Counted from the first letter of the whole stretch, positions 1 to 63,991 are shown. The stretch: 63,991 nt of DNA, filler included, from Basidiobolus ranarum (GCA_040143965.1; 42 parts of 42 records of this genome joined end to end with filler, not necessarily neighbours in it); one strand, 5' to 3'. Notes: generated by a model not told the origin, from the sequence alone. A program made the numbers and translations.

Positions 1-1017
1 TTACCTGCTTATCTTTCTTTTCAAAGTTGATAATGTGTACATTTTTGAGATGTTTCATGATTAGGCCTATACTATGCCTATTGCCATTTGCTTGCAAAAG
101 CCAAGGATAAGCCACATGAAATAAGTCAAGAACCTTCATAGTAACGCCTGGTTTTTGGTTTTACCATGATTGGCTCAAATCCGGGTGATTTTGGGCACAA
201 TTCTGCACAGTTTCCAAAATGTTAAACCACTCATCATCGGAGCAGATGATGGCAGCACTGACATTTAGAGTCTTTGGGTTTGCTGGTTTTCCTATGAGAT
301 TTCTACTTTCATGTGCCCAAACAATTTTGGGTTGTTGTGCAGGCTGAATGGTCCCACACATATTGTACTCTGCTAGATTGTCACAGTGACATTCATATGT
401 ATGGTCTGTGATTGATTGAAATCCCATATGAGAATGGACAGAGGGAGCACATATGTTGCTGTAGCTCAAGTACAGCATTCTGAAGGTCTTGTATCATTGT
501 TTAGCAACTCTCTAACTGCTGACTAGTTGCTTCTGAATACTGCATTATTTGTGATATTGCGGCTTGATTGCTTGTCATGGCCTGTATAGCAACTTCACAG
601 TTTTTACTTATGAATGCACGCAAATCAACAAGGTGTTCTGCCTGCAATTCCCCTGTTTTAATAATTCTATCCAAATTTTCTATGGAGGGTCATGCAATAG
701 TGGGCAAAGTAGCCATTTTGGAAGTTGATGGTCTTGACAGTGTTTTTGGTTGAACTTTGCTCAATTATTGATTTACTAGATAATTGGGGGATTATAATCT
801 CTTCATTTGCACTATTGCTGGAAAGGAACACAAAAGGTAAATTGATCAATGCTTCGTCATTACTTGAGTTAGTGTCCAGCATGTTAATGCCTTTCAAAGT
901 GGATTGTTGATTGCTAGACTGCTCCTCAATTAAGTCCTCTGTTCTTACTGCTTTTTTTCCTTTTGTGCCAGCAGGCTTTGGCTTAGAATCCAATTTTGAA
1001 TGCTTTTTGAATGGCAT
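1..1017 (-). pseudogene. CACTA-like element accessory ORF2, 5' two-thirds, decayed
   Basis: MPFKKHSK..KPKPAGTKGKK start and ICSDDEWFNILETV motif shared with copies at 32162, 58066-59437 and 39904; stops and frameshifts. Confidence 0.75.
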
Positions 1018-1236
1018 TGAAATTTTCAGATGGTAAACTTGGTTTAATGAAATAGCTTAGAAATGGCTTATAATAAACCAAAATTGCTATCCATTACCAG
1101 AAATTTCTTGTACATCCCCTGATGACTCATCTGTAACACCATCTCAGAATTGGCTGATGATATTGAAGGGCTATACCTAAGATACCACCCTTATGTCGGA
1201 GATGTTTTTTTTTCTACAATATCATTCTCATGCCAC

Positions 1237-1433
1237 TATAGTTGTTTTAGGGTGTAAGCAGCAATGATAACTGCAATAACCTAATGGTTTTGTGAGGTGT
1301 TCAAAGGGTGCAATAACCATGGTTGAATAACTCTGGGATGTACTGTAATATGGGTCTGTCTCTTGCCTTGTGGGTCTTTGTGAGAGGGAATCAAGCCTCC
1401 AGATATGTCTAAGGACTGATAAACCACAATGCA
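1237..1433 (+). repeat. LTR-like repeat G2, 5' part, inserted in the CACTA-like element
   Basis: Near-identical to 6721 onward (TGTAGTTGTTTTAGGG...); shared sharp start at different host positions. Confidence 0.6.
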
Positions 1434-1533
1434 NNNNNNNNNNNNNNNNNNNNNNNNNNNNNNNNNNNNNNNNNNNNTTAATTAATTAANNNNNNNNNNN
1501 NNNNNNNNNNNNNNNNNNNNNNNNNNNNNNNNN
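1434..1533. other. Artificial contig linker (44N-TTAATTAATTAA-44N); first of 41 identical linkers spaced ~1.52-1.53 kb apart
   Basis: Identical 100-bp spacer with stops in all six frames; intervening contigs decrease steadily in length. Confidence 0.98.
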
Positions 1534-2376
1534 TCATGCTGAATCAGTCTAGATACATCCTAGACATCCTAAAATGCTTCAACATGGAGAATAGCAAGCC
1601 TGTATCAATACCAATGGATCCCAATGTGAAATTGATTAAAATTGCATGCAATTTGGCCCAAAATGACTCAAATCAAAGCCTGGAGGTCCCTTATCAATCT
1701 ATGGTGGGTGGTTTAATGTATACAATGGTTGGAACACATCCAGACATTGCTGTGGCAGTGGGAACTGTCAGCCAATACCTAAAAAATCCGGGATCTGAGC
1801 ACAAAACTGCAGTAAAACAAATATTCAGGTATTTGAGAGGAACTATAGCTCTAGTTCTGGAATACTCTGCCACTCCTAATGCACAAAATTTTGAAGGTTA
1901 CAGTGATGCAGACTGGGGAAGAAACCTTGTTAATAGAAGATCAACAACTGGATACACTTTTCTCTATGGTAATGAAGCCATAACTTGGAATAGTAAGAAG
2001 CAACCAACCATAGCACTTTCCACTACAGAAGCAGAGTATATGGCTGCTTCTGCTGCTACACAAGAAGCTATGTGGTTAAGCAAGTTATTTACAGACTTAG
2101 GATACATGCAAAAATGTGCTATTACTGTATTTGAAGATAATCAAAGTAGTATTCCATTAGCTAAAAACCCTACATTTCATGCTACAACCAAACATATTGA
2201 TATTAGGCATCATTTTGTTAGAGAAGCAATAGAGAATAATATAATTGAACTTGTCTATTGCCCTACTGTAGAAATGATAGCTGATATCTTAACAAACCTT
2301 GAGCTAAAGCAAAATTCAAATTATTAAGGTATAAATTAGGTTTAAGAGAAACACCAAATAATTAGTTGAGTGGGAA
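1534..2376 (+). mobile_element. Ty1/copia family C1, RT C-terminus and RNase H
   Basis: YQSMVGGLMY, GYSDADWG, RRSTTGY, ALSTTEAEY, EDNQS, TKHIDIRHHFVRE; PPT gagtgggaa before LTR. Confidence 0.95.
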
Positions 2377-2728
2377 TGTTGAAATTAGGTAAATAGCAAC
2401 TCATTATTTAGTGGTTAGTTTGTTCATATTCTAATTATTTATTACTCAATTCTGTCATTCAAAAACGTTTGTTTATTGCTCTAATTGATAGAAATATCAA
2501 TTAGATCACTTTTACCAATTTTCACTATTTTCTCAAAACCTCTCCAAATCACCTCAAATTTTCACCCAAGCTTAACAGGCATGTTTGTTATGATCTAAGC
2601 ATGTCGAATAGTCCTATTTCATAGTAAACTATAAATAGGACACATTCAATTCAATAAAACTTAAGTGTCTAATTCACAAATCCAAATATTGTCCAAAACA
2701 CTTCCAAATCCACTAAACACTGTTATGA
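2377..2728 (+). repeat. Copia C1 3' LTR (~350 bp)
   Basis: TGTTGAAATTAGG start after PPT; matches 18781-19131, 40641-40992, 43345-43689, 50552-51021. Confidence 0.85.
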
Positions 2729-3066
2729 ACCTAGAGGGTTTTGTTTTATATGCTTTCTGATTTGATTTCTACTTTAACATGCCCAAGCAGTTTGGGTTGT
2801 TGTGTAGGCTTGATGGCATAACATATACTCTACTCTGCCAGATTTTAAATGTGATCAAAGTGTTTAGGGGATTTGGAAGTGTTTTCAACAAGATTTGGTT
2901 TTGGGAAATAAACACTTAAGTTTTATTGAATTGAATATGTCCTAGTTATAGTTTACTGTGAAATAGNNNNNNNNNNNNNNNNNNNNNNNNNNNNNNNNNN
3001 NNNNNNNNNNTTAATTAATTAANNNNNNNNNNNNNNNNNNNNNNNNNNNNNNNNNNNNNNNNNNNN

Positions 3067-3172
3067 TTCCAAAATGGTAAATAACATCGTGCCGGATAGT
3101 GCCCAATCATGCCAATTTGTGCTGGCACACTTTTTAGCTGGCCTGATCTGGCTCAATAAAATGGAACAAGTC
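3067..3172 (-). mobile_element. Subterminal region of a second CACTA-like family (GTGCC/GGCAC motifs)
   Basis: Reverse complement of ~50125-50232. Confidence 0.55.
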
Positions 3173-3890
3173 TAATTCACCACTCTGAATCTTGTCCAAA
3201 ACACTTCCAATCAACTGAACACTTTTATCAGATATTGAACCGCAGGTTAGCTGTTCAAGGAGAGCCTATCAGTACTATTACTAATGTTTTTGCATTCACG
3301 GAGAGGTATGACAGTGAGGACTCTTATCTTTGGAAGTTCAGGTTGCAAATGGTCCTAAAAGTGAAGGCCCTTTGGTGGTTTGTCACCAGAGAAGATATAT
3401 AGCTAAAGGGACTACCACAAGCTATCCTTGTTGTTCACAAGAAGCAGAGGAAAGCACTCTCTGCACTGTCTCTACATCTCAGAGACTCTTAATTGAGGCA
3501 TATAGGCTCAGCCAAAAATATGCAAATTGCTTTGGACACACTTGAGGGACTATAGAAGACTAACAGTAAGGCCTGTAGGGTATATCTTAGACAAATTGTA
3601 TTCTCATGCTGAAGATTCTATGACTAACCATATATACTGGATAAGAGCTATGGTGGAACAGCTCTGATCCATTGGAGCTCCTCTAAATGGAGTTGTTTTA
3701 GTCATGAAACTACTTAGGAGCCTGCCAGATAATTTGGGAACCTCATAAGCACCCTAGAATTTAAAATCAGAGCCCTTAACAATGTAATCTGTTGATGCTA
3801 TGCTTTTGATGAGAAATTTAGGAAGTCTAATTCTCAGCAAATTAATGCAGTTCAAACATTTTGTAGAGCTGTAAAACTTCCAACAGGCAT
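3173..3890 (+). mobile_element. Copia C1 LTR 3' end, degenerate PBS and decayed gag
   Basis: LTR end ..cacttttatca; gag homologous to 51053-51797. Confidence 0.8.
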
Positions 3891-4388
3891 TTTGCTATGC
3901 AATTCCTATTTTCACACAGTAAAGCTGATGGTATTACTCATATACTTCATGGATATCACTACCAGAATCTGAAAAATCAAGGTTTCTTTGAGAATGCATA
4001 TGATCATTCAGTTCCATTGACTCTGGATGGTTTCTTGCAAAACAAATATACCGTTGGAAAGGCTTGCTGGCCAATAATTTTAATCAACTTAAATCTTCCT
4101 CCTTCTGAACGGTATAAGAGTCATAATATTTTAATGCTATCCATCATATCTGGACCTAAATCACCAGTGCTTATAGATAGCTTCTTGGAGCCTTTCATTG
4201 TGGAACTTGAATGGTTAGCTAATTGGGTTCAGATGGGTGAATATTTTTATAAGGCCACTATCACTTTATGTATTAGTAACATTCCTGCAACCAATGAACT
4301 TGGAGGTTTTTGTGGGCACAATGAACTATCTTGCTGTAGATTTTGTTATATCAATTGAGCTTACTATATCAGGCATATGCATTACTAC
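3891..4388 (+). pseudogene. CACTA/CMC (Tnp2-type) transposase fragment
   Basis: LTLDGF, CWPIILINLNLPPSERYK, GPKSP..IDSFLEP, GFCGHN..CCRFC. Confidence 0.85.
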
Positions 4389-4499
4389 CCCTAACAGAAA
4401 TTTGAGGATTGTTATTGTATGAAAACCATCACAATTTTAATCCATTTGGTGTTGACCGCTTACTTCCCGGAATAAAATTGTCAAGTTTGATTTTATTTT
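4389..4499 (+). mobile_element. CACTA-like element terminus type B (CCCTAACAGAAAT), inserted in a transposase copy of its own family
   Basis: Same terminal sequence at 11511, 28442, 60466 and reversed at 31521. Confidence 0.85.
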
Positions 4500-4599
4500 N
4501 NNNNNNNNNNNNNNNNNNNNNNNNNNNNNNNNNNNNNNNNNNNTTAATTAATTAANNNNNNNNNNNNNNNNNNNNNNNNNNNNNNNNNNNNNNNNNNNN

Positions 4600-6010
4600 T
4601 AGTTAGGTGTATAAAGATAGAGATAACAAATATGATAAAGACAATAAACTTCAACACTCCCACTCAACTAAATATTCATATATCTTAATCCTAACTTAAA
4701 TCTTAATTCTGCAAATTTTGGCTTGGGTAATGGTTTGGTAAGGATGTCAGCAAGCATGGCCTCAGTTGGACAGTACTGTAGTTGGATGTGCTTATTCTCA
4801 CTAGCTTCCCTAACAAAGTGATGTTGAATGTCAATGTGCTTACTTATAGCATGAAATTTGGGATTTTTAGCTAAAGAAATATAATTTTGATTATCCTTGA
4901 AAATTATGGAGGGTGAATTTTGAAAAAAGCCCAAGTCTTTCAACAGTTTTGTTAACCGCATAGCCTCCTTTGTTGTATGTGATGCTGCCATGTATTCTGC
5001 TTCAGTTGTTGAAAGTGCTACAGTGGGTTGTTTCTTGCTATCCTAAGATATGACTGCTTCACTTAAGAGAAAGGTATATCCAGTGCTAGATCTTCTGTCC
5101 TCATTATCACATCCCCAATCTGCATCACTAAGCCCAATTAGATCTTTATTGTCATAAGAATATGTGTATCTTGATCCCAGATCAATTATTCCCTTCAAAT
5201 ATCTGAAAATCTGCTTAACTGCTGCATAATGCTCAGATCGTAGGTTTTGCACATGTTGACTAACTACTCCCACTGCAAAAGAGATATCTGGGTGGGTTCC
5301 AGTCAAATCATAGATCAAATTACCTACCATAGATTGATAAGGGAACTCAGGGCTTTCAAATGACATATTTTGAGCCATATTTGGCCTATTTTCATTGTTT
5401 TTGATGGAATTTTTGACTTGTTTCACACCTGGATCCATGGGAGTTGCTACTGGCTTGCAATTCTCCATCTTGTAACATCTGAGAATGTCTGAAATGTATT
5501 TAGGTTGATTCAGAGTAATAGATTTTGCTCAATATATCTATATGGATCTGCAGGCCTAAAAAATATGTAAGTTCACCTAAATTGGTCATCTTGAACTAGA
5601 CTGATAGATCTCTTTTAGTGTTCCTGAGAGCTTCATCATTATTGGTTGCTATAATCAGATCATTCACATATAAGGAAAGCATCACCTTGCTCTCCTCATC
5701 TGTCTTAAAGCAGATCCCAAAATCCACAGTACTCTTTTGGAAATTAAGTGATTCCAAGTATGTGTCTATCTTAGTGTACCAGGCCCAGGGTGATTGTTTA
5801 AGTCCATAAAGTGATTTTTGAAGCTTACACATGTCCTCAGGGTGCTCAGGATCCACAAAACCATATGGTTGATCCATGAATATATCCTCTTCCAAGTCCC
5901 CATTCAAAAAAGCAGTTTTAACATCCATTTGATGGATTTTTAAGCTGTGTTTTGCTGCTACTGCTAGTATGGTTCTGATGGAATTAAACTTTGCTACTGG
6001 TTCCTTCACA
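4600..6010 (-). mobile_element. Ty1/copia family C2 RT-RNase H and start of 3' LTR (4600-4656)
   Basis: HQMDVKTAFLNG, KSLYGLKQSP, LYVND, SDADWG, SKHIDIQHHF; frameshifted. Confidence 0.95.
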
Positions 6011-6132
6011 CTATCCCAAAAAAAGACATTTANNNNNNNNNNNNNNNNNNNNNNNNNNNNNNNNNNNNNNNNNNNNTTAATTAATTAANNNNNNNNNNNN
6101 NNNNNNNNNNNNNNNNNNNNNNNNNNNNNNNN

Positions 6133-6290
6133 TGTATGAATACCGCCAAGATACCGTCAAGAAACCGCCGTCACATCATCAAAATCCCTGGCAGAATGCA
6201 AGCCAACGATATTGTGACGGTTCTCTGACGGTTTTGCTATTTCGGAGGGTGGATCCGATCCGGATCAAATCGATTTTATTTTTGTTAGGG
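6133..6290 (-). mobile_element. CACTA-like element terminus type A (CCCTAACAAAAAT on - strand), least-decayed copy
   Basis: Ends ...TTTTTGTTAGGG; ACCGTCA/TGACGGT inverted motifs and GGATCCGATCCGGATC intact; 11 CpG counted in 158 bp. Confidence 0.9.
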
Positions 6291-6449
6291 GTATATCCCA
6301 TCAATATCATCAGCTGATACTGAGATGTTGTCACAGATGAGTCATCAGGAGATTTACAAGCTATTTCTGGTAAAGAATGGCCGTTTTGGTTTATTATAAG
6401 CTATTTCTAAGCAATTTCATTGCACCAAGTTTACCATCTGAAAATTTCA

Positions 6450-6720
6450 ATGCCATTTCAAAAGCATTGAAAATCCAAATCAAGATTGGCTTCCAAGCAA
6501 AAGCCTGCTGGCACAAAAGGAAAACAAAGTCAGCAAGAACACAGGACTTAATTGATGAGCAGTCCAGCAATCCACTATCCACTTTGGAAGGTATTAACAT
6601 GCTAGAAACTAACTCAAGTAATGATGAAGCATTAATCTGGTAATAGTGCAATTCAAATGATTGTAATTCTCCAATTATGTTGTCAATAAATAGTTGAGCA
6701 AATTTCAATTGAAACACCAT
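6450..6720 (+). pseudogene. Accessory ORF2 5' fragment
   Basis: ATGCCATTTCAAAAG..., homologous to 32162 onward; interrupted by LTR G2. Confidence 0.7.
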
Positions 6721-7277
6721 TGTAGTTGTTTTAGGGTGTAAGCAGCAACTACAACAGCAATATCCTAAGGGTCTTGTGAGGTGTTCAAAGGGTGCAATAG
6801 CCACGGTTGAAAAGCTCTGGGATGTACTGTGGTATGGGTCTGTCCCTTGCCTCTTGGGTCTTTGTGAAAGGGAATCAAGCCTCTAGAAATGTCTCAGGAC
6901 TGATGAACCACAATGCAGTGTGCAGCTTTCTGTTGAATAATATGCTGGTGCTTGACAAAAGAATATACTAGCTTCAATGTCCTTTGAGAATGAACAGATC
7001 AAAAGAGTATATCCAATCAAAAACAACGGTAAACTCAGTCAGCAGGGTTTTGACTCAGGATGAACTGGTAGTGATTTATGTAAGGATATGAAAAGTTCCT
7101 TGGCTATGCAGACAAAGCTAGGGAAAAAAATATAAAGTATCAGAAATATAATATCTACCAGTCAGTACTTTCTTTGAGCCAGTCAAGTCATTTCTAGTCA
7201 CACAGTAGCCTGTAACTGTCTCTAGTAGTATCTCCTGAGCTTCCTCTTATAGGGCTTGTAAGCAGTGATGAAAATAA
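6721..7277 (+). repeat. LTR-like repeat G2
   Basis: TG start, second copy at 1237; followed by nested C2 and C3 LTRs. Confidence 0.6.
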
Positions 7278-7564
7278 TGTTGAAGTTTATTGCCTTTATA
7301 ATATTTGTTATCTCTATCTTTATACACCAAACTATTGTTGAAATTAGCATTGCCTAAACACCTATATAGTCATATATAGCTTAGTACTTAGTTATCTTAT
7401 TATTAACTAAGATATTATTAATTATTCTCAATTGGAATTTACTTGGAATATTTTTACCAGCTTAGAAGTACTCAGATATATAGATTTTTCAAACTTGTGC
7501 TAGAGGCCCCAAACTTGCACTCATGTTCCTGGGACCTTTGTTAACATATTCAACATGTTAGTTT
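7278..7564 (+). repeat. Nested copia LTRs: C2 start (7278-7335) interrupted by C3 LTR (from 7336)
   Basis: TGTTGAAGTTTATTG then TGTTGAAATTAGCATTGCC, matching 45197 and 21749. Confidence 0.8.
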
Positions 7565-7664
7565 NNNNNNNNNNNNNNNNNNNNNNNNNNNNNNNNNNNN
7601 NNNNNNNNTTAATTAATTAANNNNNNNNNNNNNNNNNNNNNNNNNNNNNNNNNNNNNNNNNNNN

Positions 7665-9096
7665 GCCTAGTTTGCATGCTCAGAATGCATTTTGTTGATT
7701 TCTAGCTTATATAAGTTCTTAAGTTTTGCACCCAGTGGCTAATTTGGTATCATTCTGCTGTGTGATAGTGCATCCAGCCTTACTGAACACAAAATTTAGT
7801 CCTTGAGTTGTTGCTTGGCTTACTGAGAGTAGATTCTTAGCTATATTTGGTATATAGAGTACATCATCTAATTTTGCAGATGGTTTAGCTGAATTTGGGT
7901 CTAAATTGGGTACAACTGTACCCTTACCAACTGCCTCTAGTGCATAGTCATTGTCTTAGTAGACTTTCCTTGTTTGGATTAGTCTTAAGCTGGAAAACCA
8001 ATCTTTCCTGTTTGACATATGCTGGGATGCTCCTGAATCAATGTACCATGTCTCTGAATCTTCTATAGTGGTTACTGATAGGGCAGACACAAATAGATGA
8101 TCTCTATCAGTGCTTACTTGATTTGCGTATTCTGATTTTAGCTTTCTGGCAAAACCTTTTTCTACATTCTTTGATTAAATGACATGCTATCTTGCAATAC
8201 TTGCATATGAATAATTTCCCATTAGGGGCATCATTATTGAAGCCTGTCAGATATTCTACAGCTCCAAAAAATGCCTGCTCTGCATTACTTTGTTGAGAAT
8301 TAGATCTCTTTAATTCTACATTCAATAGACTAGCATCAACGTATTCCATTGTTGATGGCTCTAGTCTTAATTCTAGGGTAATTTTGAGGTTCCCAAACTT
8401 GTCTGGCAGGCTCCCAAGTAGTGTCATGACTAAATGATCTTCATTTAGTGGTGCTCCAATGGATGAGAGCTTATCTGCCATATTTTTTATCTGATTTATA
8501 AGACTGAGCATAGAATCCACAGGATTCATCTGAATTGAGAAAAAATGTTGCCCAACATATAGCCTATTAGCTGGACTTTTAGTCTCACATTGTCCCTCAA
8601 GTGTTTCCCAAGCATTTTGGATGTTTTTGGCTGGTTGTATGTGCCTCAATTGAGAATCTCTGAGATGTAGACAAAGTGCAGAGAGTGCTTTCCTCTGCTT
8701 CTGGTGAAAGGCAAGGATATCTTCTGGTAGTCTCTTTGGCTCTATTTCTTCTCCTGTAACAAATCCCCAAAGGTCCTTGTCTTCTAGCTCCACTTGCATC
8801 TTAAACTTTCAGAGGTGAAAGTTATCATCATCAAGCTTTGCTGAGGATGCAAAAATGTTGTTAATAGTACAGGTAGACATTTCTCTAGCAGCTAGCTTGG
8901 AATTCATAACCTGATAAAGGTGCTTAGAGGATTTGGAAGTGTTTTGGACAAGATTTGGATTTATGAATTAGACACTTTAGTTTTAGTGAATTGAATGTGT
9001 TCTATTTATAGTTTGCTATGAAACTGGACTCTTGGACAGTCTTAGATCATAAAAAACATCCCTGTTACGCATGGGTGAAAGTTTAAGGAGATAAGG
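7665..9096 (-). mobile_element. Copia C1 5' LTR end, PBS, gag (CCHC) and protease
   Basis: FKMQVELEDKDLWGFV, CKYCKIACHLIKEC zinc knuckle, WYIDSGASQHM protease motif; PBS ggttatgaattcc at ~8899-8911. Confidence 0.9.
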
Positions 9097-9196
9097 NNNN
9101 NNNNNNNNNNNNNNNNNNNNNNNNNNNNNNNNNNNNNNNNTTAATTAATTAANNNNNNNNNNNNNNNNNNNNNNNNNNNNNNNNNNNNNNNNNNNN

Positions 9197-10497
9197 TATT
9201 TGGACGAGTTTGAAATTTCCAATATGGAATAGCTAATTCTCACATTATTCATATATATATGTAATATATGTTCTGATTTTCAGCTAAGTGATATTTGACT
9301 AAATAATGTTAACTAACTTATATGTGATATATGCAGTAGTTAGGTGAATAAAGCTAGAGATGACACATATGATAAAGTCAATAAACTTCAACACTCCCAC
9401 TCAACCAAATATTCATATATTTTAATTCTAACTTAAATCTTAATTCTTCAAACTTTGGCTTGGGTAATGGTTTGGTAAGGATGTCAGCAATCATGTCCTC
9501 AGTTGGACAGTACTCTAGTTGGACATGCTTATTCTCGATAGCTTCCCTAACAAAGTGATGTTGTATATCAAAGTGCTTACTTCTAGCATGAAATTTGGGA
9601 TTTTTAGCTATACAAATACAACTTTGATTATCCTTAAAAATGATGATGGGTGAACATTGAAGAATGCCCAAGTCTTTGAACAGTTTCCTTAATGACATAG
9701 CCTCCTTTGTTGTATGTGATGTTGCCATATATGCTGCTTCAGTTGTTGAAAGTGCTATGGTGGGTTGTTTCTTGCTATTCCTAGATATGGCCACTTCACT
9801 ATGGAGAAAGGTATATTCAGTGACAGATCTTCTGTCCTCAATATCACTTCCCAATATGCATCACTAAACCCAATTAGATCCTTATTCTCATAAGAATATG
9901 TGTAACTTAATCCCTGATCAATTGTCCCCTTTAAATATCTGAAGATCTGCTTAACTGCCACATAATGCTCAGATCCTGGGTTTTGCACATGTTGGCTGAC
10001 TACTCCCACTGCAAAAGAAACATCTGGCCATGTTCCAGTCATGGTATAGATCAAACTACCTAGCATAGATTGATAAGGGAACTCAGGGCTTTCAAATGAC
10101 ATATTTTGAGCCATATTTGGCCAATTCTCATCATTTTTGATGGGATTTTTGATGGTTTCACACCTAGATCCATGGTAGTTGTTACTGGCTTACAATTCTC
10201 CATCCTGTAATGTCTGAGAATGTCTGAGAAGTATTTAGATTGATTTGGAGTGATAGATTTACTCAATATATCTGTATGGATCTGCAGGCCTAAAAATACA
10301 TATGTTCACCTAAATTGGTCATCTTGAATAAGACTAATAGATCTCTTTTGGTCTTCCTGAGAGCTTCATCATTATTAAAAGCTACAATCAGATCATCTAC
10401 ATATGAGGCAAGTATCACCTTACTGTCCTTATCTGTCTTGAAGCAGATCCCAAAATTCTCCATACTCTTTTGGATATCAAGTAACTCCAAGTATGTA
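9197..10497 (-). mobile_element. Copia C2 RT-RNase H and 3' LTR (9197-9392)
   Basis: YVDDL, ALSTTEA, RSKHFDIQHHF; truncated by type-A terminus. Confidence 0.93.
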
Positions 10498-10628
10498 CCC
10501 TAACAAAAATAAAATCAATTTGATCCGGATCGGATCCACCCTCCAAAATAGCAAAACCGTCAGAGAACCGTCACAATATTGTTGGCTTGCATTCTGCCAG
10601 GGATTTTGATGGTGTGACGGCGGTTTCT
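10498..10628 (+). mobile_element. CACTA-like terminus type A inserted in copia RT
   Basis: CCCTAACAAAAATAAAATC..GATCCGGATCGGATCC..ACCGTCAGAGAACCGTCAC. Confidence 0.9.
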
Positions 10629-10728
10629 NNNNNNNNNNNNNNNNNNNNNNNNNNNNNNNNNNNNNNNNNNNNTTAATTAATTAANNNNNNNNNNNNNNNN
10701 NNNNNNNNNNNNNNNNNNNNNNNNNNNN

Positions 10729-11510
10729 GGGAAAATATGGGCTGTTTGGAGGAACTTTAGAAAAATCAAATGGTGATTAGCTTTGTGAGATAATTATTGA
10801 TTGCCCAGAAATGAAGCATTTATACATTTTGGTGGAAATATAGAAAACTAACACTGGGGTGGTGTTCAGAACATCTGTGGGAGTAAAATGAGCTATCTTT
10901 GGGGAAATTTGGACAAGTTTGAAACTTCCAATATGGAATTGCTAATTCTCACATTATTCACATATATATACAATATATGTTCCAATTTTCCATAAAGTGA
11001 TATTTGACTGAGTAATGTTAACTAACTAAAATGTGATATATGAAATATTTATGTATATAAAGATAGAGATAGCAAATAAGATAAAGACACTAAACTTCAA
11101 CACTCCCACTCAGCTAAATATCCCTATATCTTAATCCTAACTTCAAATCTTAACTCATCAAATTTTGGCTTGGGTAATGGTTTGGTAAGGATGTCAGCAA
11201 TCATGTCCTCAGTTGGACAGTACTGTAGTTGGATGTGCTTATTCTCAATAGCTTCCCTAACAAAGTGATGTTGAATGTTAATGTGCTTACTTCTAGCATG
11301 AAATTTGGGATTTTTAGTTAAAGAAATACAACTTTCATTATCCTTGAAAATTATGGTGGGTGAACTTTGAATAATGCCAAGTCTTTGAGCAGTTTCCTTA
11401 ATCACATAGCCTCCTTTGTTGTATGTGATGCTGCCATGTATTCTGCTTCAGTTGTTGAAAGTGCTATAGTGGGTTGTTTCTTGCTATTCCTAGATATGGC
11501 TGGTTCACTA
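10729..11510 (-). mobile_element. Copia C2 RNase H end and 3' LTR (10729-11102)
   Basis: RSKHINIQHHF, ADILTKPL; LTR matches 45197-45573. Confidence 0.9.
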
Positions 11511-12159
11511 CCCTAACAGAAACTTGAGGATTGTTATCATAGGAAAACCATCACAATTTTAATCCATTTGGGATTGACTGTTTACTTACCATTGTAAAAC
11601 TATCCAGTTAGATTTGATTTTGATCAAATTTTTCAGTTTCAGAAGTGAAATTTCAAGATCTCGCAAAATAGTTGCGCATGATTGGCTACAATCTTGGAGA
11701 TCTATGGATCAACACATGTGTGAAAAATGTAACTCAAATTTTACAAAATTACCACTTGCATGCTAATTTGTCACCTTCAAAATCCCTAGTCTCTTTGATA
11801 TATTGTCCTGAATATTTTTAAAGAGTTCTTCATACCTAAGGTTTTGCTAATACCCAACACAAGTTTGTATCAATATCTCCATCAAAGCCCACCATTATAT
11901 TAATGCTTTTGGGCAAGATTCTGCACAGTTTCCAAAATGTTAAACCACTCATCATCAGAGCAAGTGATGGCAGCTCTGCCATTCAGAGTTGGTTGATTTG
12001 CTGGTTTTCCTATGAAATTTCTACTTTCATGTGCCCAAGCAATTTTGGGTTGTTGTGTAGGTTTAATGGTCCAACACATATTCTGCTCTGCTAGATTGTC
12101 ACAGTGATGTTCATATGTATGGTGTGGGATTGATTGAAGTCCCATATGAGAATGGACAG
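11511..12159 (+). mobile_element. CACTA-like terminus type B plus internally deleted ORF2 (- strand)
   Basis: TIR; ORF2 C-terminus joined at ~11905 to the mid-ORF2 SDDEWFNILETV region. Confidence 0.85.
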
Positions 12160-12259
12160 NNNNNNNNNNNNNNNNNNNNNNNNNNNNNNNNNNNNNNNNN
12201 NNNTTAATTAATTAANNNNNNNNNNNNNNNNNNNNNNNNNNNNNNNNNNNNNNNNNNNN

Positions 12260-12336
12260 GTGACGGTTCTCTGTCGGTTTTGCTATTTCGGACGGTGGAT
12301 CTGATCCGGATCACATCGATTTTATTTTTGTTAGGG
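12260..12336 (-). mobile_element. CACTA-like terminus type A inserted in gypsy integrase
   Basis: ...ATCGATTTTATTTTTGTTAGGG followed by an AE(F)AYNN-coding sequence. Confidence 0.88.
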
Positions 12337-13045
12337 TGCTGAATCTGCTTACAACAACTCTTATCAAACCTCAACAAAGCAAACTCCTTTCTTTTAAAAT
12401 TATGGATTTCATCCTTGTTTCACAATTCACCCACCATCCAAGCTGCCTTGCACTGCTGCCTCAGACCATGCCACTTTCCTTAAGGACTTCCATAAACAAT
12501 TTATATCTGAGTTGGAGCACGCTCAATCCCAATACAAGAAGTTTGCTGATAAGAAAATAAAGCCTAGCCCAGGTCTCAAGCCAGGAGATTATGTGTGGCT
12601 ACTCTGGAAAAATATCAAAACCACTAGACCTTGTGATAAATTTGATCATAAGACACTAGGGCCTTTCACAAATATTAAGCAAATCAATTCAGTAACCTTC
12701 TGCCTTGAACTCCCAGCCCATTTCAAAGTCCACAATGTATTCCATGTGTCTTTCTTAGAGCCACATGCCAGAAACACCTTCCAGGGCCAATGCATTGGCC
12801 CACCCCCAGCAATCCAAGTGGAAGAACACCCTGAATATGAAGTTAGCAAAATTCTAGATTCCAGAATATATCAGTATAAATGACAATATTTAGTGGACTG
12901 GTAGGGATACTCCACAAATGATAAAACATGGGAGCCAGCAACAAGCCTTTCCAATTCCAAGAAACCTTGTTAGGAGTTCCATGAAGCCTACCCAGAAAAA
13001 CCTGGCCCTATGATGTCTGGAAGCCATCACTAAAGAATGCAATAC
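12337..13045 (+). mobile_element. Ty3/gypsy chromovirus G1: integrase C-terminus (GPF) and chromodomain
   Basis: PGDYVWL, KTLGPF, VHNVFHVS, EYEVSKILDSR..YLVDW.GY....TWEP. Confidence 0.92.
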
Positions 13046-13690
13046 TCTCATGATTCAGATCTTGGCATACAGATCCACTGCAAATAGAACTTGTCTATTA
13101 TTGGATTATGACATCATATCTGCTGTGCCATCCCTTCTTGGCAATCTTGTGTTAGTTCATCCAGATTGGACTTGTTCTCTGTGATAGTCCCAGATTGTGC
13201 TGTATAGATCTTATTTGATAAAGTATTCTAAAATTTATGTGGACACAATTTGGCACTATCCATCGCCCTCTGGCATGGTCAATTTCAATCATATTTACTC
13301 CAAGATATTGATCCAAGGTCCAATAAATCATGCTCAATGAAAAATGTCCATTACCTTATATGGAAGTCAAGCTCTTTGGAACGTTCCACAAAACCTAAAA
13401 ATCATGATGTCCAACACATAGTGTATTTCCACCACAAACTTCCATGGGAGGTCACCTGAACATCCTTACATCATCCTTAGATCATCCCACTTTGTATTGG
13501 TCCTTGTAGTCCCCAACACCCTGACTCTTGAACTTGCCACAGTATATTCCCTAAGTGGTATATTGTGTTTCACCTTGCCATATCTATATAAGCCCCATGT
13601 ATTCCTTGATCAGACCTCAGTCTGATCAATGCCAGTTATCAATAAAGATTCTTGCCAAAGTATCTTCCTTGTCCAGTCTTGTCTTGTCTT
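13046..13690 (+). repeat. Gypsy G1 3' LTR (5' portion)
   Basis: Follows chromodomain; start matches TGTCATGATTC at 47095; continues into the (GTCTT)n block seen at 16852 and 56501. Confidence 0.85.
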
Positions 13691-14289
13691 NNNNNNNNNN
13701 NNNNNNNNNNNNNNNNNNNNNNNNNNNNNNNNNNTTAATTAATTAANNNNNNNNNNNNNNNNNNNNNNNNNNNNNNNNNNNNNNNNNNNNGGTCTGATAA
13801 ATCCTGGCACAATGGAACAAGTCCATTGTCCAGAAATAAAGCATTTATACTTTTTGGTGGAAATACAGAAAACTAACACTGGGGTTGTGTTCAGAACATC
13901 TGTGGGAGTAAAATGAGCTATTTTTGGGGCAATTTAGACAACTTTTGAAAAAACCATCAGCATATTGAAGATTAGGATATAGTGGCCTGGGATAAAAAGT
14001 AACATACAGTAACTAGTCAATAATTGACCTAGTTGTTAAGTTAAACCAAGTCATACCCAGAGACATGTGGAGTTATTCTCATTGAAGCCTGTAGGACTGT
14101 CTGATCAAAGAAAATCTATTTTGTACAAAGACTCCCCACAAGCCAAAGAAGCAACCAATGGATTCTTAGTCATATTCACAATGAAAACAAGTGGCCAGTT
14201 GCCAAAGCAGTATGTATGGCCAGCTAAACTTGGTATAATGCAATTGCTTAGCACCAGCTTATAATAAATGAAAAGTGCCATCCAAAACT

Positions 14290-14725
14290 GGACATATCTT
14301 GTAATACCCTAATGAGTCAATTATGACACTATCTCTGAATCAGTTGATGCTATTGATGAGATATACCCAAAGTACCACATTGTAGGAGGTGTTCTGTTTC
14401 TACAATAATCTTCACATGTCCCATTACAAGAATTTAAAGAAGCCCTGCTAGCATTGTCACAAATTGTTGTGTTGTAAATGCTAGATGCTTCATGGAAAAT
14501 TAATTGCAAGTATGGTCACTGTATAAAATCACATGCTGCACAAAGCCTGGTGAATATCAATAGTAATAAGTGCACAGTATTGACATTAGTTTTGCCTGCT
14601 AAGTTTACTAACTGTACTTTACCTTATAGTTTTGGTAAACCTGCTGAAAGTCATGATACCATGGAGTTACCACAGTTCTATGACCAGAATGATGTAGTTA
14701 GGTAATCAACTTTGGACCAACCAGT
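14290..14725 (+). pseudogene. Diverged homolog of the CACTA-like internal ORF at 46150-46850 (putative transposase N-terminal region)
   Basis: FKEALL.LSQI, AAQSLV..NSNKC..LVLP.KFTNC aligns codon-by-codon with 46170-46550. Confidence 0.5.
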
Positions 14726-15221
14726 CCCTAACAAAAATAAAATCAATTTGTTCCGGATTGGATCCACCCTCCAAAAGAGCAAAACTGTGAGAGAACCATC
14801 ACAATATTGGTAGCTTGCATTCTTCCAGGGATTTTGATGATGTGACAGCGGTTCTTGACAGTACTTTGACAGTATTCATACATGTTAAAATATTGATCCT
14901 CAAATTGGCATGTGTTATCTAATATCCGGCAATTTTTGCAAAAATGTAATATTTGAATGGCAAAGCACTGGGTTTACTGCTGAAGGAATTCAATTTTAAT
15001 ATGCATGCCTTTATTTAGACATTTTAGGCTTTGTATTCCAGCTATACTGAGAATCAAAAAATACAAGAATCTTGCTGTGTTTAGTCTCTACATATGCACA
15101 TACTGGACTTATTAGACATAACTCAACAACATCAATATGCTTTACCAGCAAACTAACGGTGGAAAAATTGCCAAACATCTGAAATTTTGAATAGCACTGA
15201 CACTTGGCAAATAGCTGACTC
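14726..15221 (+). mobile_element. CACTA-like terminus type A with transposase C-terminus on - strand
   Basis: TIR; interior is the reverse complement of 24215-24396 and 18382-18740. Confidence 0.88.
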
Positions 15222-15321
15222 NNNNNNNNNNNNNNNNNNNNNNNNNNNNNNNNNNNNNNNNNNNNTTAATTAATTAANNNNNNNNNNNNNNNNNNNNNNN
15301 NNNNNNNNNNNNNNNNNNNNN

Positions 15322-16751
15322 TCTTTCTCAGACAAAAATTCTTCAATATAATGATTGAAAAGTCTGAAAGCATGGTTACTCATATTGCAAATGTGAGATC
15401 TTTGGCAACAAAAGTGGAAAATATATGTGCAACTTTACAGGAAGAAGATGTCATTATGACTCTTCTAAGTAGTCTACTAGAATAGTATTCAAGCTTGGTC
15501 ACAGCTTTGGAAGCAAGATCTGACAAGTTGTCTTTGGAATTTGTGGTAGCCAGGCTGATGGATCAACACCTCAGAAGGAAGAATTTGGAAAAAGAATCTG
15601 AGGAAGTGGGTCTTTTTGGAGCTGGGAAACATAGCTTTGGCAAGTACACAGGTTACAAAAGAAGGAAACCAGGCTTATGCTATGGTTGTAACAAGCCAGG
15701 ACACCAGTTGAAAGATTGCAAATCAAGAAATTATAGCAAAATTGAGAAGTCAGAAGAAGCATATCAGGTTTCAACCAAAGAGGAAGTTTTATTGATTTCT
15801 GCCCTATCAGTGACCTCTGAACAAGACTGTAGGTTGTGGTATATTTATTCTGGAGTCTCTCAACATTTCTCTAATCAAAAAAACTGGATCAAGACACTCA
15901 AAACTGATATAAACAAGAAGATTTACATGGGAGATGACCAGCCACTGGAAGCTCTGGGAGTGGGAGAAATTGAAGTTGATCTTGTAGGCATCTCTGGGGA
16001 CATGTATTTGACACTGAAAAACATGCTATATGTGCCTGGGATAGCAAAAAATTTGTTATCAGTGAGTAAAGCTACATCTGAGGGATATAGCTTTAATTGT
16101 GATCAAAATGGCTGTACAATCAGGGATCAAAAAGGGAATTATGTACCTTCTGGAGCTAAGCAAAATAACTTGTATAAACTTCATTATATTTGGCCAATAT
16201 ATGAACAAGTTAATACTGCCACAGCTAAAGAGATAGACTGGAAAATCTGTCATAGGGGATTGGGTTAGCTGGGAGCTGAAAATATAAGAAATTTAATCAA
16301 AAACAAGATGGTTTTGAGACCAAGTTTTGTAACTCCACTGGATCTGGAGCTATGTGAAGGTTGCCTATATGGTAGGGAACACAGACAGCCATTTGTGGGC
16401 TCTGGAAAGAGCAAAATGGATCAAAAATTGGGCCAGATACACTCAGATCCATGTGGCCCAATGCAGACAAAATCCTTAGGTGGAAAAAGGTATTTTATGA
16501 CCTTTATTGATTATGAGACAAAGTATACTTGGGTTTACTTTCTGGCCAGTAAGGATGAAGCCTTTGATAGCTTGAAGAAATTCAAAGCAATGGTGTAGAC
16601 TGAAACAGGTCTGAAGATTAAGATTATCCAGACTGATAATGGAGGGGAATATATCTCAAAACTCTTCTCTAACTTCTGCTCAACACATGGGATAAAACAG
16701 CAGACTACAGTGCCATATTGTCCGCAGCAGATTGGAGTAGCTGAAGGTGCA
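15322..16751 (+). mobile_element. Copia C2 gag-protease-integrase, decayed
   Basis: CYGCNKPGHQLKDC, WYIYSGVSQH, IHSDPCGP, TDNGGEY. Confidence 0.92.
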
Positions 16752-16851
16752 NNNNNNNNNNNNNNNNNNNNNNNNNNNNNNNNNNNNNNNNNNNNTTAAT
16801 TAATTAANNNNNNNNNNNNNNNNNNNNNNNNNNNNNNNNNNNNNNNNNNNN

Positions 16852-16961
16852 TCCTTGTCCAGTCTTGTCTTGTCTTGTCTTGTGGTCTACACCCAAGTAC
16901 TCTCCTGCCTTCTAGCCTCTTGTTGTTGTTCCCAGTCCTTGTCCAGTTCCTTATTGTGACA
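16852..16961 (+). repeat. Gypsy G1 LTR 3' end (..ATTGTGACA) inserted within a gypsy gag
   Basis: No PBS follows; gag-coding sequence continues directly. Confidence 0.8.
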
Positions 16962-18281
16962 TCTATTGCTCAAGTGCTGAATCCAGCTCCACCCAACTAT
17001 ACTGCAAATCCAACTCCTGAACCCAAAATCTCCTTACCAAATAAGTTTGATGGCACTTGCCAAAACTATTGTGGTTTTATTAACCAAGTAAAGCTCATCA
17101 TCCAGTTACATCCCCATTGCTACCTCACACCAAACAAAAGTAGGCTTAGTAGGAACACTATCATTAGGAACAGCTCAATCTTGGTTTGCTCCTTTGATGG
17201 AAAGTCCATATCCACTTCTTTCAAACTTCCTTGCCTTTCTTGCTGAACTGGAAGCCACATTTGGAAATGCAGATAAGGAAAGAACTTCAGCCACTAAGAT
17301 CCATGCACCTAAACAAGGGTCAAAACCTGCAGCAACTTATGCTGCAGAAATCCACCTTCTTGCATGTGTTCTCAATTGGGGAGAATCTGCCCTGATCAAC
17401 CAATTCCAATGTGGACTCTAAGAAAATATTAAGGATCTTTTAACCACTATGGCTGACCCAGTGACCTTGACTGCTGCTATCCACAAGGCAGTTAAACGTG
17501 ACAACCAGTTGTTTGAAAGACAACCACAAAGAAATATGGCTCCTTTCTTCTCTCCTTCATCATCTACTTTCAGACCTCCCTTCTGTCAAACACAAAATAC
17601 AGCTCAAGCTGATGACCCAATGCAAATTGATGGAACTTGCTTCAGAAAGCTTAGCCCTGAGTAGAAGTATCAACACCAACAAGAGAATCTATGCCTCTAT
17701 TGTGGAGCTCCTGAACATGTAGGAAGAACCTGTCCAAAAAAGAATTCTGGATTTTAGATCAACAATATGCAAGTAGAAGAGAACTCCTCCCAACCTTTGG
17801 AAAACTTCAATACCCAGCTGTAATAATGGGCATGTAGTTGGGCAAACCATCTTCAAAAATGTATCTTCAACATACATTGCAATCTCTGCAGTCATACAAG
17901 TCATTAAAGCTGCCCATTACACTCCTACTACCAAATTCCAAGTCAATAAAATCACCTGCACTTCTTGATCCAGGTGCTTCCTCCTGCTTTATTGAATCTG
18001 CCTTTGTAAAATCCCACTCTATCTCAACAATCAAGAAATCTAGTCCAGTCCTTGTAGAAGTAATTGATGGAAGGCTGCTATCATCAGGTGCTGTAACACA
18101 TAAGACAACCTTTATGACACTCATGTCCACTGCTCATCAAGAAGAAATAGCCTTTAATATCATTTCTTCACCTCACCACGCAGTCATCCTTGGTATCTCA
18201 TGGCTCATGCAGCACAACCCAGTAACCAATTAGAAGAAGAAGATTATCATCTTCAAGCAAACTCCACCTCCATGTCCATAT
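16962..18281 (+). mobile_element. Ty3/gypsy gag (PMQID, CCHC) and aspartic protease, decayed
   Basis: PEPKISLPNKFDG, DDPMQIDG, CLYCGAPEHVGRTC, ALLDPGASSCFI, ILGISWL..HNP. Confidence 0.92.
17799..17842 (+). promoter_or_regulatory. Putative -1 ribosomal frameshift signal (GGAAAAC plus downstream stem)
   Basis: G GAA AAC in gag frame 5 codons before the gag stop; CCCAGCTG pairs with TAGTTGGG; protease lies in the -1 frame. Confidence 0.7.
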
Positions 18282-18381
18282 NNNNNNNNNNNNNNNNNNN
18301 NNNNNNNNNNNNNNNNNNNNNNNNNTTAATTAATTAANNNNNNNNNNNNNNNNNNNNNNNNNNNNNNNNNNNNNNNNNNNN

Positions 18382-18740
18382 TGTGCATATGTAGAGACTA
18401 AACACAATGAGATTCTTGTATTTTTTGATTCTCATTATGGCTGGAATACAAAGCCTAAAATATCTAAATAAAGGCATGCATATTAATTCGAACTCCTACA
18501 GCAGTAAACCCAGTAATTTGCCATTAAAAAATTATATTTTTGCTAAAATTGCTAGATATTGAATAACGCATGTCAAATTTGAGGATCAATATTTTAACAT
18601 GTATGAATACCGCCAAGATACCATATCATCAAAATCCATGGCAGAATGCAAGCCAACAATATTGTGAAGATTCTCTGATGGTTTTGCTATTTGGGAGGGT
18701 GGATCCGATCCGGATCAAATCGATTTTATTTTTGTTAGGG
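18382..18740 (+). mobile_element. Transposase C-terminus (stop 18469-18471) and terminus type A
   Basis: Overlaps 24334-24396; reads ..DSHYGWNTKPKISK*; ends GTTAGGG. Confidence 0.88.
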
Positions 18741-18780
18741 TAGGTTTAAGCAAAATACAAAATGATTAGTCTAGTGGGAA

Positions 18781-19810
18781 TGTTGAAATTAGACAAAGAG
18801 CAACTTATTATTTAGTAGTTTGTTTATTCATATTCTAATTCATTAGTTTTCAACTCTGTCATTCAAAAGCACGGGTTTATTGCACTAATTGAGAGAAATA
18901 TCAATTAGATCACTTTTACCAATTATTTCTATTCTCTCAAATCTTTTCCAAATCACCTCAAAATCTCAGCCATGCTTAACAGGCATGTTTGTTATAATAT
19001 AAGCACATGCAATAGTCCTATTTCATAGTACACTATAAATAGGACATTTTCAATTTGTAAAATCTAAATGTTGAATTCACAAATACAAATCCTGTCCAAA
19101 ACACTTCCAAATCCCCAATACACTTTTATCATGCAGAAATAGGATTTTTGCTAAGAAGCTAAAATTGGAGCATGCAAAGCAAGCAAGCATAGAATGGGAT
19201 CATCTATTAGTGTTTGCCCTATCAGTAGCCATTAGAGGAGCCTCAGAAGCATTTTACATTGCTTCAGGAGCCTCCCAGCATATGTCAAACCAGAGAGATT
19301 GGTTTTCCAGCTTACAGCCCATCCATAAAAGGAAAGTCTACCTAGGTGATGATTATGCACTATATGCAGTTGGTAAGGGAACAGTTATGCTCAATTTAGA
19401 CCAAAATTCTGCTACAACATTTGCAAAACTGGATGATGTACTCTATATAGCAAATAAAGGCAAGAATCTACACTCAGTAAGCCAAGCAACAACTCAAGGA
19501 CTAAATTTTGCACTCAACCAGACTGGATGCACTATCACATATCAGAATAGAACCAATTTAGCTACTGGGATCAAAACCCAAAGCTTTTACAAAGGAAAAT
19601 TGACAAATTGCATTCTAAGCATGCAACCTTAGCCAAAACTGATGAAATAAGCTGTCAAACATGGCATAGAAGAATAGGCCATATTGGGTAGCTACAACTG
19701 ATGCAAATGAACATAAATCAACTTGTTTCAGGCTTAGAAATACAAAATATCACTAAATTGGAACTGTGGAAGGTTGCAGATATGAAAAATATGATGGACA
19801 GCTATTTTCA
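18781..19810 (+). mobile_element. Copia C1 3' LTR (18781-19131) inserted into another C1 gag-protease
   Basis: LTR then CRNRIFAKKLK and FYIASGASQHM. Confidence 0.85.
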
Positions 19811-19910
19811 NNNNNNNNNNNNNNNNNNNNNNNNNNNNNNNNNNNNNNNNNNNNTTAATTAATTAANNNNNNNNNNNNNNNNNNNNNNNNNNNNNNNNNN
19901 NNNNNNNNNN

Positions 19911-21125
19911 CCTGAGAGCAATCTACTAAGACAGCAATCCATTACAATGTGTACCCCCACAAGACCAAGACAACGGGTGTTTGAGAGAGATAGTGAAGCT
20001 CTTACTGAGCTTGAAGAAGCCACAACAGTCAAACACAAACCTCAAGGTAGACAATATGCTCCAATGCATTCTGCCATGCAACAGAGGTCACAGCGGCCAG
20101 TCAAAAGAGATGAAGCTTCTACCATGGTTGAAGAGGCAAGAACTGCCAAATGTGAACCTCAAGGTATACAACTTGCTCCAACATGTACTGGAATGCAACC
20201 ATGGCAATGGCCAGTCAAAAGAGATGAAGCTTCCACTGTGGTTGAAGAAGCAATAACCACAGAACACAAACCACAAGGTAGACAACTTGCTCCAACATGT
20301 ACTGCCATGCAACCACGGCCATGGCCAGTCAAAAGAGATGAAGCTTCTACCATGGTTGAAGAGGCAAGAACTGCTGAACACAAACCACAAGGTAGACAAC
20401 TTGCTCCAACACGTACTGTCATGCAAGCATGGTCAAGCCAGTTGAAAGAGATGAAGATTCCACCTTGATTGAAGAAGCAATAACTGTCAAGCACAAGCCT
20501 CAAGGAAGATGACTTGCTCAAACAAGTTCCACCATGCAACAGAGGTCATGGCAACCGGTTGAAAGAGATGAAGCTTCTATCATGGTTGAAGAAGCAATAA
20601 CTGTCAAGCATGAACATCAAGTGAGACATTACGGGTTGACATGTAGAGCTGCACACCAGCAGCAATGGTTCGTTGACCCATTAAGAGAAGGCTTCACATC
20701 TGAAGAAGAGACTGTAGATACAAACAAACCACAAACTAGAGTGGATGAGCCAATGAAATTGTCATATATCAAAAAAATCAATGATAGCCTATTAATACAA
20801 GCAATTTCACTACAATCAAATGAAAAATGTCTGTCAATAAAAACTTCCGCAGCCATATTGGCTTGATATGGCTCAATCCGTTCACATTTTCACCCAATTA
20901 GAAGCTGACATAATTGAATAAATAATTTACTGATCTAAAAATTATGAATCATGTGATCCTGATCACTACTATCAGACTGTACATTGATCCATCATTGAGT
21001 GCTGTGATTTGTGACTGGTGTGCCAAAACTACTGGTGTTTGGTAACGCAGGAGCTGTTGTGCGCAATTGAAAATCAGGATACTAGTTTAGTGAGGGACAA
21101 ATGATTGGCCTAAAAACATGTGAAT
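19911..21125 (+). pseudogene. Decayed hypothetical repeat protein, 5'-truncated
   Basis: ORF pieces 19947-20468 and 20534-20866 separated by a 1-bp deletion; possible C-terminal DWCAKTTGVW segment; CpG-poor. Confidence 0.45.
19950..20680 (+). repeat. Coding tandem repeat, ~6 units of 113-120 bp (38-40 aa, PVKRDEASTxVEEA...)
   Basis: Unit starts at ~19980, 20100, 20214, 20328, 20441, 20558. Confidence 0.9.
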
Positions 21126-21439
21126 GTCTTGGTTATATATTTGATTGGGTAAGTTACAGTATAAATTGTTTATTGTTACACATTCAGTAATTCTTAAGTT
21201 TCAAATTAGGGGATGAACTTACTTTGTCAGTTACCCAAAATTGTAATTTGGCAATACTATATTGGATAACTTGGTATGGGCTGGCACAATATCTCCAATA
21301 AAATCTTTGTGTCCAATTGTGGTGGGATAGTGCCATATTNNNNNNNNNNNNNNNNNNNNNNNNNNNNNNNNNNNNNNNNNNNNTTAATTAATTAANNNNN
21401 NNNNNNNNNNNNNNNNNNNNNNNNNNNNNNNNNNNNNNN

Positions 21440-22096
21440 AGCAATATGGTTAAGAAAACTCTTAACAGATTTGGGTTATTCTCAAAATTCACCAACTACA
21501 ATATTTCAAGATAATCAAAGTTGTATCAAATTAGCTAAAAATCCCATGTTGCATAATAGAAGCAAGCATATAGATATTAAGCATCACTTCATTAGAGAGA
21601 CTATAGAGAATAAGTTTATTGACTTAATTTATTGTTCTACAGAAGACATGATTGCTGATATATTAACCAAACCATTAGCTAGACAGAAATTTGAGAAATT
21701 TAGACCTTTATTAGGATTAGTTTATAAGACTATTTAGTTGAGGGAGAGTGTTGAAACTAGCATTGCCAAAACACCTATATGGTCATATATAGTTTAGTAC
21801 TTAGTTATCTTATAATTCACCAAGATATCATCAATTATTCTCAATTGTAACTTACTAATTATATTTTTACCAACTTAAAAGTTATTAGATATATAGTTTT
21901 TTCAAACTTGTGCTAGAAGCCCCAAACTTTGCACACATGTTCCTGGGACCTTCTGTAACACAATATACATGTTGGTTTGTTTACATCTTGTCAAAACTAT
22001 AAGTATCAACTTTCTACTCAATAAATCAATAAGTGAAAACCACCAATTTCTCTAATTCTCCAAGCCACCTCCAACAGACTCCCAAATACTTTAACA
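21440..22096 (+). mobile_element. Copia family C3 RNase H end and 3' LTR (21749-22096)
   Basis: QDNQSCI, RSKHIDIKHHF; PPT gagggagag; TGTTGAAAC...TTTAACA. Confidence 0.9.
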
Positions 22097-22113
22097 CTTT
22101 AACAGCTAGCTTG

Positions 22114-22229
22114 GGGCTCATAACCTAATAAAAGTGCTTTAGGGATTTGGATATGTTTTGGACAAGATTTGGATTTGTGGATTAGACCCTTGGGCTTTAT
22201 TTAATTGAATATGTCCTATTTATAGTTTA
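22114..22229 (-). repeat. C1 LTR 3' end with PBS GGTTATGAGCCC (22114-22125)
   Basis: Reverse complement of ~50915-51033. Confidence 0.8.
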
Positions 22230-22868
22230 TGTTGGATAATTATTCTTTATTTAACATCATAGTTAACTTTAGTTATGTTACATATATCAGAAACAGAAAG
22301 CAATGTATCTATAGCCCCAATATTTCAAATAGGAATTTCTCTATATCTTTATAACAAGTATGTCTTATTACCCCCACTTATCTATTGCAACTTATTACAC
22401 AAACTCCAGAATATCTCAAAGAATTGATTTACTCTTCTACTATATAAGTCACCCTATAATCTTAAGAATAAAGTAACTAAAACACACTATGATAAGTTGC
22501 TTCTAATACTCAAAGTGTACCCCCATTATGTCAAGATCCTCCAACATGGTAGCAGCTAGTGAATTAGAGTCTTCTTCCCAAATGGAGATTATTAATATTA
22601 TGACATTCAATGGGGAAGATTTCAATGAATGAAAATTCATGATGCAACTTGTGCTTGAAGGGAAACATGTCTGGGAAGTAGTTCAGCCAGATGAAGAAGA
22701 AAGTACAGATTCTGACACTGAAACAAAGAAGCCAACATGTAAACAAGCCAGGGCAGTCTTCAAAGAAAAAGACAGATTGGCATTTAGGGAAATATGTCTA
22801 AGACTGGGATCACAACAACTTATGCTAGTCAGAGATGCTGACTCTGCCAAGAATGCATGGGAAATCCT
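22230..22868 (+). mobile_element. Copia family C4 5' LTR (22230-22546), PBS TGGTAGCAG, gag start
   Basis: TGTTGGA...TCCAACA termini; MQLVLEGKHVWEVV..SAKNAWE. Confidence 0.85.
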
Positions 22869-22968
22869 NNNNNNNNNNNNNNNNNNNNNNNNNNNNNNNN
22901 NNNNNNNNNNNNTTAATTAATTAANNNNNNNNNNNNNNNNNNNNNNNNNNNNNNNNNNNNNNNNNNNN

Positions 22969-24396
22969 GGCACAATGCACTATCTTGCTGTACATTTTGT
23001 CAAATCAATGGAATTTACTCTATCAGGCAGATGCATTATTACTATCCAAATGCAACACTAAACTCCATGATTTTACCATCAAGAGCCTGGTCAGAATTCA
23101 ACATGATCACTGATATTAATTTACCAAATAGTCAGTCTAACATCAAACTTGGTATTAGCCGTAAGCCTAAGATTATATTGCTAAAGGGAATCAGCTGGAG
23201 CCAGAGCTTCCCATTAGGCACCATGCACTTACTATTTAATAACATTCTGATACTACTTACTCAGCTATATAGTGAAAAATTCAATATGATTGAGCCATTT
23301 GAGATAGGATCAAAGTTTGATTTAATTGGGAAAATGCTTGAAAACATTAAGATACCATCATATTCTACCGGGACTCCCATCAACATCCACTCATCTAGGT
23401 GTTTATTCAAATGCAAAGACTGGAAGTATTCAATTTGTATATATTCAAGAGGAATTTCGAAAAGATTTCTGCCTGATAAGTATTAGCAATAATGGGAGTT
23501 GTTTGTTGATGTTGCTAATATATTCTTATGGCATCAACTCACATTGGCAGATCTCAGGCAGATATAGTGACTGTGCAAAAATTTTGTGATTGGAGACAAA
23601 AAACTTTATTACAGGTTTGAAGAAGATATACTGAATCTATGCCAGTAATCAATACATTCCCTGCTGCATTGTTCACAATGCTTAGAGATTATAGGCCCTT
23701 GCCATACATTCTGGCAGTTCCCAATGGAGCGCACCTGTAGTGAAATGATGCTCCGTGTGAAATTGTCAGTATTACCTCATGCTAATCCAGTTGACAATGT
23801 ATCAGCAAAATCAGTGATGGATGTAATGCAATGGGTTAAGCAGACTCCAGAGTTATTAACCTTCTAACAAAGGGCTCTTTTCAATGTGCTCACAGGTTTT
23901 TGCATTGTTTGAGCACAATGACAGCCACAACGCCCAATCCATGGACACAGAGTAAGTACCTCTATAATCTGGACTAATCTGTTTGTGTAATAACCTGATG
24001 GTATTTTTAGGAAAGCTGCAAGACAGACTTCTTGGTGAGATAGATGGAGATAGACAGTATTATTGTTATAGCCATGGGGTAACCTATTCATGCAATGACA
24101 CATCTACTTGTGGCAGGACATTTGTTGACTGCAAGTTAGGGATATATTGGCTGAATTCTTTATGGAAATTTGCCAAAATTCAAGAGTTTATTCTTATTGT
24201 GAATAGTAACAAGAGTCAGCTATTTGCCAAATGTCAGTGCTATTCAAAACTTCAGATATTTAGCAATTTTTCCACCATTAGTTTGCTGGTAGAGCATATT
24301 GATGTTGTTGAGTAATGTCTAATCAGTCAAGTATGTGCATATGTAGAAACTAAACACAACAAGATTCTTGTATTTTTTGATTCTCATTATGGCTGG
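22969..24396 (+). pseudogene. CACTA/CMC transposase, core to C-terminal domain, with putative intron 23952-24010
   Basis: FPLGTMHLLFNN, FKCKDWK, IHSLLH, WQFPMER; spliced join to ..KFAKIQEFILI..LFAKCQCY. Confidence 0.85.
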
Positions 24397-24496
24397 NNNN
24401 NNNNNNNNNNNNNNNNNNNNNNNNNNNNNNNNNNNNNNNNTTAATTAATTAANNNNNNNNNNNNNNNNNNNNNNNNNNNNNNNNNNNNNNNNNNNN

Positions 24497-25923
24497 GGCA
24501 GGTTAATATACTCTGGAGTCTCCTTAACCCATTGCATTACATCCATCACTGATTTTGCTGATACATTGTTAATCAGATTAGCATACAGTAATACTGACGA
24601 TTTCACATATATCATCATTTCATCACAGGTGCGCTCCATTGGGAACTCCCAGAAAGTATAGCAAGGGCCTATAATCTCTAAGCATTGTGAAAGATGTGGC
24701 AGGCAATGTATTCAATACCAGCATAGATTTAGTCTATCTTCCTTAAACCTGTAATAAAGTTTTTCATATCCAATTACAAAATCTTTGCACAGTTGCTGTA
24801 TCTGCCTGAGATCTGCCAATGTGAGTTGATGCCATACAAATGTAGTAACAATATCCACAAACAACCCCCAATGTTACCAATAGTTATCAGGCAGAAATCT
24901 TTTCAAAATTCCACTTGAATATATACAAATCTAATACTTCCAGTCTTTGCATTTGAACAAACACCTGGATGAGTGGATAGTGATGGGAGTCCTGGTAAAA
25001 TATGATGGTATCTTGACATTTTCAAACATTTTCCCAATTGATTCAAACTTTGATCCTGTCTCAAATGGCTTATTCATATTGAATATTTCACTATATAGCT
25101 GAGTAAGTAGTATTGGAATGTTGTTGAATAGTAAGTGCATGGTGCCTAATGGGAATCTCTGGCTCCAGCTGCTCCCCTTTAGCAATATAATCTTAGGCTT
25201 ACGGCTAATACCAAGTTTGATGTTAGACTGCTATTTGGTGAATTGATATCAGTGATCATGTTGAAATCTGACCGGGCTCTTGATGGTAAAATCATGGAGT
25301 TTAGCATTGTACTTGAATAGTAGTAATGCATATGCATGTTAGAGTAAACTCCATTGATTTGACAAAATCTATAGCAAGATAGTGAATTGTGCCCGCAAAA
25401 ACCTCCAAGTTTACTGATGGCAGGAGTGTCACCAATACATACAATGATACTAGCTTTAATAAGATATTCACCGATCTGAATCCCATTAGATAACTGTTCA
25501 AATTCCACAATCAAAGGCTCCAAGAAGCTATTTATAAGCACTGGTGATTTAGGTCCAGATATGATACATAGTATCAAAATATTATGACTCTTATACCATT
25601 CAGAAGGAGAATATTTAAGTTGATCAAAATTATTGGCTAGCAAGCCTTTCCAATGGTATATTTGTTTAGTGAGAAACCATCCAGAGCCAATGCAAATGCA
25701 TGATCATACATGTTCTCAAACAAACCTTGACTTTTTGGTTTCTGGTAGTGATATTCATCAAGTATATTGGTAATACCTTCAGCTTTATGGTTAGTACTTT
25801 GGTATTGGATCAATGATGTATATTTGGGCAATTTCATCACAACTTTAAGATAGGGATTCAACGGAATGTAACCCAAATATGAATGATATTTACAGCATTC
25901 AGTGATTGCTAATTGTGTGAAAA
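24497..25923 (-). pseudogene. CACTA/CMC transposase, full DDE core, decayed
   Basis: ALALDGF (D1), IGDTPA (D2), CYRFC, GTMH, WEFPMER (E). Confidence 0.9.
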
Positions 25924-26023
25924 NNNNNNNNNNNNNNNNNNNNNNNNNNNNNNNNNNNNNNNNNNNNTTAATTAATTAANNNNNNNNNNNNNNNNNNNNN
26001 NNNNNNNNNNNNNNNNNNNNNNN

Positions 26024-26750
26024 ATAGATTTTTCAAACTTGTGCTAGAAGCCCCAAACTTTGCACACATGTTTCTGGGACCTTCCTTAACATATTCTACA
26101 CATTAGTTTGTTTACATCTTGACAAAACTATAAATGTCAACTTTCTACTCAATAAATAAATAAGTGAAAACCACCAATTCCTCTAATTCTCCAAACCACC
26201 TCCAACAGGCTCCCAAATACTTTAACACTTTTAAGTCTTGCAGTTGGATTCTTTGCAATACTAACTATTATTGAAATTAGCATTGCGTAAGCACCTATAA
26301 AGTCATGGATAGCTTAGTATTTAGTTATTTCATATTGAACCTAGATATCACCTCAAGAGGGATTTACTTAGAATACTAACACCAAATTAGTAGTTCTCAG
26401 ACATAGAGATTTTTCAAACTTGTGCTAGAAACCCCAAACTCTGCACACATGTTCCGGGGACTTTCCGCAATGCATTATACATGTGAGTTTGCTATAATGT
26501 GACAAAACTGTAAATGTCAGCTTTCAACTCAATAAATCAATAAGTGAAAACCATCAATTTCTCTAATTCTCCAAGCCACTTCCAACAGCCTTCCAAATAC
26601 TTTAACACTTGACATGTTTTATACATATCCTAGCTCCTATCCTGACAAAACTATAAATGTCCAGTTTCTAACCAATAAATTAACATGTGAGAACCATCAA
26701 TTCTTCTAGTTTTCCAAGATACTCCCAATAGACTTTCAAGATTCTTCAAC
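26024..26750 (+). repeat. Cluster of C3-type copia LTRs (26024-26227, 26269-26607, diverged piece to ~26750)
   Basis: Match 21749-22096. Confidence 0.8.
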
Positions 26751-27107
26751 AAGTTTAAGCATATGCAATGAATGTAAATCAACTGAGCAGCATCCAAGTC
26801 TTGAAATTTCTGGCTTGGTTTCATATTTTGCCATATTTATATATTATTTGTGAAATAGCTTTCTCTTGAATATCAATAAATGAAACACTCCTCAGTTTCA
26901 GCATCAGTATTCTCATCATTGTTGTTAAAATATTTCAGTTCTCTTGTGATGGTTTGAGAGATAAGTTTATTGTGAGTACCAGAGACATATGCTGTATAGC
27001 TAGGACTAGCCTAGTTTTATATTTATGAGTAATTACAAATTAGAAGATTAATGGTAGTAACTAAATTAGTGTAATCTTGATTTTGAAGACTTTTAACTTA
27101 GCAGTTC

Positions 27108-27450
27108 TGTTGGAGGACATTGACACAATGGGGATAGACTTTGTATATTAGAGGCAACTTATGGTAATGTTTTAGTTACTTTATTCTTAAGAGAATATGG
27201 TGACTTATATGGTAGAGAAGTAAATCACTTATTTGAGATATTCAAGAGTTGGTGTAATAAGATAAAATAGATAAGCAGGGGTAATAAGACATACTTGTTA
27301 CACAGAAAAAGAGATATTTCTAATTAGAATATAGGGGCTATAAATGTTAAAGTATTTGGGAGCCTGTTGGAAGTGGTTTGGAGAATTAGAGGAATTGGTG
27401 GTTTTCACTTATTGATTTATTGAGTAGAAAGTTGACATTTATAGTTTTGT
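27108..27450 (-). repeat. C4 LTR (27108-27343) interrupted by C3 LTR
   Basis: Reverse complements of ~22310-22546 and ~21990-22096. Confidence 0.8.
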
Positions 27451-27550
27451 NNNNNNNNNNNNNNNNNNNNNNNNNNNNNNNNNNNNNNNNNNNNTTAATT
27501 AATTAANNNNNNNNNNNNNNNNNNNNNNNNNNNNNNNNNNNNNNNNNNNN

Positions 27551-28441
27551 AGGTCTAAAGATTAAGATTATATGTGCTGACAATGGAGGGGAATATACCT
27601 CAAGACTCTTCTCTAACTTCTGCTCATCACATGGGATAAAACAGCAGACTACAGTGCCATACTCTCCACAGAAGAATGGAGTAGCACAATGTGCAAACAG
27701 ATCAATAATGGAAATGGCAAGATCAATGCTTCATGATCAAGATTTATCAAAACAGTTCTGGGCTGAAACGGTTGCAGCTGCAGTATATATTAGGAATAGA
27801 TATCTGTCTAGGTCTCTGTAAACTATGACACTTTATCAAGCCTGGTTTAGAAGTAAACCTGATGTGGCTAAGCCCAGGATTTTTGGAAGTACCATATATG
27901 CAATGATTCCAGACCAGAAGATCAAAACTATACTAAAAAAGCCAAAAATATCTTTTTTTGGGATATTTTGATGGGAAAAAGGGTACAGGCTATATGATAC
28001 TGAAAATAAAGGGCTAATCAAGTCTAGGGATATAGAATTTGTGGAAGAGGAGAAATTCTAAATCAAAACAATCCAGGATCAAGAAAAACATCCAAAAATG
28101 ATCAAATTCTACTTTCTCTCACCAGATCTTGATCAGTGAGGAAAACATTGAAAATCTCTCACCTGCAGTCTTCTCAACCAAGTCTGAGGTAATTTCATTG
28201 TGTAAGTTGGTACCAGAAGTTGAAGTGTCAATTTCACATCTTAGGAGATCCAATTATATGCGATCTCCACCTGATTACTACTCTCACACCACCCAAAAGG
28301 AGCCTAGTGCTAATTTAGCCTTTTCTGATGAGCCCAAATCAGTACAGCAGGCTATGGAGATTACCAACAAGAGGTTTTGGAGTGCTGCAATGGCAGAGGA
28401 GTATTAGTCATTTGTAAATAACCAAGCTTGGACTTTGGTTC
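27551..28441 (+). mobile_element. Copia C2 integrase to RT linker
   Basis: DNGGEY, PYSPQKNGVA, FWAETV, KGYRLYD, DEPKSVQQAM. Confidence 0.9.
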
Positions 28442-28976
28442 CCCTAACAGAAATTTGAGGATTGTTATTGTAGGAAAACCATCACAATTTTAATCCGTTT
28501 GGGATTGAACATTTACTTGCCATCATAAAATCATCAAGTTAGATTTGATTTTATTCAATTTTACAGTTTTAGGAGTGAAATTTCAAGATCTCACAGAATA
28601 TTTGCAAATGATTGGCTAAAATCTCAGAGAACTTTGGATCAACACATGTGCAAAAAATGTAACTCAAATTTTATACAATTAACACTTGAATGCTAATTTG
28701 TGACCTTCAAAATCCCTAGTCTCTTTGATATATTCTCCTGAATATTTTTATAGATTTCTTCATATCCAAGGTGTAGCTCATACCCAACACAAGTTTGTGT
28801 CAATATCTCCATCAAAGCCCACCATTGCATTAATGTTGCTGCATCAACATTCTTCCAGCTATCTGGTGGATACCCTGCAATATTGTGCCACTCTGTATTA
28901 AGTTCTTCCCAGATATCTGCATGGTCAATACCAGACTGAATGTCACGTTGAATGTTCTTCTTCTGAAGCCACTTTA
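28442..28976 (+). mobile_element. CACTA-like terminus type B and ORF2 C-terminus (- strand)
   Basis: TIR; reverse complement of ~30990-31521. Confidence 0.88.
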
Positions 28977-29076
28977 NNNNNNNNNNNNNNNNNNNNNNNN
29001 NNNNNNNNNNNNNNNNNNNNTTAATTAATTAANNNNNNNNNNNNNNNNNNNNNNNNNNNNNNNNNNNNNNNNNNNN

Positions 29077-30502
29077 AGCCTTTTCTGATGAGCCCAAATC
29101 AGTACAGGAGGCTATGGAGAGTCCCAACACAAAGTTTTGGAGTGCTGCAATGGTAGAGGAGTATCAGTTATCATAGATAACCAAACTTGGACTTTAGTTA
29201 AGTACCAGATTACCAAAAATCAATAGGATGCAAATGAGTGTTTAAAGTTAAACAGCAAGCTGATGGATCTGTAGAGAGAGGTAAAGCCAGACATGTGGCT
29301 AAAGAATACTGTCAAATGGAAGCAGTGGACTGCCATGAAACTTTTGCTCCTCTAGCAAAGTTTAATTCCATCAGAACCATACTAGCAGTAGCAACAAATC
29401 ACAGCTTAAAAATCAATCAAATGGATATTGAAACTGCTTTTTTGAATGGGGACTTGGAAGAGGATATATTCATGGATCAACCAGATGGTTTTGTGGATCC
29501 TGAGCAACCTGATGATGTGTGTAAGCTACAAGAATCACTTTATGGACTTGAACAATCACCCAGGGCCTGGTATACTAAGATAGCAACATTCTTGGAATCA
29601 CTTGATTTCCAAAATAGTATGGCAGGTTTTGGGATCTATTTTAAGATAGATAAGGCCAGTAAGGCAATACTTGCCTTGTATGTAGAAGATCTGATTATAG
29701 CTACCAATAATGATACAGCTCTCAGGAAGACCAAAAGAGATCTTTCAGTCCAATTCAAGATGCATGATATAGGTAACCTTGCATCTTTTTTAGGTCAGCA
29801 GATTGATACAGATATATTGAGCAACTCTAATCCTCTGAATGAATCTAAATACATCTCAGACATTTTCAGACGTTACAGGATGGAGAATTGCAAGCCAGTA
29901 GCAACTCCCATGGATCCAGGTGTGAAACTAGTCTAAAATCCCATCAAAAATGATGAAAATTGGCCAAATATGGCTCAAAATATGTCATTTGAAGGCCCTG
30001 AGTTCCCTTATCAATCTATTGTAGGTAGTTTGATCTATACTATGACTGAAACCTGGCCAGATATCTTTTTTGCAATGGGAGTAGTCAGCCAACATATGCA
30101 AAACCCAGGATCTGAGCATTATGCAGCAGTTAAGCGGATTTTCAGATATTTGAAGGGGATAATTGTTCTGGCAATAAGATACACATATTCTTATAAGAAA
30201 AGGATCTAATTGGGTTTAGTGATGCAGATTGGGGACTTAATATTGAGGACAGAGGATCTATCACTGGATATACCTTTCTCTATAGTGAAGCAGCCATATC
30301 TTGGAATAGCAAGAAGCAACCCACCGTAGTACTTTCAACAACTGAAGCAGAACACATGGCAGCATCACAGACAATATAGGCAGTTATATGGTTAAGGAAG
30401 CTGTTCAAAGACTTGGGCATTATTTAAAGTTCACCCACCATAACTTTCAAGGATAATCAAAGTTGTATTTCTTTAGCTAAATATCCCAAATTTCATGCTA
30501 GA
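29077..30502 (+). mobile_element. Copia C2 reverse transcriptase-RNase H
   Basis: KARHVAK, ETFAP, QMDIETAFLNG, LYGLEQSP, LYVEDL, SDADWG. Confidence 0.95.
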
Positions 30503-30602
30503 NNNNNNNNNNNNNNNNNNNNNNNNNNNNNNNNNNNNNNNNNNNNTTAATTAATTAANNNNNNNNNNNNNNNNNNNNNNNNNNNNNNNNNNNNNNNNNN
30601 NN

Positions 30603-31270
30603 TTAGGCTCTACTGTCCCACTTACCAAATTCTTCACACCATTACAAAGATTTGCAAATCCAGAGTCAGATGTACTGGCAAAAAAGCTTAATTTCATCAT
30701 GGAACCGGGTATACCAGCTGGAAGAGTGCTAAATTTGGAAGTTTATCCAACACCTGGCACCTCTCAGCAAGCCAAAACACCAGCAAATCAACTCTTGGCT
30801 CTCCAACCTCTACTTGTACTTTTCAAAGTATTGAAATTAGCCCCAAACTTAAAGGCAAACAAAAAGCCACACAAACACCACAAAGAACCCTTAGTAGTGT
30901 CACACTACAAGGACATACAAAAATAGTCAAAGTGCTTGAGGAGTATTTTCAAAAGTATGAGGGGAAAAATACAGTGCAAGTATGCAGAAAGTGGCTTAAG
31001 AAGAAGAACATTCAACTTGACATTCAGTCTGGGGTTGACTGTGCAGATATCTGGGAAGACCTTAATACAGAGTGGCACAATATTGCAAGGTATCTGCCTG
31101 ATAGCTGCAAGAATGTTGATTCAGCAATGTTAATACAATAGTGGGCTTTGATGGAGATATTGACACAAATTTGTGTTGGGTATGAGCTAAACCTTGGGTA
31201 TGAAGAACTCTATAAAAATATTCAGGAGAATATATCAAATAGACTAGGGATTTTGAAGGTGACAAATTAG
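30603..31270 (+). pseudogene. Accessory ORF2 C-terminal third
   Basis: Overlaps 33249-33446; ends ..DIWEDLNTEWHNI..WALMEILTQICVGYELNLGYEELYKNIQENISNRLGILKVTN*. Confidence 0.75.
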
Positions 31271-31521
31271 TGTTCAAGTGGTAATTGTGTAAAATTTGAG
31301 TTATGTTTTTTGCACCTGTGTTGATCCATAGTTCTCTGAGATTGTAGCCAATCATGTGTAACTATTTTGCAAGATCTTATAATTTCACTCCTGACACTGA
31401 AAAAATTGATTAAAATCAAATCTAACTTCACAATTTATGATGATAAGTAAACAGTCAATCCCAAATGGATTAAAATTGTGATGGTTTTCCTATGATAACA
31501 ATCCTCAAATTTCAGTTATGG
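31271..31521 (-). mobile_element. Subterminal region and terminus type B, inserted in copia integrase
   Basis: Reverse complement of 11511-11765; ends GTTATGG. Confidence 0.85.
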
Positions 31522-32027
31522 TAAGATTATCCATACTGATAATGGAGGGGAATATACCTCAAAACTCTTCTCAAACTTCTGCCCAACACATGGGATAAAA
31601 CAGCAGACTATAGTACCAAATTCCTCACAGCAGAATGGAATAGCAGCACATGCAAACAGATCAATAATGGAAAAGGCAAGATCAATGCTTCATGATCAAG
31701 ATTACCCAAACAGTTCTGGGGTGAATTGGTTGCAACTGCAGTATATATTAGGAGTAGATGTCCTTCTAGGTCTCTATTTGCTGTGACACCATATGAAGCT
31801 TGGTTTGAAAGTAAACCTGATGTGGCCAATCTCAGAGTTTTTGGAAGTACAGCATATTCAATGATTCCAGACCAGAAGAGATCAAATCAGTCCAAAAAAG
31901 CCAGAAACATCTTTTTTTGGGATATTTGGATGGAACAAAAGGGTACAGACTATATGACACTGAAAATAAGAAGCTATTCAAGTCAAGGGAGGCGGAATTT
32001 GCTGAGGAAGAAAAACATTCAATGAAA
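31522..32027 (+). mobile_element. Copia C2 integrase fragment
   Basis: TDNGGEY; TPYEAWFESKPDVANLRVFGS. Confidence 0.9.
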
Positions 32028-32161
32028 NNNNNNNNNNNNNNNNNNNNNNNNNNNNNNNNNNNNNNNNNNNNTTAATTAATTAANNNNNNNNNNNNNNNNN
32101 NNNNNNNNNNNNNNNNNNNNNNNNNNNTTCATTACACCAAGTTTACCATCTGAAAATTTCA

Positions 32162-33446
32162 ATGCCATTCAAAAAGCGTTCAAAATCTAAGTCAAAATTG
32201 GCTTCCAAGCCAAAGCCTGCTGGCACAAAAGGAAAAAAACCAGCCAGAACAGAGGACTTAATTGATGAGCAGTCTAGCAATCCACTATCCACTTTGGAAG
32301 GCATTAACATGCCGGAAACTAACTCAAGTAATGATGAAGCATTAATCAACTTACCAGATGTGTTCCTTTCCAGCAATAGTGCAAGCAAAGAGACTGTAAT
32401 CCCCCAATAACATAGTAAATCAATATTTGAGCAAAGTTCAACCAAAACACCATTAGGACCATCTACTTCCAAAGTAGCTACTTTGCCCACTGTTGAACAA
32501 CCCTCATTAGAAAATTTGGATTAAATTATTACAACAAGGGAATCACAGGCAAAACACCAAAATGAATTGTATGCAATCATGAGTAAAAACTACAAAGTTG
32601 CTATGCAGGCCATGACAAGCAATAACACCCCAATATTGCAACTAATGGAGTGTTTTGAAGCAACTAGTCAAAAGTTAGAGAGTCACTCAAAAATGATATA
32701 AGACCTTGAGAATGCTGTACTTGAGCTACAGCAACATGGTGCTCCCTCTGTCCATTCTCATACAGGATTTCAATCAATCCTACACTATACATATGAATGT
32801 CAATGTGACAATCTAGTAGAGCAGAATATGTGTTGGACCATTAAGCCTACACAATGACCCAAAATTGCTTGAGCACATGAAAGTAGAAATCTCATATGAA
32901 AACCGGCACCAAAAGACTCTGAATTTCTGAGCTGCTGTCACTTGCTCTGATGATGAGTGGTTTAACATTTTGGAAACTGTGTGGAATCTTGCCCAAAATC
33001 ACCTGGATTTGAGTCAATTGTGGAAAACCCAAAACCCAGGTGTTACTCTAAAGGTTGTTGACTTATTTCATGTGGTTTATCCTGGGTTTTTGTAAGCAAA
33101 TGGCTATTGGGCTAGTATAGGCCTATTCATGAAACATCTCAAATATGTACACAATTAATGACTAGGAAAATAAAGAAAAGCAGCTAAGGAAGTACTCAAG
33201 GAGCAGGAAGTTAGTAAACCCAAGGGAAAAGCAAAGGAGCCAGTCAGTTTAGGCTCAACTGTCCTACCTACCAAATTCTTCATACCATTATGAAGATCTG
33301 CATTTCCAGAGTCATGTATGCTGGAAAAATGCTTAATTTCACCATGGAACTGGGTACACCAGTTGGAAGAGTGGTAAATTTGGAAGTTTATCCAACACCT
33401 GGCACCTCCCAACAAGCCAAAACTATGGCAAATAAAACTCATGGCA
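32162..33446 (+). pseudogene. Accessory ORF2, N-terminal ~430 codons
   Basis: Colinear with 58066-59437(-) and 1-1017(-); stops mostly at CAA/CGA/TGG-derived codons; truncated by a C2 LTR at 33447. Confidence 0.78.
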
Positions 33447-33652
33447 GTTGAAGTTTATTGTCTTTATCATATTTATTATCTCTATCTTTATACACCTAAC
33501 TACTTCATATATCACATATAAGTTAGTTAACATTACTTAGTCAAATATCACTNNNNNNNNNNNNNNNNNNNNNNNNNNNNNNNNNNNNNNNNNNNNTTAA
33601 TTAATTAANNNNNNNNNNNNNNNNNNNNNNNNNNNNNNNNNNNNNNNNNNNN

Positions 33653-35077
33653 GGAATCAGCTTCTAGAAATCAGCATATTATCTCTGCCAATGAAAAATA
33701 TGGTAATAAGAAAAAGGATGTTTTTCCAGCCAATCAAGAATCAGGAAATTGGGCTCAGAAACAAGGTAATAATTTTCTGACTAATCATATACCTAAGAAA
33801 TATCCTACTCTCAATTTGGCTGATATTGGATGCAATCAATTATTGGAAGTATGCAATCAGTCACAACAAGTATTCAATCAATCACAAAATTCAGGCAATC
33901 AGGTCTCAGAAATCCTACTGAGTGGAAATCAGAAACATCCTGTAAGTGAAACATCTGACCATTCTACTGAGGACTTTGGATGTCTCAAATCAGAGCATGA
34001 AATCAACAGATTCAATTCAGATAAAGGGTGGAATATATTTGCACATATAGCATTTTCTGAACTAGAAAATTTGACACAAGCTCTGAAATCTGATGAAGTG
34101 CTAGAATAGAGAAAAGCTACTGATGATGAAATTCCCTCCCTAATCAAGAATAACACATGGATCCATGCAGACTTGCCTATTGGAAGAAAAACTAATGTTA
34201 ACAGATGGGTGCTGAAACTGAAACTTTACTCAGATGGATCTATCAACCAGTACAATGCAAGATCAGTAGTAAAAGGCTATGCTCAGAAACATGGCATTGA
34301 CTATGATGAGACATTTTCTCCGGTTGCTAAGTTTACCTCAAACAGAGTAATCCTGGCCATTGCTACCCACCAAGGAATGCTGATTGAACAAATAAATGTC
34401 AAGACAGGATTTCTTATTGGAGAAATTGATGAAGTTATATACATGTATCAACCAGAGGGCTATATGGCAAAAGGAAAAGATCATCAAGTATGCAAACTAC
34501 AGAGAAGTCTATATGGTCTGAAACAGGCTCCTTGTGCAGGGAATACCAATATAAATCAGATCTTCATGAAGCATCTTTTCCATTGTAGCAAAGCTGATCA
34601 TTGTATATACTTCAAGACTATCAAAGCCACCAAAGTCATAATTGCTCTCTATGTTGATGATATTGTAATAGTTAGTAAATGCTCAAATCTGATTGAACAA
34701 ACCAAGACCTGGCTATCTACTGAGTTTGAAATGCAAGATTTGGATCACTGGCATATTGTCTTGGAATGCAGATACATCAAAATTCCATTGTTGGAACACT
34801 CTGTATTACATAAGAAAAATATATTGGAGATGTTTTAAACAGAATCAATATGTCAGAATGTAAAACAGCTTGAAATCCACTACATATGCTGAAACTCACT
34901 AGGGATATGGAACCAAAGATCTCTGAAGATATTGAAATCATGAAACATATTCCTTACCATAGTGCAGTTGGAAGTCTCAAGTATGCAACAACTGGTACTA
35001 GGCCTGATATTGCTACAGCGGTAAGCATAGTAAGCAAATATATGGAAAAACCTGCAATGGAACATTGGATAGCTGTG
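33653..35077 (+). mobile_element. Ty1/copia RT of a further family
   Basis: VKGYAQKHGIDYDETFSPVAK, LYGLKQAP, LYVDDI, TRPDIA. Confidence 0.92.
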
Positions 35078-35177
35078 NNNNNNNNNNNNNNNNNNNNNNN
35101 NNNNNNNNNNNNNNNNNNNNNTTAATTAATTAANNNNNNNNNNNNNNNNNNNNNNNNNNNNNNNNNNNNNNNNNNNN

Positions 35178-36602
35178 CAAATCCTCTAGCTTGGGTTAAG
35201 TTGCTTGGTGTTGGCCATGTGACAAGTTTCTCAATCTCAGATGGTCCTGGTGTTCTTCCATGACTGTCACATTTCTGCCTAACTATGGATATTTCTGCCA
35301 TTCCAAAGTCACTTTTCTCACCACTTGTAGTCAGTCTGGCTTTCAGAATTTTGGTCAAAATCTGGTCATTGTCTTGTATATGGTCATATACAAATCTTCT
35401 TACTCCTGGGAGTACTTCAGTTGGGTCTTTGATAGGTGATCCTTTTATGCCAATGTTGTCTACAAATACAGCAACCTTATCTGGGATGAACTTGTAAGGG
35501 ACATTGACCATCACACATTGAAACTTTGCAACAGAGTTAGTTCCATCTTGGCTAAGTCTTGTCATTGTAAGTAGCCCAAGTGTAGTCTGTAGTCCAAACA
35601 TGTCTCTTGAGGTTTCATCAATGGGTATTTGGCTGTATCCTCAGTATAGATCATAGGTTGAATATATAGAAGCTCCTGCAAAGCTCTCTGCAAATTCATC
35701 AATTGATGGGGGTACTGCAGCATCTCTGATTGTCACTGCATTGGCTGGCTGCATGTCTTGTATGAGTCTCAGTTTGCCATTCTTCTTCTTTGTGACAAAC
35801 CAGCAATTGGCATAAGGTCCATAGCATGGTTCTAGGTTTCCAGCTTTAATCTTACCCTTAAGAAGTGCATGTACATCTGGTTGCAGGCCTCTTGGCAGTG
35901 AGTAAGGTTTATAAGACCATGGTGTGTGTTCTACAGTGTGAATTTTTATTGGTTTCTCAATAGAAGGCAGTAGTAGTCCCATTTTCTGGTCATTGTAGGC
36001 AAAGACTCTGTCATGTCTGACAATCACATCTCTGAATAATTTAGCTTCCTGAGGGCAAGGTTGCCATTGCCAATCTTGACAGTAGCTAGTCTCTCTGGAG
36101 TTAGCCTGATGCTAGTGTTGTCATCTAGTGGCTCCCTTTCAAGATTGGCTAGTCTGGTTCCATCAGTGAGTGGTTCAAGGAAAGGTTTTACTCTAGTTGC
36201 AACTGTCTTGTACTTGGTCCTAACAATGGCTTCTTGTACTTTAGGTCCTAAAGCAGCTCTGCAAGCTAAGTTTGAGTCAGATATATAATGTGTTTGGTAG
36301 TGAGTATCTTCTTTGGTGGTGCTTCTGCACTCAGTGTGAGTTCTATGATCAGTGGCTGGTTCCACAAAAGTGGGCAAGTAGTGCTGGGTTGCTTACATAA
36401 ATGGTATACCAAACAGATCCATTGGGGTAATTCATGACCATTGCTCTTGCTTTTGTTTCCCAGGGTCTTCCAAGAAGTAGGTTGAAGCTTTCTTTTTGGC
36501 AGATGAAGACAGGTACAGTGTGCTCTACTCCTTGTATGTTGATGGGAAATGCATGAATGACTCCTAAAAGTGAAGAGACTCCAGTGTTGGCATCATGCAT
36601 AT
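35178..36602 (-). mobile_element. Ty3/gypsy pol of a second lineage (protease C-terminus and RT)
   Basis: LLLGRPW, KYKTVATRVKP, WFVTKKKNGKLRLIQDMQ, QDGTNSV, FVDNIGIKG. Confidence 0.9.
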
Positions 36603-36702
36603 NNNNNNNNNNNNNNNNNNNNNNNNNNNNNNNNNNNNNNNNNNNNTTAATTAATTAANNNNNNNNNNNNNNNNNNNNNNNNNNNNNNNNNNNNNNNNNN
36701 NN

Positions 36703-37109
36703 ATGTTGCGCATGAAGAGAGCGTGGTAGGCACGAGCACAGACAACCCTGACCTTAATACGATACTTGGGATCCCAACCAGCAAAACCATCGAAGACATA
36801 AAGACGCTCACGAGTGTTGAGGTAGTCGACAGCTCTCTCATGGTTGATACTGAAGACACGATCTTCCAATGGAATGTTTACAGGGCCCCACCAGATATCA
36901 CCGCTGGTGGACTTCTCTTCAACAATGCGCTTGTCATTGGGGCTTCTTCCAGTCTTCTTACCAGATGAAGTAATGATAGCACCAGCAGAGCTGAGATAAG
37001 TGCCTTTCTCATATTGTAAAGCATGCTCATAGAGCTTGGCTACAGGAAGATTTCTTAGCACAGGTTTGTTGGTATCAATACCAGAAGTGGAGTTTAGTGC
37101 GAAAGCCAT
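36703..37109 (-). CDS. PCK1: Phosphoenolpyruvate carboxykinase (ATP), N-terminal part of downstream copy
   Basis: LYEHAL, SGKKTGRSPNDKRIV, DIWWGPVN, YVFDGFAGWDPKYRIKVRVVCARAYHALFMRN; runs off contig. Confidence 0.95.
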
Positions 37110-37809
37110 GTTTGTGTGATCTATGGATGATAGGAGTAGTGGTGTGATCGAAGTCAACCGGCTCCCATGCTATTTATTCGTTCCCCGGTTACACATTGAC
37201 CTCAAAGCCTCATGTCGGACTTGACAGCAGTATGCCAACTTTGGGGACATGTTTCAACTGGCCTCAATCCGTAAATGGCCGATTACTGATGATGTATACT
37301 AACTTGGTCCTAATTAGGGTTGTTTCATATTTATGAACTAAAAATATACATCCGTTGAAGTAGAAAATTTTATATTAGGTTTTTAGATTCAGTGTTACTA
37401 GAAATCTTCCATTTTAATAAAATTGAAAACAGTGCGGGAATTGAACAATATTTCAACTTCTTAATTTAGAAAACCACACGAGCAATTTTCTGGATTAAAA
37501 TTGGATGATCCCTACGTTAATTACGAGAAAATTAGTTTTATTAGATTTTCTAAACTGCCGAAATAATTAGTCAACATCAGTGATCGAGCTTGTGGCATAA
37601 AAGGACACCATACTTGGTCAGGACAAACAATATAAAAAAAGGTTGACGATGGCATTTGTTAAATCTAATTTATATATGGATACTTTTATTGTATATAACG
37701 ATTCAAGTGAGGAATATGGAAGATGTGATTGTGTACAAGAAATGAGTGCAAGTAAATGCCAGTAAGTAAAATTCAATGCTAATGGAATGAGTTAAGTAAC
37801 ATGTGATCT

Positions 37810-38127
37810 TCACAATTGAGGTCCAGCAGCAATGATTTCTGGAGTAGCTTGATCGGCGTACAACTGGAAGTTCTCGTTGAAAAGACCAGCGAGCTTCTCA
37901 ACTGTGGCTACATATGACTCCTTGGTACCTTTCCAGGCTGCTGAGGGGTTCAATACCTCATTAGGAACGTTACTGACTGCCTTAGGGATCTCGATGTTGA
38001 AAATGGGGTAATTTTCAAACTCGGCTTGAGCAAGTTCACCGTTATGGATGGCATCAATAATAGCACGAGAGTACTTCAATGAGATACGAGAACCAACACC
38101 ATAAGCACCTCCGTTCCATCCAGTGTT
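37810..38127 (-). CDS. PCK1: Phosphoenolpyruvate carboxykinase (ATP), C-terminal part of upstream copy
   Basis: NTGWNGGAYGVGSRISLKYSRAIIDAIHNG...LAGLFNENF...AAGPQL*. Confidence 0.95.
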   Translation of the reverse strand, partial: NTGWNGGAYGVGSRISLKYSRAIIDAIHNGELAQAEFENYPIFNIEIPKAVSNVPNEVLNPSAAWKGTKESYVATVEKLAGLFNENFQLYADQATPEIIAAGPQL

Positions 38128-38227
38128 NNNNNNNNNNNNNNNNNNNNNNNNNNNNNNNNNNNNNNNNNNNNTTAATTAATTAANNNNNNNNNNNNNNNNN
38201 NNNNNNNNNNNNNNNNNNNNNNNNNNN

Positions 38228-38345
38228 CACATCATCAAAATCCCTGGCAGAATGCAAGCCAACAATATTGTGATGGTTCTCTGATGGTTTTGCTATTTTG
38301 GAGGGTGGATCTGATCCGGATCAAATCAATTTTATTTTGTTAGGG
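38228..38345 (-). mobile_element. CACTA-like terminus type A inserted in own-family transposase
   Basis: Ends TTTTGTTAGGG; mostly CpG-decayed. Confidence 0.87.
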
Positions 38346-39220
38346 GTCAGTCCAATATCAAACTTAGTTTTAGCCACAAGACTAAGATTATATTGCTAAA
38401 GGTGATTGGCTGGGGCCAGAGCTTTCCATTAGGAACTATGCACTCACTATTCAACAAAATTTCAATACTGCTTACTTAGCTATATAGTGGAATATTCAAT
38501 ATGAATGAGCCATTCAAGATAGTATACAAGTTTGAATCAATTGGCAAAATGCTTGAAAATACCAAAATACCATCATATTTTACCAGGACTCCCATCAATA
38601 AACACTCATCTAGTTATTTATTCAATTGCAAAGACTGGAAGTATTGGACTTAAACATATTTAAGTAGAATCTTGGAAAGATTTTTGCCCTATAAGCATTG
38701 ACAACATAGGGAGTTGTTTGTGGATATTGTTAATATATTCTTATGGCATCAACTCACATAGGCAGATCTCAGGCAGATACAGCAACTTTGCTAAGATTTG
38801 GTAATTGATATGACAAACATTATTACAGGTTTACAGAAGAGAGACTAAATATGTGCCAGTATTCAACATATTCCCTGCTGCTTCTTTTAGAATGCTTATA
38901 GATTATAGGCCCTGGCTAAACATTGAGGGAGCTCCCAATGAGGCATACCTGCAATGAAATAATGCTCTATGTGAAATTGTCAGTATTACTATATGCTCAT
39001 ATGATTAACAATGTATGGGTAAATTTGGTGAAAGATGAAATGCAATGAGTTAAGGAGACTCCAGAGTATATTAACCTTCCAACAAAGGGCTCTTTTTAAT
39101 GAGCTCACAGGTTTTTGCATTGTTTGAGCACAATAACAGCAATAAAGCCCAATGCATGGGCACAGAGTAAGTACCTCTATAGTTTGGACTAATTTGTTTG
39201 TGTGTTAACCTGACAGAATT
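38346..39220 (+). pseudogene. CACTA/CMC transposase fragment
   Basis: Colinear with ~23130-24000, including GTMH and the GTAAGT donor. Confidence 0.85.
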
Positions 39221-39226
39221 TATATT

Positions 39227-39652
39227 GAATCTCACCCAAAAACACCTTAATTTAAAACAATTGTGGAAATATTAAAGACTATGGGTTGTTCTAAAGGTTC
39301 TTGACTTATTTCATGTAGAATATCATGGGTTTTTGCATTTAAATCAATTATGGGCAAGTATAGGCCTAATCATAAAACATCTTCAAGAGATATGCCATTA
39401 TTGACTTCAAAAAGAAAGAAAAGCATAATAAGCAGTACTCAAGGAGCAGTAAGTTTGTGAACCTAAGGGTAAAGCAAAGGAGCCAGTGATTTTTGGCTCA
39501 ACTATCCCACCTGCCAACTTCTTCATTCCATTATAAAGACCAATTTTCCTGAGTTGGACATACCAGCAGATATACTGTTGAAAGGCTTGATTTTTCCATT
39601 TAACTCAGAAAAATAGCTTGAAGAGTTCAAAAGTTAGTAGTATATACAACAC
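39227..39652 (+). pseudogene. Diverged ORF2 middle fragment
   Basis: LKVLDLFHVEYHGFL..WASIGLIIKHLQ..PKGKAKEPV. Confidence 0.65.
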
Positions 39653-39903
39653 NNNNNNNNNNNNNNNNNNNNNNNNNNNNNNNNNNNNNNNNNNNNTTAA
39701 TTAATTAANNNNNNNNNNNNNNNNNNNNNNNNNNNNNNNNNNNNNNNNNNNNTTGACAGAAATATCTATTAGAGCAATAAGCACATATATCTGAATGGCA
39801 GAATTGAGGGCTAACTGCTCAGAACATAAGTAACTAACTACTAAATAATGAGTTGCATTTTACCTAACTTCAAACACATGAAGTTTACCATCTTATTGTT
39901 TCA

Positions 39904-40640
39904 ATGACATAAAAGAGCATTCAAAAAATAGATCAAAACTTGCTTCAAAGCAAAAGCCTGCAGGCAGGAGAGGAAAAAGAATAGCAAGAACAAACGATTT
40001 AACTTACAAGCACTCCAGTGATCCATTATCCACTGTGGAAGGCATAGCACGCTTGGAACTAACTCAAGTAGCAATGAAGCATTATTCAATTTACCAGGCT
40101 TGTTTCATTCTAGCAGTAGTGCATGTAAAGAGAATTTAATACCCAATCATGTAGTAAATCAATATTTAAGCAAAGTTTAACAGAAACAGCATAAAGACCA
40201 TCGACTTTGAAAATGCCTACTTTGACAACTACTTAGCACCCCTCAGGAGTCAATTGGGATAGAACCATTAAAACAAGGAAATATCAGGCAAAACACCATA
40301 ATACTTAAGTGTGATCATAAGTAAAAACTACAAACTTACTGTACAAGCCATGACAAGCAAGATTGCAGCAATATCTCAAGTGATGCAGCTTTGTGAAGCC
40401 AATAGTCATTGGTCAGAGAGTATCTCAAGAATGATATAAGACCTTCAGAATGCTGTATTTGAAATACAGCCACATGCGCCTCCCTCCTTCCATTCTCATG
40501 GAGCATTTTAATCTTTCTCACACCATGAATATGAAGAGCACCATGACAAACTAGCAGATAATAATATGTGTTGGACCATCAAGCTGACACAAAGACCCAA
40601 GATTGGTTGGGCACATGAAAAGAGAAATATCAAGGGAAAA
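39904..40640 (+). pseudogene. Diverged ORF2 5' half
   Basis: Colinear with 32162-32900. Confidence 0.65.
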
Positions 40641-41176
40641 TTGATAAAAGTGTTTAGGGGATTTGGAAGTGTTTTGGGCAAGATTTGGATTTGTGAATTG
40701 GACACTTGAGTTATATTGAATTGAATATGTCCTATTTACAGTTTACTACGAAATAGAACTATTGACGTGCTTAGATCATAACAAACATGCCTGTTAAGAA
40801 TGGGTGAAAATTTGAGGTGATTTGGAGTAGTTTTGAGAAAATAGTGAAAATTGGTAAAAGTGATCTAATTGATATTTTTATCAATTAGAGTAATAAACAC
40901 ACGTTTTTGAATAACAGAATTGAGTGCTAAATAATCTGAATATGAATAAACTGACTACTAAATAATGAGTTGCTATTTACCTAATTTCAACATTCCCACT
41001 CAACTAATTATTTTGTATTTCTCTTAAACCTAACTTATATCTTAATAATTCAAATTGTGCTTTATCTAAAGGTTTGGTTAAAATATCAGCTATCATTTCT
41101 TCAGTAGGGCAATAGACAAGTTCAATTATATCATTCTCTATTGCTTCTCTAACAAAATGATGCCTAATATCTATAT
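40641..41176 (-). mobile_element. Copia C1 RNase H end and 3' LTR inserted in ORF2
   Basis: Reverse complement of ~2195-2728. Confidence 0.88.
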
Positions 41177-42070
41177 NNNNNNNNNNNNNNNNNNNNNNNN
41201 NNNNNNNNNNNNNNNNNNNNTTAATTAATTAANNNNNNNNNNNNNNNNNNNNNNNNNNNNNNNNNNNNNNNNNNNNTTACTGTACGCATAGGCTAGTCTA
41301 TTTGTTATGTCAATAGAGGTTCTAGTGATATTCCTTTTATAAAGCAGTAATACCAACCATACTATTATTATTTATTCACATACCAATTAAGGAACAGCCT
41401 TTTATTCTCTACTTTTCATAACATTCATTTGCTATTTATTCATCTATCTCTGTTTACCTAAGATCATCATTAAGAGTATGTTACTATTGTACTCTAACGC
41501 TCATAATAGGTTTAATTTTTGTATGCATTTTTTAAATGGCAATATAGCTTTGTTGACTCAATGTATAGACATGTTATTTGTCACACAAAGCTCAAATGAC
41601 AGTCCATCTCATTATGAAGGCAATTCCACCAAATTTGCCAGTAATATACATACCAACATCTATTGCAGTGAATGAATCAGTTTAAAGCAATAGTGAACAT
41701 GTTGGCGGAGCAGTGACTGAATGATCGGTAAGGAGTTCTTCCATCAATTAAACTTGAGCCGTAGTGTAGCCTGTAATTTTGATTCATCATCACACAAGGG
41801 TAAAAGCCATATTTGGAAAACTTTCATTATTGCTAACATGTTGTTGCTCAGTTACATAATACATGTCTATAGTATCACAAGCTGCACTAATGCACTAACA
41901 TATATGTGACATATGGTTACCTGTTAGATGTTGTTATTAATAGCAATACTTCTATATACCTTTCTTGACTTTCCGAACTTAGAGATATCTTCAATTAATA
42001 GCTGAAATTATTCATCCACTGGATAACAAATATTTATAAAATTGAGAAAACTGAATTACATGCTATACAT

Positions 42071-42514
42071 TATTGAAACTAGCATTGCCTAAACACCCAT
42101 ATAGTCATACTTAGCTTAGTACATAGTTATCCTATATTTCACCAAGATATCACTCATTATTCTTAATTGTAATCTACTTGCAATATTTTTACCAACTTAG
42201 AAGTACTCAGTTGAGTACATTTCTCAAACTTGTGCTAGAAGCTCCAAGCTTTGCACACATACTCCTTGGTTGCTTTGTAACATATTATGCACATTGGGCT
42301 TTCTGGCATATAAATAAATAAAACTCAGTGAGAACCACCAATTTCTCAACTTATCCATTTAACTTCTAACAAGCTCCCAAAATACTCTGACAGGTTATGA
42401 GCCCCAATCTTGCAATCTCGGTAATGCCTACTTCCCAATTTCTGGAGCTTTTCCCTCTTCTGAAATATTGAATGGAACCAATTGTCATGTTTGTAAAGTT
42501 AAGATGAAAATGCT
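42071..42514 (+). mobile_element. C3-type 5' LTR (42071-42392), PBS GGTTATGAGCCC (42393-42404), gag start
   Basis: LTR similarity to 21749; PBS directly after ..GACA. Confidence 0.82.
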
Positions 42515-42700
42515 GTCTAACAAAAATAAAATCAATCTCATCCAGATTGGATCCACCCTTCTAAAGTGCAAAACTGTCAGAGAACCATCACAATATTGGT
42601 GGCTTGCATTCTGCCATGGATTTTGATGATGTGATGGCAGTTTCTTGACAGTATTTAGATGGTATTCATACATGTTAAAATATTGATCCTCATATTTGGT
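42515..42700 (+). mobile_element. CACTA-like terminus type A, fully CpG-decayed
   Basis: gtCTAACAAAAATAAAATC.. aligns to 10498. Confidence 0.8.
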
Positions 42701-42800
42701 NNNNNNNNNNNNNNNNNNNNNNNNNNNNNNNNNNNNNNNNNNNNTTAATTAATTAANNNNNNNNNNNNNNNNNNNNNNNNNNNNNNNNNNNNNNNNNNNN

Positions 42801-44224
42801 AACCAATAGTCCTATTTCATAGTAAACTATAACTAGAACATATTCAATTCAATAAAACTTAAGTGTCTAATTCACAAATCCAAATCTTGTCCAAAACACT
42901 TCCAAATCCCCTAAACACTTTTATCCAGTTATGAGCCCCAAGCTAGCTGTTGATGGAATGTCTACCAGTACTATTATCAATGTTTTTGCATCCACAGAGA
43001 AATTTGATGGTGAATACTTTTCCTTTGGAAGTTCAAGATGCAAATGGTGCTAGAAGACAAGGACCTTTGGGGATTTGTTACAGAGGAGGAATTAGAGCCA
43101 AAGGGACCACCATATTTCATAAGAAGCAGATAAATCCTGATGATTCTATGCTTAATCATATAAATTGGATAGAAACAATGGCAGATCAGCTCTCATCCAT
43201 TGGAGCATCTCTAAATGAATATGACTTAGTCATGACACTACTTGGGAGCCTGCCAGAAAAGTTTGGGAACCTTATATTGCCCTAGAATCAAGATCAGAGC
43301 CATTAACAATGGAATATGTTGGTGCTAAGTTTTTAAATGAAGAAATTAGGTAAATAGCAACTCTCTACTTAGTAGGTAGTTTATTCATATTCTGATTATT
43401 TAGCACTCAATTCTGTTATATAAAAACGTGTGTTTATTGCTCTAATTGATGGAAATATCAACTAGATCACTTTTACCAATTTTCACTATTTTCTCAAAAC
43501 TTCTCCAAATCACCTCATATTTTCCCCCATGCTTAACAGGCATGTTTATTATGATCTAAGCACATCCAAAAGTCCTATTTCATACTAAGCTATAAATAAG
43601 ACATATTCAATTCAATAAAACTCAAGTGTCAAATTCACAAATCCAAATCTTGTCCAAAACACTACCAAATCCCCTAAATACTTATATCAGAATTAAGGGG
43701 ATCTAATTCTCAGCAAAATAATGCAGAACAGGCATTTTTTGGAGCTGTAAAACATCCAACAGGCTTCAATAATGGAGCCCCTATTAGGAAATTAATCATC
43801 TGCAAGTATTGCAAGAAACCAGGCCAGTTAATAAAAGATTGCAGAAAAAGGATTTTTGCCAAAAAGCTAAAATCAGAACAAGCAAATCAAGTAAGCACTG
43901 ATAGAGATTGTCTATTTGTGTCTGCTCTATCAGTAACCACTAAAGAAGACTCAGAAATGTGGTACATTTATTCAGGAGCTTCCCAACAAATGTCAAACAG
44001 GAAAGATTGGTTTTCCAGCTTAAAACCAATACAAACAAGGAAAGTCTACTTTGGTGATGACTTTGCACTAGATGCAGTTGGTAAGGGCACAGTTATAGTC
44101 AATTTAGAGCGGAATTCAGCTACACCATCTGCAAAATTAGATGATGTACTCTATGAACAAAATATAGCCAAGAATCAAATCTGAGTAAGCCAAGCAACAA
44201 CTCAAGGATTTAGTTCCATGCTCA
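42801..44224 (+). mobile_element. Copia C1 LTR end, PBS, gag-protease with an internal solo C1 LTR (43345-43689)
   Basis: gag resumes after the LTR; CKYCKKPG; WYIYSGASQQM. Confidence 0.88.
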
Positions 44225-44756
44225 NNNNNNNNNNNNNNNNNNNNNNNNNNNNNNNNNNNNNNNNNNNNTTAATTAATTAANNNNNNNNNNNNNNNNNNNN
44301 NNNNNNNNNNNNNNNNNNNNNNNNTGGCACTGTAATTGTTCAAAATGTATCTTGAATTTGTATCCTCTGATAGGAGAAACACTTAGGGTTTCTTTCTATT
44401 AGCTGAAATTGCAGCTTGGCCTGCAGTAAAGGAAAAATCCCACCCTTGCACTCTAAGAAATGTTTGCTTAGCTGTAGAATACTATGAGGTGAATATCTAC
44501 ATTGCAACATGCCATTCCTGTGTGCATATGACAAGTGACTGCTTGAAAACATGCAGGATAAGTCTTTTGAATAAACCATTGAATAACCTTGACCCTATTC
44601 TTGTACATATATATTGAAATAATATCAAGTATTGATTGTATAAGCAGTTGCTGGCTTTAATTACTCAAGATAATATGCATTATGGCTAAGGCAGATTTGG
44701 TGTATATAGCTGAATGTACAAGGCCTAAATGAAAGCTTGAATTACTAAAAATCATA

Positions 44757-45196
44757 CCCTACAAAAATAAAATTGATTTGATCTGGATTGATCCACCCTT
44801 CTTAATTGCAAAACCATCAGAGAACCATCACAATGATGGTGGCTTGCATTCTGCCAGGGATCTTGATGGTGAGACCACAGCTTCTTGATGGTCTTTTGAT
44901 GGTATTCTTACATGTTAATATATTAATCCTCATATAGGACATGCATTATTTAATTTCTGGCAATTTTTGCAAAAATCTAATTTTTGAATGGCAAATTACC
45001 AAGTTTACTGCTGCAAGACTTCGAATTAATATGCATGCCTTTATTTAGATGTTTTAGGCTTTGTATTCCAGCCATAATGAGAATCAAAAAATACAAGAAT
45101 CTTGATGTGTTTTGTCTCTACATATGCACATACTTCACTGATCAGATATAATGCAATAGCAACAATATGCTTAACCAGCAAACTAATGGTAGAAAA
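44757..45196 (+). mobile_element. CACTA-like terminus type A, CpG-decayed
   Basis: CCCTACAAAAATAAAATTG.. colinear with 14726-15165. Confidence 0.85.
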
Positions 45197-45747
45197 TGTT
45201 GAAGTTTATTGTCTTTATCATATTTGTTATATCTATCTTTATACACCTAACTATTATATATATCATATATAAGTTAGTTAACATTACTTAGTCAATTATC
45301 ACTTGATTGCAAATTGGAACATATATCATATATACATGTGAATCATGTGAGAATTAGCAATTCCATATTGAAAATTTCCAACTTGTCCAAATTGCCCCAA
45401 TATATCTCATTTTACTCCCACAAATATTATGAACACAACCCCAGTGTTAGTTTCCTGTATTTCTACCAAAATGTACAAGTGCTTCATTTCTGGACAATAA
45501 ATAATTATCTCACCAAAGCTATTCATAACTCCACTTTTCTAAAGTTCCTCCAAATAGCCCATATTTTCCCAATTGTTTGTGAGCCCTGTGTTCTAACCTT
45601 GACAGCATGACAGAAGCCACTACTACCACTTTTATTAACTCAAGTGTTGAAAAGCTTGATGGAGAAAATTACAATTTCTGGAAGTTCAAGATGCAAATTG
45701 TTGGATAATTAATCTTTATTCAACATCATAGTTAACTTTAGTTATGA
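45197..45747 (+). mobile_element. Copia C2 5' LTR (45197-~45573), degenerate half-tRNA PBS, gag start; C4 LTR inserted at 45699
   Basis: gtttgtgagccc; MTEATTTT..VEKLDGENYNFWKFKMQ. Confidence 0.85.
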
Positions 45748-45847
45748 NNNNNNNNNNNNNNNNNNNNNNNNNNNNNNNNNNNNNNNNNNNNTTAATTAAT
45801 TAANNNNNNNNNNNNNNNNNNNNNNNNNNNNNNNNNNNNNNNNNNNN

Positions 45848-46850
45848 GCACTTACAATTCAACAACATACCAATACTACCTACTCAGCTATAAAGTGGAA
45901 AATTCAATATGAATGAGCCATTCAAGAAACAATCAAAGTTTGAATCAATTGGGAAATGCTTGTTCTTACTTATTTTTTCCTTTTATGCCAGCAGGCTTTG
46001 GCTTGGAGGCCAATTTTGATTTAGATTTTGAATGCTTTATGAATGGAATTGAAGCTTTCAGATGGTAAACATGATGTAATGAAATTGCTTAGAAACCACA
46101 TATAAAAAACTAAAGTTTCAATCCTCTACTGAAAATATCTTGCAAATACCCTGATGACTCATCTGTGACACCAGCTCAGAATCAGCTGATGATATTGATC
46201 CGCTATACCTAAAATACCACCCTGACATAGGAAGTGTACTTTTTTCCACAATATCCTTCTCATGCTGCAACACAAACATTTAAAGAAGCCCTTCTAGTAT
46301 TGTCACAAATTCTAGTGCTATCAAAGCTAGAGGCTTCATAGAAAAAATAATCACAAGAATGGTCACTATACAAAGCAACCAGCTGCACAAAGCCTGGTGC
46401 ATTTCAACAGTAATAAGTGCTCAAAACCAACTTTAGTTTTGCCCACTGAGTTCACCAACTGTTCTTTGCCTGAAATTTTGGTAACACTGCCAAAAGTCAA
46501 GATACTGTGGAGTTACAACTGTTATATGTCCCGAATGATGTAGATAGAAATGCAATTTTTGTTGAATCAGTAAGTCTAGATGACTTTGAGGACATGCTGC
46601 TAGATGTTGACCTTGGTTATTCCAATACTGATGGTAGTATATTAGAAGTTAAAGAAGAAGACAGTGGTTTTGTTACAGCCTCTTTGTTAATGGCAAACAT
46701 TAGTCCACTCATGACACTTACAGTAAAGGAAGCAGCTTTGACTATTGAGGAGCGGAGAGTTCAATCCAATCTTAGCAACCAGGTGTTTATAGGTTTTTTT
46801 TGCATTTTTACTTAAGTTGATGATCCACTGTTGCTGCAACAGACCTGGTA
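45848..46850. mobile_element. CACTA-like interior: transposase fragment (+, 45848-45961), ORF2 5' end (-, 45962-46050), divergent + strand ORF (~46150-46850)
   Basis: Homology to 23225-23340, 32150-32255 and 14290-14705. Confidence 0.7.
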
Positions 46851-47270
46851 CAAGTGGAAGAAAGCAGCCATACTTCTGTGTTTTTTTCTTTCAAACAACT
46901 GGTTGCCACACTAAACTGCCTGATGGATTGCATTGGTCAAGGTCACTGGGTCAGCCATAGTGAGTAAAAGATACTTAATATCTTCCTGGAGTCCATAATG
47001 AGATTGATTGATCTGCACATAATCTCCCCAATTGAGATCACTGGCAAGAAGGTGGAATTCTGCAGCATCAGTTGATGCAGGCTTTGACTCTTGTTGTCAT
47101 GATTCTGATCTTGGCATACTGAGCCACTACAAATAGAACTTCTCTATTATTAGATTATGACATCATATCTGCTGTGCCATCCCTTCTTGGCAATCTGGTG
47201 TCAGTTCATCCAGATTGCCTTATATGGAAGTCATGTTCTTTGGAACATTCCATGAAACCTAACCAATCAT
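46851..47270. mobile_element. Gypsy gag fragment (-) interrupted by G1 LTR start (+, 47095)
   Basis: Reverse complement of ~17310-17560; TGTCATGATTC. Confidence 0.8.
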
Positions 47271-47699
47271 NNNNNNNNNNNNNNNNNNNNNNNNNNNNNN
47301 NNNNNNNNNNNNNNTTAATTAATTAANNNNNNNNNNNNNNNNNNNNNNNNNNNNNNNNNNNNNNNNNNNNGGCCCTCTTTTTTATAAACGGAATAGTGTC
47401 CTTTGAATATATCATCTTTGTACCACTACTATATGGAAAAGATTTATTAAGCTTCAATACATCGTAAACCATCTTATTCCCAATAAACCGTACCAGTCAT
47501 TTGGTTTAGGAAATAAATACAACCATCACATTCACACGCTTAGTATTACCAGCCAGGGTACCATAATTCTATTATCTGTATATCTCAATATGTTCCACGA
47601 TTAAGACTCTAAGCTTTGACCCAGAAATGGGACATATCATGGGTTCCACCACAGAACAAGACGATGACCAAAGGTATAATTGAATTTTCACCTCAAAGG

Positions 47700-47706
47700 T
47701 ATAAAA
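47700..47706 (+). promoter_or_regulatory. Putative TATA box of oxidase gene
   Basis: TATAAAA ~100 bp upstream of ATG. Confidence 0.4.
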
Positions 47707-47804
47707 GTTAAGAGCTTCACCATTATTCAACATATCCTCCGGCTTCTAGCTATCTCTGTATTCATCAAGACCTGAGAAGTATTTTCAAAACTTAACAACC
47801 TAAG

Positions 47805-48793
47805 ATGCAAAAAATGAACTCTGGAGATCTTTACAAAAGAGTAAATATCACTCGTAATGATGGCACCAAACCTCATGTTCTTATCATCGGAGGTGGTGTC
47901 TCTGGTCTTACTACTGCTTGGGCTTTGCGTAATTCGGGATGCTCGGTTACTGTACTAGCGAAACAATACGCACGACATGGAGCCCATGGCGAAGAGATAG
48001 TCTCTGAGATTGCTGGTGCACTATGGGAATGGCCTCCTGCTGTTTGTGGCTCCCATGGTAAAGATACCGATGAACAATTAAAGAACTTGCAACGTTGGTG
48101 CCAGATATCCTACCTTCAATTTAAGGACATTGCTGATAAATTTGGTGCGGATTTAACTGGTATTCGTAAGCGCATGTCATGTTTTCTCTTTGATCGCAAG
48201 CTTACTACTGAAGGTCTAAAAAAGAAAAGTGAAATTGAAATTGTATGTGATGGCTTCAACGACAATGTCCAAGATTTAATCAAGAAATACAATATCAATA
48301 CCAATCTGGAGAAGAATGGTTACAATATTGTTGATGGTTATGAGCATCTATCATATGTAGTTGATCCTGGAAACTATCTTCATTGGTTAAGAAAACTAGT
48401 TGAAGACAAAGGTGTTACCCTTCTCCAGGGCATCGTTGAAGATACTCTCCATGAGGAAGCACCTGATCTGTTAAGGCGTTTCAAGGCTGATATCATCGTC
48501 AACTGCACTGGCATGGCCTCCAGAGAACTATGTGGCGATGAGAAGATGAAGCCTCTTCGCGGAATTCTTATACACGCGAAGAATGACGGAAAGAGCTTCA
48601 AAAAGATGGAAGGATGCATCTCAATCTCTCAACGTGATGCTGATGCCAATGCCACCGTCGAAGAGAAAAGGAAGGCTGAAGAAGGAAGATTCGAGTTCAT
48701 CGTACCAAGAAACGATGATATTCTTATTCTTGGTGGTTATGCGCAAATGGGTCAAGAAACACTTGAGTGGAATGAAAAAGAGCATCAGTACCT
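47805..48793 (+). CDS. FAD-dependent D-amino acid oxidase family protein, 3'-truncated
   Basis: VLIIGGGVSGLTTAW (GxGxxG), SEIAGALWEWPP, VVDPGNYLHWL, IIVNCTG, PLRG, FIVPR..ILGG; uninterrupted ~330 codons. Confidence 0.88.
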
Positions 48794-48893
48794 NNNNNNN
48801 NNNNNNNNNNNNNNNNNNNNNNNNNNNNNNNNNNNNNTTAATTAATTAANNNNNNNNNNNNNNNNNNNNNNNNNNNNNNNNNNNNNNNNNNNN

Positions 48894-50067
48894 CAGCCCA
48901 TATATTCCCAATACTAATATACTTGATGGAAATTACTACCAGAATCTGAAAAGTCAAGGTTTCTTTGACCACATATATGATCATGCATTTGCATTTGCTC
49001 TGGATGGTTTCTCACTAAACAAATATACCTTTGGAAAGACTTGCTGGCCAATAGTTTCAATCAACTTAAATCTTCCTCCTTCTGAGTGGTACAAGAGTTA
49101 AAATGTTTTGATACCATCCATCATATCTGGACCCAAATCACCAGTGCTGAAAGATAGCTTGTTGAAGCCTTTAATTGCAGAATTTGAAAGGTTATCAATT
49201 GGGGTTCAGATGGGTGAATATTTTATTAAAGCTAATATCATTATATATAATTGTGACACTCCTGCCATCAGTAAACTTAGAGTTTTTGTGGGCACAATGC
49301 ACTATGTTGCTGTAGATTTTGTCAAATCAATGGAGTTTACTCTATCAGGCATACACATTGCTACTATCCAAATACATCACTAAACTGCATGCTTTTACCA
49401 TCCAGAGCCTGGTCAGATTACAAAATGACCACTCATATCAATTCACCAACTAGTCAGTCTAACATTAAACTTGGTATCAGTCATAAGCCTAAGATTATAT
49501 TGCTTAAGGGGATCAGCTGGAGCCAGAGCTTCCCATTAAGAATTATGCACTAACTATTCAACAATATTCAAAAACTCCTTACTCACCTATATAGAGGAAC
49601 ATTCAATATGAATGAGCCATTCAAGATAGGAACAATGTTTGAATCAATTGGGAGAAAGCTTGAAAACATCAAGACCCCATCACATTTTACCAGGACTCCC
49701 ATCAATATCCACTCATCTAGGAATTTATCCAAATGCAAAGACTGGAAGTATTAGATTTGTATAGAGTCAAGTGGAATTTTGAAACAATTTCTGCCTGATA
49801 CGTATTGCAACATTGGGAGTTGTATGTCAATACTGTTAATATATTCTTATGACATCAACTCACAATGGCAGATCTCAGGCAGATACAGTGACTGTGCAAA
49901 TATTTCATAATTGGATACGAAAAACTTTATTAAAGGTTTAAAAAAGATACACTGAATCTATGCCAGTATTTAAATACATTTCCTGCTGCATCTTTCACAA
50001 TGCTTAGAGATTACAGGCCCTTGCTATACATTCTGGGAGTTCCCAATGGAGTACACCTGCAGTCAAA
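48894..50067 (+). pseudogene. CACTA/CMC transposase core, decayed
   Basis: FALDGF, CWP, GPKSP, CDTPA, WEFPME. Confidence 0.87.
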
Positions 50068-50316
50068 ACCTGACAAAAAATTTGAGATTTGCATTTTATA
50101 CTATATTCTTACTGTCTTAATATGAGACTTGATCCATTTTATTGAGCCAGATCAGGCCAGCTAAAATGTGTGCCAGCACAAATTGGCATGATTGGGCACT
50201 ATCCGGCATGATGTTATTTACCATTTTGGAAACAGTTTATTTTACTTATGTGGTATGTTTAAGAAAAGTACTTTTAGACATTATTGCACATTCAAAAGAT
50301 AATGAAAGCTTTATTC
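50068..50316 (+). mobile_element. Terminus of a second CACTA-like family ((a)CCTGACAAAAAATTTGAG) inserted in transposase
   Basis: Resembles type-B TIR start but has an unrelated interior with GTGCC/GGCAC motifs, shared with 3067-3172. Confidence 0.55.
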
Positions 50317-50416
50317 NNNNNNNNNNNNNNNNNNNNNNNNNNNNNNNNNNNNNNNNNNNNTTAATTAATTAANNNNNNNNNNNNNNNNNNNNNNNNNNNN
50401 NNNNNNNNNNNNNNNN

Positions 50417-51838
50417 AATTGAACTTGTCTATTACCCTACTGAAGAAATGATAGCAGATATCCTAACCAAACCTTCAGCTAAAGCACCATACGAATTATT
50501 TAGATATAAGTTAGGTATAAAAGAAATACAAAATACTTAGTTGACTGGGAATGTTGATATTAGGTAAATAGCAACTCATTCTTTAGTGGTTGGTTTATTC
50601 TTATTCTGATTATATAGCACTCAATTCTGTCTTTCAAAAATGTGTGTTGATTGCTCTAATTGATAGAAATATCAATTAGATCACTTTAGCAACTCATTAT
50701 TTAGTAGTTAGTTTATTCATATTCTGAGTATTTAGAACTCAACTCTGCCATTCAAGAATGTGTGTTTATTGCTCTCATTAATAGAAATATCAAAGAGAGC
50801 ACTTTTACCAATTTTCACTATTTTCTCAAAACTTCTCCTAATCATCTCAAATTTTTACCCATGCTTAATGGGCACGTTTGTTATGATCTAAGCATATACA
50901 ATGGTTTGATTTCATAGTAAACTATAAATAGGACACATTCAATTCAACAAAACTTAAGTGTCTAATTCACAAATTCAAATCTTGTCTAAAACACTTCCAA
51001 GTCCCCTAAACACTGTGATCAGGTTATGAGCCCCATGCTAGCTGTTAAAGGAATGTCTACCAGTACTATTACCAACATTTTTGCATACACAGAGAAGTTT
51101 GATGGTGAAAACTTTCATCTTTGGAAGTTCAAAATGCAATTGGTGCTAGAAGACAGGGCCTTGGGGGATTTGTTACAGGAGAAGAAATAGAGCCAAAGGG
51201 ACCTCAAGGAGCTATCCTTGCCTTTCACAATAGGCAGAGGAAAGCACTCTCAATACTTTGTCTACATCTCGGTGACTCTCAATTGAGACACATACAGTCA
51301 GCCAAAACTTCCAAAATGCTTGGGAAACACTTGAGGGACTATATGAGACTAAAAGTATGGCTAATAAGCTATATCTTTGGTGGAAGTTATTCTGAATTCA
51401 GATGATTTCCAATGTTTCTATGTTTAATCATATAATTCAGATAAAAACTATGGCAGCTCAGCTCTGGTCCATTGGAGCACCACTAAATGAAGATGACTTA
51501 GTCATGACACTACTTGTGAGCCTGCCAGACACGTTTGGGAACTTCAAAATTGCCCTAGAATCAAGATCAGAGCCATTAACAATGGAATATGTTGGTGCTA
51601 GGCTTTTGAATGCGGAAATAATGAGGTCTAATTCTCAGCAAAATAATGCAGAACAGGAATTTTGTGGAGCTGTAAAATGTCCAACAGGCTTCAACAATGG
51701 TGCCCCTAATAGGAAATCTATCATCTACAAGTATTGCAAGAAACCAGGCAATATTATCAAAGATTGCCGAAAAAGGATTTTTACTAAAAAGCTATAACTG
51801 GAACAAGCAAATTAAGTGAGCACTGATAGGGATCAGCT
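50417..51838 (+). mobile_element. Copia C1 pol end, LTR with internal duplication (50552-51021), PBS (51022-51033), gag
   Basis: One LTR preceded by PPT and followed by PBS and gag (tandem elements sharing an LTR); MSTSTITNIF..WKFKMQ. Confidence 0.88.
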
Positions 51839-51989
51839 NNNNNNNNNNNNNNNNNNNNNNNNNNNNNNNNNNNNNNNNNNNNTTAATTAATTAANNNNNN
51901 NNNNNNNNNNNNNNNNNNNNNNNNNNNNNNNNNNNNNNTTTCCTTGTATGTGTACTACTTCAAAGTCAAACATCATGAGCCAAGCCATC

Positions 51990-52745
51990 AACCAGGTATC
52001 CTATTCTCTCTAGGAATCATGCCACAACTTGGAAAAGTCAGAAGCTACCAACTATAGCACTTTTCACTACAGAAGCAGAGTATAAGACTGCCTCTACTAC
52101 TACACAAGAAGCTGTGTGGTCAAGGAAGCTAGTTACTGACTTAGGATACATGCAAAAGTATGCTATACCTGTTTATGATGAGGATCAAAGTTGCATTTCA
52201 TTAGCTAAAAACCTTACATTTCATGCTAGAACTTAACATAGAGATAGAAGGCATCATTTTGTAAAAGAAGCAATAGAGAATGATATAATGTAACCTGTTG
52301 ATTGCTAACTGACAAATTGATTGCAGAGATCTTAACCTAACCTTTAGCTGAAGCAGAATTTAAATTATCAAGAATATGATAGGTTTGAGAGAAATACAAA
52401 ATCAATGTTTAAGTGAGAATGTTGAAATTAGAGAAATAGCATCACATTATTTGGTATTAAGTGTATTCCTTTTTTGGATTTATTTGCACTCAATTCTGCT
52501 GTTGAAAAAACTGCATGTATTGCTCTGGTTGGAAAAAACCATGATCAGATCCCTTTTACAAATTTTCACTATTTTCTCCAAACTTCGGCAAATCAACTCA
52601 AATTCTGAACCAAGCTTCATGGGCATGTTTGATCATATCAAACATGGCCAATAGTCCTATTTTTTAGTATACTATAAATAGGATATATTCAATTCCGTAA
52701 AACATAAGTGTCTAATCCTCATATCCAAATCTTGTACAAAGCACT
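51990..52745 (+). mobile_element. Diverged C1-like RNase H and LTR
   Basis: ALFTTEAEY, HIEIEG/RHHF remnant; LTR from ~52400. Confidence 0.75.
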
Positions 52746-53360
52746 TTGGCAAATGCACCCATATTGTTCATTGGAAATTGTTTGATAAGCTGTTTTTTGT
52801 CTATTTAAGTGCTTTGAGATCATTTGTGGCCATGATTAAGTCATGCACATGCAGTGTCAAAGTCAGGATTTTGTTTCTGTAAGTTTTGATGTAAGAACAG
52901 TGATATGCTGTGCATTTATGGAATTCCAGTGATACTAAATAGGTATCTATCTCATTTTATCGAGCCCTGGGAGCTTGCTTGGGTTCATATGGCACTTTTT
53001 GCTGTTTATTCACCATATTAGTGTGTTTTTGGCTAATTAATCCTTCTTGTTGCTCCAAATAGATCTCTTCTTTTAGATTTCTATTCAGAAAGGCTGTTTT
53101 TACAACCTTTGATTGTAAACAAGGTCATGGATGGCTGCAAGTTCCAGAATTGATCTAATGGACATTTACTTGGCTACTGGAGCCAAAGTTTGATTAAAAT
53201 CAACTCCTGGAGTCTGGCAAAACCTTTTGCCACTGCTCATGCTTTGTGCCTGTCACAATAAGGAACTGGACAAGGACTGGGAACAACGACAAGAGGCTGG
53301 AAGGCAGGAGAGTACTTGGGTGTAGACCACAAGACAAGACAAGACAAGACTGGACAAGGA
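52746..53360 (-). mobile_element. Decayed copia RT (52746-53250) interrupted by G1 LTR end (53251-53360)
   Basis: VAKGFCQTPGVDFNQTLAPVAK, KTAFLN, KQAPRA on - strand. Confidence 0.78.
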
Positions 53361-53460
53361 NNNNNNNNNNNNNNNNNNNNNNNNNNNNNNNNNNNNNNNN
53401 NNNNTTAATTAATTAANNNNNNNNNNNNNNNNNNNNNNNNNNNNNNNNNNNNNNNNNNNN

Positions 53461-53757
53461 GCACTCCTTCCACAAGAGTTGCGAGAGGTGGTAATGCACT
53501 GTCCTGATCTGGAAGAGCTACACCTTGGACAATTCAAAGAGGTGGGAGTAGATGTAGGCGATCGTCTTGTGTTCGAAATTTTGACCAGATGCCGGAAAAT
53601 GCATACACTCAACCTCGGAAATCTGAAGTTTACAGAATATAGCCTTTTGAATCTTGTTAATCAAGCCTGCTTGAAACTGTTAGTGGCTTCTAAAGCGACA
53701 GAAAAATATATTGGAACCAATCCTTTACTCTTCCACTCCAAGTTCTCATTTGTCTAA
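53461..53757 (+). CDS. RNI-like leucine-rich repeat C-terminus (probable F-box/LRR protein)
   Basis: HCPDLEELHL, RCRKMHTLNL; CpG retained; 5'-truncated. Confidence 0.7.
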   Translation, partial: ALLPQELREVVMHCPDLEELHLGQFKEVGVDVGDRLVFEILTRCRKMHTLNLGNLKFTEYSLLNLVNQACLKLLVASKATEKYIGTNPLLFHSKFSFV

Positions 53758-54443
53758 CCTGTCAAATGATAATCATCCGAGAAACAACATTTAACTATAT
53801 ATAGTCCACTAATTCATGTTGTACAGATTAAAATATACACATCAATAAAAGTCATAAATATCTTTAGCAAATCAATCAATTTGGAGTTGGGTAATCATCA
53901 GCGTGAATGACACTCCATGGTTAGAATTGGACGACTCCTAAATCCATATTTTTAGGAGTGTTTTTGCGTCTAAGACAAGATTAATTACTAACATTCTTCT
54001 CAGTAAGTTTGATTGGATTTGGAATTTTCTAACACACAGACCGGAAGTAAAGAAGTTTACTGGTCCAATTAAATGATAAACCCTATATACCCACAGCACC
54101 ATAAAAAACACCCATCTTCCGATATGACGAGATGCACTTACCTAACCCTACCCACTCTTTTACAATCATTGTAACAAACCACGATGTCCAGACCGCAAAT
54201 TTCTAATCCAATATTCTTACAATAGAAACTAGTGGTTAGGAAGTAAACATCAGAAACTGTTGGATTCAAAATTTTGATTCGTCCGTAGCCTTGGTTCTGG
54301 AATTTCAATCCGTAGCTGAGTTTCATTGGGGGGATTGAAAAGAGGAGTACAACTGGCTTTAATTTTAAATCGCCATTAAACTAATCCGTTTTCTATATAA
54401 GGGTTTCACTTGAGATATATCCTATTCACACTATCAACTTACA

Positions 54444-54880
54444 ATGTATTCAAATACTAATTTGTCTCCTTTCGTTACAACCGAAATCCTTCGTTGGATC
54501 AAAGATGATATGCAAACACTCAATTCCTGCGTTTTAGTAGACAGACTTTGGAGTCGCTGTGCGGTAAATATCTTGTATCGTGACCCTTGGAGTCTCATCA
54601 AAACTGCAAACAACTCAAATAAGCTGTTGAAATCGATCGTTGACTTGCTACGAACTCTAGAAAGAAGTATCAACTCTAATTCGTCTCTTCAACAATACCA
54701 TCTTCATCTACGCACTATTGACCTTGGCTGGATTGAATCCATTTTCAACGGTGTACAATTCAGTTCTAACGATCCCTCCTATGGTAACCAAGTAGCTCAA
54801 TTACTATGGTCTCTTGTGTCCAATGTATGCTCCAATCGTCTAGTAGATCTGAGAACCCATAAGACTTCACTCACAGTATA
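54444..54880 (+). CDS. F-box-like protein N-terminus
   Basis: TEILRWI..DMQTLNSCVLVDRLWSRCAVNILYRDPW; TATATAA at 54394. Confidence 0.8.
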
Positions 54881-54982
54881 NNNNNNNNNNNNNNNNNNNN
54901 NNNNNNNNNNNNNNNNNNNNNNNNTTAATTAATTAANNNNNNNNNNNNNNNNNNNNNNNNNNNNNNNNNNNNNNNNNNNNCG

Positions 54983-55672
54983 CAGACATCCACTGAACCA
55001 TCTATGGCAGGCCTTCAATCACCACAACCAGAAAACCAAAGAAGAGGTAGAAGAAGAGGTAGAAGGGGAAGGGGCCATGGTAGGAGAGGCAAAAGTGAGA
55101 GGCAAACATGTTTGCAAAGAATTCCAGAAAGTCAGCTAACTTCAGAACATAGTACAATAACCACTGTGACAAATGATCATTTGGCCAAAGCCTACGTGCA
55201 TGTCAAGGTAACATTAACTGAGTATTGAGAGTGAATACATCACAAAATTCTTCTAGACATATATAGACAAATTCAGCAGCTAAAGTGATCCCTAACTGAT
55301 GCTAGGCAAAGAATAACCAAGCTAGAAGGCTATATAGACAATAGATTTCTTTCAGATACTAGAACCATGTTATTAGATATTTTGAAGGGGGTGCAGACTA
55401 GCAATTTATTGCTTAATCCAACACTTGTTAGTGATGATGTCTCTGCTGATCAGACTCACAATGAGGAAGGAATTGGGAGCAATAGGTCTGACAAACAAAG
55501 GATTAGCCAAGTAGATATATCAATATATGGATGTAGTGATCCACATTCAGATGAGCCAGCCATTATGCATAATTGTTCCAATGATCCTAGCTTAATTGAA
55601 GAAGAAGAAAAAGATGATGATAATGATGATGATGAAACAACAACTATGTTTAAGAGGCTACACACAAGTTAA
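54983..55672 (+). pseudogene. Decayed hypothetical protein (RG-rich, coiled-coil, acidic tail)
   Basis: Single frame broken by three TGA codons consistent with CGA->TGA. Confidence 0.55.
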
Positions 55673-55812
55673 GTTTAAAAATCATGAAGCTTATTATGCA
55701 ATATTCATCTTACTAGGCTTGTATTAGCTTTGCTGTACCATCATAGATGGTTAAATAAATAGAGTGCTACTAGCAAGAGATTACACATTTAAAAATTTCT
55801 CTTAGCTATTCA

Positions 55813-56400
55813 ATGTCAGCTGTGTTCTATCAAGAGTTAGGTATAAAGATCAGGCCACTTATGATAATGTTAGCCAAGATATCTGGACAAGGTTATTCAT
55901 GCATGGCAGTTCTGCCCTCAATGAAGTGCATCATCATGTTTGTTGGCTTCTAACATGAGCATTTACAGCAGAGGAATTCAACAATTGACTGGAGAATAGG
56001 AAGACCAAATTGCTATATACAGCAATTTGCTACCTATAGAAATATAGGTTGTCACATGCAAGCAATCCCCTCCCATAAATGCAATCCAATTACCAATTCA
56101 TGGAAATAGTTGTGCTGCCAATGATGCATGGCTATTTGTATTTGGTGGATTTTATCTCACTACTCTTGAAAATGTTGATCCTAGTGTTATTCAGGTGCTG
56201 GAATTTTGAGACAACCACAGCCAATGCACTGCTACTACCATCCAGACAAGTGGATTTTTGGGAAATCCACAAAATATGCCATCTGCACATAGTTGGGCAA
56301 CACTCACTCATGCTTATGACCAATTATTTCTTCTTGGAGGATATCAGTCTCAGCAGAACCCTACAGAAGACAGTATGCTTAAGGAATTTTATTGTTTGAA
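55813..56400 (+). pseudogene. Kelch-repeat protein, decayed, 3'-truncated
   Basis: HGNSCAANDAWLFVFGGF and PSAHSWATLTHAYDQLFLLGGY. Confidence 0.7.
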
Positions 56401-56500
56401 NNNNNNNNNNNNNNNNNNNNNNNNNNNNNNNNNNNNNNNNNNNNTTAATTAATTAANNNNNNNNNNNNNNNNNNNNNNNNNNNNNNNNNNNNNNNNNNNN

Positions 56501-57919
56501 TCATCCCACACATAGTGTATTTCCACCAAGACCTGCCATGGAAGGTCACCTGATCATCCTTACCTCATCCCTCTTTGTATTGGTCCTTGTAGTCCCCAAC
56601 ACCCTGACTCTTGAACTTGCCACAGTATATTCCCTATTTGGTATATTATGTTTCACCTTGCAATATCTATATAAGCACCATGTATTTCTTGATCAGACCT
56701 CAGTCTGATCAACGCCAGTTATCAATAAAGATTCTTGCCAAAGTATCTTCCTTGTCTTGTCTTTTCTTGTGGTCTACACCCAAGTACTCTCCTGCCTTCT
56801 AACCTCTTGTCATTGTTTCCAGTCCTTGTCCAGTTCCTTATTGTGACACAAATCACTGACTATTTTTCAGAGGTTCAAACATTTCAATTTGTCACACATG
56901 TCCCAGAAGCCCCTAGCTTTGTACACATGCTCCTGGGACCTTTCTTACCATATCTCTCATGTGTGTTTGCCTACATCTTAACCAAGCTATAAATGTCTAC
57001 TTTCAACTCTAGAACTCATTAAATGTAAGCCATATATCTATATAACTCTGCAAACCACTTCCAACCGGTTGCCAAGTACTCAAAAACTACAAACCACTTT
57101 CTGCAGGCTCCCAATTTACCTTGACAGGTAATGAGCCCCAAGCTGGCACTCTCTCTCTCAGCAGTCTACTTCTCTGATTTCTGGACCTTTCCCTCTTCTG
57201 AAAATTTGATAGAAGCTATTATCAAGTTTGTATAGTGAATATGAAATGTTACTGCAAGAAAAAAGACTTCAGGACATTGATATCAAAGCATTCAATGCAA
57301 AACTGTTTGAAACTGAAGTTTTACTCAAGGTTAAAAAAAATCAAAGTGGCTTTAAGACAATTGGTCTACATAAAGACATATTGATAATTCAGTTTCCAAG
57401 AGCTAAAGTTGTCAGGAATGTGTGGAAAGTATTGGAAGACATCTACCAAACATGTTCTGCTGTTAGTAAGATATTTCCAAGAAGAAAATGTTTTAACTCA
57501 AATATGAAGCCAGGAAAAGACATTACGTCACTAATTAGCAGAGTCAATATCAAAAGAAGGAACTGGACAAGTACTGGAAGCAGTGACAGGAGGCTAGATA
57601 GCAGGAGGGTACTTGGGTGTAGACCACAAGGCAAGACAAGACAAGACTGGAGAGGGAAGATACTTTAGCAAGAATCTATATTGATTACCTGCATTGATCA
57701 GACTGAGATCATAGCAAGGAAGACAGGGAGCTTTTATTGATATTGCATGGTCAAACATAATATACTGAATAGGGAATATTGTCACAATAAGGAACTGGAC
57801 AAGGACTGGGAACAACAACAAGAGGCTAGAAGGCAGGAGAGTACTTGGGTGTAGACCACAAGACAAGACAAGACTGGACAAGGAAGATACTTTGGCAAGA
57901 ATCTTTATTGATAACTGGC
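56501..57919. repeat. Nest of LTRs: G1 end (+, 56501-56848), C3-like LTR with PBS (to 57138) and gag remnant, diverged G1 (-, ~57545-57779), G1 end (-, 57780-57919)
   Basis: Direct similarity to 13400-13690, 16852-16961 and 42230-42500. Confidence 0.78.
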
Positions 57920-58065
57920 NNNNNNNNNNNNNNNNNNNNNNNNNNNNNNNNNNNNNNNNNNNNTTAATTAATTAANNNNNNNNNNNNNNNNNNNNNNNNN
58001 NNNNNNNNNNNNNNNNNNNATAAAGATAGAGATAATAAATATGATAAAGACAATAAACTTCAACA

Positions 58066-59437
58066 GCTTTGTGGTTTTTGTGCTGCTTTTTGCATGCCTT
58101 TACTTTGGGGACTAATTTCAACACTCTGAAAAGTACCAGTTGAGGTTGGAGAGCTGTGAATTTTATTTATGGTGTTTTGGCTTGTTGAGAGGTGCCAGGT
58201 TTTGGATAAACTTCCAAATGTAGCACTCTTCCAACTAGTGTACCTGGTTCCATGGTGAAATTAAGCTTTTTTGCCAGTATATCTGACTCTAGAAATGCAG
58301 ATCTTCATAATGTTGTGAAGAATTTGGAAAGTGGGACAGTAGAGCCTACACTCACTGGCTCCTTTGCTTTTCCTTTGAGTTCACTAACTTCCTGCTCCTT
58401 CAGTACTTCTTTAGGTGCTTTTCTTTCTAGACCAAGTCAAAAATTGTGTACATTTTTTAGATGTTTTGTGAATAGGCCAATACTAGTCCATTTGCCATCT
58501 GCTTGCAAAAACCCAGGATAAGCCACATGAAGTAAGTCAAGAACCTTCAGAGTAATGCCTGGTTTTTGGCTTGTCCACAATTGGCTCAAACCCAGGTAAT
58601 TTGGGGCAAGATTCCTCACAGTTTCCAAAATGTTAAACCATTTATCATCAGAGCAAGTGATGGCAGCTCTGAGATTCAGAGTCTTTTGATTTGCCTGGTT
58701 TCCTATGAGATTTCTGCTTTCATGTGCCCAAGCAATTTAGGGGCATTGTGTAGGCTTAATGATCTGACACTTATTCTGCTCTGCTAGATTGTCATGGTGA
58801 TGTTCATATGTATGGTGTTGGATTGATTGATATCCCATATGAGAATGGATGGAGGGAGCAGCATGTTGCTGTAGCTCAAGTATGGCATTCTGAAGATCTT
58901 GTATTATTGTTGAGTGACTCTCTAACTGTTGACTATTTGCTTCCAAATGCTGCATTAATTGAAATATTGCGGCTGTATTGCCTGTCATGGCCTGTATAGC
59001 AACTTCATAGTTTTTACTTATGATTGCATACAAATCAATATGGTGTTCTACCTGCAATTACCTTGTTGTAATAATTTTATCCAAGCTTTCTATACAAAGT
59101 TGTTCAATAGTGAGCAAAGTAGCCATTTTGGAAGTTGATGGTCTTGATGGTGTTTGGTTGAAATTTGCTCAACTATTAATTTTCTATGTAATTAAGGGAT
59201 TACAATCTCTTAACTTGCACTATTGCCAGAAAGGTACATATCTTGTAAACTGATTAATGCTTCATCATTACCTCAGTTAGTGTCTGCCATGTTAATGCCT
59301 TCCAAAGTGGATAGTGGATTGCTTGACTGCTCATCAATTAAGTCCTCTGTTCTTACTGGTTTTTTTCCTTTTGTGCCAGCTGGCTTTGGCTTGGAAGCCA
59401 ATTTTGACTTGGATTTTGAATGCTTTTTAAATGGCAT
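58066..59437 (-). pseudogene. Accessory ORF2, N-terminal ~455 codons; C2 LTR inserted at 58065
   Basis: ATG at 59437; EHHIDLYAIISKNYEVAIQAM..LELQQH; LKVLDLLHVAYPGFLQADGKWTSIGLFTKHLKNV. Confidence 0.78.
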
Positions 59438-59537
59438 NNNNNNNNNNNNNNNNNNNNNNNNNNNNNNNNNNNNNNNNNNNNTTAATTAATTAANNNNNNN
59501 NNNNNNNNNNNNNNNNNNNNNNNNNNNNNNNNNNNNN

Positions 59538-60465
59538 AATTGGGCATGCACACTACTACTATCCATATACAAAACTAAACTCTATGATTTTACCATCAAG
59601 AGCCTGGTCATATTTCAATATGATCACTGATATCAAATCACCAAAAAGTCAGTCTAACACCAAACTAGTTATTAGCCATATGTCCAAGATTATATTGTTA
59701 AAGGGGATCAGTTGGAGCCAGAGCTTCCCATTAGGCATGATGCACTTACTATTCAACAACATTCTAATACTACTTCCTCAGCAATATAATGGAAATTCAA
59801 TATGGATGAGCCATTCAAGATAGGATCAAAGTTTGAATTGATTGGGAAAATACTTGAAAATCAAGTTACCATCATACTTTTCCAGGACTCCCATCAATAT
59901 CCATTCATCAAGGGGTTTATTCAAATGCAAAGACTGGAAGTATTAGATTTGTATATATTCAAGTGATAATTTCCAAAGATAACTGTGCCAAGATTTTGTA
60001 ATTGGATGTGAAAAACTTTATTATAGAATTAAAGAAGATAGACTAAATCTATGCCTGTATTCAATACATTCCCTGCTGCATCTTTCATGATGCTTAGAGA
60101 TTATAGGCCCTTGCTATACATTCTGCAAGTTCCCAATGGAGCGCACCTGCGGCAAAATGATGCTCCATGTGAAATAGTCAGTATTACTGTATGCTTAGTG
60201 ACACTACTTCCCCATCACTACCCCTCTGACCAATCAAAAGTAGGCCTAGTGGGAGCACTATTGTCAGGAACAGCTCTGGCTTGGTTTGCTCCTTTGTTGG
60301 AAAGTCAATCTCCACCTCTTTCAAATATCCCTGCCTTCCTTACTAAACTGGAAGCCACATTTGGAAATACAGACAAGGAAAGAACTTCAGCTGCCAAGCT
60401 TGGTGCACTTCAACAAGGGTCAAAGCCTGCATCAACTTGTGCTGCCGCATTTTGCCTTCTCACCT
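59538..60465 (+). mobile_element. CACTA transposase fragment (to ~60200) joined to a gypsy gag fragment
   Basis: FPLGMMHLLFNN, FPMERTCG; then SKVGLVGALLSGTALAWFAPLLE. Confidence 0.82.
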
Positions 60466-60955
60466 CCCTAACAGAAATTTGAGGATTGTTATTGTAGGCA
60501 AACCATCACAATTTTAATCCATTTTGAATTGAACTTTTACTTCCATCATAAAATTGTCAAGTTAGATTTAATTTTTAGCATTTTTTTCAGTTTCAGGAGT
60601 GAAATTTCAAGATCTCAAAAAATAGTTGCACATGGTTGGCTAAAATCTCAGAGGACTATGGATCAACACATGTGCCAAAACATAACTCAAATTTTAGACA
60701 TTTATCACTTGTATGCCAATTTGTCACCTGCAAAATCCCTAGTTTCATTGATATATTGTCCCAAATGTTTATATAGAGTCAAGTTAGATTTATTTTTATC
60801 ATTTTTTTCAGTTTCAGGAGTGAAATTTCAATATCTCAAAAAATAGTTCCACATGGTAGGCTAAAATCTCATAGAACTACGGATCAACACATGTACAAAA
60901 AATGTAACTTAAATTTTACACAATACCACTTGAATGCTAATTTGTCACCTATGAA
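60466..60955 (+). mobile_element. CACTA-like terminus type B with ~220-bp internal tandem duplication
   Basis: GTCAAGTTAGATTT.. at ~60557 repeated at ~60778. Confidence 0.85.
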
Positions 60956-61056
60956 NNNNNNNNNNNNNNNNNNNNNNNNNNNNNNNNNNNNNNNNNNNNT
61001 TAATTAATTAANNNNNNNNNNNNNNNNNNNNNNNNNNNNNNNNNNNNNNNNNNNNG

Positions 61057-62473
61057 TTATTGGGAAAATATGGGCTGTTTGGAGGAACTGTAGAAAAGTG
61101 GAGTTGTGTATAGCATTTTGAGATAATTATTAAATGTCCAGAAAAAAAACAATTATAAAATTTGGAGGAAAAAAAGAAAACTAACACTGGGGTTGTGTTC
61201 ACAATATCTCTGGGAGTAAAATGAACTATCTTTGGGGCAACTTGGATAAGTTTGAAATTTCCAATAAGGAATTGCTAATTCTCACATTATTCCCATATAT
61301 ATAATATGTGTTCCAATTTTCAGTTAAGTGATATTTGACTAAGTAATCTTAACTAATTATTATGTGATATATGAGATAGTTAGGCGTATAAAGATAGAGA
61401 TAATAAATATGATAAAGACAATAAACTACAATACTCCCACTCAACTAAATATTCATATATCTTAATCCTAACTTAAATCTTAATTTTTCAAATTTTGGCT
61501 TGGGTAATGGTTTGGTAAGGATGTCGGCAATCATGTCCTCAGTTGGACAGTACTCCAGTTGGATGTGCTTACTCTCAATAGCTTCCCTACCAAAGTTATG
61601 TTGAATATCAATGTGCTACTTCTAACATGGAATTTGGGATTTTTAGCTAAAGAAACACAACTTTGATTATCCTAGAAATTATGGTTGGTGAACTTTGAAA
61701 AATGCCAAGTCTTTTAACAGCTTCCTTAACCGCATTGCTTCCTTTATTTTATGTGATGCTGCCATGTACTCTGCTTCAGTTGTTGAAAGTCCTACAGTGG
61801 GTTGTTTCTTGCTATTCCAAGATATGGCTTCTTCACTATAGAGAAAGGTATATCCAGTGATAGATCTTCTGTCCTCTATATCACATCCCCAATCAACTAC
61901 ACTAAACCCAATTAGATCCTTATTCTCATAAGAATATATGTATCTCAATCCCAGAGCAATTGTCCTCTTCAAATATCTGAAAATGCACTTAACTGCAGCA
62001 TAATGCTCAGATCCTGGGTTTTGCACATGTTTGCTGACTACTCCCACTGCAAAAGAGATATCTGGCTGGGCTCCAGTTGTAGCATAGATCAAAATACCTT
62101 CCATAGATTGATAAGGGAACTCAGATCTTTCAAAAGACATATTTGAGCCCTATTTGGCCAATTTTCATCTTTTTTGATGAGATTTTTGACTAGTTTCACA
62201 CCTGGATCCATGGGAGTTACTACTGGCTTACAATTCTCCATTCTGTAATGTCTGAGAATGTCTGAGATGTACCTAGATTGATTTAGAGTGCTAGATTTGC
62301 TCAATATATCTGTATGGATCTGCAGGCCTAAGAAATATGTATGTTCACCTAAATTGGTCATCTTAAATTGAACTGATAGATTGCTTTTGGTGTTCATAAG
62401 AGCTTCATAATTATTGGTAGCTATAATCAGATCATCTACATATAAGGCAAGTATCACCTTACTGTGCTTATCT
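61057..62473 (-). mobile_element. Copia C2 RT-RNase H and complete 3' LTR (61057-61432)
   Basis: LYVDDL, RRSITGY, LSTTEAEY. Confidence 0.93.
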
Positions 62474-62573
62474 NNNNNNNNNNNNNNNNNNNNNNNNNNN
62501 NNNNNNNNNNNNNNNNNTTAATTAATTAANNNNNNNNNNNNNNNNNNNNNNNNNNNNNNNNNNNNNNNNNNNN

Positions 62574-63991
62574 GAGACCAACGGAAAACTGCCTCTTGAC
62601 CTTGCTATGGACACTTTGAATACAATGTCATGACATTTGGACTTACCAATGCCCCTGCAATCTTTCAACACATGGTGAATGATATCTTCAGAGAGTATCT
62701 TGACCAATTTGTGGTAATCTACCTTGACAATGTCTTGGTCTTCTTAAGCTCTCAAGAAGAACATAATATTCATGTTTTCCAAGTCCTAGAAAAGTTGAAA
62801 ACCTCTGCTCTCTATGCCAAACTTGAGAAATGTGAATTTGAACAAGCTCAAGTTGAGTTCCTTGGATATAACATCAGCCCATCAGGCATCTCCATGGACC
62901 CTAAGAAGGTTAAATCTGTTCTGTCTTGGGATATTCCCAAGAATGTGAAGGATGACCATTCTTTCCTTGGATTTGCAAACTTTTACCAATGGTTTGTCAA
63001 GTACTGCTCCAAAATATCCGCTCCATCAACAAACCTTAAAAAGAAAGAACTCCCATTTGACCACAACCCATCTTGCCAACAAGAATTTGTAACTATAAAG
63101 AGTGCTTTTACCTCAGCACCAATCCTGGCACATCCAAAGCTAGGCAAGCCATTAATTGTTGAAACCAATGCATCCAACTTTGCTCTAGGAGCAGTATTAT
63201 AACAGTTTGATGATGACAACTTACCGCACCCTGTTGCCTTTAACTCAAGAAAGTTCTCTGCCACAGAAATCAACTATAACATCTATGACAAGGAACTTTT
63301 AGCAATTATTGATGCCTTTGAACAATGGCAACAATACTTGGATGGAGCAACTCACAAAATCACAGTTTATTGTAATCACAAGAATCTTTAGTATTTTAGT
63401 ACAACCAAAGTTCTCAACCTTTGTCAAGCAAGATGGTCATTATTTCTTGCCAGTTTTGATTTTGTTATTACATATTGACCAGGTAGCCAGCAAGGAAAGC
63501 CTGATGCCTTATCATGTAGAGCAGAATCTCAACCTAAAGAAGGGGATGAGGCCTTTGGCCAACAAAATACTTCCTTACTGAAGCCCCACCAACTTCAAAT
63601 CAGTGCAACTGCCCTTTCTCTTCCTAGTTCAAGCACATTCCATGAAGACATCTGCAAACTCCAATCTGAAGACCCATTGGTAATATCAATCAAGAAAGCC
63701 CAGGAAACACCCAAAGACCTCTCAAGCTTGAACCTGTACCGCCATTTCTCTATCATCAATGATCTCTTGTTTTATAAGAAGCACCTTTACATTCCAGACC
63801 ACACTTCCAGACTCAAAATCAAACAGGAAAGACATGATTCACCACTAGCAGGACACTTTGGTGTTGCCAAATCATACATGCTGCCATCCAGTGATTATTG
63901 GTGGCCCAAAATGTTTGCATTTGTCAAGACTTATGTTTCCACCTGTGGTACTTGTGCTCAAGTGAATACTCCAAGACATCAGTCCTATGGC
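62574..63991 (+). mobile_element. Ty3/gypsy (chromovirus-type) RT, RNase H and integrase zinc finger
   Basis: VMTFGLTNAPAIFQ, YLDN(D), FLGFANFY, ETNASNFALGAVL, YDKELLAI, HDSPLAGHFG..YWWP..CGTC. Confidence 0.95.

Follow-up and report, generated by a model that had tools for sequence, protein, structure and literature searches.

Pieces of a high-copy CMC-group DNA transposon with a probable head-to-head gene pair in Basidiobolus ranarum contigs

The window analysed here is a stretch of 63,991 nucleotides, filler included, from Basidiobolus ranarum (GCA_040143965.1), and the whole of it consists of 42 contigs of 1418–1433 bp each, ordered by size and separated by N44-TTAATTAATTAA-N44 spacers. 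The contigs are unrelated, so adjacency within the window carries no meaning; the region 18382–31521, described in a first-pass annotation as covering separate contigs, takes in nine of them. Pieces of a Tnp2 transposon family were present on 22 of the 42 contigs and account for 29% of the window bases. Positions in the composite element assembled from these pieces are given below as composite coordinates, and the two types of element end are termed A and B.

The first gene of the family encodes a transposase. Pfam Transposase_21 matched window ORFs at 3867–4355 (+; E 2.7e-14) and 25182–25703 (−; E 3.6e-9), both passing the curated cut-off. An intact relative of 698 aa, P0001, is 71% identical to a window ORF and matches the same model with an E-value of 1.9e-16. 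P0001 is colinear with eight contigs, which cover codons 1–142 and 181–697; the window lacks the 38 codons 143–180, for which P0001 is the only bridge. Codons 209–380, with a Transposase_21 match, lie at 3920–4388 (+), where the copy is cut by a nested B end at 4389–4499. The second match falls in codons 181–653 at 24500–25918 (−), which carry the DG, GDTPA and CxxC motifs. HxxxH and FPMER are found at 22969–24396 (+; composite 3456–4883), where codons 357–697 (22971–23992; tblastn with P0001, 77% identity) are followed by 3′ non-coding DNA towards A. Codons 230–618 survive in decayed form at 48912–50067 (+), and the contig at 59551–60950 (+) holds codons 376–627 with a deletion (59551–60195), a piece of gypsy gag and a B end (60466–60950) with a short internal duplication.

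The first-pass annotation had recognized a CMC signature in these ORFs, and its motifs could be read in the window in the order D(G), GDxPA, CxxC, HxxxH, FPMER, alongside the Transposase_21 matches. By eye, LDGF, GDTPA and C-YRF-C follow one another in 24500–25918 (−), and H-SLL-H precedes FPMER in 23649–23864 (+); P0001 has the identical order (D, D, C(2)C, H(3)H, E). Both the Tnp2-type domain and the motif order of the CMC (CACTA/EnSpm-Mirage-Chapaev) superfamily were therefore present, the order being read directly from the sequences. DUF1258 (PF06869), a Caenorhabditis family tied to Mirage-type elements, also matched P0001 and two window ORFs (E 3.1e-10, 1e-9 and 1.9e-5); the match was weaker than that of Transposase_21 over the same stretch and may mean no more than that the two models are related. 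Among named fungal transposases, the closest one found, from Ceratobasidium, has an identity of only 32%. A PDB sequence search with P0001 gave nothing at E < 0.1, and a metagenome scan with P0001 gave 588 pattern matches and no relatives.

The second gene, ORF2, has about 580 codons in the composite. Its low-depth consensus splits into five ORF pieces, so that both this length and the absence of introns are uncertain. The 5′ half lies on the minus strand of 1–1232 (+; composite 981–2221), together with 215 bp of the spacer that separates the two genes. A second contig, 32128–33445 (−; composite 2040–723), runs from the ORF2 start (MPFKK, at ∼32162, reading on the plus strand) to mid-gene and is adjoined by a copia LTR at 33446. 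A third, 58067–59437 (+; composite 637–2006), bridges two ORF2 contigs and includes 239 codons with two stops at 58440–59156 (−).

A search of 1.84 billion proteins yielded only five relatives of ORF2, of which three are NCBI entries under the name Basidiobolus ranarum. Pfam searches with ORF2 pieces and relatives gave only sub-threshold matches of coiled-coil type, and a PDB sequence search with an ORF2 profile gave nothing at E < 0.1. An Atlas search with the ORF2 protein P0003 returned leads but no relative (best feature score 0.87, best TM 0.31), and no longer proteins were found by a word search with the ORF2 N-terminus. An AlphaFold2 model of P0003 (7 rows) had a mean pLDDT of 56.4 and a pTM of 0.26, and only one long helix was confident (residues 12–74; block-mean pLDDT 85–94 for residues 21–70, 57 for 11–20 and 64 for 71–80). 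ORF2 is predicted to combine a basic N-terminus and this one long helix with a core at the C-terminal side that is helical and conserved. An apparent internal duplication (two ‘NQKTLN...C.D.W’ units) had no support in BLASTP (E 0.79–0.87).

On the evidence of a conserved core kept in two lineages at 35–42% identity, ORF2 is a real gene family. Alternatively, ORF2 might be no transposition factor at all, the element merely carrying it as a passenger or as a gene captured from the host. This would fit the lack of similarity to TnpA or any family, the restriction of its named relatives to hypothetical proteins from this one fungus, and the failure to find repeated binding sites near the element ends. 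However, all five relatives, on short contigs of 1–2.6 kb, resemble duplicates or broken pieces of one kind of sequence, and retention in two diverged lineages is in line with a gene that moves together with the element. Moreover, two-gene CACTA elements, with second genes of unknown family, are described as the rule in parts of a published account (PMC4158355). We therefore regard a mere passenger as unlikely, and favour an accessory gene of the transposon.

All 13 ends of the CCCTAACA type reported in the first-pass annotation were present, eight of type A and five of type B, four of them degenerate. Type A ends are exact at 6290, 10498, 12336, 14726 and 18740, have a one-base deletion at 38345 and are degenerate at 42515 (GTCTAAC...) and 44757 (CCCTACAAA...). 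Type B ends are exact at 4389, 28442 and 60466, have 1 mismatch at 11511 and are degenerate at 31521 (CCATAACTGAAAT). Every end is a junction, the likeness between copies stopping just outside CCCTA; CCCTAAC is found at 9 of the 13 junctions and degenerate versions at the remaining four, with CACTA at none. The terminal motif CCCTAACARAAAT, with at most 1 mismatch, occurred nine times in the window, compared with a mean of 0.40 and a maximum of 3 in shuffled sequences, none of 100 shuffles reaching nine. As had been proposed, A and B have in common an imperfect terminal inverted repeat (TIR) of 13 bp, 5′-CCCTAACA(A/G)AAAT, the two consensus sequences agreeing in 12 of the 13 outermost bases, with no agreement further in. 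The A-end pattern also matched one 1536-bp metagenome contig (23% GC, 39 bases shared), which was dismissed as a chance match.

The proposal that both ends carry the same subterminal motif held in part: AACCATCACAAT was found at all five B ends, but the A ends read AACC(G/A)TCAGAGAA. A box common to both, AAACCRTCASA, occurs exactly at 10 of the 13 ends and once elsewhere (11 occurrences against 0.17 expected), 34 bases inward at B and 56 at A, and never twice within a single end. An 8-mer scan of 400 bp at each composite end revealed no subterminal repeat arrays; a few words present twice were all that it returned. Short TIRs and a target site duplication (TSD) of 2–5 bp characterize the CMC superfamily. 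The 13-bp TIR is seen here, whereas the TA that immediately flanks 5 of the 13 ends is no more than a hint of a TSD, no contig spanning both ends of one insertion.

Overlapping copies, 75–93% alike on contigs of ∼1.4 kb, could be chained into a composite of ∼5.2 kb (5195 bp) with the order B end, ORF2 (antisense), a ∼390-bp spacer, the 698-codon Transposase_21 gene, ∼710 bp of non-coding DNA and A end. On the A side, three contigs link the A end with transposase 3′ non-coding DNA. The element's last 359 bp with the A terminus lie at 18382–18740 (+; composite 4821–5195), with copia sequence from 18741; the overlap with 22969–24396 on which the first-pass annotation relied does exist, although it is short, with 60 of 63 bases identical. 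Better backing comes from 14726–15221 (−), which holds the A terminus and 496 bp inward, up to the transposase 3′ non-coding DNA, and overlaps the end of 22969–24396 over 184 bp (92.9%), and from 44757–45196, which overlaps it over 129 bp (88.4%). On the B side, four contigs link the B end with the 3′ part of ORF2. These include 28442–28975 (+), which has the B terminus and the element's first 534 bp inside copia, with the ORF2 C-terminus on the minus strand (28696–28974), and 30603–31521 (−), which has the first 919 bp from the degenerate terminus at 31521, the C-terminal part of ORF2 reading on the plus strand towards the end. The transposase thus runs to end A and ORF2 to end B, as the first-pass annotation had it.

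The two gene starts lie back to back on a single contig, 45973–46860 (+), in which the ORF2 N-terminus on the minus strand (45961–46088) is followed by the ∼390-bp spacer and by transposase codons 13–142 on the plus strand (46474–46860). A second copy of the spacer, with transposase codons 1–45, lies at 14225–14725 (+), where it is cut by a nested A end; spacer and transposase start are here only 76.6% identical to 45973–46860, which indicates that the adjacency of ORF2 and transposase is old and was copied along with the family. No CCCTAAC was found inside the spacer. Together with the overlap chain, these two contigs support the earlier reconstruction of one element of at least 5 kb in which the genes point outwards to B and A. 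In addition, P0001, the sole intact transposase among the collected proteins, comes from a contig of 5233 bp, which points weakly to an element length of ∼5.2 kb.

There is no one-piece copy among the window contigs, and there is a small chance that the path through the diverged copies is chimeric. A and B could then be ends of two different elements or subfamilies, one with the transposase and one with ORF2, each having another, unseen end, the composite being a chimera of nested copies; the heavy nesting (4 of 13 ends within the own family) and the restriction of A/B likeness to 13 bases fit this. Against it, no third end type occurs among the CCCTAACA-type junctions of the window, all of which are A or B, and the 5′ regions of ORF2 and transposase adjoin in both of the diverged copies described above with no terminal motif between them. 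An ORF2-only element would also lack a transposase, yet have 12 of its 13 terminal bases in common with the transposase element. We consider a chimera of this kind very unlikely, and a single element by far the better account.

Two joints are discordant with the composite. At 45848–45962, transposase codons 442–477 stand ahead of the ORF2 start. The contig piece at 38228–39539 (+) consists of a nested A end (38228–38345), transposase codons 411–697 (38346–39224) and, 17 bp past the stop and in the same orientation, mid-ORF2 in sense (39227–39539). The latter would be expected if the true layout were co-oriented, transposase then ORF2 as in plant CACTA elements, and the head-to-head contigs were rearrangements. 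However, the joint enters ORF2 in mid-gene (composite 1184) rather than at its start, and the likeness to other copies is only 77% in the ORF2 part but 82% in that of the transposase, a difference suggesting that a younger, truncated copy lies within an older one. Three contigs run from the transposase 3′ region to the A end instead, and in two to four the ORF2 start is turned towards the spacer and the start of the transposase gene. A co-oriented layout is extremely unlikely on this evidence, and the head-to-head arrangement is retained.

In both genes, differences between copies were spread evenly across the three codon positions, as in the non-coding control. The transposon copies, all of them dead in the window, have therefore decayed neutrally; the test is silent on whether ORF2 was ever functional. 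Copies are also found inside one another and inside retrotransposons: at 6133–6721 (+), an A end (6133–6290) lies nested within the spacer/ORF2 5′ region of a different copy (6290–6721), and at 11511–12159 (+), an internally deleted copy, its B end (composite 1–392) fused to composite 1167–1420, lies inside copia RNase H. A preference for insertion into the own family need not be invoked for the 4 of 13 nested ends, since the family makes up 29% of the window and random insertion suffices. Most probably, the window pieces are dead, mutually nested copies of a single DNA transposon of the CMC group (Tnp2/Transposase_21), a cut-and-paste element present in high copy number, with a full length of ∼5.2 kb and two head-to-head genes.

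The closest published counterparts, as described in parts of DeMarco et al. 2006 (PMC1636069), are the TRC elements (‘transposons related to CACTA’) of animals and fungi, which include SmTRC1 of Schistosoma mansoni and a TRC of Tribolium castaneum. Both these and the window family have a Transposase_21 transposase and ends starting CCC, the defining features of TRC; both insert into retrotransposons, and sizes are similar (∼5.2 kb in Tribolium and ∼4.7 kb for SmTRC1). The Tribolium TIR starts CCCTAG rather than CCCTAA, the SmTRC1 TIRs are 54 bp rather than 13 bp, and the SmTRC1 proteins arise from a single transcription unit through alternative splicing, whereas ORF2 is a separate gene on the opposite strand. 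TRC elements have a 2-bp TSD.

Maize En/Spm and other plant CACTA elements (TnpD plus TnpA or ‘ORF2’) resemble the family in their Tnp2-type DDE transposase, short TIRs of ∼13 bp and poorly conserved second gene, going by parts of two papers (PMC4158355, PMC1636069). They differ in having CACTA ends (5′-CACTA...TAGTG-3′), a 3-bp TSD and subterminal repeat arrays, in contrast to CCCTA ends and one common box, and, in En/Spm, in expressing tnpA and tnpD from one transcription unit. The CACTA termini, arrays of 10–20-bp subterminal repeats in both direct and inverted orientation, and single co-oriented transcription unit of strict plant EnSpm/CACTA elements were all absent here, the layout being read from sequence. 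Fungal EnSpm and Plavaka lineages of the CMCT clade are likewise multi-gene DNA transposons, but their ends are 5′-CAC..GTG, TGT..ACA or CATCA..TGATG and many carry TET/JBP genes, according to sections of Kojima 2025 (PMC12730594). The family is thus a new member of a known group and no new kind of element.

The transposase would bind the common 13-bp ends, excise the element and reinsert it, and the ∼390-bp spacer could serve as a two-way promoter for both genes. ORF2 may act as an accessory protein that binds DNA or the transposase, probably as an oligomer, with a role like that of TnpA in maize En/Spm. We raise only tentatively, as rather doubtful, the further idea of an undescribed CMC branch confined to Basidiobolus-type fungi, with an accessory from a new coiled-coil family that is TnpA-like in function and unrelated in sequence and that shares a two-way promoter with the transposase. 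Some copies might even be alive today, at which the intact 698-codon transposase ORF of a public assembly hints. The novelty claimed for the layout is weaker than the first-pass annotation stated: the parts of the literature covered already describe CCC/CCCTA ends (PMC1636069), two genes (PMC4158355) and, in other fungal DNA transposons, opposite gene orientation (PMC12730594). What stands is that a CMC element with a head-to-head layout was not found in print, as far as shallow word searches of open papers reach.

The family opens no long-standing question, and its main use lies in annotation, given its share of the window and the huge expansion of CMC-EnSpm elements in Basidiobolus (reported in part of PMC5751038). 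A defined model, with ends, both genes and size, would allow masking of this fragmented genome and would expose ‘hypothetical proteins’ that are fragments of ORF2 or transposase. The ends of a fungal CCC-type CMC element are now defined as well, where DeMarco et al. 2006, in the part covered, could define no TIRs for fungal TRCs (PMC1636069), and ORF2 is added as an orphan accessory protein and a candidate for a TnpA-like role.

Pieces of the transposon family, a CMC-type (Tnp2/Transposase_21) element carrying a transposase gene and a second gene, ORF2, occur on 22 of the 42 contigs and account for 17,632 of the 59,891 bases (29%). The contigs (1418–1433 bp each, GC content 30–39%) are unrelated and sorted by length within the 63,991 bases, with spacers of the form N44-TTAATTAATTAA-N44 between them, so their order carries no information; the interval 18382–31521, for example, takes in nine unrelated contigs. 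All that follows is based on the window sequence together with protein databases.

The terminal sequence CCCTAACARAAAT, allowing up to one mismatch, occurs nine times in the window against 0.40 expected, and none of 100 shuffles reached nine. When every position was read, the 13 ends listed in the first-pass annotation were all present: eight A ends (CCCTAACAAAAATAAAATCGATTTGATCCGGATC...), towards which the transposase runs, and five B ends (CCCTAACAGAAATTTGAGGATTGTTATTG...), towards which ORF2 runs. Four of them are degenerate (38345, 42515, 44757 and 31521). At all 13, likeness among the copies breaks off directly outside the first C, and we therefore take them to be true element boundaries. 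The A and B ends are identical at 12 of their first 13 bases and show no agreement further in. A subterminal box common to both, AAACCRTCASA, has 11 exact matches in the window against 0.17 expected, and ten of these belong to the 13 ends, where the box lies 34 bases inward of a B terminus or 56 bases inward of an A terminus. The form AACC(G/A)TCACAAT, proposed earlier for both end types, holds for the B ends and does not fit the A ends. The bases just outside are TA at five of the 13 ends, which is a hint only, and none of the 42 contigs carries both ends of a single insertion. Across the 13 ends (e.g. 28442 and 18740), the 3′ ends of the element read ...GTTAGGG and contain a single TTAGGG, the unit of a common telomere repeat; this is probably a coincidence, since only six bases are involved and CCC or CACTA-like ends are usual in the superfamily.

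An all-against-all BLASTN of the window, followed by mapping onto a scripted composite, gave an element model of 5195 bp, numbered from the B end at position 1. ORF2 lies antisense at about 258–2006, followed by a spacer at about 2010–2393, the transposase at 2394–4482 and the A end at 5195. The B end copies entering the chain are those at 28442, 31521, 11511, 60466 and 4389. Segment 30603–31521 overlaps both 32128–33445 (197 bp at 85%) and 58067–59437 (282 bp at 86%); the next members are 1–1232 and then 45973–46860 (306 bp at 79%), the contig of the latter also being matched by 14225–14701 (483 bp at 77%). Towards A, the chain runs from transposase codons 13–142 across a 38-codon gap to 24500–25918 and then to 22969–24396, which stops 312 bp short of the A end. 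That last distance is bridged by 14726–15221 (184 bp at 92.9%), by 44757–45196 (129 bp at 88.4%) and by 18382–18740, the overlap on which the original proposal had relied and in which 60 of 63 bases are identical. What was first noted is confirmed, and the reconstruction is probably right, as a composite of overlapping copies rather than an element seen in one piece.

The divergent arrangement proposed for the two genes, with ORF2 read out towards B and the transposase towards A, is borne out by a single contig, 45848–47270, which holds both gene starts back to back: the ORF2 N-terminus (...SIPFIKHSKSKSKLASKPKPAG...) is encoded on the minus strand and transposase codons 13–142 on the plus strand, with about 390 bp between them. 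The same spacer recurs with transposase codons 1–45 on contig 13791–15221. The two copies are only 76.6% identical, which indicates that the adjacency of ORF2 and transposase is old and has been propagated with the family. CCCTAAC is absent from both strands of the spacer, an argument against two distinct elements placed end to end.

Some joints depart from the composite order. At 38346–39539, the transposase 3′ end is joined, 17 bp past its stop, to the middle of ORF2 in the same orientation. The ORF2 part is more diverged than the transposase part (77% versus 82% identity), and the joint would come from a younger copy that lies, truncated, within an older copy. At 45848–45962, transposase codons 442–477 directly precede the ORF2 start region, and 11511–12159 is an internally deleted copy in which composite 392 is joined to 1167. 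Four of the 13 ends are nested in further copies of this family, as random insertion predicts for a family that makes up 29% of the sequence. One copia boundary, corresponding to position 61431 of contig 61056–62473 and probably the start of the LTR, adjoins the element at both 33446–33552 and 45197–45573 (composite 723 and 4755). The B end at 11510/11511 sits within the RNase H portion of copia pol; it is the single such case in the window, the remaining copia hits being located elsewhere. With copia LTRs in element copies and element ends in copia, nesting goes both ways. Another repeat, with the edge CA(C/T)T(A/G)TAGTTGTTTTAGGGTG, adjoins the element at 1233–1433 and 6717–6917, at two separate internal points (composite 2221 and 1714), and resembles the terminus of another transposon, whether a CACTA-like element or an LTR that begins TG.

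Pfam Transposase_21 was detected in window ORFs at 3867–4355(+) (E 2.7e-14) and 25182–25703(−) (E 3.6e-9). A word search for longer proteins returned a sole relative, P0001, an intact protein of 698 aa with 71% identity to the query ORF, encoded on a 5233-bp contig of an ENA assembly and matching Transposase_21 (E 1.9e-16) and DUF1258 (E 3.1e-10). In a tblastn search, P0001 matched eight window contigs at 47–87% identity (codons 1–45, 13–142, 181–653, 357–697, 209–380, 411–697, 230–618 and 376–627); codons 143–180, 38 in all, were absent from the window. The first part of the CMC signature (LDGF, GDTPA and C-x-x-C) is read in 24500–25918(−) and the second (H-x-x-x-H, then FPMER) in 23649–23864(+), the same motif order as that set out for the CMCT clade (PMC12730594). 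The nearest named transposase found outside the family is a Ceratobasidium protein with 32% identity.

The low-depth consensus of ORF2 is in five ORF pieces, equivalent to composite 456 to 2246 of a 2500-base B side, which makes the figure of about 580 codons an estimate; the gene may contain introns. A HMMER search with 58440–59156(−), 239 codons with two stops entered as X, matched five proteins among 1.84 billion representatives. Three are NCBI entries labelled 'hypothetical protein ... [Basidiobolus ranarum]'; the remaining two have 35% and 42% identity and keep the conserved core, which runs from a coiled-coil stretch through GFQ..PH..E.H..NL..QN and IAWA.E.R.L.GKP.NQKTLN to a block ending YPGF.QA.G.W..IGLF...KNV. 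No relatives were found in Pfam, PDB sequences or the Atlas. The AlphaFold2 model of one ORF2 relative, P0003, is confident only for a single long helix (residues 12–74). By analogy, ORF2 may have a TnpA-like accessory role.

The longest open frames in the window are 174 of 698 codons for the transposase and 149 codons for ORF2, and pairwise likeness of the copies is 74–93%. In both genes their differences fall evenly on first, second and third codon positions, and a non-coding control gave the same pattern. The window copies are dead and have decayed neutrally.

Other sequences lie among these repeats. Two host genes were recognized: pieces of an ATP-dependent PEP carboxykinase, apparently interrupted by an intron, at 36705–38127(−) (Pfam PEPCK_ATP, E 5e-38 and 5.4e-19), and a 332-codon open frame for a DAO-type FAD oxidoreductase at 47796–48791(+) (E 4.1e-23). 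A 114-bp tandem repeat at 20011–20607 (5.2 copies, 79% matches, several frames open) falls inside 18382–31521 and is unrelated to the transposon. A unit of roughly 110 bp, one frame of which reads 'CGLHPSTLLPSSLLLLFPVLVQFLIVT', is found on three contigs at 94–98% identity (16852–16961, 53251–53360, 56751–56848 and 57547–57884), with four copies on contig 56501–57919, there at 86–95%; the unit probably belongs to an LTR or a satellite.

Related elements have been described. TRC elements, known from animals and fungi, are transposons with a Transposase_21 transposase, TIRs starting CCC and a 2-bp TSD (PMC1636069); in the same account the Tribolium TRC is 5.2 kb and begins CCCTAGTAG, and the TIRs of the fungal TRCs examined there could not be defined (DeMarco et al. 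2006, PMC1636069). Basidiobolus genomes are reported to contain 'huge expansions of CMC-EnSpm' (Muszewska et al. 2017, PMC5751038), and full CACTA elements are stated to carry both a transposase and an ORF2 whose function is unknown (Buchmann et al. 2014, PMC4158355). Opposite gene orientation in fungal multi-gene DNA transposons is noted for IS3EU (Kojima 2025, PMC12730594). Shallow word searches of open papers found no CMC element described as having the head-to-head layout. The superfamily is a known one, and the family is a new member of it: decayed, modestly unusual in how its genes are arranged, and carrying a second gene that is an orphan.
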